This document shows positions 1 to 64,000 of a stretch of DNA of 64,000 nucleotides, one piece after another (within the stretch, counting starts at the first letter, position 1; each line of letters opens with the position of its first letter). The stretch comes from Dudresnaya verticillata (Eukaryota): positions 1,364,001 through 1,428,000 of the forward strand of contig OZ374560.1 in assembly GCA_977862235.1 (NCBI GenBank), in the 5' to 3' direction. The translations under genes were made by a program, and so were the position numbers. The notes under the pieces are model-generated. The model was not told the origin of the DNA, did not search any database, and saw nothing but the letters and a program-made list of their open reading frames with translations.

Positions 1-186
1 GCGACATGGCGTGCGGCGGGCGCGAGGGCGGCGGCGCGGGGCCGGGCGGGTCTCGTGCGGGGACGGTGGAGGCGGAGCGGGAGAGGCGGAACGGGAGAGC
101 GCAACGGACGTGTGTGATGGGATGGGTAATGGGATGCGATGCGAAGTGCGGGAATTGTGCTCGAGTAAGGCGGCGCTGTAAGGGGC

Positions 187-336
187 TGTAAGGAGGAAGT
201 GTAAGGCGGTGTAAGGAGGAAGTGTAAGGCGGTGTAAGGAGGAAGTGTAAGGCGGTGTAAGGAGGAAGTGTAAGGCGGTGTAAGGAGGAAGTGTAATGCA
301 GCGGTGTAAGGACCTGGTGTAAGGACGCGGTGTAAG
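187..336. repeat. Tandem 23-bp repeat (TGTAAGGAGGAAGTGTAAGGCGG) x ~4.8, followed by degenerate TGTAAG copies
   Basis: Units start at 187, 210, 233, 256 and 279; further GTGTAAG copies run to ~336. Lies upstream of the gene at 783. Confidence 0.9.
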
Positions 337-676
337 CAGCGATCTCCAGCAGTGCTCCAGCGATGACCGTCTCTGTGGCAACCGCAGCAGAAACAGAAAC
401 ACACGCTGTGCAGTAATCAACAGCTCACGGAAAAAGCGAAAAGTCGACTGAGCAATGCCAAAGCGTCAACGCGTCCCACCCCGTCCGTCAGTCGCACGCA
501 CACGCTCCGCTCGCGCAGGAGACTGACCAATGTATCCACAGCCGCCGTTGTCCAGCCGCCCCCGCCCATCTTGACTGCCAACATGGCACACGCGCCCGCC
601 CGCGTCGTGGATCCGCCTGGCCGCGCCGCCCTCCATCGCGCCTGCCAGAGAGCTCGCGCCCGCCAGAGAGCTCCGC

Positions 677-682
677 TATAAA
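677..682 (+). promoter_or_regulatory. TATA box of the gene at 783
   Basis: TATAAA in GC-rich context, followed by a CA-rich 5'UTR-like tract (ACCACTCACTCA x2) and the ATG at 783. Confidence 0.6.
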
Positions 683-782
683 GCCGCCGCGCGAGAGCGC
701 AGCAACCTCGCACGGCCCTCTGCACAAAACACTACTCTTAGCTCACACAACCACTCACTCAACCACTCACTCAACCATCCCA

Positions 783-1460
783 ATGGCCTCCCCAACCTCC
801 ATCCTCGTCATCGGCGCCGCCGGCCGCACCGGCCTGGAGGTCGTGCGCTCGGCCGCCAAGGCGTCGCCGCGCCCGGCCGTGCACGCCTTCACGCACGAGG
901 TCGCCATGCCGTCGCCAGAGGCCGCGCTGTGCGCGTCGGTCACCAAGGGCGACGCGCGCAAGTCGGCAGACCTGTCGGCGGCCCTGGCGTCGTCTGCGGC
1001 CGACGTTGTCGTCATGTCCATCGGCATCCCCAACAACACCAACAAGGACGACGTGCGCGAGGCCTCGGCCGCCGCGCTCATGGACGCCGTCGCGCCAGCC
1101 ACCAGCTTTGAGCACGTCAAGATCGTCGTGGTGTCGTCCACCGGCGCCGGCGGCACCAAGCTCAAGCTCGGCCTGGGCGTGGGCGCCATGGTCACGCATG
1201 CGCTGCGTCATGTTATGAAGGACCATGACAACCAGGAGAAGGTCTTCAAGGACCGCCTCGGCGCCGCGGGCAGGGACAGGATGCTCATCATCAGGCCCAC
1301 CGGGCTCGCCGACGGCAAGCCGGCCGGCAGCATCGCCGTGTTTGGCAACGCGGGCACTGCCAAGGGGAGGGTCACTCGCGCCGACCTCGGCAAGTGGATT
1401 GTCGATGAGGTCATTTCGGGCGCCAATTTTGGCAACGAGTTCTGCTGCACGGCCAACTAG
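783..1460 (+). CDS. NAD(P)H-binding Rossmann-fold protein (flavin reductase/BLVRB-like, atypical SDR), copy 1
   Basis: N-terminal ILVIGAAGRTG motif, GDA, VVVSSTG, IIRPTGL and VTRAD motifs; 225 aa, intronless, strong GC3 bias. Confidence 0.9.
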   Translation: MASPTSILVIGAAGRTGLEVVRSAAKASPRPAVHAFTHEVAMPSPEAALCASVTKGDARKSADLSAALASSAADVVVMSIGIPNNTNKDDVREASAAALMDAVAPATSFEHVKIVVVSSTGAGGTKLKLGLGVGAMVTHALRHVMKDHDNQEKVFKDRLGAAGRDRMLIIRPTGLADGKPAGSIAVFGNAGTAKGRVTRADLGKWIVDEVISGANFGNEFCCTAN

Positions 1461-1930
1461 TAGGAGAAACCGTCTACCCTACCGCCTATGTTAGTCGGCG
1501 TATAGCGTCACCGCTGCTTTGTAGGTGCGATGCCTGCCCCGTCCCCTTCCTAATGCTTTACCCGCCCAATGCAACTAGAAAATAACAACAAACCTTTTTG
1601 ACTGCAAACCGCAACAACAACAACAACAACTTGGCACAATAGCCTTTGCCACCAGCAGCGCCCACGGGCGCAGACTAATGTTAGTCCTATTGTCATTCAC
1701 ATAGCAGCGAGGCTGCGAAGGGAGCGTTGCATACTTTGTTCCTTTGTGGTCGACATCTGTACTGTAATGTCCGGGGAGATTCACTCCTGAGACGGAGCAA
1801 CCTGTGGCTAACCTTCTACTGCCCGCAGCATCGGGAGGAGGCGCGACGCAAACCCACCGACGCCGCCGCACCGCCACCATCGACCCCCTGACACTGCGCG
1901 AACAAAGCATTATCGCCCACGCTCGCCTCA

Positions 1931-3274
1931 ATGACAGCCGTCACGCCGCTCGCCGAGCTCAAGCAAGTATGGGCGCTCTCGGACGAGCTCTTCCACGGCC
2001 ACCTCTCAGAGCACCACGCCCTCGCGCAACCAATCTCGCTGCGCAACCCGTTCGTCTTCTACCTGGGCCACCTGCCTGCCTTTGCCTGGAGCACAATAAG
2101 AGCCTCCCTCACCCCGTCGCCGCCGCCCGTCCACGACAAGTGGGACTACCTGTTCTCGCGCGGCATCGACCCCGACGTCGATGACCCCACGCGCTGCCAC
2201 GACCACCCGCCGCCGCCGCCGCAGTGGCCCGAGTGGCCGCAGGTGCTCGACTATGTGCAGACCGTGCGCGACGCCATCTGCGAACTCGCGGCGAGCCGCA
2301 ACCCTCCGTCCGCGCGCGTCCTCCGCCTCGTAGCAGAGCACGAGGCCATGCACGTCGAGACCTTGTACTACATGCTTGCACAGAGCTTGCACACCGGTGA
2401 CGCCAGTCTCTCTGCATCGCGCCCTGCATCGCGCCACCCCGACAACATCGCTGCTCAAGAGGCAACCCTCGAGCGGGAAGTGCGTTCGCCATCCGTCGAA
2501 TGGGTCCATGTCAAGGCAGGCACCGTCAAACTAGGCGCTCCCACCGCCTCACATTTCACTTGGGACAACGAAGCGAATCCCGAGATCGCCTCGGTCGCAG
2601 CTTTTCGCATTGCTAAAAACGCCGTTTCGATTGCCGACTTTCACGCCTTCGTGTGCGCGGGCGGATATAACAACAGTCTGCTCTGGACGCCGGAGGACTG
2701 GTCGTGGGTCTCCAGCACCGATCTCCTCCATCCATCGACATGGACACGCGACGGCCACGGTTCCTACTCGGTGCTCACAGGCGTTGGACCCGGAAATCCT
2801 CAGCCAAAAGCCCGCCCGTTGAAGGAGGTTAGCGCGTGGCCTGTGTCAGTATCCTTGGCCGAGGCGCGTGCATACGCAACATGGTCTGGCGCGTCGCTTC
2901 CCTCAGAGGCGCAGTGGGTGCTGGCTGCATATGGTCCGGAAGGCGCATCCGCAGAGTTTGGTGCAGTTGACATCATGAAAGGCGAGCCTTGCGAAGTGAG
3001 AGAGGATGCTGTCGTCTCGGCTTGCGGAGCGGTTGGAATGGTCGGAAACGGATGGGAGCTCACAACTACTCCTTTCGAGCGCTTTGAAGTCTTTCAGCCG
3101 ACGCCAGAGTATCTCCAGTATTCGGCAGACTTCTTCAACGGAAAGCATTTCGTCCTCAAGGGCGGTTCGTGGGCGACCCCTTCACTCCTTGTGCGACCTT
3201 CGTTTCGCAACTGGTATCAGTCGCGGTACCCCTTTGTGTTTTCAAAGTTTCGCCTCGTCGCCGCAACGGGATAA
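1931..3274 (+). CDS. DinB_2 + FGE-sulfatase non-heme iron sulfoxide synthase, fungal Egt1-type (ergothioneine pathway), with no methyltransferase domain
   Basis: LRNPFVFYLGH, RGIDPDVDDP..CH and HEAMHVETLYYML (iron-binding His triad); FGE motifs LPSEAQW, GNGWE, YSADFF, VLKGGSWAT and FRNWYQ. Confidence 0.85.
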   Translation: MTAVTPLAELKQVWALSDELFHGHLSEHHALAQPISLRNPFVFYLGHLPAFAWSTIRASLTPSPPPVHDKWDYLFSRGIDPDVDDPTRCHDHPPPPPQWPEWPQVLDYVQTVRDAICELAASRNPPSARVLRLVAEHEAMHVETLYYMLAQSLHTGDASLSASRPASRHPDNIAAQEATLEREVRSPSVEWVHVKAGTVKLGAPTASHFTWDNEANPEIASVAAFRIAKNAVSIADFHAFVCAGGYNNSLLWTPEDWSWVSSTDLLHPSTWTRDGHGSYSVLTGVGPGNPQPKARPLKEVSAWPVSVSLAEARAYATWSGASLPSEAQWVLAAYGPEGASAEFGAVDIMKGEPCEVREDAVVSACGAVGMVGNGWELTTTPFERFEVFQPTPEYLQYSADFFNGKHFVLKGGSWATPSLLVRPSFRNWYQSRYPFVFSKFRLVAATG

Positions 3275-4296
3275 TGACGGCCAGTGCAATGCATTTACTT
3301 GACAGGATACCAAATTTCCAAACGTGAGCAGTTCTCCTCACACTACTCGATAGGGCGAAGACCGGTGCCCAACTTTTCACATGCGACCCACGACCCGCTC
3401 CCAGACTTTACGGGCTTGACCGAGCCAAAGCCGACGTAGCAGACGAACGCGGTGCGTGCCGGCGTAGCCGTTGCATGCATGCAGGGTATGTGGAGCGCGG
3501 AAGGCAGAGCCGCGCTCTCGATGATCAACACTGGGCACGCCGAGGCATTCGGGCAACACGCACGGGTAGCGGCGCGGTGCGCGAGGACGATGGCGCGGGA
3601 GGCGCGGGAGGCGCACGCGCCTCGGCGACGGGTTTTCTCATGGGCCCTGCAGCGCGCGTCGCCCAGTGGCTCATGGAAGAGGCAGTCCCCATATGCGTCG
3701 ACCTCGAGAAAGAGAGCAAGACGTGCTCGAGAAGCTGACCAGGTGGTATCTCCGGGATGCTTAGTTCGGGGATTGCTGGGGAGCCGCTGCTACACGGCGG
3801 AAGGCGAACGCGCAACAGACGAGCTGGTCCAAGTGCAAAAGTGTGGAGGGCTCATCTCCCCTGCGCGGCGCGTCGGGCATCCGGGTATCTGTTTCGTAGT
3901 TGCACCATACGTGCTCATTTGCGTGGTAGCTGTGCTACTCGGCGACGAAGGTACGAAGGTATTGCAGTCGCGTGGCAGACTACACTGCATACGAACAATT
4001 TTGAATGATCTTCGAGGTCCGTGGGGCCCGCGGGGCCTGCGAGGACTACTCGAATTTGAACGCACCATGCACGAGGAGGGAAACCACATTACATTATTGT
4101 GCAAGTATTGTCATTCTCTCGCAAACCTTGGACCTTTTGTTACTGCAACAAGGTTACAATGGGCGGGGACAGGGACGGTAGCCAAGAGAAACGACCAGCA
4201 GCAAGATGTACATCGCACAATCTTTTAAGGATACGGTATCTACAAGAATAAGAATAGTATACATCTGCCTAAACATTTGCCTCACGTTCAACAACC

Positions 4297-5294
4297 TCAC
4301 TCCTGCTCCCCCTTCCTTTTTATCGGTCGGAACGATCCCTTGTTCGCCTTCCCGGTTGCAATAATTTGTCGGATGCCCTTCTCGTAACTCGACAGTCTTA
4401 CATACCATGGCGTAGCTCCGGGCTCAGCACAAGTCGCGTTTGCAAAGCTCGTGATTGCGTATTGCCGCACTTGTGAACCCGCTCCCCGCAAGAACAGCGG
4501 TCCGCCACTGTCCCCGTCTATACCACGACCGCATCTCGAGCACCCAAAAAGAGTTAGCATATATACAACATATCTGCCGCGTGAAGCCGTTCAAACAGCT
4601 GCGCCGAAAGCAAGTATTACGCGTTCAACTTACAACATGTGTCCGTCAAGCCCTTCTCCGGAAAGCCAATTGACGTTGCGCAAACCTGCAGATCGTCCCT
4701 CAAATACACTCGAAGCTCGCTATGCTCCCTGCTGGCGCACGTTTCGAAGTCCTGCGCAACCACGGTCGTCTGCATAGCCTGCTCTGCGTTCGGGCCGTCC
4801 TCGCTCAATGCGCCATATCCGACCGCCACAACCCGAGTCCCTTCTACCGGCGCGTCGGCAAACTTGACAGCTCGAAACAGATGTCCCGGAATATCCTCGC
4901 TCAGTTCCAGCAGCGCGATGTCGTGTCGCATGTCAACAAAACCGCGCTTCCACGCGTTGTGGACCAGCATCCGCGACACTCCTAGCGCACTTTGGGAAAG
5001 CATCGGAAACGCAGACAAGCTGCCGAAAAATACTGCGGTGCCGTCAACGTCAGCCGACGCTCCGTGCGTTGCGCCTTCAAAGCAGTGCGCAGCGGAGAGG
5101 ATCCATTTCCGCCCTATCATCGTGCCAGTGCATGGAAAGTATTTGCCTTCATTAGTGCGTACCAGTATGTACGCAAGGTGCCTTACATATCGTGGAGACG
5201 CCGAGTCCCCACCGACAATGCGCTTCTGAAGGCTCAATGCCCTTGGGATATTCAAGAGCAACACAAAAAGTAGAGTGACATGAGTTGTCAACAT
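4297..5294 (-). CDS. Secreted trypsin-like (S1) serine protease, two exons (5294-4634 and 4517-4297)
   Basis: Signal peptide, KR|IVGG, SAAHC and HDIALL motifs; splicing restores DTCYGDSGGPL. Confidence 0.9.
4518..4633 (-). other. Spliceosomal intron (116 nt)
   Basis: GTAAGT donor, GCTAAC branch point (4558-4553) and TAG acceptor; removal joins T+AC to give Tyr in frame just before GDSGG. Confidence 0.9.
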
Positions 5295-6505
5295 CACCTG
5301 TGCATGCTTGCGGAGAGCTTGTGACAACGTTGATGAACTATCGCGATGGATTCAAGTTGGTGATGACAGCAGTTAGTCCACCGCCGGGAGGCGAGGCAGG
5401 CACGGTTCAACAACAAGTTTGACAGTACAACGTAGTTTGCGAATTTGCCGTCCCCTCGGCATTTCAGACTACTGCACCCGAGCAGAAGCGGGACAACAGC
5501 TGTCGATGATGACCAGCTTCACTGCGCATCTTTTCGGGTCAAACTGCAAGTCTGTTGCTCACTGCAATGGCCTGGTCGGGCCACGTTCTGAGAGGCATTT
5601 GACTGCTCCTTTGCACGGGACGGCAATTTGTGGAGTTGGAGTGGGGAAAAAGGGGCTGAAGAATAGGCGGATGCGAATGGATGCACACCATTGCGCTTCT
5701 CTCCTCTCCCCGTAGCGAAGCATGCATAAAGCAGAACCTGTTTCTTCCACTTCGTTACAATGTGCAGTGGCAAGGGCCACAAGCTGATATTGCCAAAATG
5801 TTTATGAGCGCTTGCGTGTTATGATGGCTGGCAAAGGCAATGCCAATGCGGTTCAAACATCGGAACAAGAATTTGCTTGTAATTGTCGCCGAGACCTGTT
5901 CCAGTTTGGCAGTAGGAGAGATGGCAAGCCTTCAAATCCTAGCCACAAAGCCTGTGCTTTCATCAAGTGGTTTCAGAGACCACTGGGCTCTGAACTGGCG
6001 ACGTTGAAGGTTCAACTGAACCCCAACACAACCGTTGGACTGCACTTGAAGATAGAGTATGAAACGTTAATAATAACAATATGGCTTTGCGACAACCTCA
6101 AAGTCGGCGCCGCCCTAGTTTCAGCGGTCCCAATCACCGCTACAACATCCAAACCTTGATGGCGAGGACGATTTCAAAGTTACCAACTACTCCTGCGACT
6201 CGAGCACCGAAGTTTTTATTTCGCATGTGGAAGTATCCCACAGAAAGAATCGAACTTCAAGAGGTTGCTTGAATCAACTGTCTGGGTAAATGCTTCTGGT
6301 CTCTCTTGTATCTGGTGCTCTACCTCAGTGACAGCAAAAGAAGTTTAATAAGGAACATGGGAATGTGTAGGAAATCCTCAAGCCCGGTATGGCAAAACAC
6401 GTGTCGACCAACACGGATTTGCCGATAAGACTCGGACAGGATGTCAACCTTTGCAACGACATGGTGGAACGATGACAAGGATGATCCAAGAAGCAGACAG
6501 GCATT

Positions 6506-7453
6506 CTATCTCAGTATCTTCCAACGCTTGTTTTTGTTCTGCTCAACCTTAGCAGTAATCATAGACTTGTAGAAGGAGGTGCGCATGTACACATAAATAC
6601 TCCCTGGTGATTCACACAACACGCCAAAGAAATGGCTCAGAACACCATATTGGATGAACGAACCCTTTTGTTTTCGAACGATCGGCCCTCCCGAATCACC
6701 GAAGCAAATACCGGTTTTGCCTTGGTTGGGAAACCCCTTTGACGTTGCACACACCGATTCCTTTTGTACGGTAGGACTTGTACCGCTGAATCCCAACTGC
6801 TTGCTGCAAACGTTCCACTTTTGATGCAAAACTTTGGTGGCAAGCAGGCGCTTCGACAGGTTCTCAAAAGAGCCTTTTGTCCCGTATCCGGCGGCAGTTA
6901 CTTTTTTCCGACCGGCCGATGGCTCTTCTCCCAACCGCATGGCAGAGTACTGGGAGCCTTTTATCTCCTCTTTCAACTCTATGAGTGCAATGTCATTTCG
7001 GTCTGAATTCATCTTGAACTTCTTGTGGACGAGAACTTGCTTCATTTGATAGCGGTTTTTCGGAAACGCGAACGGATTAAACGCCGTCTTCTTTTGGCCG
7101 ACCAGAACAAATGACTTCTTGGCGTGAACACGGTTTTTCTTTCCAGACCCCAAGTAGAAGCAATGAGCTGCACAGAGAATAAATCTCTTGGCAATGACAG
7201 ACCCTGTGCAAGAAGCTATGTCCTTATTTCTAGTAATGACAATCACTAGAGCCATTCTTCTCCTTAGCGCCTTCGGTGCCTTTGTACCACCAATGATTAA
7301 TTCGTTTACCTCTATATCATCATTAACAGTCGTGTTAGGAAACTGTTCAAGATTTCCGTGGTATGTAGGTTTTCCTATATGTAGCGGAAGATTCTGGGCA
7401 GCTGCCGCTACGAAAGCCGAAAGCAAAACTAGAATTGGAACCAAGGTCTTCAT
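6506..7453 (-). CDS. Secreted trypsin-like (S1) serine protease, intronless paralog
   Basis: Signal peptide, IIGG, CAAHC, NDIALI and CFGDSGGP motifs; Lys-rich. Confidence 0.9.
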   Translation of the reverse strand: MKTLVPILVLLSAFVAAAAQNLPLHIGKPTYHGNLEQFPNTTVNDDIEVNELIIGGTKAPKALRRRMALVIVITRNKDIASCTGSVIAKRFILCAAHCFYLGSGKKNRVHAKKSFVLVGQKKTAFNPFAFPKNRYQMKQVLVHKKFKMNSDRNDIALIELKEEIKGSQYSAMRLGEEPSAGRKKVTAAGYGTKGSFENLSKRLLATKVLHQKWNVCSKQLGFSGTSPTVQKESVCATSKGFPNQGKTGICFGDSGGPIVRKQKGSFIQYGVLSHFFGVLCESPGSIYVYMRTSFYKSMITAKVEQNKNKRWKILR

Positions 7454-8940
7454 CGCAGACGAAAAGGAAGTGTGTTCTGGAAGAAATCGACAATTGTGCG
7501 TCCGTCACAGCTTGTGACTCACAAGTGACGCTGACTGCAGCAATGCACAGAACGAGTATTTCGATCCTCCCTTTTGTGGACGCGGACGGGAGGCAGACGG
7601 TAGAAGGTATGGAAGGTTGGCCACGGCTCGGTTCGGTTTATGACACCTTTTCTGCTATCGTAGTGCTATGGCGGATATTGCAAAGTAGTATGGATTCAGT
7701 GCAAGCCATCTTTGGCGTAGGGCGTGTAATTCAAGGGGTCCGCTGTGAGGCCAAGGCCTTTTTATTTGTCCGTCCCGATCGCCCTTTGGACAACTCAATG
7801 GTTTTCATAACGGACTTTTTGCGCAATGCAGCATTCTTTGCAAGGCCAGCCGAGGTCAACGGACGAATCCTGCCTTCTGGTTGTCAGGCCAACGGTCTAC
7901 CTGGTTCGTTCAGTGCGGCACGCCCCTATTAGAAGTTGAGTTTCCAAAACTACTTGAGCACTATCGAGATTCTTCCTCACAGAATACTCCACTTCTACAT
8001 AAGAGCTTGACGGTGCTAGGCTGGTCGCTTCTTGGTGTCCCGCATAACGATACCGTACGGTTGTTGCAGAATCACTTCTTCTAACAAACAGCGTTTAAAC
8101 TGTTTTTCTCGTGCCATGACTTGCCGGACGTAATCTTTGCCTCTCAATAGAGAGTCCACTGGCAACACGGCACTGCACGCACATCAACTCGTCAGTCCAC
8201 CCAACAGTTGCAACGAACGGGGCAGAGCGGGACGACTGTTAGTCCGAACCATCAGTTTTCTGCTTCGTCCCTCAACAGGTCTCTCCGACTTGGCCCCGCG
8301 AATCCGAAGCTTCGATGAACGATGCCTGCCATCTACCGCCACTCTACTGCCATCATGGATATCGGTGTGTGCGCATTGACCCTCGATAAATCTGAGCTGC
8401 AAAGAGCAGTTATGGAGCCTTGTTTCCGTGTCATGAAACCAGCGCAACCATCCGCGGAAAGGGCGCTTTCCGCACTGCGGCTCTGGTCCAGTCGCATTTC
8501 GAACAGGCTAGTTCTCAACTAGGACCAGACGAGCACTTGCTGTGCCAAAGTCGCCTATGCTGTGTCCCCTTTCTCCGCGTCACAGCAGATGCGCCGCCGT
8601 CAAATTGTCAGGACCCTGCTGTCACGGCTGCTTTTCAACAGCCTTTCACTAGTTCCTATACACACCGCATTGCTCGCGGGTGCGATGCAAGCGATGTTTG
8701 AGTTCACCCAATACTTTATCCAAACCTTCAATGTATGTGTCACGTCCACGCATTTTCTTAAGTTAATCTCGCACAGACCCGAATCCCAGGCAGATAGCCT
8801 ACCTGACAACTCACGATGGCTAAGTCTAGCACCCTCGAATGGATGCGAGAATCCCCCGAACATGCGCAATTGCCGCGGATACCTCTCTCTGTGCGACAAT
8901 TTGTCCACTCCCCTGTGACACACGAGGCGCGTAGTGCACA

Positions 8941-9615
8941 CTAGTTGCCTGTGCAGCAGAACGAATTGCCGAACGAAGCCCCGGAAATGATTTCGTCAAC
9001 AACCCAAGCGCCGAGATCAGCTCTGGTCACTCTGCCCTTCGCGGTACCGCCGTTTCCGAAGACTGACATCCTCCCAGTGGCCTTGCCGTCTGCCAACCCG
9101 GTCGGGCGGATAATCAGCAAGCGATCCTGACCGTCACTACCCAGCCGTTTCTTCACCTCATTCTCCTGGTTGTCGTGGTCCTTCATGACGTGACGGAGCG
9201 CATGCGACACAATGGTTCCAACACCCATGCCCAGCTTGAGCTTTGTTCCTCCGGAGCCGGTTGACGACACTAGAATGACTTTCACATTATCGAACTTGGA
9301 GCCCGGCGCGATCACATCCATCAGGGCCTTGGCTGACATCTCGCGCACGTCATCCTTGCTAGTGTCGTTCGGGATGCCTATTGCAATAACCAGGTAGTCG
9401 GCTTCCGACGTGGCTACAGCGCGCTCAATGTCCTCCGACTTGCGAGCGTCGCCCTTGGTGACCGAGGCACACAGCGCGGCGTCCTCCGCGGGCAACTCGG
9501 TATTATGCGTGAAGGCATGCACGGTTAGCTTTGTGGAAGCGTTTGCTGCGGCGCGAATGACTTCCAGGCCGGTGCGACCAGCCCCGCCGATGACGAGAAT
9601 AGAGGGAGATGCCAT
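8941..9615 (-). CDS. NAD(P)H-binding Rossmann-fold protein (flavin reductase-like), copy 2
   Basis: Starts MASPSILVIGGAGRTG; colinear and highly similar to 783-1460. ATG at 9615 chosen by alignment with copy 1. Confidence 0.9.
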   Translation of the reverse strand: MASPSILVIGGAGRTGLEVIRAAANASTKLTVHAFTHNTELPAEDAALCASVTKGDARKSEDIERAVATSEADYLVIAIGIPNDTSKDDVREMSAKALMDVIAPGSKFDNVKVILVSSTGSGGTKLKLGMGVGTIVSHALRHVMKDHDNQENEVKKRLGSDGQDRLLIIRPTGLADGKATGRMSVFGNGGTAKGRVTRADLGAWVVDEIISGASFGNSFCCTGN

Positions 9616-12153
9616 GGCACAGAAGCGGGGACGAACTCGTTTGCGGCTCAAGATGCAAGGTGCCTTGACCTATGCTTGGAAGCGAGGAGCGAACGAGTGG
9701 TATTGTTAGTGAGAAGATCACTTGTCGTTGCTAATAACTTGTGCAAAGCTGAATACTAAGGAACTCGAGAGCTCTTCCCATGACATGAAGACTCTGTATG
9801 GATCGGTAGGCGGAAAGACATGGTTGCATGGACTGACTAACGTTCCTCACTCGCTTTGCCGTACTGCCGGCTTGAACAGAGTGCTTAGGGTCAAAAAGAA
9901 GTAAAAAGATTGAACACACCAGCAATGGAATACGAGAGGATGGACGACGTTAACGCTTCGGAGTTTTGCAATTGACGCGAAAATGATTGCTGCCGTATCT
10001 GTTTGCGTATGTGTACAATCCGCCTCTCAATCGGAACATCCACTTAGCACTGCACCGGTCAACGGACCAACCGGAGCGCTGGTGATGGAAGAAGGCACTC
10101 AGCTCTAATGGGTCTTAGACATATATTGCCGCGGCCGTCGGTTGTTGTCTGAGCTCCCCTTGTCCAGCGCCCTCACTATCCCTTTGCTGAACGGCAAACT
10201 GCCAGCAGAATCATGATGATGTGATGTAGCAACAGGAGCACATCAAGACGAAAAACTTTCCATGTTGCAGTGCTCAAGGCGCCGACTCCTGGAAGCATGT
10301 TCTTTCGCAACTGCCCTCGCCATGTGTGCACTTTTCGGCACGGAATCTCGTCAGTTTCTTTAGTGCGCATGCTTGCGAGTAGTGGGTTGGGAGCCTGCGG
10401 GTAGTGTGGCAGCTAGTCGCGAGAAGCACAGGGCAAATGCCGGACGAGGTAGCACAGAATTGCGCGATACGTGGGCCGGGGCCCAGAGCAAACCCATTCT
10501 GTGAAAATCTTGGGGCACGTGGATAACTTGTGGCTTTCGCCTTCAAGTTGGTGTGAGGATGGACGAAGCACCACATTCGTTAACAAGAACATGTCAACAG
10601 TGCTCGCGGTATGAAGGTCTACGCAAAAGCAGGTTCGCCAGCCACCATTCCCGACATATGATATGTACGAGATTCATGCTGCTCAGCAAAGCGAGTTGTC
10701 ACACAAACCCCGCAACACTAAATAAATCTGTGTGAAGCCTACGCCGGTCAAGCAGAAGGACTGAGAGCAGCTCACCAGGGAGCTCAAGCTGCTTCAGTCA
10801 CGGGCCTCATTCCCAAACTCCTTGTTGAGATGCGGCAGCCTAGCGAAGTGCCTTTTGATTTTGATACCCCGACAAAGCGGTCTCCCCGCCCTCCGCACCC
10901 GTGCCACGTCAACGGTGCTACAGCATGTCTCATCATAGGGCGTGGGAAGGAATTGTACCGGGAAGCCCAAGCCTATTTTCACATGGCTCTTTCACCGACA
11001 TGACATTTATGCCCATTAACCCGCTGCACTCGGGAGCTTCTTAGAGCTCCCTTTTACCTGCTCAATAAGGGCTAGCTTTCGCCAACTAGCAAGATGCAGA
11101 TGCAACAAATCGAGAGAAGTTCAAAATCGCTCTCTCCTTCCTGGCAGCTAGATGCCTGCTTCGGGTACCCTGGTCGACTTGTGGTCTTCGCTGCAGATGG
11201 CCATCGCTTTTTTTAATCGAGCCAGCATGAACCTCTATGTTTTAGGACCGAAGAAAAAGAACGTCATGAAGAGACCAAGCGCACCTCTTCTAAGTAATGG
11301 TTGAGGACTGCTATTGTCACAGGAGCAATACATTTGATCTGATGGACCCGAGCGCTTCAAAAGTTGCGACAAACTCACTGCGAAGCATCGCCCCGGCACA
11401 GGAAGTACGGACATGTACTTTGCACATGTACTACGTGTCTGTGCAGTAGGTATGCGCAAGGCACATGTTGGCCGAGCAAATGCGTTACAGCTTGTTACTC
11501 GTTTCGAGAAGACAGGCTTTTCGTATTTCTCGAGAAAAGGTACGAGTCGTCGAATTGTTTTAGAAGAGGAAAGAGCAAACTGGCGGAAGACAGCAGTCCA
11601 TGATGCTGAGGTTCGCAGCGGCGCTGCCGAGGACTGCGCAGCCTAGTGGGGCGCGTGCGCTGGTTCTTGCCACAGTTCTCGCCGAAGAATGAAGCAGAGT
11701 GCTCCTTTCGGAGGTGTGGCGAATGATTTCGGTGACACGACAGAAGAAAGCATTGGCTCCAGCAACGAGCAACGAGGTCGACGCGGCGCAGACGTCAACG
11801 TGGGCGAAATCTGCATCGATTCGCGCTGATTCGACGCCGCAACCGCGCGTGCACGTGCAAGATGGAGAATGCCGTGCGCGCTCCCGACCACCGGGCACTC
11901 ACCGACTGCCTTCCGAAGAGCACCAACGCGACCAATGCAAGAAGAATCCATGCAGCGAGCAGCCTCACATGCCGCTTCGGCGTTGCGCTGTACAACATCA
12001 CCAGCGCACAGGGAAGTCCCATCTCATCCAGAGGCTGCGCGTGCGACCTGCCCATGGACGGCTATATAAGCCTTTCCGTCTGTAACGCCAGCCTGCTGTG
12101 TTCATTCTGGTAACACTCCCACACTCCCAAACCGCTGGCATCCGCATCGCGCC

Positions 12154-12490
12154 ATGCCGTTCCTGGAATCCGTCTTCGCGTCTGCGCTCGGCTTCTTTAT
12201 TGCTGCGCATACGTCAGTCCAGTTCCTTCTCCTTGCCAAACTGCACCGGCTGCTACCCAGCGCCTCGCTGTCAAAGCGACAAGCTCGCGCTGGGCGCTCG
12301 TAATTCCGGTCGTTCTAACTTGGTCAACTAACTGCGGCATAGTGCTGCCTAACTGCACACCAACCCCCCCAACAGGATTCGATTTTTGAAGCTCATCCTC
12401 AAGATCAGAAGCAACTCCGCCATGCATGTTCCCGATTCAACGATATCCTCCTACCGGCTGCATGTTTACCCTGTTTACCGCATGAGTTAA
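12154..12490 (+). other. Possible short spliced gene or truncated gene remnant
   Basis: TATATAA at 12063 and GCCATG at 12154; candidate intron 12213-12375 (GTCAGT..CTAAC..CAG) gives MPFLESVFASALGFFIAAHTIRFLKLILKIR...; no firm family assignment. Confidence 0.25.
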
Positions 12491-13839
12491 AGTCAATTTC
12501 GTACTTGCTCCCAAAGTGAAGCAACTCACACATGCGCCAGCCTGCGGTTTCAAGCTCACTACTCGTCCCAAATCGTTTAGTCTGTACCTCCTGGTCGACC
12601 TGTGCTCGCTCTTGTCGGAGAGGTCTTGCGTCGGGCTCACTACGTGTAGTGGGGCCGCGGACTGTCCCGGGGGCTCCAACTCTCTGCCACACTCGAGACC
12701 TACTGTATACTTGCCGCCTGTGGGTAGCGGCTACTGCACTTGCCCATTCCTCCTGTAATCATCCCCCCGCCCTGCCGGCCGCTTTTACTGCACTACTGTA
12801 CTGTATCAACTGTACGAACAAGTATACAGTATGCCGAGTTTTAGGAAGTCTGTAACGTGGCACCCGGTGCGGGGGGTCTCAGTCAACTTCTAGCGGGCCA
12901 ATAGCTCCACTCTATACTCAACCAAAACTCGGCCCAAACATCATATGCTCAATCTCTGATAGGCTGGACTTTCCGACCAATACATTTACTCTATACTTGT
13001 TTTTTGACGGGGAAGTACCGTGGCACCCCGGGTCCCAGGGGTTTCATTCAAGTTGGTCCCCAGCCTGATGATTGGTCATCAGTGTTTCGCCCCAGCTAGT
13101 TGATTGACCGCTCTCGGCCAATCACCAGCCCTATATCCGTTTCGTCCCCAGCTAAAGACACGTGTCTCGCCTCTACGCCAATCATTCGGCTCCTTTTCTG
13201 TGTACATTTTCCCGCACCCCCAAACCCGTCGCTACGACATGGCGTGCCGCAGGGCGGGCTCGGCGCGCAGTAAACGTGTCAGATGTGACCGGTGTGACAA
13301 TGGTGACGAAGAAAAAAGGGCGGGCTAATCCGGCCGCCGTCCGCGGCTGATGATTTGGCGCGGCACGACAGGACGCGCCGGCGCTGTGGAAAAACCCTGA
13401 CATGTCCACCCCCCCACCCACACTTGGCCCCACCAACTGCAGTAGAATGGCCCTTGGCCACGTAGTCGGCGATAAAACGGCGCGACGTCTGTCCTGGGAC
13501 AAACACTCTCGGCGGGTGGTAGCTCAATGGAGAAGGGGAAAAGGGGTGTGATAGAGACTTGAATAGCGTGTAATACCCAGGAAAAAAGAAAATAGAAATC
13601 GAACCCTATAGCGTAGAGCAATCGTCGTACAGGATAGTGTGGTGCAAACTTCTGAAGACGAAACACCGCCGAGCAGTTCGGGGCTCGGTGGGTAGCAGCG
13701 CCCGTGGCAATGATTAGTCTCGCCTTGGGCGGCTTGTGGTAGAGCAGAGTACCCGCCTTGCGCGGACTGTAGACGCGCGAGGCGGAAAGGAAGGAAAAAG
13801 GGAGCCGAAAGGAAACACGTCAAGGACTGTGGTTGTGGT

Positions 13840-14495
13840 TGTGGTGTAGTGAAAACCCACGAACTCCGAGACGGACAGCTGGCCTGACTTTCCTTAACGG
13901 ACGAGATCAACACTACCTCCACGGGGTTGTAGAGCAGTTCGCATCGTAACGGGAGAACATCTAGCGGCTAACCGAGACGGATATTGGGAAGCAACAGACA
14001 AGGGGGTGGTACAAGTGCCGGGACGGACTCCGTAACGGTGGTGGTGGTAGACCGCAACGGGCTCGGCGCGGGGAAAACCGTAAAGGATTGGGCTAAGGTT
14101 GCTTACCCGTTTACCTTAGGAGCCGCTGCGGTGCCGCCCTGATATACAAGTCAGGGTGGCACCGAGCGGTCCGGTCCGTGGGGGCCAGACCCTAGTGGTC
14201 TGGACCCATGGTGGAATCGGCCCTGCTGGTCCCAATCTCCGACACGGACATGCGCAGCATTCTCATTGGCTGGCGCGCTACTCTACACACTGTACAGATA
14301 CTCACTAAAAATAAAGAATAAATACTACAAATACTCCGCTGCGGTTGGTGCGCTCCACTGCTGCACAACAATGTACGCCATCATACAACAATGCACCCAA
14401 AGCAGACATGGATACACGTGCACAAATCCCACAATGGTTCAGGCCACACTATATGCATTTCCACCGTTTCGGATGCCGAATCTCACTTCACCACA
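13840..14495 (-). repeat. Gypsy-1 3' LTR
   Basis: Near-identical to 22287-22942; preceded on the minus strand by the PPT CCATTTAAGGAGGGGGG (14514-14498). Confidence 0.95.
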
Positions 14496-15780
14496 GACCC
14501 CCCTCCTTAAATGGCGCCACGTCCTCGTGCGCCCACCTTGATGGAGTTGCGACTTGGGTCCGATGCACGGTCAACGAATTCGAGCAGCTTTTCCAGGTCC
14601 TTCGTCAACTGCTCTACTGCCGCCACGGTTTCCTTCGATGCGTTGGGAAACCCCACGCACCTCCAAGACCAGGACTTCCGTCACGGAGAATAACCAAATC
14701 GCGCTTGACGCGAGTGTCGCGCGCCATCCGCAAGGATTACTTGCCCAGGCTGGTCACCAGTCTTCGGCCTCATAAAACATCCGCAACGGGTTCCTCCAGT
14801 GCGTCAGCGGAGCAGGCGCCAGATCTTACCCCTCTTTCACCGTAACGGGAGTGCAATCCAGACACCTCACAGATAGCCGTATTTGCAAAAATCCGACATG
14901 GGGGTCCTACCACACATAAAGGAGCAAACACTTTTGGAGAGTGTTGCTCTCACCGTAGCGGAATTAGTTTCCCCAACGGTCTGCTCGAACGCGCAGTCGA
15001 TTACGCTCCCATATCCACAATGGACAATTCGTACTCCGATCGGATGACGGTACTTCACACCCGCTACCTCCTGACGGAAGTTGTTCCGACTTGGGTGGCG
15101 AGAAGTTGGGGGGCTAGATACGCCACAAACCGTCGCAGGCGGCGTGTTTCAGGAATCCGTAGCGGTTACAGGCGAATACCTTCACTCCTGCCCTTATGAG
15201 ACACACCACGAACCTCTTCCTCTTGAGATGAACCCAACCCGCGACGGTGTTAATATATTATTTTCAATATAATAATATATTGAAAATAGTAATATTAACA
15301 TCAATATTAATATATTCCCCAGGACTCTGAGAAGAATAATGAGACCGAGGAATTATCCTGTACCGTCGCGGAAGGGGCCGTTCTTGGCCCAAACGTGCTG
15401 GGGCGGCCGCCCATCGCAAGAAAAAGGCGTGCCCCTCCCGGAAAGGTCGACGACGAACACCGTTACGGTGGCTGACGGGGTGTTCAGAGCGATTTCCGTG
15501 ACGGAAGAGAGCCGCGTAAGCGGTGGAACCTGGGCAAAGTACGGCAGCTGCGATATTGTGGAAAAACGAGAGTACCGTTTCGGGAAATAGGTCGCGTCAT
15601 CAGCAGGGTACGCGACCCACGCTGGCAAAATCCGTGAAGGAGCGGTATGCCCCAGTTTGAGCAGCAACGACATCCCGTAACGGTAGCAGGCGTCGACAAG
15701 ACGCAGTTCCCGTAACCGGGTCGCCACATCGCGGGGAGTTGCGATTACCGCAAGCGACAGTAGCTTGTTTTCCGTTACGG

Positions 15781-18700
15781 TTAGCGGCGTGCCTTGGCTG
15801 GGCGTCGCAGTGGCTTTCCCTTAGCGGAGCTCTTTCGTTTTTGTTTCCAATAGCGGTAGATGAAGTTCTGCGGCAATTCCTCGGCGGGTTCGTAGGTATC
15901 CTGATCCGGAGGGTAACCATACCAGCGGACTTTGTACGTCATCCCAGTAGGTTCGTCGCGGTGACCGACAATCTTGTCGATCACATATTCTGTATCGGCT
16001 TGCAGTGGTTCCGTCGCGGAGGGAGTAGTACCTTCAGAAGGAGGTACTACTGTAGTACCTTCTGGATGTGGTACTACTTCTCCGTAGACGGTTGATGGCG
16101 TGACAGACGGCACTGTTAAGGGTGCCGGCTGAACCGCAACTCCGATCGGAACTTTCGTGATGCGATCGATACTTACGGGGATCAATACCCCTTCCTTGCG
16201 GATTGTAACGACATGGTCCGTTGCGGATTCCACTCCATAAGGCCCCGTGGCTCTCGGAAGGAGTTTCTTCATTTCCTGAGCCACGAGCGATTGTCTTATT
16301 AAATCGCTCAGCTTGCCCATTTGTCTGCGGATGGTAGGCAGCGGTGAGCAGGTGCCTGACTCCGAGTAAGGAACACACCGCGTCGAAGAACTTAGCAGTA
16401 AACTGCGGTCCGTTATCGGTTAGGACAAATTGGGGTGCGCCGTAGGCGTACAGCCAAAATTCCAGAAAGGCGTTAGCCACCACAACGGCTGTTGTTGTCC
16501 GTAACGGAATACAGCGCATCAGCTTAGAGAACCGATCGGTTATTACCAGAACGTAGACATAACCCCGTTTTGTCTTCGGAAGTGGCCCGAGAATGTCGAT
16601 AGCGACAAATTCCAAAGGTCCGCTAGCGGGGAAAAGTTTCATAAATCTTTGATTCTGAAAGCGGGTTCCCTTTGTCTTCACGCAGGAGCGACATGTCCGA
16701 ACGGATTCAAATACGTCATTGGCCATATGAGGCCAATAATAATCCTGTCGGAGTGTATAATACATCTTAATGCCGCCTGGGTGACCCGACATCAGGGTGT
16801 AGTGGGATAAATACAATACCCGTCCACGGAGTTCGCTTGGCACCACCTTCTGTAGAGCGCCATCCAATTGGGACTTGCGTACCAAGAATCCGTTACGGTC
16901 ATAGTCAAACTGTGATCCAGGGGAGCCTACCGTATCGGCTTTGAGACGGCAGAAAGGGTCTCTGGCTTGCGCTTCGAGGAACTCCTCCCTGGTAATTGTC
17001 TCATCCTTAACGTCGGATTCTTGGATTACAGTAAACCGTGACGGTATTGCGTCAGGCTTATCAGGGGAGGCGGATGCGCTCCCACTGGCGGGCTCCACGG
17101 CGCATATTACGTTATTTTCCGTAGCGGTTTCTTGTGAGGTAGCCCAATCGGTTAAATAAACTCCATGTTCATATAATCCGTCGACGGTATTTTCGGCGAT
17201 AAAGCAGGGTATCTCTTCATCCAAAGGTCTATCGTCACCGCCATCCGTTCGGAGTCGCGACATCCCATCGGCGAGTTGGTGCTTAATTCCAGGACGGTAT
17301 TGCACCTCAAATTCAAATTCCGATAGGCGGAGCCTCCACCTGGCAAGGCGGCCAGATGAGTCTGCGAGGTTCAAGATCCACCGCAGGGCATCGTGATCCG
17401 TTCGGAGAATAAACTTGTCATCGTAAAGGTAGGGTCGGAGTGTTAACATGCTCCAGATCACGGCTAAGCATTCCTTTTCGGTTGTCGTATAATTTTTCTC
17501 CGCATCGGTGAGGCTTCGGCTCCAGTATCCAATAGGGAGGTGATCACCATTCGGTTGTTCTTGCAGAAGGACACAGCCGACTTGGTGGTGACATGCGTCA
17601 GTGTCCAACGTATATTTATATCCGTGACGGGGTAGAGCCAATATAGGTGGAGAGATAAGGCGTCTCTTCAGTTCCTCGAAGGCTTCATATTCCGTATCGG
17701 ATAAAATCCCAAACTCAAAGGGTGAGCCCTTGCCGGTTTTCTTATTTAGCGGTGCTGAAATCCGAGCGAAGTTGGGTACAAAACGACGATACACGTTGCA
17801 CATTCCCAAGAAGGATCGCAATTCCGTTTGGTTAGTCGGTGGCTTCGCGACCTTAACGGATTGGATATTCCGATTATCCACTTCTAATTTTCCGGGACGG
17901 ATAACATGCCCCAGGTATTGTACAGACGCGTTGAAGAAGTCACACTTTGACAATTTCAACGTTACCCCAGCGGATCGTAAAAGCGTAAGGACTTCCTTCA
18001 GGTGGTGGAAATGTTCCGTAACGGTTTTTGAGTAGACAATTACATCGTCTAGGTAGACGAGGGCAAATTGCCATTTAACCGTAGAAAGGATTATATCCAC
18101 TGCCCGTTGGAAGGTTGCCGGTGCATTTTTCAATCCGAATGGCATTCTCCGAAAACGGTATAAGCCAAAGTGGCTAGTGAAGGTAGTTTTGTCCCTTTCC
18201 TCTTCCGGAATCTCGACTCGCCAATATCCGCTATTGCAATCCAGGGTGGTAAATACAGTAGCTTCCCCAAGGGAATCTATGCATTCATCCATCCTGGGCA
18301 AGGGATATGAGTCCCTAACCGTTACGGAATTGAGCCTTCTATAGTCAACACAGAACCGCATGGTGCCGTCCTTTTCTGGAACGAAAACTACGGGGCTGGC
18401 CCACTCCGATGAGGCTGGTTCAATTACCTTAGCGGAAAGCATGCGATCGATCTCTGTCTTTTCGAGATCTCGCTGCTTATGTCCGGCACGGTATGGGGCT
18501 TGGTATACTGGCTTAGCTCCGGGAGTTAACTCGATGCGGTGCTTGGCAGCTGTAATGTTGCCAAGATCGCCACTCCACATCGACGTATATTCCTCGAGTA
18601 GGGTTAAAATCCGTTTGCGGAGCGATGCTTCTTCTGTGCCGATCTGGACTTGATCCTTCCAGTCGGTAGTATTTGTATTTTCCGTTACGGGTTTGCTTAC

Positions 18701-19609
18701 TTCCTTGTCGTGAGGGGAGATGCTGCTGGCCTTTTCGGAGGTAGGGTTAGAATTAAATGATTGAATAATTCCTCCCCCCTCCTTAAATGGAGGTATACCG
18801 TCAACGGTAAAAATAGCAGAGGGGGCAGCAGTAGCGAGGCCCACGACAGTAGATTTGGGCAACCGTACCGGCTTGTTAGAAAAATTAGAGACCCAGATCC
18901 GAAACGGTTTGTTAGGTACAACATCCATAATACCATTAGCCATTAACGTAAGGTGCTTAAAAGCCGGCTTAGGATGATTTTGTAGAAAGCATAACCCACC
19001 CGTGGGGGTATTAACCGTTACGGTGGTTTGAGTCATAGGGGGAATAAGGGTAGATTTTGCTAAACGAATTTTCTGAGAAACCGTAGCGGTGGAGAGAAGT
19101 GAGGGCTGTAGGGTTGCAGTGGTTCCCGTCTTCGGAATTTTGGCTTGACCAACAAGGGATACCGGTGGGTAATGATGAAAAACAACTTTCCGTAACGGAG
19201 GGAGTATTGCCTTCACGTAGCGGTCGATGAAGGTAGTTCCCAAAATACAGGGAGCCGCCAAGTTCGCGACCACTAGAAAATGGACGCGAGCACGGAGCTC
19301 TCCGATACGGACGAAAAGCTGGATCTGACCAAGAGGGCGTATAGCGAGATTAGACGCATCCCGTAATGGAGGACTGGCTGCTGGGCGTATGAGTGGGAGC
19401 CATTGGCGCGGAAGGCGCCTGGCACTAATGAGATTGGGCCCAGCGCCAGAGTCCAAGACGGAGATTAAAGGAAGCATCACGCTATCTGTCCGTCCCACGG
19501 TAATTTGCATCTTGTAATTTTGATGTTGCATAAAGCAGATAGTATCATTGGTCTGATAAGCCAATGGGAGTTCCGTAACGGTATCTCGCCGATCCCCTGG
19601 CGGGTCCAC
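15781..19609 (-). pseudogene. pol: Gypsy-1 Pol (PR-RT-RH-IN-chromodomain) with an internal deletion and frameshift in integrase near 16285
   Basis: LDSGA protease, YLDD RT, DTDA RNase H, HHCC and IDILGP/TDNG/AERFN integrase. The sequence jumps to GPY and the chromodomain EYVIDKIVGH..YKVRWYGY..DTYEP in another frame. Confidence 0.9.
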
Positions 19610-19653
19610 ACTCGCGAGAGGTGGAACGCCGTGAGGCGGGGATGGCGGCGCCC

Positions 19654-22134
19654 TTACGCATCCCCCCTTGAGTTTTCCGAATTCAAGGTTGCACCAGTCG
19701 GATCCGCCTCCATGGACTCGCGCAATTCTGCTAGTTCCACTCCGTCATGGTCCTCCACCGATAGTATCGGGGCATTCCGTTGCGGAGGGGGCGTTTGCGG
19801 TCTGCTCCGATTCCCTTGCGGAGTCGAACTGGTTCCTACTACGAACCTGCGACCTACAGGGTAGTGCTTCTGGAAGTTGCGCTCACGCTCTTCCATAAGC
19901 CTAACCCGATCGGCGTCATGTATCAATGGGCAAACAACGTGCTCTGGCGAAAGGCAGATGCGACAGTTACCACTTCCGTAAAGGCGTCGGACCCGAGGAT
20001 CCGACTCATCCCGTAGCGGAGGAGCTGGTTGCTGCTGTCCTCGCCCATCGTGGGCATTATTTCCGTAACGGTGACTCGGCTGCTGTTGGGGGCCAGGAGC
20101 CGGGCGAGATCCACCATAGGGGGGACCTTGCGCGCGTGGCATCCTGGGCGGAGTAGGGTGGACGCTTTGCGGGGGCGAGGAGTACGGGGTAGAAAAGGTA
20201 ACCCCCGTTCTCGTTCCCGTAGCGGCACCGTGGCCTCCCTCGACGGCTAGCACTTGATTATACGTAGCGTAAAGATTCCCTTGCGGCTCATAGTGTACAT
20301 CCGATACGGAATCCAGCGACAACACCTTAGACGGGCGCGCTGCAGTGCGCCCATCAAGGACGTGAGCCGGAACGATTTGGCGTCGAGCTGCCCGATGGGA
20401 CTGACCCAGGCCAGTCGCATAGCGAGTGATGGCCTGGTAATCCAACTGGGAATGCGTCGCTAGATAATTTCTCATCTGTTGACGAGTACCCGGTAGGAGT
20501 CCTTCAACGAACAATGACTTCAATGCCCGATCGGAAAATACTGTACCGCAACGGAGAGCCTTGGCCCAGAGCTGGTTCGAGAACTGCTCTTCCGTCATGG
20601 CGGATGTTTGCCTGAAGTTGCTGACATCCGTATAGGCTTCCGCAATCACTTCATCCGTAGCGTAGGTTCTCAATAAAAAGTTCACCACCTCGGAATATGT
20701 GCGGAGCATCTCGGCCTGCTCCACGTCAACCGCCATGGTACCTCCAGCAAGCCTAGCCTGTAGAAGGGCTTCGGCCTGTCCTTTAAGGAAAAACTGGAAG
20801 CACCAGACGGCAACCCCTTCGGCGATGCCGTTGATGTTACAACCGTCACGGAACTTGGCGAGAAATCCCAAGACGGTAATAGGGTCCGTCCCATCGAATG
20901 TATGGGACGACATCTGGACGTAGAGTTTCTTCCGTATACGGCTCATGTTCTGTGAGAACTTAGACCCGTATGTCTTACTCCTCTTATCCAATCGGTAGGT
21001 GCGGTAATCTAGCGCCTTGACAAACTTGTCATGTAGCGGCCGGATTACCTTCACCTTTCCGGATTTGGCACCGTGTTTTCTGGCCCGGTGCCTATTCTCT
21101 CTATCCGTTACGGAAGAACTCTCTAAGTCTGAATCCGTAGAGGTAGAGGAGTCATGCCCTTTTTCGCGTTTCCGCGATCTTTTGTTTCTCCTCTTGCGGC
21201 GGCGGTGTTGGCTATCCTCTGAGCTGCTCTCATTGGATTCCTTACCGGATTGGTGGCGTCGTCGCTGGGTGTGGTCGCCCATGTGCGACCGACGGGGAGG
21301 GTCAGAGCGGGAGTGTCGGGCATCTCGTTTATGCCGACCTCGACCGGTCCTCCGACTCGGATGGGGTGAGCTGGACGCATCGCTGAGATGGTCGCTGCCT
21401 CCACCTGATCGAACCGGAACGGTATAGCGCTCTTGCTGATAGCGCCCTGGCGTAGGCATATCTACGTGTCCAGGTGAATACCGTAACGGTGGCTGAGTGT
21501 GTGTTGGTCCCGTAGGGGCGTATTGATGTTGAGAATCCGTTACGGGAGCCGGTGGCAGTGGCCCAGAGGGTACTGTGCCCGGCGGCAATCCCATAACGGG
21601 GGGTTGTTGCGGCTGCTGCGTTCTTCCCTCGACCGGGAAGTCATTCCGTAACGGTGGTTGCTCAGTAAAAGCTTCCGTAGCGGGAGGCCTTGCCATGCCG
21701 GGAGCAATCTGGCTCTCGAGCTCGGCGGCCACCTTTTCCTGTAGGATCAAAGCTTGCACTATCCGAGGAAGGTGCTGCCCCAGATAGGAATTAACCAAAG
21801 ACGGAACAGTTTCCGAGAGGGATATGTCCACCTCTTTTACCATTCCAGGTTTTACTTCCAATCGGAGATGCTCTAACACCCTAGGAAGGACCTCCGACAG
21901 GACCCAGTGGACCCGATGGGATTCAGGCTTGGGTTGCGGAGCTGCCTTCTTGGAGGCGTCTGATCCGACACGGGAACGGTGAGCTTTACCAGCAGCACCC
22001 TTTAGGATGTCTTCTGGGTTCTCCACTCCGGAACGGATTTCACCTCCTTCACTGCGCAGACTGCGCGCAGCGGGGGTAGTGTCACCCGCTTTAGGTTCCG
22101 TAACGGGAGGGTCTGCATGTTCTTCGTTCTGCAT
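19654..22134 (-). CDS. gag: Gypsy-1 Gag
   Basis: 826 aa; FDGTDPITVLGFL capsid-like region homologous to Gypsy-2 Gag; degenerate Zn knuckle CRICLSPEH..C. Confidence 0.85.
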   Translation of the reverse strand: MQNEEHADPPVTEPKAGDTTPAARSLRSEGGEIRSGVENPEDILKGAAGKAHRSRVGSDASKKAAPQPKPESHRVHWVLSEVLPRVLEHLRLEVKPGMVKEVDISLSETVPSLVNSYLGQHLPRIVQALILQEKVAAELESQIAPGMARPPATEAFTEQPPLRNDFPVEGRTQQPQQPPVMGLPPGTVPSGPLPPAPVTDSQHQYAPTGPTHTQPPLRYSPGHVDMPTPGRYQQERYTVPVRSGGGSDHLSDASSSPHPSRRTGRGRHKRDARHSRSDPPRRSHMGDHTQRRRHQSGKESNESSSEDSQHRRRKRRNKRSRKREKGHDSSTSTDSDLESSSVTDRENRHRARKHGAKSGKVKVIRPLHDKFVKALDYRTYRLDKRSKTYGSKFSQNMSRIRKKLYVQMSSHTFDGTDPITVLGFLAKFRDGCNINGIAEGVAVWCFQFFLKGQAEALLQARLAGGTMAVDVEQAEMLRTYSEVVNFLLRTYATDEVIAEAYTDVSNFRQTSAMTEEQFSNQLWAKALRCGTVFSDRALKSLFVEGLLPGTRQQMRNYLATHSQLDYQAITRYATGLGQSHRAARRQIVPAHVLDGRTAARPSKVLSLDSVSDVHYEPQGNLYATYNQVLAVEGGHGAATGTRTGVTFSTPYSSPPQSVHPTPPRMPRAQGPPYGGSRPAPGPQQQPSHRYGNNAHDGRGQQQPAPPLRDESDPRVRRLYGSGNCRICLSPEHVVCPLIHDADRVRLMEERERNFQKHYPVGRRFVVGTSSTPQGNRSRPQTPPPQRNAPILSVEDHDGVELAELRESMEADPTGATLNSENSRGDA

Positions 22135-22286
22135 GATACCTTAACGGAACAGAACGGTTGTTCTTGCTTGTCTATCCAATATTCCGTAACGGATTGTCGG
22201 TACAGCCGAATTCCTACCGTAGCGGATTTCGACGGCTGTTTCTTCCTTCCAACCGTGACGGTGTTCTAGGTCGGGAGACCAAAAGA

Positions 22287-22942
22287 TGTGGTGTAGTGAA
22301 ATCCCACGAACTCCGAGACGGACAGCTGGCCTGACTTTCCTTAACGGACGAGAGCAACACTACCTCCACGGGGTGGTAGAGCAGTTCGCACCGTAACGGG
22401 AGAACAGCTAGCGGCTAACCGAGACGGATATTGGGAAGCAACAGACAAGGGGGTGGTACAAGTACCGGGACGGACTCCGTAACGGTGGTGGTGGTAGACC
22501 GCAACGGGCTCGGCGCGGGGAAAACCGTAAAGGATTGGGCTAAGGTTGCTTACCCGTTTACCTTAGGAGCCGCTGCGGTGCCGCCCTGATATACAAGTCA
22601 GGGTGGCACCGAGCGGTCCGGTCCGTGGGGGCCAGACCCTAGTGGTCTGGACCCATGGTGGAATCGGCCCTGCTGGTCCCAATCTCCGACACGGACATGC
22701 GCAGCATTCTCATTGGCTGGCGCGCTACTCTACACACTGTACAGATACTCACTAAAAATAAAGAATAAATACTACAAATACTCCGCTGCGGTTGGTGCGC
22801 TCCACTGCTGCACAACAATGTACGCCATCATACAACAATGCACCCAAAGCCGACACGGATACACGTGCACAAATCCCACAATGGTTCAGGCCACACTATA
22901 TGCATTTCCACCGTTTCGGATGCCGAATCTCACTTCACCACA
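22287..22942 (-). repeat. Gypsy-1 5' LTR
   Basis: Followed on the minus strand by the PBS-like TGGTCTCCCGACCT (~22281-22268). Confidence 0.95.
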
Positions 22943-23745
22943 GTGGTATAGACGCTATTCGTGAAATGACTCCGTGATCTACGTGAAAATAACCGAGAAA
23001 TACGAATATTAAAGTAACTTCGTGAATACGCACGCCACGATGGCACACGTATTACAGACCGCATACCGCGCGCGCGCCACGATGGCATACGCATTACAGC
23101 ACGCACGTGATACGAAATCGCTGACACCTCCGGATGAATCACGATCCGACTTCATGATCGCGCGTGCCACGATGTCATTCGCATTACAGCGCGCACCCGA
23201 TACGAAATCGCTGACAGCTTCGTGACTTCCCGTTGTTTCCCGCGCGTAACGGCACCGGGGCCCACGAGACACGCGTACCTCCGTATGCATCGCTGGCGCA
23301 CTTCGCAACCGCCATTATACGTGAGGCAACCGTTCGTTGGCACCGAGGCCGTTACGAATCATTCGAGTACGAACCGTCTCCCGCGTTGACGCGCATTCGT
23401 GCTAACGTAGTACTACTTAGTAGCCAGTCGTCTGGCACAACCTCCGAGGGTTCCCGACAAGCGACTAGCGCCCAGACCTCGGAGTCTTCCGTAAACGCTT
23501 CTTTCTTCGAGTTCAGTGTCTTCGTCTTCGTGACCGCGGATACGGTCGAGCCTCGCTTTCGATAGCCCCGCGCACCCGGCGTCATCCCCGGTGATCGATC
23601 GCTCGAGTTCTCCCTTCAGCACACGAATACGTTGATACCGTGGTCCTTCGTGTTGGTCGCTCCGCTCTACCACGCTACCACCTCTTTTCGTTTCTCCGTT
23701 AGGCTACGAGGCCATTCGTTAGGCTCCGAGGCCATTCGTTACAGT

Positions 23746-24569
23746 TGTAGTGCGAGGGGGGGTCCCCCGTTTTCGCTTTCAAGCGTTGATATGAAGCGTC
23801 TACCGACGGACGACCGCCAACGGCGCGCTCAACCCGCCCGCGGCGCAAACACGTCACCGACGCATGCCGCTGGCCACGTGGGCCAGAACGGCTCGCTGGG
23901 CGTGCAGACCGCACGCCTGAACCCGGCCACTGTACGGCGCCACGCGTACGCGCGTGGCGCAGTGGCGGGAACGTTCGCTGTAAGCGTGGCCCGAATCCGG
24001 ACTGGATCGGGATTGGTGCGGATCGAGATCGCTCGCGCCATGGGGCGCATGCGGCTGTAAGGAAAGGATCCACGTGTGAGTGTAAGGATTCGAGCGGGGA
24101 AGCTACGCGTGATCTGTCAGGAGCGCGGCTGCATGACGGACGGATCTGTCAGACGCGCCTCGGGACAACACGTGTCCCGAGTTCCCGCGTTACGCGTACA
24201 TCCGCGTCGCCGCCGCTAGGTAATCCTGTACTTAGTTGATCCGTCTCAGACGTCACAGTAAACCCCGGCAAGCCGGCCTTGGTCCAGACTTCCCCGTTCC
24301 GCACGCGCGTACCCTACCGCTGCCTACGGCTAAGCGTCTACCTCCCCTCCCGTGCTTCCACGTATACCATCGCCCTTGACGTGTTCCCTTTCTGTTTCCT
24401 TTTCCCTTCCTTCACACTTTCCGCCTCGGGCGTCTACAGTCCGCCCAAGGCGTGTTCCTTCGCTCTACCAACAAGTCGCCCACGGCGGGACCACCCCATC
24501 GCCAAGGGCGCAGCTACCCACCGAGTCCCGAACTGCTCGGCGGTGTCCGTCAACGACGTTTGCACTACA
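23746..24569 (+). repeat. Gypsy-2 5' LTR (824 bp)
   Basis: Matches 57364-58280 except for a ~100-bp segment between two TGGCCCGAATCCG repeats. Confidence 0.95.
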
Positions 24570-24791
24570 ACTGGTCTCCCGACCTAAAAGTGTGCTACGT
24601 TTCAACGAGTTACTCCGTCGTGCGACGTCCGACCTTCCGTCTCTAGACGTCCGTCGCTAATCGTCCACGACGTTCAAGCAACTCTACGACTGCATTATGG
24701 CCTCACGACCGCCGCCGTCGCGAGGCCCCAGTTCAAGAAGACCGTCATCGACGCCGGGGAGTGCCCCGCGTCGGAGCGGTCGCTACAGTGG

Positions 24792-27266
24792 ATGACAACG
24801 AGGTCTGGGCGCCTCGTGAGCCCCGAGATCGCATCGGCCTTCCCGACCGGTCCAGGCCACGACCACTCCCATATATCGCTCAACAGGGGAGAAATACCTC
24901 CCCTGCCGATACCCGTCGTCATCGGCACCACCGTTCCCAACGAATCGGCCCTCCGAACCTACCACTCGCACGTGGATTCCGCTGACACGGTACAAGCCGA
25001 ACAGCGACCCGTCGAGGACGGAGCCCAAGCCGACATCGTCGAAGAACAACCGGAAGTTCCGGTCCACCAACCAACCATACCCGTCGACGACGACCAAAGA
25101 CGCCCTGCGGGGCGCGACGTCGTAGGCGAATCACCAATCCCAAGGGGCTGTTGTCCCTCACCCCACGGCAGTACCGGATGTTCACCGGCCAGGCCGTTAG
25201 CGCAACCGCGCAGCACGGGAGGTCCGCCGCAGGCGTCGACCCCCGCGCACACACCGCCAATTTCCCCAGCATCCGCCCGCGTTGGTAATCTCACGATACC
25301 TCGCGAGCGGATTCGGGAAGTATGCATCGCCGAAGACGGTAACTTACTCGCTCGATTCGCGGAGATGCTCGACGACAATGTCGGAGGTATCTTCAGCCGT
25401 CTACAGACGTTGGAAGAAGATCGGGACGGTGCCCTTCAAGGACTCCGTTCCGACCTCGACCGTCTGATGACGAACCCCAACCAAGGGGTAGATTCTCAGC
25501 AGCCAACGGCATTGACGGTCCAGTCCCAGTCGGAACTGAATTCACGCGAACGTTTTCAACGATTGGCAACCCGCTTAGAGCGACTGGAAACCGCCAAATG
25601 GCGCCAAGGGCCGCCGTCCGATGACGATAGTTCCGAAGAAGACCGTCGACGACGCAAAGATCGCAAGAGACGGGGCAAGAAACGCCGCAAGTCGCGTCAT
25701 GGATGGAAGAAGAACCGTCGCCGACGAGGGGACTCATCCTCATCCTCTTCAGACACGTCTAGTGACGGCGGGTCAAAAGACTCTTCGTCGTCAGACGATG
25801 ACGACTACGTGGCTCACGGCAGTGCAATGCGACCCCGCGGAAAGCGATACAAGGGACTGAAGGAGCTGAGCCCCTCCAATCCTCTCTTCGACCAGTTACT
25901 ATCGTACCGCACCTACCGTCTCCAAGACGTGGGACAGAAGCGCTCCGGTCGCGAAACCGGGAAGGTCAAAGACCATATCAAGCGACTCGAGTTAACGATG
26001 AAGGACGCCGCCTTCAACGGCAGCGACCCCGTCATGGTCCTCGAATTCTTAAAGCGGTTCGCGGATGAAGCGGACACGCTAGAGATGAGCGAAGCACAAG
26101 CGTTCGTCGCGCTGCCGTACTTCTTAAAGGGCACGGCAGCCACGCAATTCCGCTCCGTCAAATCGACGTCCTCTCGCCACCGCGGCGGCGTATCATCGTT
26201 CTCGGAGGCGGTGCACTACCTACTCCGCACGTACGCCACGCCTTCGGCGATTCGAGACGCTGTCCTCGCCCTGCGGTCGAATAGTCAGAAGCAGGGCGAA
26301 GACGAAACGACTTACGGCATGAGACTCGCCGGCGCATGTATTCGTTGCGGTAACGTTTATCCCGAATGAGAAAAGATGACACTGTACATCGATGGGTTAG
26401 ACCCGACGATCAGGTCCTTAGTGGCCCGCTTCCGCGAAGAAACGCCGAGGGCGGAGTTATCTTTTGAACGTTTAGTCCACTTCGCGCAGGACGAAGGTGA
26501 CGCGCAACGCGTAAGACACGGCAGGGCCGGCTCGACGTCAGTAAGACGGGATATATTGGCCCCGGCCCAAGCCGCTCGCGCATTGCGCCCCGCCATTGGC
26601 GGCAACCGAACGGTTCTACGTGAACAGACGAGGAGCACGAAGCCTGCCGCGCGCGCTGTGATAGCGGAGTCCTCCGTTGAGTTCCGTGATGTCACCCGTC
26701 ATGCGGACGATATGGAAACACACGCCGATGGCGATCTCTATTTGGCTGATGAACAAGCATCAGTGCCAACGTCAGCGTTACCAACGGACAGCTACGTCGA
26801 AGACGAGGACACAGAGGCAATGGATCCTACACTCGCCTTTGGGCGTTCCGTTGTGCCCGCGCCACGCGTCCCGTACTCGGAGTATGCCCCCCACGTCCAT
26901 CGGGCGAGGCCAGGTTGGCAAGACAGGGGTCCGTTCCGTCAAGACGCTCGCAGACAGTTGATCTGTCATCAGTGTTATGCCCGTGGACACATCGCACCGG
27001 ACTGCTTCCTCCGCATGAGCGAGTATATGAAAGCGATCGCCAACTACGAAGGCTTAACAGAAGCCGAGAAGGCGGGGGTCCCCGCCGATGCGTACACTCT
27101 GTACAAGGAACGCGCTGCACGCGAAGCAGCACGTGCAGCGCGCCCGCCGTCGCCACGAGGCGGACCTATGCCGCATGCAGCGGAGCGTCATCCGACGGTG
27201 GTCAATCGCTACACAGCGCCGCTACAACCGCCACAGGCGAAAAATAATGAGGGTACCAACTCCTGA
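24792..27266 (+). pseudogene. gag: Gypsy-2 Gag with a premature TGA at 26367-26369
   Basis: FNGSDPVMVLEFL capsid-like region; Zn knuckle CHQCYARGHIAPDC; the two ORFs are in the same frame. Confidence 0.85.
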
Positions 27267-30200
27267 AACTGGGGTGTCGCACCAAGCAGAGATGCTCCCG
27301 CCTCGGGTGCTGACACAGAAGGAGGGCCCGAAATTAGTTAACAAATACGCCGATGGGCGGGTAGACTCGTCACAGACGTCCTTGAAGCGCCCCTGGCGTA
27401 GGTACCAGCCCCCACAAGCCCGGGGACAGTTGTTCGTAATGGCCAAAAGGAACTACAAAGTATACGCCGATCTAGGCGTAACTGTAGGTACTTTGGCGCG
27501 TAAACTCACTGTCCTCGACACGGGGGCTGGTCCGAATTTCATCCGTATTGACGATATTCCGCTAGAAGCGCGATCACGGATCGTATCCAAGAGTCTCCCC
27601 GTCATATCAGACGCTAACAACAAGGCGATTCAGACCCGGGGCACTATCGACTTAGTCGTACGTCTCGGACGAAGGGTTGTCAAGTTGGAGTTGATCGTCT
27701 GCGAAGGGCTCGCTGCGCCGGTTATACTCGGTTGCAACTTTTGCGACCGCTTTGTCGAAGCGATTTATCCGCGGAGTCGCGAGATTGAGCTGGACGACGG
27801 GACCCGTGTCCCTATAACGCGCCGCCCGCTGCGCCGGCCTCCGTCGTACCCCCCGTTGCCAACGGAACAAGAGTACGGCACGGCCGAAGGGCGAACGTCG
27901 CCCAAAATACGCGTTGCGGAACGAACGATCATCCCGCCGCAGGCGCAAAAGTGGATCTCGGTAACGACCGAGCGAGCAGGGGTCATTACCATCCAACCGT
28001 TTGGAACGTTATATGATCGGCAAGCTTTGGCCGTTACTAACGGAGTCGCTCAAGTAGAGCCGCTGAGAGTGTTCCGGATTCTCGTCGCAAATTTCTCCCC
28101 GCGCCCGCAGGCGCTCGTCAAAGGACAAGTCGTCGCTACCGCGTTGCCACATCCCACAGCAGTGTTCCCCAGTCACATAATTCTGGCCGATGTCCTAGGT
28201 ATCACCGAGGATCAGGCAACGGAGGAGGAAGCGAATCAAGATTTCCGTTTTCAAACGAACGATGGGGTGACGGCGCAGCCGGATACATTCGCTAAGTCGA
28301 TCGAAGCAACTGTAGCTAAACCTCCGTCAGTGGACGAGTTGGACCTGAGTCATCTCTCAGCCGAACATCAAGGACGGCTGAAGGGGATGCTGCGCAGGTA
28401 CTCGTCGATGCGGGACGGTTCGTTAGGAGAAATCGTAACCACGGAGCACTATATTGACTTGCTCCCCGGCTCCAGGCCGATTTCATCCCCGCCTTACCGC
28501 GCTGGCCCAAAGCAAAGGCAACTCGCTCAAGCGGAGGTTGATCGGATGTTGCGTCAGGGGGTTATCGAACCCGCACAATCGCCATGGGCGTCGCCGGTCG
28601 TCTTTGCTCCCAAGAAGGACGGTACACTCCGCTTCTGCGTTGACTACCGTCGCTTGAACGCAGTAACGGTACGGGATACGTACCCCCTCCCGCGAATCGA
28701 CGAATGTATTGACAGTCTAGGGGAAGCGAACGTCTTCACTACCCTAGACTGCAATAGTGGTTACTGGCAGGTGCCCATCAATCAGCGAGATCGCGACAAG
28801 ACGGCGTTCACGTGCCATGCCGAATTATTCCGCTACAAGCGTATGCCCTTTGGACTTACTAACGCACCGGCCACGTTTCAACGGACCCTCGATATCCTGC
28901 TTGCTGGTTATAAGTGGCGCTCATGCCTCGTCTACCTTGACGATGTGATCATCTTCTCGAACGATATTGACAGTCACTTCCGTCATGTTGACGAGATCCT
29001 TTCGACCTTGCATCGGGCCGGGGTGACATTGAAGTTGACCGAGTGCGACTTCTTCACCCCGACCGTCAACTATTTAGGCCATGTGATACGTCCGGGACGA
29101 TTGGAAGTAGACCGTACGGTCACAGCCGCGTTACGCGAAGCCAAGCATCTGCGGGACCAGAAGGAATTACGGAGCTTTCTCGGATTGTGCAACGTCTACA
29201 GACGGTTTGTATCGCGATACGCGCACGTCGTCGCTCCCCTCAACAAGTTGTTGAGGAAAGAGCAAGACTTCCGGTTACAACCGTTCACCGAGGAGCAAGC
29301 TCGGGCATTCCGCACGCTTGTCGAAGCGGTGACTCACCCGCCCATCCTGGCGTTGCCACAGCAAGGACTCCCGTACTCGGTTGATTGTGACGCGAGCGAA
29401 TACCAAGTTGGCTGCGCACTCTTTCAAACGCAGCCTGACGGCGAACGGAAGCCGCTTGGCTTCTGTCACGCTCGTTAACCGCTCCAGAGCGCAACTACTC
29501 GGTATCCGAAAAGGAATGCCTAGCAGTAGTCTGGTCGATCACGACGTTGAGACCGTACCTTCAGATGGAATCCTTCGTAGTCCATACGGACCATTCGTCG
29601 TCGAGGTGGCTCATGGAAATCAGCGACCCCTCGGGACGGTTAATGAGATGGCGCCTTCGCCTCTCTGGTTTCAACTTCGTCGTGAAGTATAAAAAGGGAT
29701 ACCTGAATACTCAGGCAGATGCCCTCTCACGTCTACAGACGAACGGCGAAACGGTCGAACCGATCGACGATGATATCCCGTGTTACTACGGAAGTTGCGT
29801 CAAAGACGAGGATCACTCGTCAGAAGACGGCTACGCTCACGCAGAAAGCGATACTTCAAGCGCCAAGGGCGAAGTCGATTTCTCCGAACGAGACTTCGAG
29901 GAGTTTGACCAGATGTTGGTTACCAACGCGCCACCGGCGGACGAAGTGCTCCTCCGTCAATTGACGCATTAAGAGTTGGTGCACGCTCAGAGCAGTGACC
30001 CGTACTGTTCCGAGATCCGGAAACGTCTGGATGACGGGGACAACCTACCGTTTGCAACGGACGAACAAGGACTATCGGTTCGGACCGTCGAGGCCCGACC
30101 CCAAGTCATTGTACCATCCGCGTTACGTGTTCGATTGCTCCATCTCCGACATCATGCTAAATTAGAAGGACATCCCGGAGGACGGAAGCTATACCGTACG

Positions 30201-31158
30201 CTTCGACGTGAGTATTATTGGCCGTCTATGTCGGTGGATTGTTACGCGACCGTCCGCAACTGCGTTACTTGCGCGAGGAACCGGGTACTGATGCGAAAGA
30301 ACGTGAAGGAGATGAAACTGTTCCCAGCAGCCGAGCCTCTCGAGTTTGTGTCCATCGATATACTCGGGGAGCTCATACGCACTACGCGGGGGAATACGTT
30401 TCTACTCGTCATCGTAGACCACTTCTCGAAGCTGGTCCGGACGGTGCCCTTACGTAAGATTACGGCATTGGAAATCACTCAGGCGTTTGTTCGACACTGG
30501 GTGCTGGTGTATGGCCCACCCAAGAAGCTGCTGTCCGACAATGGGCCGCAATTTGTAGCCAAGTTGTTCCAGGACGTCTGCCGCATCTTAGGGGTGGAGA
30601 ATCTCTTCAATACTACGTACCATCCGCAGTGTAACGGCCAAGTGGAACGATTCAATCGAACCATCCTCGCCTCCCCGCGTCACTACGTAGCAGACCACTC
30701 CAGGGACTGGGATTTGTTCACCGATGCTCTGACGTTCGCGTACAATACGCAACTGCACTCGTCCACCAACCTCGCTCCATTCGAGCTGGTGCTATCTAAG
30801 CCCCCGCGGCCATTGTCGCTGGAAGCGGAACCGTCGCTCGAAAGCGTGCCCACTGCCGGACAGTACTACACCAAATGGCGAACCTGTCTGTCCGCATTGA
30901 TGGGAACCGCTAAAGCGTCGCTCGCGAAAACGCAGGCGCGTTACAAACGGAACTTCGATACTCGTCTGCGGAAATCGAAGGAGAACATCGCTGTGGGCGA
31001 CTTTGCATTCGTGCGGAAGGAATACTTCGCCCGGGGCGGGAGCACCGATCGCTCAGAGCGCAAGCACAAGCTCGCGCCAGTGGCGGATGGACCGTATCGA
31101 GTCACTCACGTCGACGACGGGACAGTCACCGTCGACAAGGGACGCGGAGAACGCGAGC

Positions 31159-32143
31159 AACACCCATTTAAGCCATTCCAGAATCTGACTTTGAAAACAG
31201 ACTGGAGTCGAATAGCTATTTTATGGTATCGTTGGAAAGGGGAGCGTGCCCTGAGTACGATGGTGAAATCCGATTGGCCAACGGACCATTTGTTCCAAAG
31301 TTATGGCGGTTTGCGTGATTTTACACAAAATAATTCAAGGTTTTCCGAAATTTAATTTCTATGCGTCGATTTGGCCGGGCCGGGCCACTCCGTGGTCCGG
31401 ACTGGGCCAAATTGGTCCGCCCGGTCCCCCCCTGCCCCATGCGCTCGCCCCCTCTCCCTGATGCCACGGCACGCCCCCCCATGGCACACAATGCCCCGAT
31501 TGTACCGTGCCGCCCCGCGCAAAGCCGCGCAGATGCGTGCGCGACCCTGTTTCCACAGCTCCTACTCTGCCGCGCCACGCCTTCTCACCGCACGCACTGT
31601 ACTGCCCTGTGCGCGTCCGTACGGGAATACAGACTGCCTCGTCGCCCGTTTCCCGCACCCGCCCCGCGAGGCTCATGACCAGGGACAGCCCTACTACCGC
31701 GGGTGCCCACCAGCGCGCACACCCTGATCCCCGCTACCGACCCCACTTCCCATACCACTGCTGAATTTTGACTTCGCAGCGGTGAGCAGCTCGATTGGCA
31801 CCCCCGAATCTATACCGCGCTCTTATCCCACTGCGGTTATCCCAGCATCGCCAATCTTCACCGTCATCGCGTTCTCAAGCTGTACAGATGCGCGCCTGAA
31901 CCAACAACCGCCTCCCCATCTAGCTCAGTACCTGCGCAACTACTCCTGCGGCCTTAGTGATTTCCAGGGGCTTCCCAAAGATGCGACAGGGGGCGGAACG
32001 CGTGACAAGCCACGTTTGGTGCCGTGAGCGAAGGCGGGTTGTAGGGCCTAGCAGTCGGCGTCAGACAAGACGGTAGTGCGAAATGTTGTTAACTCGGTAA
32101 GCTCACGGCGGGGAAAGGCGGTGAAGGGCTTGTGGGCACGATT
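31159..32143 (+). repeat. Left TIR (core ~470 bp, extending with indels to ~32143)
   Basis: Reverse complement of ~48745-49446. Confidence 0.9.
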
Positions 32144-32252
32144 GTACTCTACTGCTAAAATGAATCATGCTCCCACCATATGCGACTAGTGCATGCACGG
32201 ATTCAACACCACAAGGAAGGTTTCGGTTAATACCCTTTACATCCAAACCCAC

Positions 32253-32522
32253 TCATGCCTCTGATTCGGGATCTTCTACCGTCCACTCCAACGGGACCTC
32301 CCAGCCCAGCAACCCTAACACACCCCGAGCTCCCCTCATCACCCCTGCTCCAACCTGGCCAGCCCTCGCGATCATTTCACGTGCCCATCCCATGAGCTGG
32401 TCCCGGAGCCAAAAAGTGGTATCCAGCTCAGCCAGGGCAACTCCGCGCGCCTCGATGATTTCAGCGCGGAGCTCCCTGAGTTCTTCTACAAGCGTTTCGG
32501 GAGCTGTGTCGGAAGGTAGCAT
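32253..32522 (-). CDS. 89-aa helical protein of unknown function, copy A
   Basis: MLPSDTAPETLVEELRELRAE..WTVEDPESEA; paralog of 46995-47264 with the same length and conservative substitutions. Confidence 0.6.
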   Translation of the reverse strand: MLPSDTAPETLVEELRELRAEIIEARGVALAELDTTFWLRDQLMGWAREMIARAGQVGAGVMRGARGVLGLLGWEVPLEWTVEDPESEA

Positions 32523-32526
32523 TTTG

Positions 32527-33228
32527 TCACCGTGCATCGCCGTTGGGGTCCGCGGTGTCCTTCATATAGACCTCGACACCGATACATTGTCTGCACTGAG
32601 TATAGAAAATACCAGCATGTGTACATCGAAGACAGCCACTTTGGCTGCACAAAGTGTAACAAAATCCACCTGCCCAATGTCTATCGTTTCGGATTTCTCC
32701 TGACTCATCAAAGAAAGCCGTGGCATACAAGACGCTGATGTTATGTTTAGCTTGCTCGGCCCTCGCCCTCCTGACCTCCTCCGAACCTTCCATATTTTCC
32801 TTGGCATAATGCCATGTGACTAATAAACGGCACATTCTCTCCAGGTCGCGAACGGGCGCGCTTGCCGTCCTAGTTGCCTCGAGTAGCACAGAATCTATGT
32901 CGTGAGCTGTTGCACCATAGAAACCGTCATCACAAACGTACTCCAACTTCTTCATCCCGGTCCTGTACACGGCATCCAGCATCTTGCAGTCATGCTCGTG
33001 TTGCGATAGAACATGGTTCAACTCGCTATTTCGACTTCCATTCATGAGTGTTTCGCTCTCACGGACTTCCAAAGCGTCCATTACCCGCCGTGGAAACTGC
33101 AAATACTCAATCCGAAGCCTCCTCGAGCGATTGTTTAGTCTGCATTTCAGCTGCGCTCTGACGTGCTTGTGAAACTTTCCAAAAGCAGATTGCATGTACT
33201 CGGGAACTGCACCAAGGCCCGAAAACAT
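32527..33228 (-). CDS. Hypothetical 233-aa protein with a C-terminal Cys cluster
   Basis: ATG-initiated; C..LC...C..C....C..C near the C-terminus; the stop lies 4 nt before the next ATG. Confidence 0.45.
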   Translation of the reverse strand: MFSGLGAVPEYMQSAFGKFHKHVRAQLKCRLNNRSRRLRIEYLQFPRRVMDALEVRESETLMNGSRNSELNHVLSQHEHDCKMLDAVYRTGMKKLEYVCDDGFYGATAHDIDSVLLEATRTASAPVRDLERMCRLLVTWHYAKENMEGSEEVRRARAEQAKHNISVLYATAFFDESGEIRNDRHWAGGFCYTLCSQSGCLRCTHAGIFYTQCRQCIGVEVYMKDTADPNGDAR

Positions 33229-33759
33229 TGTTGTGATAGACCCGATGATGTGAAAGCTCTGCTTGCTCTGATGTGAGCTTGGCGTTAGCTGCGAGGGGAT
33301 CTACTATCGTGGTAAGGGGTGAAGTACGCAGTAATGAAAATAGACGAGCCTCTCTTCACAATCTCGGCTCGAGCCGCGGAGTTCTTTGACGGTCCACGTG
33401 TATTCGTACGGCATGCATTTCAATAGACACCAATGAGGGGATATATCTTACTTCGCTCTGCAACGTGGGGCATTTCCACTACCTGTCCACTTTGTACGTT
33501 TACGCCGCCACGTGGCGTCGTTCATGGGGTGTCGTTTTGCCAGCAGGCAAGAATGTGTAGTGCCTGAGGACCTAAGCAAACTGTTACCGGCTGTTCATAA
33601 TACGAAGATCTGGGGGCACATGGCAGACGTAATGAAGACACGACATGTCAGTAGGAGTGATTAATGCTGTTCCAAATCAGAATACTAACCGGTGCGAAAA
33701 ACCAATATGTGTCAAGCAGGGAATTTGTCCGCAGCTGAACCACAGCCAAAACGCCTTTA

Positions 33760-34365
33760 CTACAGCTGTGACCACGGGTCACACTTTCCTTTACAATCGA
33801 ATGTACTGTCGCTGCTCAGCTTCTCTATTTCCTTCTTTCTGCGATTGAACTTCTGAACAGCACAGTAGTACTCGTTTCTCTCACGGTAGTTACTGAACTT
33901 CCTTTCCCCACGACACCCAACCTCAAGCAGAATGGCTAAACTTGGATCCGCCAACAGCTTCTGGTTCTGTCGATCCTGAATTTCCTGCGTGAACCGTTTG
34001 AATGCCCCTGTACACTCCTTCTCCTGCTCGTATCGAGACAATGAGCACCCTGAAATCCTTCTCAAGAAGCGTTGGAAGACAGACCGATCGAAAGGTCTGA
34101 AACCGAGTTTGTCGTATCCGCGTACTGCTATTCCGCGAGTCCTCATCAAGCAGAGAACTGAGAGCAATTGACGCTCTCCGATTCGACACGCCATTTCCTC
34201 AGTGCTCTCATCTTCTGTGCAGAGCATCTTGAGGTCGAATGAGGACAATTCTTCAGAAAGCTCCAAATTGTCCAGCTGAAATCCGACAGTTCTGTTACAC
34301 TCTGATGTATCTAGCGACCTGCCCTGGCTTCCGACTCGTTCGCTCATTGTCTCTCCAGTCTGCAT
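33760..34365 (-). CDS. Hypothetical 201-aa transposon protein
   Basis: ATG-initiated ORF with protein-like composition; no family recognised. Confidence 0.4.
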   Translation of the reverse strand: MQTGETMSERVGSQGRSLDTSECNRTVGFQLDNLELSEELSSFDLKMLCTEDESTEEMACRIGERQLLSVLCLMRTRGIAVRGYDKLGFRPFDRSVFQRFLRRISGCSLSRYEQEKECTGAFKRFTQEIQDRQNQKLLADPSLAILLEVGCRGERKFSNYRERNEYYCAVQKFNRRKKEIEKLSSDSTFDCKGKCDPWSQL

Positions 34366-35276
34366 AACGAGTTATCCTTCTGTTTGTTTCGATATTGCCC
34401 GCGCACTGTGTGTGTGGACGCATTACCCCCAAGATTTAAGTGTTCAGTTGTCAACTTTTTCTTCCAGATGGTAGAGCGGCTTTTTTCGAAACTGTACAGA
34501 TCCCAAGATAGCCACGTGGATTAAGGATATGGCCTAATCAAGGAAATGGGCGTGTCTGTAGCCACGTTTTGTTTCAGATTTGACTTTGTACAGGGCCTGT
34601 CGTGGATCGCTTCCGACGTGGGAAGACAGAATTTTGCCAATACCCTTAAACGCAGTGTCTATGCTATATACGCTATATATGCTATTGGATGATATCTCGA
34701 GATATAATATAATCAAAGTACCCTTTCCGCATATCTCAGTGGATAATAATGCCTCCCGCCCTGCTCCAAACAGCGTCACTGTGGCCTTTACGTGTTGTAA
34801 CGTGGCGGAAAAGGCTGCATGATTTCTTACTCCACCTAAGAATTCAGGCGGCCCCTCATGACGAGGAAAAGTGAAATCAGAACCTCTGGACGGTAGGTTT
34901 GTCCTGTCGTATGGTCTCCCGATTCTTAATCCTGCACTTTGCGGACTGTAAGGTAGTTTTCACTGATTAAAGCAGTACGAGTTGCACGAGGTGGTCAAAC
35001 CGTTCTGGCACTAGACATGGGAATACTGAACGGGCATGTGCACTGCAGTATCAATATGCCATCCACTGACTCTGAAATGATTGCAGCCTGAGCCTCGACG
35101 ACAACAAAGTTAACAGAACGTTTCACGCCTATACGAGCATAAGCTCGTGTCCCGCAACGTGTTATCAAGACATTCAGCATCCTGCAATAAGGGCTGCAGA
35201 ATTGCGGAACCCACAGAACAGAACTGTGACAGACCTTCGAAACTCGCCGCCGCGTTCAACAGGGAGTTTGTACGAG

Positions 35277-38229
35277 ATGACGAGAAAGGGAACAGGACAA
35301 GGGGTTGATAGCTCCCCTGCAGAAGCAGAAATAGCTTCCTCCATTAGTAGAGGGAAGGCGTTGTTCGCTGATGTCATGGATGGCTCGGTCAACATTCGAA
35401 TCGACCCCAGAGCATGTATTCCATTGACACAGATAAGGCCTGTTGTGCGATCTGGTGTGGAACGACTAAAAGCGCGTTTTCACCTACGTTCTTCTCAAGA
35501 CAGGGAGGGAGTTGTTGGCTATGTCGCTGGGTCCGACTCCCCTATCGTTGTAGAACTAAACGGAGCACTAAGGGGTTTGGTTGTAGCATATTTCAAGAAG
35601 TCGAAAACAGAAGGAGGAAATTTGTGTTCCGACGAGGATGCATCGGTAAAGTCGAATAGTCGTGCCAAGTGGTATGGTATTGTGGATGGAGTACATCGAC
35701 ATCGTGTCATATCAGAATTAATGGAGGAAGTTCCCACAGTGTGGCAATCGTTTGCGTGGCCAGTCACCGTACTGAAAAGGCGGTCACAGCGTCTGTGAAC
35801 TACGACAGCTTGCCCGTCACCAGAATGAGAAACATGCACAGGGGTATTTCATCGAAACTATGTTTTACGATCTTATCCACGGCTTGCGACAGGAGGCTGA
35901 CCGGTTGCAATCCAAGACAGGGAAGCAACCCAGCGCCCCCAGAATTGCTGAGGCTTATGATAGCTCGAAGCTGTATCGCAACAACACCATTAAACAGACT
36001 GCTCAGACTGTTATGCGTTTGGATCAGAAGGTTATCGATGCAATAGGACTCATCACAAATGAGGAAAGGCCGGACTTGGCTGCCAAGATAAGCTGCGACA
36101 GGGAAGGCACGTCGATGGACAAAGATGGGGCAATGCGAAGCGTCGACTGTAGAGTGTACAGGAAATTCATCCATATATCGTCTCTAAAGTCTGCAGCATC
36201 ATACATTAATGCAAGCAAGATGTCGGACGGGGTGGAAGTCCAGATAGCTACATTGTACAGACTCCGTGAAATGCACCGACTTCAGAACTTCCGGCCTGTG
36301 GCAAGCTATCAGACCCTGGAGCAGTTTCAGAAAGCGAAGGAGGCAATGAAGGAAGCGCGTAAATTCGAACGAGTGTTGGAGACCCAAACTTGGCCGGAAG
36401 GTATGCAGGTCATTCGGGAAAACCTTTTGCACTCCACGAAGTTGGACCATGAGGTACGCGCGAACTTCGGCAACGATCAGGATGTTATAAAGCCGTTGCT
36501 TGATGCATATCGAAGGGAATGCCCTCAGGAAGCTCCACGGAAAGAAAAGAAGTTTAGATACCAGTTCCGCACACAGGTCGAGTCCCAGGGGGAATCCAAT
36601 CCCGCAACTGGCCAGAAGGAGAACCATTCGGTTTCAATGTCTAAGATTGGCTCCGATAGCGTGGTTGATCGGAGCAATGCCGAGGAAAAGGATGGAATGG
36701 ACGGGATGGCACTTGAAGAAGAGCAGGAAAATCTCGACATAACTACCGGCGTCGTCAATCAGACACTGCATATGACCACACCGGTCAAGGTGCATGGCAA
36801 TGAAGACGGCGAGAATGGTGAGACCGGTACAGCAGAACAGGTTGATCAGCGTGGAGAGAATGTTTCCAGGCCCTCTCTTCGCTCAGCGGCATCTACTCGA
36901 CAATCGGAGAGATTAAAAACATCGTCTATTGTTATCTCCAAATGCGGAATAAGCACCCATCAGATGCTGTGGGAAGAGTAGGACCAGTCAATCCGAAACG
37001 AGTCCAGTCCTCTATTTGACCTTGTCCTTGCAGACCCACCGTACGGGACACCGAAGGGCATGTCAGACGCTGGTACTGCGTATGATAACAGGTTTGCTGA
37101 AGAGGACGTCAGGCGGTTGTGTGAGTTCTGCGGACGAGTAGTGAAGGAGGGTGGGTGGGTCTTCATCTTTTGCAGTTTTATGAACTTCCCCACATTTAGA
37201 AGAGCTCTTACGGAGAAGAGCTTCGATTGCCCGCAGTACCCATTTGTGATATGCAAGGACACATCTACGATGCAGATAAGTCGCAGGAAGGGATTACAAA
37301 ATGGTGCTGAGATTGCAGTATTTGGCAGGCGAAAAGGAATATCGAAGGCATCATTCTCCCCCGACTTGTCAAGTCCGTACCACTACGTTCCATGTGGCGA
37401 GAGAAGAAAGTTCGCTGTCATGAAATCTGTTCCCGCGGCAAGGGATAAAATTCTGAAGCCTGGAACGACTAGAGCTCCGCTTCTCACAGAAGAAAAGAAC
37501 CCGGACATGCTCACTGAAGTCCTTACCACGTTCTGCCCTGACGGAGGTTCTGTTCTGGACACACACGCCGGAACGATGACTACAGGAATTGCGTGTCTCA
37601 GATTGGATCGGAAGTGCACTCTTGTGGAAAGCAAAGCTGAGACGTTCAGATTAGCCACAGAAAGACTACAACGCCTCGCCAACGAGAAACAGAGTTGCGT
37701 ATCTGGGGATTTACTTCCAAATAAGCGTTCAACGGATCTTTCGGAGACGCAAGAAAAATCGAAGAAGGCGCGTCAAGCTGAGTGCGGAGTGGCATCGCAC
37801 ACTAAGGATGTCACAGAAGCGGGGAAGGATGAAAAACAGGGTTACAGTGTCGTGCAAGACTCAGTAGCAGTGAAAGACAAAATCTTGTCTCAGGACTCTT
37901 CCTTCAAGCGCGGTGGGGCGAAACTGAAAGGGGGCGACAGAGTGTGGCTCAGATACGGGCAGCAGAAAGTTGGGGAGGCGACAATTCAGCCGAATGAAGA
38001 CGGAACTGGGGTTAAGGAGAAAATGCACGGTCACTCGTTGCAGCAGTTCAGCAAACCTGGTGAACATCTCGTGGCGGTGTTCTCATTCAATCTGTTAGAG
38101 GCATTTTCTGACAAGCCATACAATTACACCTTCAAGGGCCCGGAGGAACAACCGGCCCTGCTTAGAGAGTTAACTGCATTCTTTGCGTGGGATCTCAAAG
38201 AGATGGAACCTTTCGAACCCGAGTCGTAG
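35277..38229 (+). pseudogene. ParB/Srx-domain + beta-class N6-adenine/N4-cytosine DNA methyltransferase + transposase-shared C-terminal domain (~983 aa reconstructed)
   Basis: PIVV..YGIVDGVHR (DGVHR at 35685-35699); +1 slip in the A-run at ~35775; in-frame TAG at 36979-36981; then DLVLADPPY (DPPY at 37033-37044), EEKNP and VLDTHAGTMTTG (37552-37587). Confidence 0.85.
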
Positions 38230-38328
38230 ACATCTTGAAACACCTGCACTTTTGCTGCGTAATAAACTCACATTTTTCGCCGGTCAAGAGTGCGCTTCGT
38301 TCAGCAGGCAGCTCTCGTTTCCATACCC

Positions 38329-38652
38329 ATGGCGTCATCGCGAGACAATGGACATGAGGCCGGCACTGCAATGGACGTGGATACGAAAGCACTTCTCTCC
38401 GAGGTACGGGCTCTTCGAATGGAGGTAGACGCGCTACGAACTCGAGTGGAAAGCGCTCGGCAGAGAATGAGCGAGGTAACCACCAACGTCATGGACCGCT
38501 TGTCGAGGGTTGTGGTTCAGGCAGTGCACATCGCGAGAGCTGCGAGAAGAAGACTGCAAACCATCGAACGGCGTCTTGGGATACAAGTCCTGGGTGAAGA
38601 CGACCCTGAGTTGGATTCGGATATTGAGAACCAACTTCAACACAACTTCTGA
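38329..38652 (+). CDS. Small coiled-coil protein (107 aa)
   Basis: Heptads LLSEVRALRMEVDALRTRVE; acidic tail. Confidence 0.55.
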   Translation: MASSRDNGHEAGTAMDVDTKALLSEVRALRMEVDALRTRVESARQRMSEVTTNVMDRLSRVVVQAVHIARAARRRLQTIERRLGIQVLGEDDPELDSDIENQLQHNF

Positions 38653-38673
38653 AAAGCTCGACCAACACCCGAA

Positions 38674-38946
38674 ATGCCGTTGCCCCTTAACCCAACCGTT
38701 GGCGACGCACAGGTCGAGGTCATACGACTACGTCAACAAGTCACCCATCTGCGGAACGTAATCCGTGACCTGGAGGGCGAAGTGCAAAGCGCATCCAATT
38801 TCGTTCGCTACCTCATTCAAGAATTCGGGAGAAGGATAATAAGTGCGCTTCGTCATGCTCGGCGAAATGTACAGGACTTGCATCGTTCTGTACGTGCACT
38901 TAGGGAGGAAGTAGAACGCGATGTAGAAGATCCACTCTCGGAATAG
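38674..38946 (+). CDS. Small coiled-coil protein (90 aa)
   Basis: Heptads VIRLRQQVTHLRNVIRDLEGEV; starts 21 nt after the previous stop. Confidence 0.55.
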   Translation: MPLPLNPTVGDAQVEVIRLRQQVTHLRNVIRDLEGEVQSASNFVRYLIQEFGRRIISALRHARRNVQDLHRSVRALREEVERDVEDPLSE

Positions 38947-39488
38947 GCTTCGTGCAATTGTTGTAAACGATCTGATTTGATTGTCCATACCTGTTGCGAT
39001 GACAACCTTCGCAATGCCGTTTTCGGATCCACTCGAGCGCACACGCTTACCCACTGAGACATCCACATTGAGCAGACGGGAGAGAATATTACCCGCATGG
39101 GTTTCTTTGTCGCCCGCCATTTCGTATCACTTCTCGACCTCTGCGAGAATCTGCCCCTCTCCATTAACAAGCGAGTCCAGACCGACCGACACACGGTCGA
39201 CCAGGGGAAAGGCAGGCTCACCACGCTCCATCCGCTCAATATTAGCCACTTGTATCGAGCATATTCTCGGTCTCTGGCCTCAACATGAGCACGTTAACAA
39301 GCGCGTTGACGCAGCTCAGAAAGTCGTCCACCTGCTACTCAGCGAAGGCTTGCACACCTTCTGTTGCGACGCCGTTCCGACTCCAAGCGGATACTGGATA
39401 TCCCATGGCCGCTGCGGCCTTGCCGACGGTAGAGCCGACGGTGTCAGAGCCCATGCCACCAACTGCGAACCTGTACCGAGGGATGAAC

Positions 39489-39905
39489 GCTAGTTTCTGC
39501 CATCGCTTTTCTTGCTGGAACTTGAGGTATTATCCCAAGCCGATTTGAAGTTGAATAACCCAGTGCATGACATAGGCTGCCATGTCTATAGCAACATCGG
39601 GATCTACTAGGCGAACAATAGTTATGTGCTCCGGGATTTCATGCAGAGCAGGGTGGGCGGCTCTGCTTCCTACAAGGTGAATGGCGTGTTGGTTGGGTAG
39701 GCTCAACATTTGAGGTATTGGCATGTGCCAGATTACAAGATACTGGACTTGGCGCCACAGCTCTTCGTTTGGATCAATTACGGTCTTGTCAGCGCGCCAT
39801 TCCCCGACTTTAAAGTCAGGAAGCAGACGAGATAGCTCGCGCATCCACGCTAGGTTTTCACTCTCTATCTGGCAAAAATACTCGAGAACAATTGTGTCGG
39901 GCATG
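39489..39905 (-). pseudogene. Captured fragment: N-terminal half of a GhrA-like D-2-hydroxyacid dehydrogenase
   Basis: LPN..AIHL..IPEHITIVRLVDPDVAIDMAAYVMHWVI; after a stop, YLKFQQEKRWQ; the NAD-binding half is missing. Confidence 0.65.
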
Positions 39906-40124
39906 GTTGCACCTTGGACCGTTGCCGAGACTGGGCCCGTGGGATGCAACCCCTCACCCTCTGTAGCTTGCATAGCATCGGCAGCAGTAGCGGAAATACT
40001 CGCAGTAGTCTTGGCATAATCCGCGGTGGCAGAGTCGCTTGCTGCGGCCTTTCCTCTTGCCTTGAGGTTTCCATTATTAATGCTTCTCCCCGCGACTGCG
40101 AGCATCGGCGTCATCCGCAGTCTG

Positions 40125-40480
40125 GTATCACTGAACGAAGATAGATTCTTGAAAAACGTGCCATCGATAGGTCTGCTTAGCCTGAACGACAGTGGGAAAT
40201 TTCACCAGCAATTCGCTCGACGAACATCAGCCCCACCGCCGACGGCGTGGAAGCAAAATCGGAGTACTCCTTGAGCAGTCGCTCCCATTTCAGGAGCAGA
40301 TCATTCGCGTCGAGCAATGTGCGCAGCGCAGACGTCCTAGCAGCAGCCTCGCGGCGCTGCGCGAGGGTAGCGTGAAGGTCGCCGATCGGCTCATCCAGCA
40401 AGCCGAGCAGCGCGACCAAGTCGCGGCGGAGCGCTTCCAGCGGGACTGCGGCCGCGTCGACAAGCGGCTCCGAGGCGGCG
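40125..40480 (-). pseudogene. Captured fragment resembling the N-terminus of COG2 (conserved oligomeric Golgi subunit 2)
   Basis: PLEALRRDL..LAQRREAA..LRTLLD..KWERLLKE..VERIAGE; more GC-rich than its flanks. Confidence 0.45.
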
Positions 40481-41079
40481 ATGGCCGGGCCGAACGAGGT
40501 GAAGGTGTTGAAGCATGTAGACCGGCCCGAACAGCATGAAGGCGAGGAATAGTGCGAGGAATAGTACAGGAATCAGGGTGTCCAACCCGCATGCAGCGGC
40601 GGTGGTGGAGCAGAGAGACGCGTCGAGTACTTCTGTGAGGCAGTAGCTAATTCGTTTCTCGTGCGTGGGAGCTATCGACGAATATGGATATTTCTAATAG
40701 CTCCTCGGCGACGCCCAGATCGAAAAGCTATTTTCTTAGGTTTCACGATTCCGCTTCCTGAATAGCTATGTAGCTAACGAGATTACCTCCAGGCAAATAT
40801 CTACTTTTTTAGGTTTTTTTCATTCTGACTAAATGGGGAGCTATGTAGCTCCGGCGGAGTCGCAAATCAAAAACCTATGAAAATAGATGTTTCATTTGGC
40901 GCATCTCAACATCTATTGGCCAATATCTATATTCGTTTATAGCTTTTCCAGATCTGCGTCCTGGTTTGCTACTGATCTCAATGTGTTACACAGGGCCTGG
41001 CCCACCTCTTCGTACTACCATCTCTTGCTTTGCACGTCCCTCTCCGCCTCCGCAACCCCCCGTTCCCCCGTTCGGGAGA

Positions 41080-41690
41080 TTGATTCACCCAAGCCCTTGA
41101 AGCATCACACTAGCTTTATCAACTATGTCTGCTTCTCCCCGGGCAGCTCCAAGCTCGCCATTGCGTCCTCGGATAGGTCCATTAGCATTGTCGACGTCGC
41201 CGAGGCGGACGTTATCGCCACTTTCAAGCGGCACACTGCGTCTGTCACTGGCCTGTGTTGGGCGGATGACGGCTCCAAACTTCTGTACTCGTCGAATGAC
41301 AAAACTACCCGCATTTGAAGCATTCCAGATGGCGAGTGCCTATCCACTGTCACCTTCGGCTCTAATGTCATGGACATGCAGGTGGGCTGCACCATTGCCC
41401 GCAACACTGGCGAAGTAGTGTTCGGCTCGCTGCATTCTGAGATATTTATCACTGGAGCCGATGGAAAGCGCAAGACCGTCATGCGCGGCCACGCAATGCA
41501 GAGTGTCGGCATTGCCGATGTGGCAGATAAGGTCTACTCGTCAGACTACTCGGGGCTCATGTTTGCTTGGACCTGCTCTTCAACGGCAAGGGCCCAAACC
41601 ACTGCTGTTTGTTCTATTCCTGCTAATGACCAAATTGTCGCGAATGTTGGACAGGACGTAAAGGTTTTCATCAGGATGGGGTGTCTCACG
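41080..41690 (+). pseudogene. Captured fragment of a WD40 protein, AIP1/WDR1-like
   Basis: HTSFINYVCFSP..HTASVTGLCW..DKTTRI* (W changed to stop), then DMQVGC..GH..YSSDYSG..W in the same frame. Confidence 0.7.
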
Positions 41691-41874
41691 GTGAGGGCAG
41701 GATGCGAGTTCTTGCATGTCACTTCGTATCTATAGCAGCGCACGAACCGGTCTCATACTCCTGGGCGCTACTACATGAGGCTGAAACTCAACTCCTAAAC
41801 ATATTTATTCACTATCAATCGTCCCATGGCATCATTTCGAGCAACCGATAGCCGCTCGCAAGGCTTTGTGGTCC

Positions 41875-44800
41875 CTACGCGATATTTTCCGATCGCATGT
41901 CCAGGGCTTCCCTAATTTTCCGTTGCGCAGTGACCGGGATCCCACCATTTGTTAAACGAGCAAACTCGACCAATACGGAGTTTTGAGGGACTTTATCTCT
42001 CCATGGAATGGTTTGGTCGACACCTTTGGTGACTTTTGCTTTTTTGTACCTCCCTGTAAACGTATTGCCTCTGCCCGTACTCCTCTCGTACCACTCCACC
42101 TCCAGAGTTGTTATCCTCCCCGTTTGGTTAGAATTCCAGTCCATGATTTGGCCAAACCAGAATGGACAATTTTCAGTACAGTCATCTCCCAGAACCGCTA
42201 CGAAGCTGTTCTTAGTATAAGGTAGGTCCTGCCTCACAACTTGCTCTTCTCCTGAATCGGCTTTGGAATCGGAATCGGATTCACCAGCGGGAACGATGCC
42301 ACTAGGCTTGTAAGAACCGTCTAATTCAAAGACATCCGGCAATGACCAGTGTAAAGGGGTCATCGCGGTCCGAATAAACTCTATCTCGGAGTGCCAGCAG
42401 TTTCTGCAACTTTGTGTGGTCGTTGATTCTTGTTTCCTCGGAACGCAGACGATTAGTAATTTCGTGCTCGTCGGGTGGGGAGCGACACGGTGTAGGCGGG
42501 GTTTTGCTTAAGTCTGGCGGGAATAACAAGAATCCTCCCTGTCCGTCTTTTGTTTGTAGTGGTTTCCAGGATTCCTTGCTCCATATCTTGACTTCGCAGC
42601 GTGTTTTAAACTTAGTAGGATGTGAGGCCAAAGGGCCTTCCGTTGTAAAGCGAAAGTACCGATACTCGGAAGTGGCCTCCGTTCGTCCGAGACACTCCTC
42701 CATGTTGCACAACCCGGAGAAATTAGCAACATGGCGTATTTCTGTAACGCGCGGCTGGGGTGTGTAGGAATGTCGCAATTCGTGCATCAGATCGTCCATA
42801 GTAATTGCATCTCCTACCCGCAGTCTCCTTGCTGTGCAGCTAAATACCTGGTCGATATCAGCATGTGTGTGCCCAATAGGTAGGAACGATGCATGCACTT
42901 CGCAAAACACACCCATGGCAACGAGAAACTCTAAGTACCCGAATAGATACTTGTTCTTGTTTTCCCTTGTACAGTTGTCGGCCTGGACATACAAAGTTCC
43001 CTTGAGTGGAATTCTGTCCCTACGGGACATTAGCATTCTGTGCAACGCCTCAATGACGTGATTGGCACCGGTCTCAAATTCACCAGTCATTGTGAATAGG
43101 TGGAGGTTCGCAGTTTGACCGTTCCAGGACACCAACAACCTTCGCCTTCAAGGCGTGCCCGCGAGTATCCTTCCGCTTGACATGGAAGTGGGGAATTCCG
43201 AACGCGGACTGATCTGCACCATCGATTATTGCAGAGCAGTAGCTCTTCGGGTGCATAGATGCCATTTCGCATTTCTTGCGATACTCTGTCCTCTCCGTCA
43301 TGATCGCTTTGACATGTCGTGACCGATGCTCACGAAGCGCTTCCGTGCCAGGAAGATCTGTAGTAGCCTTTGCCAGCAAGTCTTTGATATGTTCGCATTC
43401 AGGGCATTTCGCAAACCTATGCGTGCGCCGTACCTTGATTTGTGGGCAGTATCGAGTCCAGATGCTGTAAAAGTAGCTTTGAGATGGCGTCTCTCGCCTC
43501 GGATACAGAGCGTCATGTTCTTTCTTAAACGTGTTGTAAACTGCGAGTTTCTGATAGAACGGAAGATGAATCTCCTGCTTGTCGGGTTGCGCGTCCCCAG
43601 AGACTTCCGCAAGGCGCTCCAGAAAAGAGACGATGACTTCCAGTTGCTCAGTAGAAGAAGAAGTGACAGCGAGCCCTCTACCCTTCCTTTCACGACTGAG
43701 ATTGGTCCCCTTCACAACGGACTGAAGGTCTCTGGAAAAGCCGAACGCCCTCTCCAGAAATGTGTAGCATACAGGACGACCGCTAAAAAAATAAATGTTG
43801 GAGTTGTGCTCAAGAAGCCCTGCGAGGTAGCCTTTTCTCTCGGCCCCGTTCTGCGCCATGACTTTGCGCGACTCCGCTATGACATAAACAGGCTCGATAG
43901 TGGCGAAGCACTGCTTCGTCTTGCAGCAGTAGATACCGGACATGTCCTGACTCTCCAACGTTTCCAATACCCTCCGCCTTTTCGCCTGCATTATTGACCC
44001 TGAAAGGGCTCCTTCCGGGCGGTTGACATACCTGTATTGGCGTTTGCGCTTATCCCGCGAGGCTTGCAGTCTATCATTGTTAGCCTCTTTATCAACATCC
44101 CTGGTCTCCGTTGGGGTCCAGTCTGGTGACTCGTCAGCGTCCGGTGTGTGTTTATCGTCAGGACGCACACTATCATCATTGCTATCATTTGTTGGTGACT
44201 CGTCCCTCCTTGTGGTACACAATTCAACTTCATCCGAGGCGTTGCGACTCCCTTTTTCGCCATTATTCGCAGTATCCAATGCGTACGGACGACGGCACAT
44301 GGGAGCTTGTCGCTCAGGAGTGTAGATGAGTAAGGGCTGTTCCGGGACAGGCGAAGGCGTTCTTTCCTTGGTTTGCTCGATACCTTCACCAGGAAGTGCC
44401 TCAGCCACTGAGTCTGTACTGGTTCTATTCTCCTGTAACGACCGTTTCGGAGATTCAGAACGGGGAGTAGGTATTTTAGTTCCCATCCCTATCGTTGTAG
44501 CAATGCGCTGGAGTAGACCAGGCCTCGCTTTCCGTGATGGAAGCACCCTTCGAGCAACACGGCCATCATTTGCCGTATTACTTGTCAGTTTCGACTTGAC
44601 AGGGATATTCCCTTGCGCACCCCTGTAGTTTCCTCTTCCGTTTGCTTTCTCTTCCCATTTTTTATCTGCTCCCTGTCCCAAACATGAATTCCCACATTGA
44701 GTCCAGAAAGAGTGGGCGGTGGGGGCTCCAGTCCTGGGTACTTGTATTTGTAACGACTTTGAAGATGGTCTTTGTGAACGTTGACATTGTATATGACTAC

Positions 44801-45175
44801 CCATGTCTCGCCCTTACCTTGCAACGCCTTCAGCGAACGACCATGCATCTTCACCTTGAAAGCTCCCGTGTCATCCGCTTCTTCGGGTGCTGACGGCCTC
44901 ATTGGCTCAACCGTGCCTACCTCCTTTCTATCCATCATAAGTACGACACTCCTCGCCTGTACATGTTGCCTATCGCGCTGTTTGACGGAATCAGAACCGG
45001 GAGACTTGACGGTAACCATTATTTCGCGCTTCTCTTCGTGTTCTTCCTGCATATGCTCGTCGTTACGCAGATTGCAAGGCGTAGGATGGCACCCCGCAGT
45101 CGTTGGAGCGTTTCTTATGTCCGCAGTGACAACTTTAGCCATGCGTCTCTGCGCATTCTCCCGATCGCGACCCAT
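41875..45175 (-). pseudogene. DDE transposase of Sola1/DUF7869 type (~1100 aa reconstructed) with three frameshifts (~44660, ~43120, ~42353)
   Basis: CC..C and C..C Zn-like motifs; IIDGADQ, LYVQADNCTRENKN and FLPIGHTHADIDQVFS; C-terminal FVAV..PFWFG..VEWY barrel-like domain. Confidence 0.85.
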
Positions 45176-46994
45176 ATCGCTTTCGTGATTGTGGGGTGAG
45201 ATATCGATGTTCCACTGTTCGTATCTCTTCCTTGCCAGTGGAATGCGTGCACAGAAGAGTTGCCGGTGAGGGGCCTTCCGGAGTGGAATGCAGGAGGTTT
45301 CTACATCTCCAAGGCGTAAAAGAACGGTATTGGGTAGGGTGTACCTGGTTCGCGAACCTCGCGAGGGAGTGGTGTCGCTGCAGATGCAGTGTAGCCAGAC
45401 TGAGAATATGGGTACCCTTCGGGATACGCAGTCGCTGGAACTTACGGTTACGTGAAGAAAGAGAAGCAAGCAAGCATTTCAGTACGATTCCGGAATCGGA
45501 CTCACTGGTGAGTTGGCATTCGGGACAGCGTGTGGAGATGATCTTGAAACGAGTGGTGGAGGCGTTTGCTGCGATTTAGATCGTGATCGAGGCGTGCGAT
45601 TTTAGTAGACTAGCCACTCTGGATCCAAAGATTCAGCCATATCATTCATTGGGGTCCACAGCAGTGATGAATGACTAATAGGCCACCGTCTATGCCAATC
45701 AGAACCTGTGTCAACCCTGGACATGTTCCTTTTGCTGCAAGTGCAACACTTTCATACACGAGTATGGTCTTGAAGAGTATCTGTATTTGCGTGGAACCAG
45801 CTTATGGGATGGTTGGAGGTCCCGGCGGAGTGGACGGTGGTAAGTTCTGAATCAGAGGGGTGAGTGGGATTTGGGTGTAATGGGCAATAAGGGCGACATT
45901 CCGTGTGGCTTTGAGCAAGATTTGTTTCTACGTACTGTCTGTGCAAATACGTCGCAGTAGGAATCTTCTGACTTGAGGGAGATTATAAGTCAGTAGTTGT
46001 GGAGTTGACTGGTAAAGGTCCTACGGTTAACATATACATGACGCCCGCCGCAGTTCAAATATGCAGCGGAGCACTCCGCTGCCCCTCCTGGCGTCGGTCT
46101 CACGTTGTTGCGTGGCCCGCGCGCTGGAGCTCATGATAGCCTCGCCAACTTTACTAGACGTGAGGCGCAAGCATCACGATCGTGACGATACGAGCTGGAC
46201 GCAAAGGTCATTCGGCCCCATGGCGTGCAAGGCAAGGTGATCTGAAAGGGGCATTTGTGACTTCACTAAACATGTTTATTGTGCACAATAACAAAGCCTC
46301 TTCATTGATAACGCGAGAACCATAATGTGTAATCCGAATGCCAGCGCCGAGTCTGTGAGGAGAGTAATGTTGGGTTGGTGGTCCTCGATGTTGCACCTCA
46401 TCTTATCTCGACCAACTTTATTCAGACCCATTCAAGCATCACGACGCGAGCATGATGCAAAGAACATTCAGCCGCGGCTGCGCGCGTGGTGTACAAGGAA
46501 TTGTCGCAAAACAACAGAGGATATTTGACCATTGCCGTGTGGGTCACATCCTGGTAAGGACGAGGCCAGTATCGTGCATACGAGCCGGAAACCTCAGCAC
46601 ATTCAGCACCGTACCTGCAGCATGGAAGCACAATGACAGGGGACGCGGCAATATAAAGATGGGCAGCTGCCAAATGTCGCCAGCTTCGGAAGCATGTCCC
46701 ACCAGCACGTCCTGCTGACCGAGTATCGTCGATTGTATATGCAACGGGTTTTGAGCATGCCGAATGGTCTCAATCCTGACGCTTCATAGGAGCAGTGTCG
46801 TGGGATTTCGGACGCCATTCTTAACCACGATACCAGTGTGTAGGATGTGAGCCCCCCGTCAAGGTTGAATGAGGTGATCAAACACCGCATTTCTTTCCTC
46901 CTGAAAACGCCTGCGAAGTTGACTCGAGTCGAGGGTTGTTGATCAATAGGTCAGCGTGGAGACACGGGCCCAAACAGTGAAGCAAAGTGACGAA

Positions 46995-47264
46995 ATGTTA
47001 TCTTCCGACACAGCTCCAGAACGCCTAGTACAAGAACTTAGGGCACTCCGCGGTGAAGTCATCGAGACGCGCGGAGTTGCCCTGGCCGAGCTGGATACAA
47101 CTTTCTGGCTCCGAGACCAGCTCATGGGATGGGCACGCGATATGATGGCGAGAGCTGGGCAGGTTGGGGAGGGGGTGATGAGGGGAGCACGGGATGTGTT
47201 AGGGATGCTAGGCTGGACGGTCCCGTTGGATTGGACCGTAGAAGATCCTGAATCAGAGGCGTGA
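46995..47264 (+). CDS. 89-aa helical protein of unknown function, copy B
   Basis: Inverted paralog of 32253-32522; a third remnant (QLMGWLEVPAEWTV..SE) lies at ~45798-45863. Confidence 0.6.
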   Translation: MLSSDTAPERLVQELRALRGEVIETRGVALAELDTTFWLRDQLMGWARDMMARAGQVGEGVMRGARDVLGMLGWTVPLDWTVEDPESEA

Positions 47265-48744
47265 GTGGGTTTGGATATCAAGGTGGTTTGGATGTAAAGG
47301 GTATTAAACAAAGCTTTGTGTGTGGTGTTGAACCCGTCTTGTCCGAAGGTATTGCCACAGCAGATAATGTTCGCTGAGATGGAACAGCGCAGCAAGTTAA
47401 ACGGTTATTAACCATGAAGCTAATAGCTTCACAGTGAAGGACGTCTACAAGGTCGTCTTTCTCAAGAAGACCGCCGAGGTAGGGCCAGAGCATCACGATT
47501 TGCCCATGGTGCAAGCGCCTGGGGTGCCGGATACGATGAGAGGCGACGACGCGAAGTTCTCATCATGTGGACCTCTCCCAATATTAATGATATAAAGTTC
47601 TCATCATGTGGAGCTCTGCCAATATTAATACTTGTTACGCAGTTTGTCGCCGTCAGCGTCAATCTTCACCGTTTGACTCCTGCAGATTTGCCTCCTATGT
47701 AGTGCTTACGAGTATCCAGTAGGGATGCTCTAGCTTTATGCTTTCGTAAAGTGACGTCTACCCCCAATATTAAGACTTACTGAGATTGACAAGAAGGGAA
47801 ACGTCGGTGCAGGGCCAGGCGCTGTGCTGCGTCGTGGGTAGTTAACTTTGTAATGTAAGGAGTCCGTATTTGCAGAATGCAAACATTGTTAGTAGTGTGC
47901 CCTAGGGCAGCACCCACCATGCCGTAACAAGACTGCGAGGGCCCACCGCAATCCGTCGCTTGGTGATACTGTGATTGCATTTAACGACGATAGTTGTGCT
48001 GACACGATACGCAATTCAATGCTTTGGACAGGGGTCGCCATGAGGTGGGATAACGGCGGACTTCCGCTCAACCTGAACCTCCTCTTTTCAGTCCCACCAA
48101 GCCACAGATTCCGAATGAAACGAAAAACATTATGGCGAAAGCTACTCCTGCTGGCGCTGAAGAATTAGCGAAACCAAGACAGACCGCCGTCGCCGTTGAA
48201 GGTATTCAGCAAGAGGCGACTGTGATGGATGGAAACAGTTGACGATTTGCGAAGAGCCACAACAGGTCCACTTCCCTTTTGTGTCAGAGTAAGAACGAAT
48301 TGGACACGATTTTCAGGATTCAGAACCTAGTCGCTTGTGGGCTGAATATATTCTATCTTCTCTGGGAGGCGAGTTCAGTACGTGGCTGAGTAATCTGAAG
48401 AGCTTCAATGACGTTGTTGTTAGTGTCTCCGGCAATTCTGTTTATGGATCAGCAGTGCATACCGTAGTCGCATGTCGTTAGCGACTGAATCTAAGCCGTT
48501 TTGACAACCGCAGCAATATCCCAAAGCACCCCATCACACATCACCCGCACCCTGCTCCTCCCTCTCCACGCCTAGACGTGGAGTAATTTTTCTGGCTGGT
48601 ATCAAAAATATTCTCTCGGCCGCGGGTTAGAAAACAACCCGATCCTGCTGAAACAAGTCAGTTGTGGCGCTCTGCGCCCCAAGTGAATCACCCACACGCT
48701 TGCCACGGGCCAGCATGAAGCAAGCCGTCTCATCCGTGGCCGCA

Positions 48745-49446
48745 GTCGTGCCCACAAGCCCTTCACCGCCTTTCCCCGCCGTGAGCTTAGCGAGGGAACA
48801 ACACTTCGCACTGCCGTCGCGTCTGACGGCGATTACTGGACCAACTAAATCAGTGAGGCCGGAGCTCCGGACTCCTAGGAGTAGTCGCGCAGGTACTGAG
48901 CTATATATGGAGGTGCTTGTTGGGTCAGGCGCACATCTGTACAGCTTGAGAACGCGGTGACGGTGATCTGTATGCGTTCCCGTACGGACGCGCACAGGAC
49001 AGTACAGTAGGTGCGGTGAGAAGGCGTGGCGCGGCAGAGTAGGGGCTGCGGAAACAGGGCCGCGCACGCATCTGCGGTGCGGTGCGCGGGGGGGCACGAT
49101 ACAACCGGGGCATTGTGTGTCATGGGGGGGCGTGCCGTGGCATCAGGGAGAGGGGGGCGAGCGCATGGGGCAGGTGGGGACCGGGTGGACCAATTTGGCC
49201 CAGTCCGGACCACGGAGTGGCCCAGCCGGGCCAAATCGACGCAACGAAATTAAATTTCGGAAAGCCTTGAATTATTTTGTCTAAAATCACGCAAACCGCC
49301 ATAACTTTGGAACAAATGGTACGTTGGCCAATTGGATTTCACCATCATACTCAGGGCACGCTCCCCTTTCAAACGATACCATAAAATAGCTATTCGACTC
49401 CAGTCTGTTTTCAGAGTCAGATTCTGGAATGGCTTAAATGGGTGTT
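48745..49446 (-). repeat. Right TIR
   Basis: Reverse complement of the left end; high identity over the terminal ~470 bp. Confidence 0.9.
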
Positions 49447-51481
49447 GAGCGCTTATCCCGGGACCGCGTGGTATGGGCGCCAACCCCACCAGGGAACACC
49501 ACCCCCGCAACCGTGAAACCACCGGGGCCACCTCACGTACTGGGGCCCATTACCCCCACGTCAACTGACGAAGGAGCAGCAACCCCAGACACGCCGCAGG
49601 CGGACCCGGCAGGAGGCACAGGGACACCGCGAAGCACGGACGACTCGCGAGAACGACTGAATGCAACGCCGCGCAGTCGCGGGTTAGCAGAGCTCTCGCC
49701 CTTCGCCGCTAACCCCGACGACGTTGTATCGCAATCCGTCTCCGACGAGGAGGAGGGTCCAGGCATCCGCACACGAATGGGACACGTAACCTCGGCTTCG
49801 CCGGCTACCAAGGTAGGTTCCGCGTCGAGCGCATCGACTGACGTTGAGGAAGACCGCGCTAACGCGAAGGACGCCGCTAGAAGCGAGGAACCAGTACGCA
49901 AAAGCGACGAACCACAACCCGCTACGCAAGCGCTCGGGGCACCGCCCCAACGCCTTAGGCGATCGACTCGTCGAGTACGGTTTGCAGAACCGGTGCAGAC
50001 GCCCATCACGCAACAGAGTGAACCGCCCCAGGCGTTAGAAAGGCAGGAGCCCACGTCGACCGCTACAAGCGCGACGGAGTACGTTATCGAACGGGTTGAG
50101 TCGCACGCACACGCAGACGACGGCGAGATCCTCTATCGCGTCAAGTGGTTTGGATACCCCGCTTCAGCGAATACCTGGGAACCAGTGTCCAGTCTACCGC
50201 GATCGCACGTTGTGCGGTACCACCGTCAGAAGCACACGCGCCTGCCGCCAAACATCGACGACGAGCAACGCGGGTAACCCTAGTCAGGGTGGACGCTGGA
50301 AGCGACAACACACGCCACATACAAATTGACGCAGACGTGCACTCGTTACGAACGACGGGGGCTGTAATCAACCGGATCAAGGACGATTGGGTTGGCGACA
50401 CGCGAATAGGCAACCCTCTTCGGAGGGGGTCCGTAAGGACAGGACGGCTGACAGTAGTCAGGAGGCGTGGAGGGCGCACGCACCACACGAAATCGGACAA
50501 CAAACGAAATGGAAAATTTAATGTGAAAACAATAACGCGAAGGCACCAGCCAGGCGGCGGCGCCCAACAAACGAGAACCTGACAAGTGTGTGCCCAGCAC
50601 TACGAACGCCCACGAGGCACCCGAGCACGGACGCGACCGACCGTCTCCGACGTCCTCGCCCAGGCGTGCCACCCACGGCCAAGTCCGAAACTCGCCACCC
50701 TTACGGGCGGCGCACGCAACCGCCTCGAGGGTGACGCCCACGAACGTCAACGACGTTTCTCAAGTCGAGAAAGGGGTCGCCCGCAAACACGAGAGAAGAA
50801 GCAGTCGTCGAAGACGGAGTTGGGCTACGTTTCGTGCACGACGCGCTAATAGCAAAAATGACTCCGCCGCTGGGCGCGGCAGCCGCACCCAGGAGTCGCA
50901 GGAAACGCTCCCAACGCGCGGCGCATCGCCAACCTAACCGTCCCCGACGCTAACCCAACATGCCCTAGGTCAAGGACGAAAAGCCAACCAACGAACGGCT
51001 CCCCAACTACACATTCGCTTAACAAGCGGAATCACAATTTGAAGCAAAACGACTAAGTCGGCATAAGAACACGGGCCCTCCCAAAAGGGCTTACGCTACT
51101 GTAGCGGCATCAAGAAAAGGGAAAAACGCCATCAAGGCGGCACCACCCCAAGCTTTTACGCAAACGCTACTACAGCGGACAGACAACAACAACGTCTATA
51201 CGAACGGGACCCGTCGGCTACCTACTGCTCGCTATCGCAGCGCTCTACATCAAGCGGACACATAAGCAACTACGTTGGACAACGGTCAAGTTTATTCGGG
51301 CTTCACAAGCGAGGGTAACCCCCGTGCCTGCATGACCTTCCACTACGACCTACGTCGTGAGACGCGGCACTAACCGTCTATGACGTATGAATCCCTCGCT
51401 CGCCGCCCCACCACGGGGCAGGCAAAGCGACACCACACGCGCTCTCGCGTTCGCTAACCGTTCTTAACGATCTAACAAAGG

Positions 51482-53788
51482 CTACGCCTTTTTCGTCGCA
51501 GACGGCTCAAGTGGGGCCTCATCCCCAACGCCATTGGCGGACTCTCTTAACGCCTCTTCATAGAGGTCGTCCTCCGTCACCGACGGTACGCTCGCAGCAG
51601 GGGCAGGAACGGACCGCAAGGGACCAGCCACAACCACTGCTGTCGAAGTCGCGACACCCGCCGCTGGCGTCGCATCTGGCTCGCAATCCGCCTTAGGCGG
51701 CGACTGTCCGCCAACCGCCATAGGCGCAACGTTGGAATCATTGTCCGCCTCAGGCGCTACACCAGGAAGCTCACTCGTCTTTGGCAGCGGAGCATCCTCA
51801 ACCGCCTTGGGCGAAGTCGACGGCCCCGGCACCTCCGGTGACGGGACCGCATTAACCGCCAAAGGCGTTGAACGATCAACATCCGTCATCGACGAAGAGG
51901 CCACTGGAGCCTGCGAAGCCGCCGTAGGCGCTGCCACCGCACTCGCCTTTGGCGGACTTTTGTTAACAACGTCAGTGGACGCAATGGCGGACGAATCCGC
52001 ACAACCCGCCTTAGGCGACAACGGCTTTTTCGCCACTCCGTCATTAGACGCCGCACCTTCGTCGTTAGACGGCACAGTCGCAACGACGGCCGACGCCGAG
52101 GACGCAGCAACGCTGGGCTGCAGAGCAGCCAGCAGCCAGTGCCCGAGGGGCGTCGTGGATGACCCGCCCGACCCGTCAGTGACGACACCGGTGGCCCGCA
52201 AGAATGCGAGCACCGTGCGGCGCTGCTCCTCAGTCCATTCTGGCACTGCAGGAGGGCGGTTCGCATCGTCAGCGACGTTAGAAACTCCGCCTTGAGGCGT
52301 AGCTGCAGACGCAGAACTCGCCACGGGCGCAGCCATGATAGCATCACCATCACCGTCATTGACGGGCGCCGAGAGATCCAATGGCGCAACCGACGGCAAG
52401 CCAACAGGCACAACAGCCGACGGCCCTACCGCCGCTGGCGAAATCGTCGCGGGAGCTGACGCCCCCGCAGCAAGCTCAACCGCCATAGGCGTAACGACGT
52501 CCGTCCCAGACGGGTTAACCGGTCCGCTGTTAGCGTGAAACGCATCCTCCTCCGCCATCAAGGTGCTCAAGTGGGGTGGGAAATCCCCCGCAAAGTCGCA
52601 ATTCTTGCGCAACCCACGTGGGTGATTCGCTGGCGTGAAGCGGTCCGTTCGACGATGACTCTTAGCGATGTTCTCCGTCGTAAGACATTTGGTCCACGGG
52701 TTGTACCATACCCAATCGCCACAGGCGGAATGATTCCTACTCATCGCGTAACGCGGACGGTTTGCCTTACGGCGCCGGTTTCCCGGCGGCACAGCTACCG
52801 GGTCGTCCCAGTTGACGTTATCCGCCACATGGCGTAAATCCCAGAACTCTTGGCAGTTCCTGGCACCACCCAGCACTTCGGTCAAGTCAAGCCCACCAAG
52901 GAGGCTGAATACGCGTGGCGGCACATAATAGAGCCGGAAGGTGTCATACACCTCCCACATCCATGCGTAAGTTACGTTGACGACCCACTCGGTGAAAAAT
53001 ACGATCCAACATCAGGAGTACGGATCCGTCCGCAACTCGGAGCCAATATACGTGACACACGGAGGCAATTCAGCCGCAAAGCCCTCGCAGACCTCAAAGT
53101 CTCGCCACATCGGCGGGACGCGAATGAAGCAATGCGGCAACTTTTCCCGCTCAATGCGATCGACCTGCGTATCTTGATACGGTACAAAAACGCCTTTGCG
53201 GCGGCGCGTTTCGCACTCCCAACGGACGCAGCGCTCCCAATAGAAGGTACCCGTCCTATGCAAGTATCGGAAATCCGCTTTCAAGCGTACACCAAGGAGG
53301 TTAGCCTCCTGAAGCACCCGCGGCTCAGCCGAAACAGCCACATGGCTTAACGACAACGTCCCAAGACGGTCTCCATAACCCACCTCGCCATTTGTGCGGT
53401 ACTGCCCTGCGTCAAATTCAAAGACGGTGGGCGTCAATACCGACCCCGGATAGCGGGTAAACCGCCGATACACGTCAACGACGAAACGCGCATGTGCATC
53501 TGCACGCGTCTGGTCAGCGGCAATACGCAGCCAACCCCGCGGAATGGCGCACCGGTGGCGCCACTCGTTCGTCCACACGACGGCCAGGGGCAACTACCCT
53601 GGCAAAAATCCGCTCACAACGTAATGGGTGATGAGATCCTCGTGTCGCAGGGCCTCCTGGTCGAACCAGGGGGCCCGCGGGAATAATCGCGCATCGTTGC
53701 GGGGCGTCCTCCCGACGAAGTCGAAGGGGGACGGATACACCGGCGCCGCCGAAGGCGCAGCCACTTGCAGGCCATTGAACTGCGCCAT
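51482..53788 (-). pseudogene. Antisense extra ORF, copy 1 (premature stops at 53594 and 53012)
   Basis: Colinear with 54593-56899; GAG>TAG and CGA>TGA changes. Confidence 0.85.
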
Positions 53789-54592
53789 TACGTCTGAGAC
53801 GTTGAGTAATCACACGCAACTGGCGGACTTCACACGATACGTCAACGACGGTCTCGGACTCCGCAGTGGAGTCAACTACGCCAAATGCGGAAGCAAACAC
53901 GGCACACGTCAACGACGCTGGACTGAACAACGCCGAAGGCAGACCTCAAAGAAACGCCCTAGGCGATGAGCGCACTCACGCGTGCACAAGATACGACGTC
54001 AACGACGGGGTCTCACGCACGCCACGGGCGAAGTTAGTCAACAACACGTCTTCGACGGGAGTTTTTGCTGCGCCAACAGGTCAAGGACGAAAAGCCAACC
54101 AACGAACGGCTCCCCAACTACACATTCGCTTAACAAGCGGAATCACAATTTGAAGCAAAACGACTAAGTCGGCATAAGAACACGGGCCCTCCCAAAAGGG
54201 CTTACGCTACTGTAGCGGCATCAAGAAAAGGGAAAAACGCCATCAAGGCGGCACCACCCCAAGCTTTTACGCAAACGCTACTACAGCGGACAGACAACAA
54301 CAACGTCTATACGAACGGGACCCGTCGGCTACCTACTGCTCGCTATCGCAGCGCTCTACATCAAGCGGACACATAAGCAACTACGTTGGACAACGGTCAA
54401 GTTTATTCGGGCTTCACAAGCGAGGGTAACCCCCGTGCCCGCATGACCTTCCACTACGACCTACGTCGTGAGACGCGGCGCTAACCGTCTAAGACGTATG
54501 AATCCCTCGCTCGCCGCCCCACCACGGGGCAGGCAAAGCGACACCACACGCGCTCTCGCGTTTGCTAACCGTTCTTAACGATCTAACAAAGG

Positions 54593-56899
54593 CTACGCCT
54601 TCTTCATCGCAGACGGCTCAAGTGGGGCATCATCCCCAACGCCATTGGCGGATTCTCTTAACGCCTCTTCATAGAGGTCGTCCTCCGTCACCGACGGTAT
54701 GCTCGCAGCAGGGGCAGGAACGGACCGCAAGGGACCCGCCACAACCACTGCTGTTGAAGTCGCGACATCCGCCGCTGGCGACGCACCTGTCTCACAACCC
54801 GCCTTAGGCGATGACTGTTCGTCAACCGCCATAGGCGCAACGTTAGAGTCATTATCCGCCTTAGGCGCTACAACAGGAAGCTCACGCGCCTTTGGCGGCG
54901 GAGCATCCTCAACCGCCTTGGGCGCAGTCGACGGCCCCGGCACCTCCGGTGACGAGACCGCATTAACCGCCAAAGGCGTTGAACGATCAACAACCGTCAC
55001 CGACGAAGAGGCCACTGCAGCCTGCGGGACCGCCGTAGGCGCTACCACTGCACTCGCCTTTGGCGTACTTTTGTTACCAACGTCAGTGGACGCAATGGCG
55101 GACGAACTCGCACAACCCGCCTTAGGCGACAAAGGCTTTTTCGCCTCTCCGTCATTAGACGCCACACCTTCGTCGTTAGACGGCGCAGTCGCAACGACGG
55201 TCGACGCCGGAACCGCAGCAACGCTGGGCTGCAGAGCAGCCAGAAGCGAGTGCCCGAGGGGCGTCGTGGATGTTCCGCCCGATCCGTCAGTGACGACACC
55301 GGTGGCTCGCAAGAATGCGAGCACCGTGCGGCGCTGCTCCTCAGTCCATTCGGGCACTGCAGGAGGGCGATTCGCACCGTCAGCGACGTTGGACAAGCCG
55401 CCTTGAGGTGTAACTGCAGACACAGAACTCGCCATGGGCGCAGCCATGATGGCATCACCATCACCGTCATTGACGGGAGCCGAGAGATCCAACGGCACAA
55501 CCGACGGCAAGCCAACAGGCACCACAGCCGACGGTCCTACCGCCGCTGGCGAAATCGTCGCGGGGGCTGTCGCTCCCGCAGAAAGCTCAACCGCCATAGG
55601 CGTAACGACGTCCGTCCCAGACGGGTTAACCGGTCCGCTGTTAGCGTGGAAGGCATCCCCTTCCGCCATCAAGGCGCTCAAGTGGAGCGGGAAATCCCCC
55701 GCAAAGTCGCAATTCTTGCGCAACCCACGCGGGTGATTCGCTGGCGTGAAGCGGTCTGTACGACGATGGCTCTCAGCGATGTTCTCCATCGTAAGACGTT
55801 TGGTCCACGGGTTGTACCATACCCAATCGCCACAGGCGGAATGATTCCTACTCATCGCGTAACGTGGACGGTTTGCCTTTCGGCGCCGGTTTCCCGGCGG
55901 CACAGCTGCCGGGTCGTCCCAGTTGACGTTATCCACCACATGGCGTAAATCCCAGAACTCTTGGCAGTTCCTGGCACCACCCAGAACTTCGGTCAAGTCA
56001 AGCCCACCAAGGAGGCTGACTACGCGTGGCGGCACATAATAGAGCTGGAAGGTGTCATACACCTCCCACATCCATGCGTAAGTTACGTTGACGACCCACT
56101 CGGTGAAAAATACGATCCAACATCGGGAGTACGGATCCGTCCGCAACTCGGAGCCAATATACGTGACACACGGAGGCAATTCAGCCGCAAAGCCCTCGCA
56201 GACCTCAAAGTCCCGCCACAACGGTGGGACGCGAATGAAGCAATGCGGCAACTTTTCCCGCTCAATGCGATCGACTTGCGTATCTTGATACGGCACAAAA
56301 ACGCCTTTGCGGCGGCGCGTTTCGCACTCCCAACGGACGCAGCGCTCCCAATAGAAGGTGCCCGTCCTATGCAAGTATCGGAAATCCGCTTTCAAGCGTA
56401 CACCAAGGAGGTTAGCCTCCTGAAGCACCCGCGGCTCAGCCGAAACAGCCACATGGCTTAATGACAACGTCCCAAGACGGTCCCCATACCCAACCTCGCT
56501 ATTTGTGCGGTACTGCCCTGCGTCAAATTCAAAGACGGTGGGCGTCAATACCGATCCCGGATAGCGCGTAAACCGTCGATACACGTCAACAACGAAACGC
56601 GCATGCGCATCTGCACGCGTCTGACCGGCGGCAATACGCAGCCAACCTCTCGGAATGGCGCACCCATGGCGCCACTCGTTCGTCCACACGACAGCCAGGG
56701 GCAACTCCCCTGGCAAAAATCCGCTCACAGCGTAATGGGTGATGAGATCCTCGTGTCGCAGGGCCTCCTGGTCGAACCAGGGGGCCCGCGAGAATAATCG
56801 CGCATCGTTGCGGGGCGTCATCCCGACGAAGTCGAAGGGGGACGGATACACCGGCGCCGCCGAAGGCGCAGCCACTTGCAAGCCATTGAACTGCGCCAT
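54593..56899 (-). CDS. Antisense extra ORF, copy 2, intact 768 aa, unknown function
   Basis: Starts MAQFNGLQV; ~400-aa aromatic-rich globular N-terminal region plus an A/P/S/V-rich disordered tail; antisense to gag-pol. Confidence 0.8.
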   Translation of the reverse strand: MAQFNGLQVAAPSAAPVYPSPFDFVGMTPRNDARLFSRAPWFDQEALRHEDLITHYAVSGFLPGELPLAVVWTNEWRHGCAIPRGWLRIAAGQTRADAHARFVVDVYRRFTRYPGSVLTPTVFEFDAGQYRTNSEVGYGDRLGTLSLSHVAVSAEPRVLQEANLLGVRLKADFRYLHRTGTFYWERCVRWECETRRRKGVFVPYQDTQVDRIEREKLPHCFIRVPPLWRDFEVCEGFAAELPPCVTYIGSELRTDPYSRCWIVFFTEWVVNVTYAWMWEVYDTFQLYYVPPRVVSLLGGLDLTEVLGGARNCQEFWDLRHVVDNVNWDDPAAVPPGNRRRKANRPRYAMSRNHSACGDWVWYNPWTKRLTMENIAESHRRTDRFTPANHPRGLRKNCDFAGDFPLHLSALMAEGDAFHANSGPVNPSGTDVVTPMAVELSAGATAPATISPAAVGPSAVVPVGLPSVVPLDLSAPVNDGDGDAIMAAPMASSVSAVTPQGGLSNVADGANRPPAVPEWTEEQRRTVLAFLRATGVVTDGSGGTSTTPLGHSLLAALQPSVAAVPASTVVATAPSNDEGVASNDGEAKKPLSPKAGCASSSAIASTDVGNKSTPKASAVVAPTAVPQAAVASSSVTVVDRSTPLAVNAVSSPEVPGPSTAPKAVEDAPPPKARELPVVAPKADNDSNVAPMAVDEQSSPKAGCETGASPAADVATSTAVVVAGPLRSVPAPAASIPSVTEDDLYEEALRESANGVGDDAPLEPSAMKKA

Positions 56900-57363
56900 T
56901 ACGTCTGAGACGTTGAGCAACCACACCCCGCTGGCGAACTTCACACGAATACGTCAACGACGGTCTCGGACTCCGAAGTCAAGTCAACTACGCCGAAGGC
57001 GGAAGCAAACAAGGCACACGTCAACGACGCCGGACTGAACAACACCGAAGGCGGACCTCAAAGAAACGCCTTAGGCGATAAGCGCACGCACGCGTGCACA
57101 AGATACGACGTCAACGACGGGGTTTCACGCACGCCACTGGCGAAGTTAGTCCACAACACGTCTTCGACGGGAGTTGTTGCTGCGCCAACGGCGGGTTGAC
57201 AACTGAACGTGCGTCTTTGACGGGGCTCAACCAACGCCAAGGGCGGGCAAACGCAGACGCGAAGACGCGGGTGGCCGACACGATCGGCACTGGAAGAGAC
57301 GCAGACGCGGGAAGGGAGGCAGGCTGAAGCGGGTTGACGTGTTTGCGTTTTCGGAGGGGGTCG

Positions 57364-58280
57364 TGTAGTGCCAGGGGGGGTCCCCCGTTTTCGCTTTCAA
57401 GCGTTGATATGCAGCGTCTACCGACGGACGACCGCCAACGGCGCGCTCAACCCGCCCGCGGCGCAAACACGTCACCGACGCATGCCGCTGGCCACTTGGG
57501 CCAGAACGGCTCGCTGGGCGTGCAGACCGCACGCCTGAACCCGGCCACTGTACGGCGCCACGCGTACGCGCGTGGCGCAGTGGCGGGAACGTTCGCTGTA
57601 AGCGTGGCCCGAATCCGGATCCAATCGGGATCCCACATCGGGATCCCACATCGGGATTAAGGGGTGTAAGGCACGCGCCTGTAAGCCTGGCGCATCCGCA
57701 TCGCTGGCCCGAATCCGAACTGGATCGGGATTGGTGCGGATCGAGATCGCTCGCGCCATGGGGCGCATGCGGCTGTAAGGAAAGGATCCACGTGTGAGTG
57801 TAAGGATTCGAGCGGGGAAGCTACGCGTGATCTGTCAGGAGCGCGGCTGCATGACGGACGGATCTGTCAGACGCGCCTCGGGAGAACACGTGTCCCGAGT
57901 TCCCGCGTTACGCGTACATCCGCGTCGCCGCCGCTAGGTAATCCTGTACTTAGTTGATCCGTCTCAGACGTCACAGTAAACCCCGGCAAGCCGGCCTTGG
58001 TCCAGACTTCCCCGTTCCGCACGCGCCTACCCTACCGCTGCCTACGGCTAAGCGTCTACCTCCCGTGCTTCCACGTCTACCATCGTCCTTGACGTGTTCC
58101 CTTTCTGTTTCCTTTTCCCTTCCTTCACACTTTCCGCCTCGGGCGTTTACAGTCCGCCCAAGGCGTGTTCCTTTGCTCTACCAACAAGCCGCCCACGGCG
58201 GGACCACCCATCGCCAAGGGCGCAGCTACCCACCGAGCCCGAACTGCTCGGCGGTGTCCGTCAACGACGTTTGCACTACA
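57364..58280 (+). repeat. Gypsy-2 3' LTR (917 bp)
   Basis: Direct repeat of the 5' LTR, with the PPT immediately upstream. Confidence 0.95.
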
Positions 58281-60216
58281 ACAGTGCGAGACTTCCCCGC
58301 GTCTCCGTGGACTTCGTTATACCACAGCGATAGACGTGGAAGCACGGGAGGTAGACGCTTGAGCCGTAGGCAGCGGTAGGGTACGCACGTGCGGAAGGGG
58401 GAAGTCTGGACCAAGGCAGGCTTGTCCGGGGTTTACTCAGCGTCTCAGACGGATTAACTAATATGCTACGTGGGCGACGGCGGCGGGCGCGGTGCGCGGG
58501 AACTCAGGACGCGTGTCGCGCCGTCGAGTGTCTGACACGTCGTCGTCGCCATGCAGCCGCGTGCCCGGGAGCTCAGGAGTAGCATACAGGCGTGCATGCG
58601 AGTAATGGGTGACTTACAGGCGCATGCGTGTAGCAGTGCGGGTGATCCCGATTCGGATCCAGATCCCCGCCAGCATTGCTGGTGCGCGGCCATTACAGGC
58701 GCGCTACCTACATCACTGTGGATCCCGATGCCGGATCCCGATGTCCCATCCGGATCCGATCCGGATCCGGGCCACGCTTACAGGCGTGCGCCTTGCGCCT
58801 TGCCGATCGGGATGATGCATCCGGATCTGCCCGTACAGTGTGCGTGTGCGCCGCGCCGCGCGGGGTAACGGCGGCCGTATGCCCGTGGGCCAATCGTCCA
58901 TGACGTTTTCGCGCGCCAACGGTGGTTGAAGTGCCGTCGGTAGACATTGGCATATAATACGCTCACAGCGAAAAAGGGGCAGCCCTCCCCTTGCATCACA
59001 GATAGGGCTTGTAGACGCCCAATGCAAGGGAACAACGGTGGCACCGTAGGAAGACCAGAAAATGGGTACAGCCCAAAGCACACACCGCTGTCGGTTTAGT
59101 GCGGGGCCCTGCTACTCAGGGGCCCAATCAATACAGTGGGAAGCCGGAAATGCTACCCACTCTAAGTTATACTTATAATACTGACAGTTACCCAATACTG
59201 TACAGTAAAGGTGGATTACAATCCAAAGATAGAAATGAGTGGTAGTACCATTATGAGTTACAGGCGCGCTGCTGTTTTGCGCGCCATGCAAAAAACACCG
59301 GAGGGGCAAATGTACCATAATAATCCAATTTGTGCATACCAAAATCTAGCTTCGGAATGCAGATTTTTCTGCCCTTCGTCAGAGTTCTTTTCAAAATACC
59401 AGAGGTACATATTGGTACTCTTTGCTGATGCCATTTTTGAAACTTATATATTCCTAGTATTCCAATTTAACTCCAAAGCATTCCAAAATGCTTTTATAAG
59501 AATTTTAAAGCTCTCGAACATACGTTTGTAAATACCAAAAGTACATATTAAGTCCTGGATACGTTTCAGAAACTATACATTGCGAGGTCATTGAATTATT
59601 TTCTGCAACCCCTAAAACGCCAGAATTAACGGTACAGAATCCTACATTCGAGTTCTCAAAATAGCTAGTCTGGAACTTCTCACGTGCACGGGGTAACACT
59701 GGAATGCATACCTACTGCGCATGTTCTCCTCATATCAATGTGACACATTTTATACCTCGACAGCGTAAGAAATCTACATTATCTGGCAGATTTTCCAAGC
59801 TTTACGCGTTGCGAATGAAATAATAAAACTCCGAAATGCCAGCAATTAGATATTTATTTTCTACATCTTGAGTAAGACTTTTCTGAGATTTAGAGTAACA
59901 CGTTCCGAAGTTCAATACTGGTTTCAGCTGAAACCAGTATTGAACTTCTAGAAGATGCATTGCCTTTCTTATCATTGGGTCTATATCGATTTTCGACTCC
60001 TGCATCTGTCATTTTTCCAAAAACTGCGTGATGAATCCTTCCTGTTCGGGCATGCAATACCCGAAAACGCCAACAAGATATCGGGCACTCAAGGTTTTTA
60101 GTTCTCTACTCTTGAGTCATAGTTATCAATCATTGGATATCACAATTTCCAGAAATCTTCGCACACGTCAAATATATGAATCATAGATATATGCATCATT
60201 TACCAACAAATATCCT

Positions 60217-63200
60217 TGAATAACTTGGCTTGCACAAGCCGTTCATGTCACGAGGCTCATCGTACAAATGCGTAACTTGGCTTGTACAGCCGTTTCTGGC
60301 TTGTCGTTCAAACGCTTATACAAGCTGATATTTGTTCTTCTGTTCAATGGAATACTGTTCTATTGAAGCGTTACATTGTTACGGTTAACTTTCTCTTATG
60401 GCAGTTCACGGTATTATGTGCAGTGTTCTGTTTATGTTTCTTTGAGTCTTTTTGCATAGTTTGAATAGCTTTCGTAGTACTTTGGTCTATTCATATTGAC
60501 CAAAGCTCGTACTTCGGATGACCCAGCCATCGAAAAACACACACACACTCAACATCAATTGACTGCTTCCTTTACCACTTGCAACACTCTACATCCACTG
60601 TTCTAGCCTGTTTTCCTGCCGCTGCACCCGTCAATGTATTAGTTCTGGGCCCAGAACTGCCTTCGCGCCCGAAGTTCTCCTGGACACTGAAGGACGCTCC
60701 ATGGACTGATGGTCGTGGTACTCAAGAGGCGTACCTTGACGCCGTCAAGCTATGGAAGTCATTTCGAGACAGGCTCCCTGACATGAATAGCAACAAAATT
60801 CCTGCTTCTCTTCAAGGGATTGTGTTACAGTCACAGCTATATGGTCGCGCGCAGGACCTAGTCAAAAAACGTTCTACGTATGTTATTCAAAGTGAAGATG
60901 GTGCTCTTGCCATAGCAAAGGCACTACACAAGGATGATCCCCTCGCGGTTGTACATGACGTCTTCCACAAATTTATGTCTGTTTTAAATACAACGCGTGG
61001 TGAGAATGAAGGATTCAAGAACTTCGAGCAGCGCTTTGATGCGCAGTTGAGCCGTTTTAATGCTTCTGCTTCATCAGCCGAGCTACCGGAATCTCTTAGT
61101 TCTTTCTTGCTCTTGGCGAATTCTCGTCTGGACTCGAATCAGCGTGTTTCGATCCTTGCAGCTACTTCTACACGCACGTCTGCAAGAAATGATGCAGAGC
61201 CAATTTTGGACAGTATCAAGTATGAAGAAACGGCTTCCATCTTGCGTACATGTGACAAGCCTCGAGAGGTCCGCAATACTAGTACTGCGTTATCAGGAAA
61301 CAGTGGCTTTACCGGCTCTCGTTCGAAGGTTAAACGGGGTTATCGAAAACCTATACGTGAGATGACGCCTGAAGAGATTGCTGATTTGAAGAAACGTTGT
61401 ACGTGCCGAGCATGCAAGCAAAAAGGTCATTGGGAGGGAGATGCGGAGTGCTCAAAATCAAAGTCAGACGACACACAGCAAAAATCACTGCGTTTGTTAC
61501 CCTAAGGACTGGTTCGATGTTCTGGACCAACCCCCGTGCTGTTTTATCAATTGACAGACGCGCAAAAACTGTCACTGTTCCAGGAACTACAGGTCGTACC
61601 TTATCTGCTGCTGGCGAAGACATCCGACCTGCACTACCTAGCAGTGCTGATTTTTCAACCTTAATTCAAGAGGCTATTGATGCCTGTTCTGAAGAGCTAC
61701 TGGACACATTTGACCAGATGGTCGCCGATAATGATGACGACACTGTGGATACATACCACATAAATGGGAATCAAGATGATGGTAACTTTGAAGACGAAGA
61801 TGATGTTTCGGACGGGTACGGTGTTACAGAATCTCCTGTTGTAGGAGATGATGAACGTGCTACAGTACAAGAAGCCACTATTGACAATTATGAAGATACA
61901 GGCACAGTTATTGCCGATGAAGATTTGACATACACGCCTGGTTCTGTTTCTGGTTGTGTTGGTGCCCGGGAAATTAATTCTTTTTCCCCACCCATTGATG
62001 ATAGTGAAAAACAGATGGTCACTAGGTCACAAGGTGGAGCAGCAAATGCTGCTGACATCGTGTTGCAGCCTGGTCAATCACTCAGCCGTTCGGAGCAGTT
62101 GCTCTTGGAACAATACTATGACAGGTTTGGCTCTAAAGAATTCCTTCTTTATGACGCTCAAGGGTTGCCCCCATCCGTTACGCAAAATGCGTACATTACA
62201 GAAGAAGAGAGCTTTCTCGCTACCTGCGACACAGTTCCAGTTTCCAAGGTTCCACGCGATGCAAACATAATAACAAGCCATGTTTTATATAAGATCAAGG
62301 TTCAAGATGATGGCTTCAAGAGATGCAAAGCAAGAATTGCCCCGCATGGTAACAAAGACAGAGAGCGAGGTAACCTTAAAACGGATTCAGCCTCGTGTCC
62401 TCCCCTAGGCTTCCGCATTTTGCTTTCAGTAGCCACCCTTTTTTGCTGGTGCTTAACCAAAATTGACGTTAAGAGTGCATTTCCTCAGTCAGGCCCGGCC
62501 ATGCGCGATGTTTATGTCATTCCACCCCGGGAATGCATGAAGAAGTCACTATTCTGGTTACTACTCGCTGCTAGTTATGGTCTGGTAAATGCCAATGCAA
62601 AATGGCAGCATCACTCGGATTCTACCCTTTTTGAACTTGGGCTGAAGGCAGTTTTCCATCTCCCTCAACTGTTCTACCTGGTAAGAGATGGTGCGCTCGT
62701 GCTTTTGATAGCAAAGGTGGTTGATGACCTTCTAGTTACAGGTACAAAAGAAGCAAAGAAGTGGTTTATTGATGAGCTATCAAAAATATACACTCTTGGA
62801 ACTATTGTACACCTCCCTGGTATGTTTTCCTTTTTTGGGCTTACCATAACACAAGATGATGAAAGGAAAATAACAATATGTGCTGATGATAAGTTGGAGA
62901 GGCTGACTGCTCATACGCTGAGCCGGGTTCTCAGAAGGCAAGGTGATTCAGTCTTGAACTCTATTGAGAAATTCCAGTTTGGATCAATGAATGGTTCCTT
63001 TGGATTCCTTGGACAGAATGTGAGTCCGTTTGCCGCGTTCTCTTCTAGTTTCATGCAGCAAAGAAGAAGCTATCCTACAGTACATGACATGATTCGTTAG
63101 GATGGGTTGCTGAGGAGACTAAAAAGGATGGGGACGTTATCGCGTTTCTGTACTCCAGCATCAGGGGACTTCCCTGTAAGTGTCGCAATATTTTCTGATG

Positions 63201-64000
63201 CGGCTCGACCAACAACGCATGGACAGCTTGGATATATTGTCGGTTTGTTAATTGGGGAGCTTAAAACAGGATCCTTCTTTCACGTTTTAGGTTGGCGCTC
63301 ACACCTATCAAGACGACCCGCCAAGTCTAGTGCTGCTGCTGAAGTTATGGCGGCAAGTGAAGCAATCGATGATGGCAAGGCAATTGCTGCTATCTTCTCT
63401 ATACTATTGCAAGGTGCAGTCCATTTAAGTCTCATTGTGGACTCCAAAGACTTATTTACTTCCCTTTCAACGTGCAAAACTCCTCAGGACAAGTCTATTA
63501 GTGCAGATGTCCAGCTAATCCGCTACAACTTCGAGACGCATGCTCTTAACAGCGTTGTCTGGATTCCAGGAAAACTTAATTTTGCGGATGTTCTTACAAA
63601 GGTAGACAGCCCTTTGTCTGAGCGTCTTCAGCTACTGATGTTTGATGGAAAGGTCCCTTTTGATTTCACGGAATCTGAAGCAAGAACATCGAACCAGTCC
63701 TTAGGGTAACAAACTCAAAAGAGGACGAGTGAATAACTTGGCTTGCACAAGCCGTTCAGGTCACGAGGCTCATCGTACAGATGCGTAACTTGGCTTGTAG
63801 AGCCGTTTCTGGCTTGTCGTTCAAACGCTTATACAAGCTGATATTTGTTCTTCTGTTCAATGGAATACTGTTCTATTGAAGTGTTACATTGTTACGGTTA
63901 ACTTTCTCTTATGGCAGTTCACGGTATTATGTGCAGTGTTCTGTTTATGTTTCTTTGAGTCTTTTTGCATAGTTTGAATAGCTTTCGTAGTACTTTGGTC
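60217..64000 (+). mobile_element. Ty1/Copia LTR retrotransposon, internally deleted; the 3' LTR runs off the window
   Basis: 277-bp LTR 60217-60493 (TGAATA..TATTCA) repeated from 63730 with ~4 mismatches; PPT AAAAGAGGACGAG at 63717-63729. Confidence 0.9.
60579..63709 (+). pseudogene. Copia Gag + RT + RNase H, with protease and integrase missing
   Basis: Zn knuckle CRACKQKGHW..C; RT KARIAPHG, IDVKSAF, YGL and VVDD; stop at 63098-63100; RNase H FSDA/AAE/DSK/NFADVLTK. Confidence 0.85.

Follow-up and report, generated by a model that had tools for sequence, protein, structure and literature searches.

The 64,000-nucleotide stretch of Dudresnaya verticillata DNA analysed here (contig OZ374560.1, positions 1,364,001 to 1,428,000; the window) is best read as containing a decayed giant cut-and-paste transposon of the Sola1-like type, with a second large gene for a ParB-like domain fused to a predicted amino-methyltransferase that likely methylates adenine in the element's own DNA; we give this reading a probability of roughly 0.6. 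The element is an 18,288-bp insertion (31159–49446) that splits the integrase of a Gypsy retrotransposon. Two features are unreported in the literature searched: the breadth with which such accessory genes are paired with DUF7869 transposases over the transposase tree and a domain common to both proteins.

The insertion is clean, as the initial annotation had described it, with long terminal inverted repeats (TIRs), which are imperfect, and a 4-bp GAGC duplication, for which the single copy also allows the reading AG with CAAC ends. The element starts with AACACCC and ends with GGGTGTT. Over 469 aligned bases its outer arms show 27 differences (5.8%), the similarity continues in patches out to about 1 kb (31858–31947 and 32055–32144), and further in lies a second inverted pair, aligned over 373 columns (Table 1). 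Removal of the element restores the host frame, also as first proposed, since integrase (rve, H2C2) and chromodomain of the Gypsy are joined across the flanks in one unbroken frame. The two LTRs of this Gypsy show 10 differences in 819 aligned bases (1.2%). A 4-base match at fixed ends is expected by chance with a probability of about 0.004. However, because the base beyond each end is also complementary, the ends of the single copy analysed can be read with a 4-bp or a 2-bp duplication. In the latter case they would lie one base outward (CAAC...GTTG) and the element would be a non-standard Sola. Both readings give the same empty site, and GAGC, in this one copy, departs from the AWWT targets of canonical Sola1 (as cited in PMC3845634). 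We nevertheless regard the outward reading as very improbable, since the Sola1-1 element of Ectocarpus combines AAC ends with 4-bp duplications across copies (PMC12477816) and since no transposase family of the CACTA or Plavaka type was matched in Pfam. Viral contigs contained no exact copy of the terminal 21-mer, and no sequencing runs, RNA included, were listed with 31159–38300.

Table 1. Features of the element and its host retrotransposon (window coordinates; a point marks features without strand)
Feature	Position	Strand	Remarks
Host Gypsy (chromodomain) retrotransposon, insertion recipient	23746–58282	+	LTRs 23746–24571 and 57364–58282
Left target duplication GAGC	31155–31158	.	Sequence; other reading AG, 31156–31157
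Left TIR	31159–32144	+	469 bp 94% to right arm, patches beyond
Inner inverted duplication, left copy	32197–32552	.	81.5% to right copy
89-codon helical ORF, left copy	32253–32522	-	dN/dS ~0.22 against right copy
257-aa open frame	32527–33300	-	No family; no relatives found for 32530–33231
203-aa open frame	33760–34371	-	No family found
Accessory gene, ~980 codons	35277–38229	+	Frame change near 35777, stop 36979–36981
~95-aa beta domain (HG...YxY...P..L...WD), methyltransferase C-terminus	37918–38214	+	Homologous to transposase N-terminal domain
Two short helical coiled-coil-like ORFs	38329–38946	+	Weak coiled-coil matches only; candidate genes
Captured ghrA-like (glyoxylate/hydroxypyruvate reductase) gene fragment	39533–39904	-	tblastn E=6e-9
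Captured WD40 gene fragment, internal stop	41094–41735	+	ORF and Pfam
DUF7869 DDE transposase gene	41875–45205	-	Three frame changes; start codon not fixed
Inner inverted duplication, right copy, with 89-codon ORF 46995–47264 (+)	46965–47337	.	Sequence comparison
Right TIR	48743–49446	-	Matches left arm
Right target duplication GAGC	49447–49450	.	Sequence

The transposase gene encodes, in this order, an N-terminal domain shared with the accessory protein (44654–44989), a linker, a Cys-rich region, the catalytic core and a C-terminal domain; its frame changes lie between 44660 and 44117, near 43121 and near 42354. That it is a DDE transposase on the minus strand, tail-to-tail with the methyltransferase gene, was borne out by the profile search that the initial annotation had suggested, which gave PF25273 (DUF7869) with E=3e-45, and by three motifs (DGADQ, DNCTRENKN and GHTHADIDQ). 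Among 47 aligned relatives DGADQ is kept in 46, DNC.RENKN in 44 and GHTH.D[IV]DQ in 46, a set which we take to be that of a Sola1-type transposase; the three acidic DDE residues typical of Sola are present in the window transposase and in nearly all of these relatives. DUF7869 is the sole Pfam family in the window pieces and in all four intact relatives scanned, with no Plavaka or CACTA transposase recognized. The name DUF7869 is absent from the literature searched. For both large genes there are intact full-length relatives (35–59% identity), against which the broken frames of both confirm the decay noted at first: the window copy is dead and, as an individual insertion, ordinary.

The accessory protein consists of a ParB/Srx-like domain, a helical region, a linker, a beta-class amino-methyltransferase domain (DPPY) and the C-terminal shared domain. 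The methyltransferase is recognized by Pfam (PF01555, E=4e-14) with DPPY present and ahead of motif I, the permuted order expected of beta-class [DNSH]PP[YFW] enzymes. The ParB part of the plus-strand ParB-methyltransferase gene that had been claimed is seen in the predicted fold of a relative: Pfam gave no ParB match in the window protein, and sequence profiles alone found no ParB-like domain, with weak DndB matches in 4 of 28. In the predicted fold (pLDDT 81) of the intact relative P0007, which is 47% identical to the window protein in this region, residues 48–193 form a ParB-like domain that matches PadC (Z 9.4, rmsd 2.5, 97 aligned), Pnob8 ParB (Z 8.8), KorB and sulfiredoxin. For the methyltransferase part of the same model the best matches are CcrM (Z 24.1, rmsd 2.8, 226 aligned) and M.BceJIV (Z 22.9); bdelloid N4CMT (Z 19.8) and M.PvuII (Z 19.4) also match strongly. 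The family is large, P0007 having 854 relatives at E<=0.001 and 132 at E<1e-30. PF01555 was matched at E<=0.01 by 43 of 45 full-length members scanned, a SET domain by none of the 45 nor by the window protein. The methyltransferase alignment, whose variability precludes a metagenome scan, gave no match in viral contigs.

The pairing of the two genes is not confined to the window. A metagenome scan with the transposase alignment was limited to the 80 best-scoring of 393 relatives. A ParB-type ORF was found beside the transposase in 9 of 86 fetched DUF7869 loci, representing 8 elements (L011, L012, L014=L018, L022, L029, L033, L053 and L058; L055, with a profile E=0.032, was left out of the count). 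The methyltransferase domain is visible in four of them, in L011 and L022 by Pfam and in L018 and L029 by motif plus a weak profile score; L012 ends before any methyltransferase, and in L033, L053 and L058 (3/8) the partner was called from a short motif or from a weak score. The catalytic cores of the partnered loci are 29–46% identical among themselves and to the window and are scattered over the transposase tree. Seven of the eight elements are arranged head-to-head and one in tandem, whereas none is tail-to-tail as in the window. The pairing recurs across the DUF7869 tree with interchangeable add-ons, namely SET (L022) or OTU (L018) in distant partners, or the shared domain. A single Logan contig of 7,140 bp carries P0007, and a single one of equal length carries the transposase P0022; the two contigs are probably identical. 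The accessory gene is optional, because of the 11 loci that extend for 4 kb or more to one side, 6 show no ParB partner, including L008 of the window's own transposase clade. Locus L086, read by eye, has SET-like and oxygenase-like ORFs and no methyltransferase.

This recurrence agrees with the multi-gene Sola-like element of the initial annotation and leaves hardly any room for the alternative considered there, namely a single chance capture or an independent element nested inside. Gene fragments have indeed been captured (ghrA-like and WD40, both between the transposase and methyltransferase genes), and the long loci lacking a partner would fit a chance acquisition. However, the methyltransferase belongs to a family conserved at full length, with the 132 relatives given above, it is repeatedly found beside DUF7869, it has a domain in common with the transposase, and no internal repeat pair brackets it alone. 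There is also the published parallel in Ectocarpus (PMC12477816), and L011, L012, L018, L022 and L029 largely refute a unique event.

Slightly better than even, in our estimate, are the odds that an intact accessory protein is an active methyltransferase acting on N6 of adenine rather than on N4 of cytosine; adenine is preferred because of DPPY and because the best matches are CcrM and M.BceJIV. An unlikely alternative is that the protein mostly binds DNA or acts as a scaffold, the methyltransferase fold being weak or dead and the ParB-like or fused chromatin domains doing the work. Indeed, DPP[YF] is kept in only 16 of 47 aligned family members and missing in 31, and the last glycine of motif I, a G in the solved bacterial match, is replaced in all 47 (by L, M or F in 45). 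In the SAM-loop FxGxG, D is found in 46/47, the aromatic residue in 41/47 and the first G in 42/47, the window having DTHAGTM. The SET, OTU and, in L086, oxygenase-like partners would suit such a role, and inactive N6A methyltransferase domains are borne by DIRS1 (PMC4738411). On the other hand, DPP[YF] is present in the window copy, in five of the closest full-length relatives and in the distant L011 and L029, and more than 200 residues of the model can be aligned with beta-class enzymes that are active. Less likely still is an active enzyme that makes N4-methylcytosine or that marks host chromatin, rival elements or target sites widely instead of its own element. PF01555 covers both chemistries, N4CMT and M.PvuII are strong fold matches, and no repeated binding-site array, parS-like or other, and no clearly skewed short word was found within the element (GATC is mildly depleted, z -3.3, uncorrected for the number of words). 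But serine-first motifs, which are typical of N4C enzymes (PMC4738411), occur in only 1 of 47 aligned members and are degenerate there, and the persistence of a costly gene of 3 kb next to transposases over the tree would be better explained by a benefit in cis. The intact DPPY-bearing relatives P0007, P0119, P0135, P0136 and P0137 make the enzyme question directly testable.

The shared beta domain was found in 14 of 106 transposase matches and in 26 methyltransferase-family proteins; among the 45 of at least 800 aa, 15 have it. Its fold is predicted confidently (pLDDT 89), but nothing resembles it clearly: Foldseek gave no match at E<=0.001, and the best structural likeness is to SH3-like barrels (Z 3.6; Atlas scores <=0.79). 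An initially suspected likeness to the CACTA TNP1 domain was dropped, Pfam giving no support. That the domain has been exchanged between transposase and methyltransferase genes more than once is only suggested, because the domain tree has low supports. With rather low probability, it might bring both proteins to a common DNA motif or a common partner. A complex prediction for its two copies, run without alignments, scored 0.01, which speaks neither for nor against an interaction.

Regarding the smaller genes, helical ORFs are present where the initial annotation had placed small plus-strand coiled-coil ORFs, but nothing independent supports them as genes. Such support exists for a different small ORF, the 89-codon one duplicated in both arms, of which a third decayed trace lies at 45801–45914. 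It is likely a real small accessory gene because of the dN/dS between its two copies (Table 1).

How the element worked can be proposed in steps of unequal certainty. Very probably, the DDE enzyme would pair the long inverted ends, excise the element and insert it with a 4-bp stagger; the Dudresnaya copy would have landed later than its host Gypsy, having moved with its ends already 5.8% apart, and its genes would have broken at a rate like that of the host pol gene. More tentatively, and at somewhat less than even odds, the ParB-like and helical parts may load the accessory protein onto the element, where the mark might counter host silencing by maintaining transcription of the element or the competence of its ends. 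Bacterial insertion sequences are known to be controlled by Dam methylation. A self-encoded eukaryotic counterpart would be a coupled machine in which the shared domain brings transposase and methyltransferase to the same TIR motif, 6mA on the element's own ends licenses or times transposition, and the arrangement is passed on together with DUF7869 transposases in many lineages of eukaryotes; we consider this improbable. A self-carried DNA-marking enzyme would be a possible anti-silencing device, and through transposons equipped with one, bacterial-type 6mA/4mC methyltransferases could plausibly enter eukaryotes and spread among them.

The initial annotation recognized no described family, which is refuted by Sola1-1_Ec32 of Ectocarpus (21.5 kb, 282-bp TIRs, AAC ends), which has the same build, including a ParB-N4C/N6A methyltransferase gene on the opposite strand for which self-marking was proposed (Dinatale et al., 2025; PMC12477816). 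That study also refers to previous cases in green and red algae. In the sources covered, this kind amounts to one paragraph for Ectocarpus and a related form in red algae. The Dudresnaya element is therefore a further member of an already described, barely studied kind: it is giant (above 10 kb), has long imperfect TIRs (at least 469 bp) and, on the preferred reading, AAC ends and a 4-bp duplication, and carries on the opposite strand a gene for a ParB-like and PF01555 protein of about 1,000 aa (about 1,000–1,100 aa over both elements). It differs in its ends (AACAC versus AACCG) and in its duplication (GAGC versus a bias to end in A). The ghrA-like and WD40 captures set it apart, as does the domain common to both proteins, of which the passages on Sola1-1_Ec32 make no mention; this domain and the breadth of the pairing are unreported in the literature searched. 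Judged by the published description of the Ectocarpus protein, the two accessory proteins are presumably directly homologous. Canonical Sola1 elements likewise have a DDE transposase, TIRs and a 4-bp duplication, but they measure a few kb, contain a single ORF, insert into AT-rich targets and, in insect examples, begin with GG.

Giant Plavaka (EnSpm) elements of red algae (17.4–19.1 kb) resemble the Dudresnaya element in size and in having a PF01555 methylase (in PAG2) and a ParB-like domain (in PAG3), and PAG genes are exchanged between element types that include Mutator, Zisupton and Fanzor (Petroll et al., bioRxiv 10.1101/2025.02.11.637652). However, their transposase is of another superfamily, and as described PAG2 joins the methylase to SET and PAG3 joins ParB to an oxygenase, whereas the Dudresnaya element has ParB and methylase in a single protein without SET. 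A tandem inverted-repeat array such as that alongside Bostrychia PAG3 was not found adjoining the accessory gene here. L022, with ParB-type, methylase and SET domains beside DUF7869, bridges the two builds. With beta-class CcrM, M.BceJIV and M.MboIIA the accessory protein has fold and DPPY in common; it differs from bacterial and phage enzymes in its larger helical insert, changed motif I, extra C-terminal domain and location in a eukaryotic transposon. Phage ParB_N plus PF01555 proteins are look-alikes at the level of features (0.85–0.86), a lead only. The functional model is VANDAL, where VANC anti-silencing proteins strip host methylation (as summarised in Petroll et al., bioRxiv 10.1101/2025.02.11.637652): in both cases a transposon accessory protein would act on its own sequence, but VANC is unrelated and removes marks, whereas here a mark would be added.

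The giant Sola1-like transposon is flanked in the window sequence by two copies of GAGC, it starts with AACACCC and ends with GGGTGTT, and joining its flanks yields a single frame that leads from the integrase of the host Gypsy retrotransposon into its chromodomain. The insertion proposed in the initial annotation is therefore real. The outer arms differ in 27 of 469 aligned bases; beyond them there is patchy likeness to about 1 kb and, deeper inside, a second inverted pair. It should be noted that the base just outside each end is also complementary, which means that this single copy, taken alone, reads equally well with ends of CAAC and a duplication of 2 bp. That the ends lie elsewhere than annotated is nevertheless quite improbable, because the published Ectocarpus family has, in the accessible part of its description, AAC ends and 4-bp duplications (PMC12477816), which favours the same boundaries here.

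The LTRs of the host Gypsy differ in 10 of 819 aligned bases. Provided that the Gypsy inserted first, the element should be younger than this LTR divergence (1.2%), and the divergence of its arms (5.8%) would then predate the jump. Together the two big genes of the element carry five breaks, and the gag-pol region of the host is likewise broken into five open frames, which fits decay in place; possibly, the element moved in trans instead.

The minus strand encodes a DUF7869 protein (E=3e-45), for which a search among longer proteins yielded 106 relatives with up to 59% identity, all of them (106/106) matched by PF25273. Intact relatives, e.g., P0010 and P0012, align to the window in four segments between about 44990 and 41900 and thus reveal three frame changes. 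Of 47 aligned relatives, 46 retain DGADQ, 44 DNC.RENKN and 46 GHTH.D[IV]DQ, motifs that we take to be Sola1-type.

The accessory methyltransferase gene on the plus strand is one gene, spanned from end to end by intact relatives of 970-1,010 aa (P0007, 35%; P0119, 39%). Counted as 50%-identity representatives, its family has 854 members with E<=0.001, of which 132 reach E<1e-30. PF01555 was matched by 43 of the 45 full-length members scanned, a SET domain by none of the 45. The predicted model of P0007 (pLDDT 81) resembles beta-class amino-methyltransferases, most closely CcrM (Z 24.1), followed by M.BceJIV (Z 22.9), and its residues 48-193 appear to adopt a ParB/sulfiredoxin fold (PadC, Z 9.4; Pnob8 ParB, Z 8.8; KorB, Z 7.7). 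Atlas look-alikes scoring 0.85-0.86 comprise fusions of ParB and methylase from phages as well as one streptophyte cluster, and they offer a lead to the origin of the gene.

Co-occurrence of the two genes was assessed in 86 loci from transposase scans (5 genome-contig, 1 viral, and the best 80 of 393 metagenome matches). A ParB-type ORF adjoins the transposase in nine of these loci, which represent eight separate elements (see the table). The methyltransferase thus belongs to a multi-gene element, as annotated at first, and its capture as a one-off event is very unlikely, since the partner gene recurs beside transposases that are scattered over the transposase tree (in which L012 and L033 are unlabelled or left out) and whose catalytic cores are 29-46% identical. 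Seven of the partnered elements are arranged head-to-head and one in tandem; the window element is tail-to-tail. Where at least 4 kb is available on one side (11 loci), a partner is present in five and absent in six, one of the latter (L008) being from the window's clade. P0007 stems from a single Logan contig 7,140 bp long, as does the transposase P0022, and the two contigs are probably identical. The accessory gene is an optional yet old companion of DUF7869 transposases.

In three partnered loci, long palindromes separate the ParB-type gene from the transposase and may serve as binding sites or as bidirectional promoters; none is present in the window. Five contigs from genome bins of prokaryotes (L001-L005) also carry DUF7869 transposases, which are either contamination or true bacterial relatives.

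Positions of features in the window and in loci with DUF7869 transposase matches (L-numbers)
Feature	Sequence	Position	Strand	Remarks
Reductase genes	window	796-1461 and 8940-9605		NAD(P)-binding (71%), inverted pair enclosing the EgtB-like and two trypsin-like genes
EgtB-like gene	window	1892-3274		
Second Gypsy element	window	13840-22943	-	LTRs 1.2% apart
GAGC, left	window	31155-31158		
Sola1-like element	window	31159-49446		18,288 bp
Accessory gene	window	35277-38229	+	frame change near 35777; stop at 36979-36981
Helical fragment	window	40177-40572	-	reminiscent of a Golgi-tethering (COG2-like) protein; no Pfam or NCBIfam match
Transposase gene	window	41875-45205	-	
Repeats	window	47554-47778		a pair of 35-bp repeats plus three CCAATATTAA motifs, in a 1.4-kb right-side-only segment
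GAGC, right	window	49447-49450		
Tandem duplication in host Gypsy	window	50967-57189		3.1 kb; copies 4.9% apart, transition-rich, more diverged than the Gypsy LTRs (1.2%); minus-strand ORF (509 and 786 aa), no Pfam match
Inverted partial LTR copy	window	57596-58783		directly after Gypsy 3' LTR; long imperfect hairpin results
Copia-type element	window	60217-64000		RVT_2; direct repeat of at least 271 bp; extends past window end
Partner	L012			profile E=2e-79; window's own family; truncated by contig end
Partner	L011			ParB and PF01555 (E=2e-18), DPPF
Palindrome	L011	5034-5329		
Partner	L022			PF01555 plus SET
Palindrome	L022	5873-6119		
Partner	L018 (= L014)	711-4283		OTU protease, ParB-type and methyltransferase-like parts in a single frame; DPPW
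Partner	L029			ParB box, DPPY
Partner	L033, L053, L058			called from motif or weak score
Palindrome	L058	4067-4303		
DUF7869 element	L086	17-9819		apparently whole, 9.8 kb; 516-bp inverted ends (90%); Tudor match in transposase tail; divergent ORFs, by eye OTU-SET- and 2OG-oxygenase-like, without Pfam support; no methyltransferase in the element

The accessory protein closes with a stretch of ~95 residues that shares homology with the domain at the start of the transposase (pairwise E=5e-9 at 29% identity). A profile of this shared domain matches 14 of the 106 transposase matches at their N-terminus and 26 proteins of the methyltransferase family at their C-terminus (15 of the 45 that are at least 800 aa long). 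The residues H, P, L and W do not vary across 25 aligned rows, and the predicted fold is small and mainly beta (pLDDT 89). A tree with weak support places the copies from transposases at three separate points within those from methyltransferases, which hints that the domain may have been exchanged repeatedly between the two genes. The shared domain links the transposase gene and the accessory gene into one evolving unit.

Judged by its family, the transposase would pair the ends, cut, and insert with a 4-bp stagger. Loading of the accessory protein onto the element would go through its ParB-like and helical part; the protein would methylate adenine, and the methyl mark would maintain either transcription of the element or the competence of its ends. 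To the boldest reading, a coupled transposase-methylase licensing its own ends, we give a probability of about 0.15. Adenine is the predicted target because the window copy has DPPY, whereas serine-first motifs mark N4C enzymes (PMC4738411, accessible portion); an enzyme that makes N4C, or one that marks genome-wide, is rather doubtful. Of 47 aligned family members, no more than 16 retain DPP[YF], and all 47 have another residue in place of the last glycine of motif I; both observations count against activity. The accessory protein may therefore only bind DNA, an unlikely though conceivable alternative against which the DPPY retained in the window copy speaks.

The interval between the two big genes holds a pair of short helical ORFs, a fragment resembling ghrA (E=6e-9) and a WD40 fragment containing a stop. 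The helical ORFs, initially annotated as small coiled-coil ORFs, found no support as genes, and the ghrA-like and WD40 fragments are Pack-type capture. An 89-codon ORF is present in both inner arms, facing outwards; its copies show ~20 synonymous and 16 non-synonymous differences, and the resulting dN/dS of 0.22 makes it likely a small accessory gene. Genes without introns, together with the repeat landscape, would fit a red seaweed as the host.

The initial annotation, which did not recognize a described family, was right in substance, but the kind had already been published. The accessible text on Sola1-1_Ec32 (Dinatale et al. 2025, PMC12477816) describes an element of 21,549 bp with a 4-bp duplication, AACCG ends, an imperfect TIR of 282 bp, and an opposite-strand gene; its 1,104-aa product joins a ParB-like part to an N4C/N6A methyltransferase and is proposed to attach to, and modify, the very element that encodes it. 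Other accounts, likewise as far as accessible, concern Plavaka elements of 17.4-19.1 kb, whose methylase-SET and ParB-oxygenase genes shift among red-algal transposon families (Petroll et al., bioRxiv 10.1101/2025.02.11.637652), and multi-ORF EnSpm elements of 16-20 kb in Chondrus (Arkhipova and Yushenova, PMC6431247). The domain common to the two proteins and the wide extent of the transposase-methyltransferase pairing were not found in the accessible parts of the literature searched (Table 6 of Petroll et al. may list red-algal Sola elements) and, relative to these parts, are what is added here. Sola1-1_Ec32, as described there, and the window element have in common ends that start with AAC and a ParB-like plus methyltransferase gene on the opposite strand.
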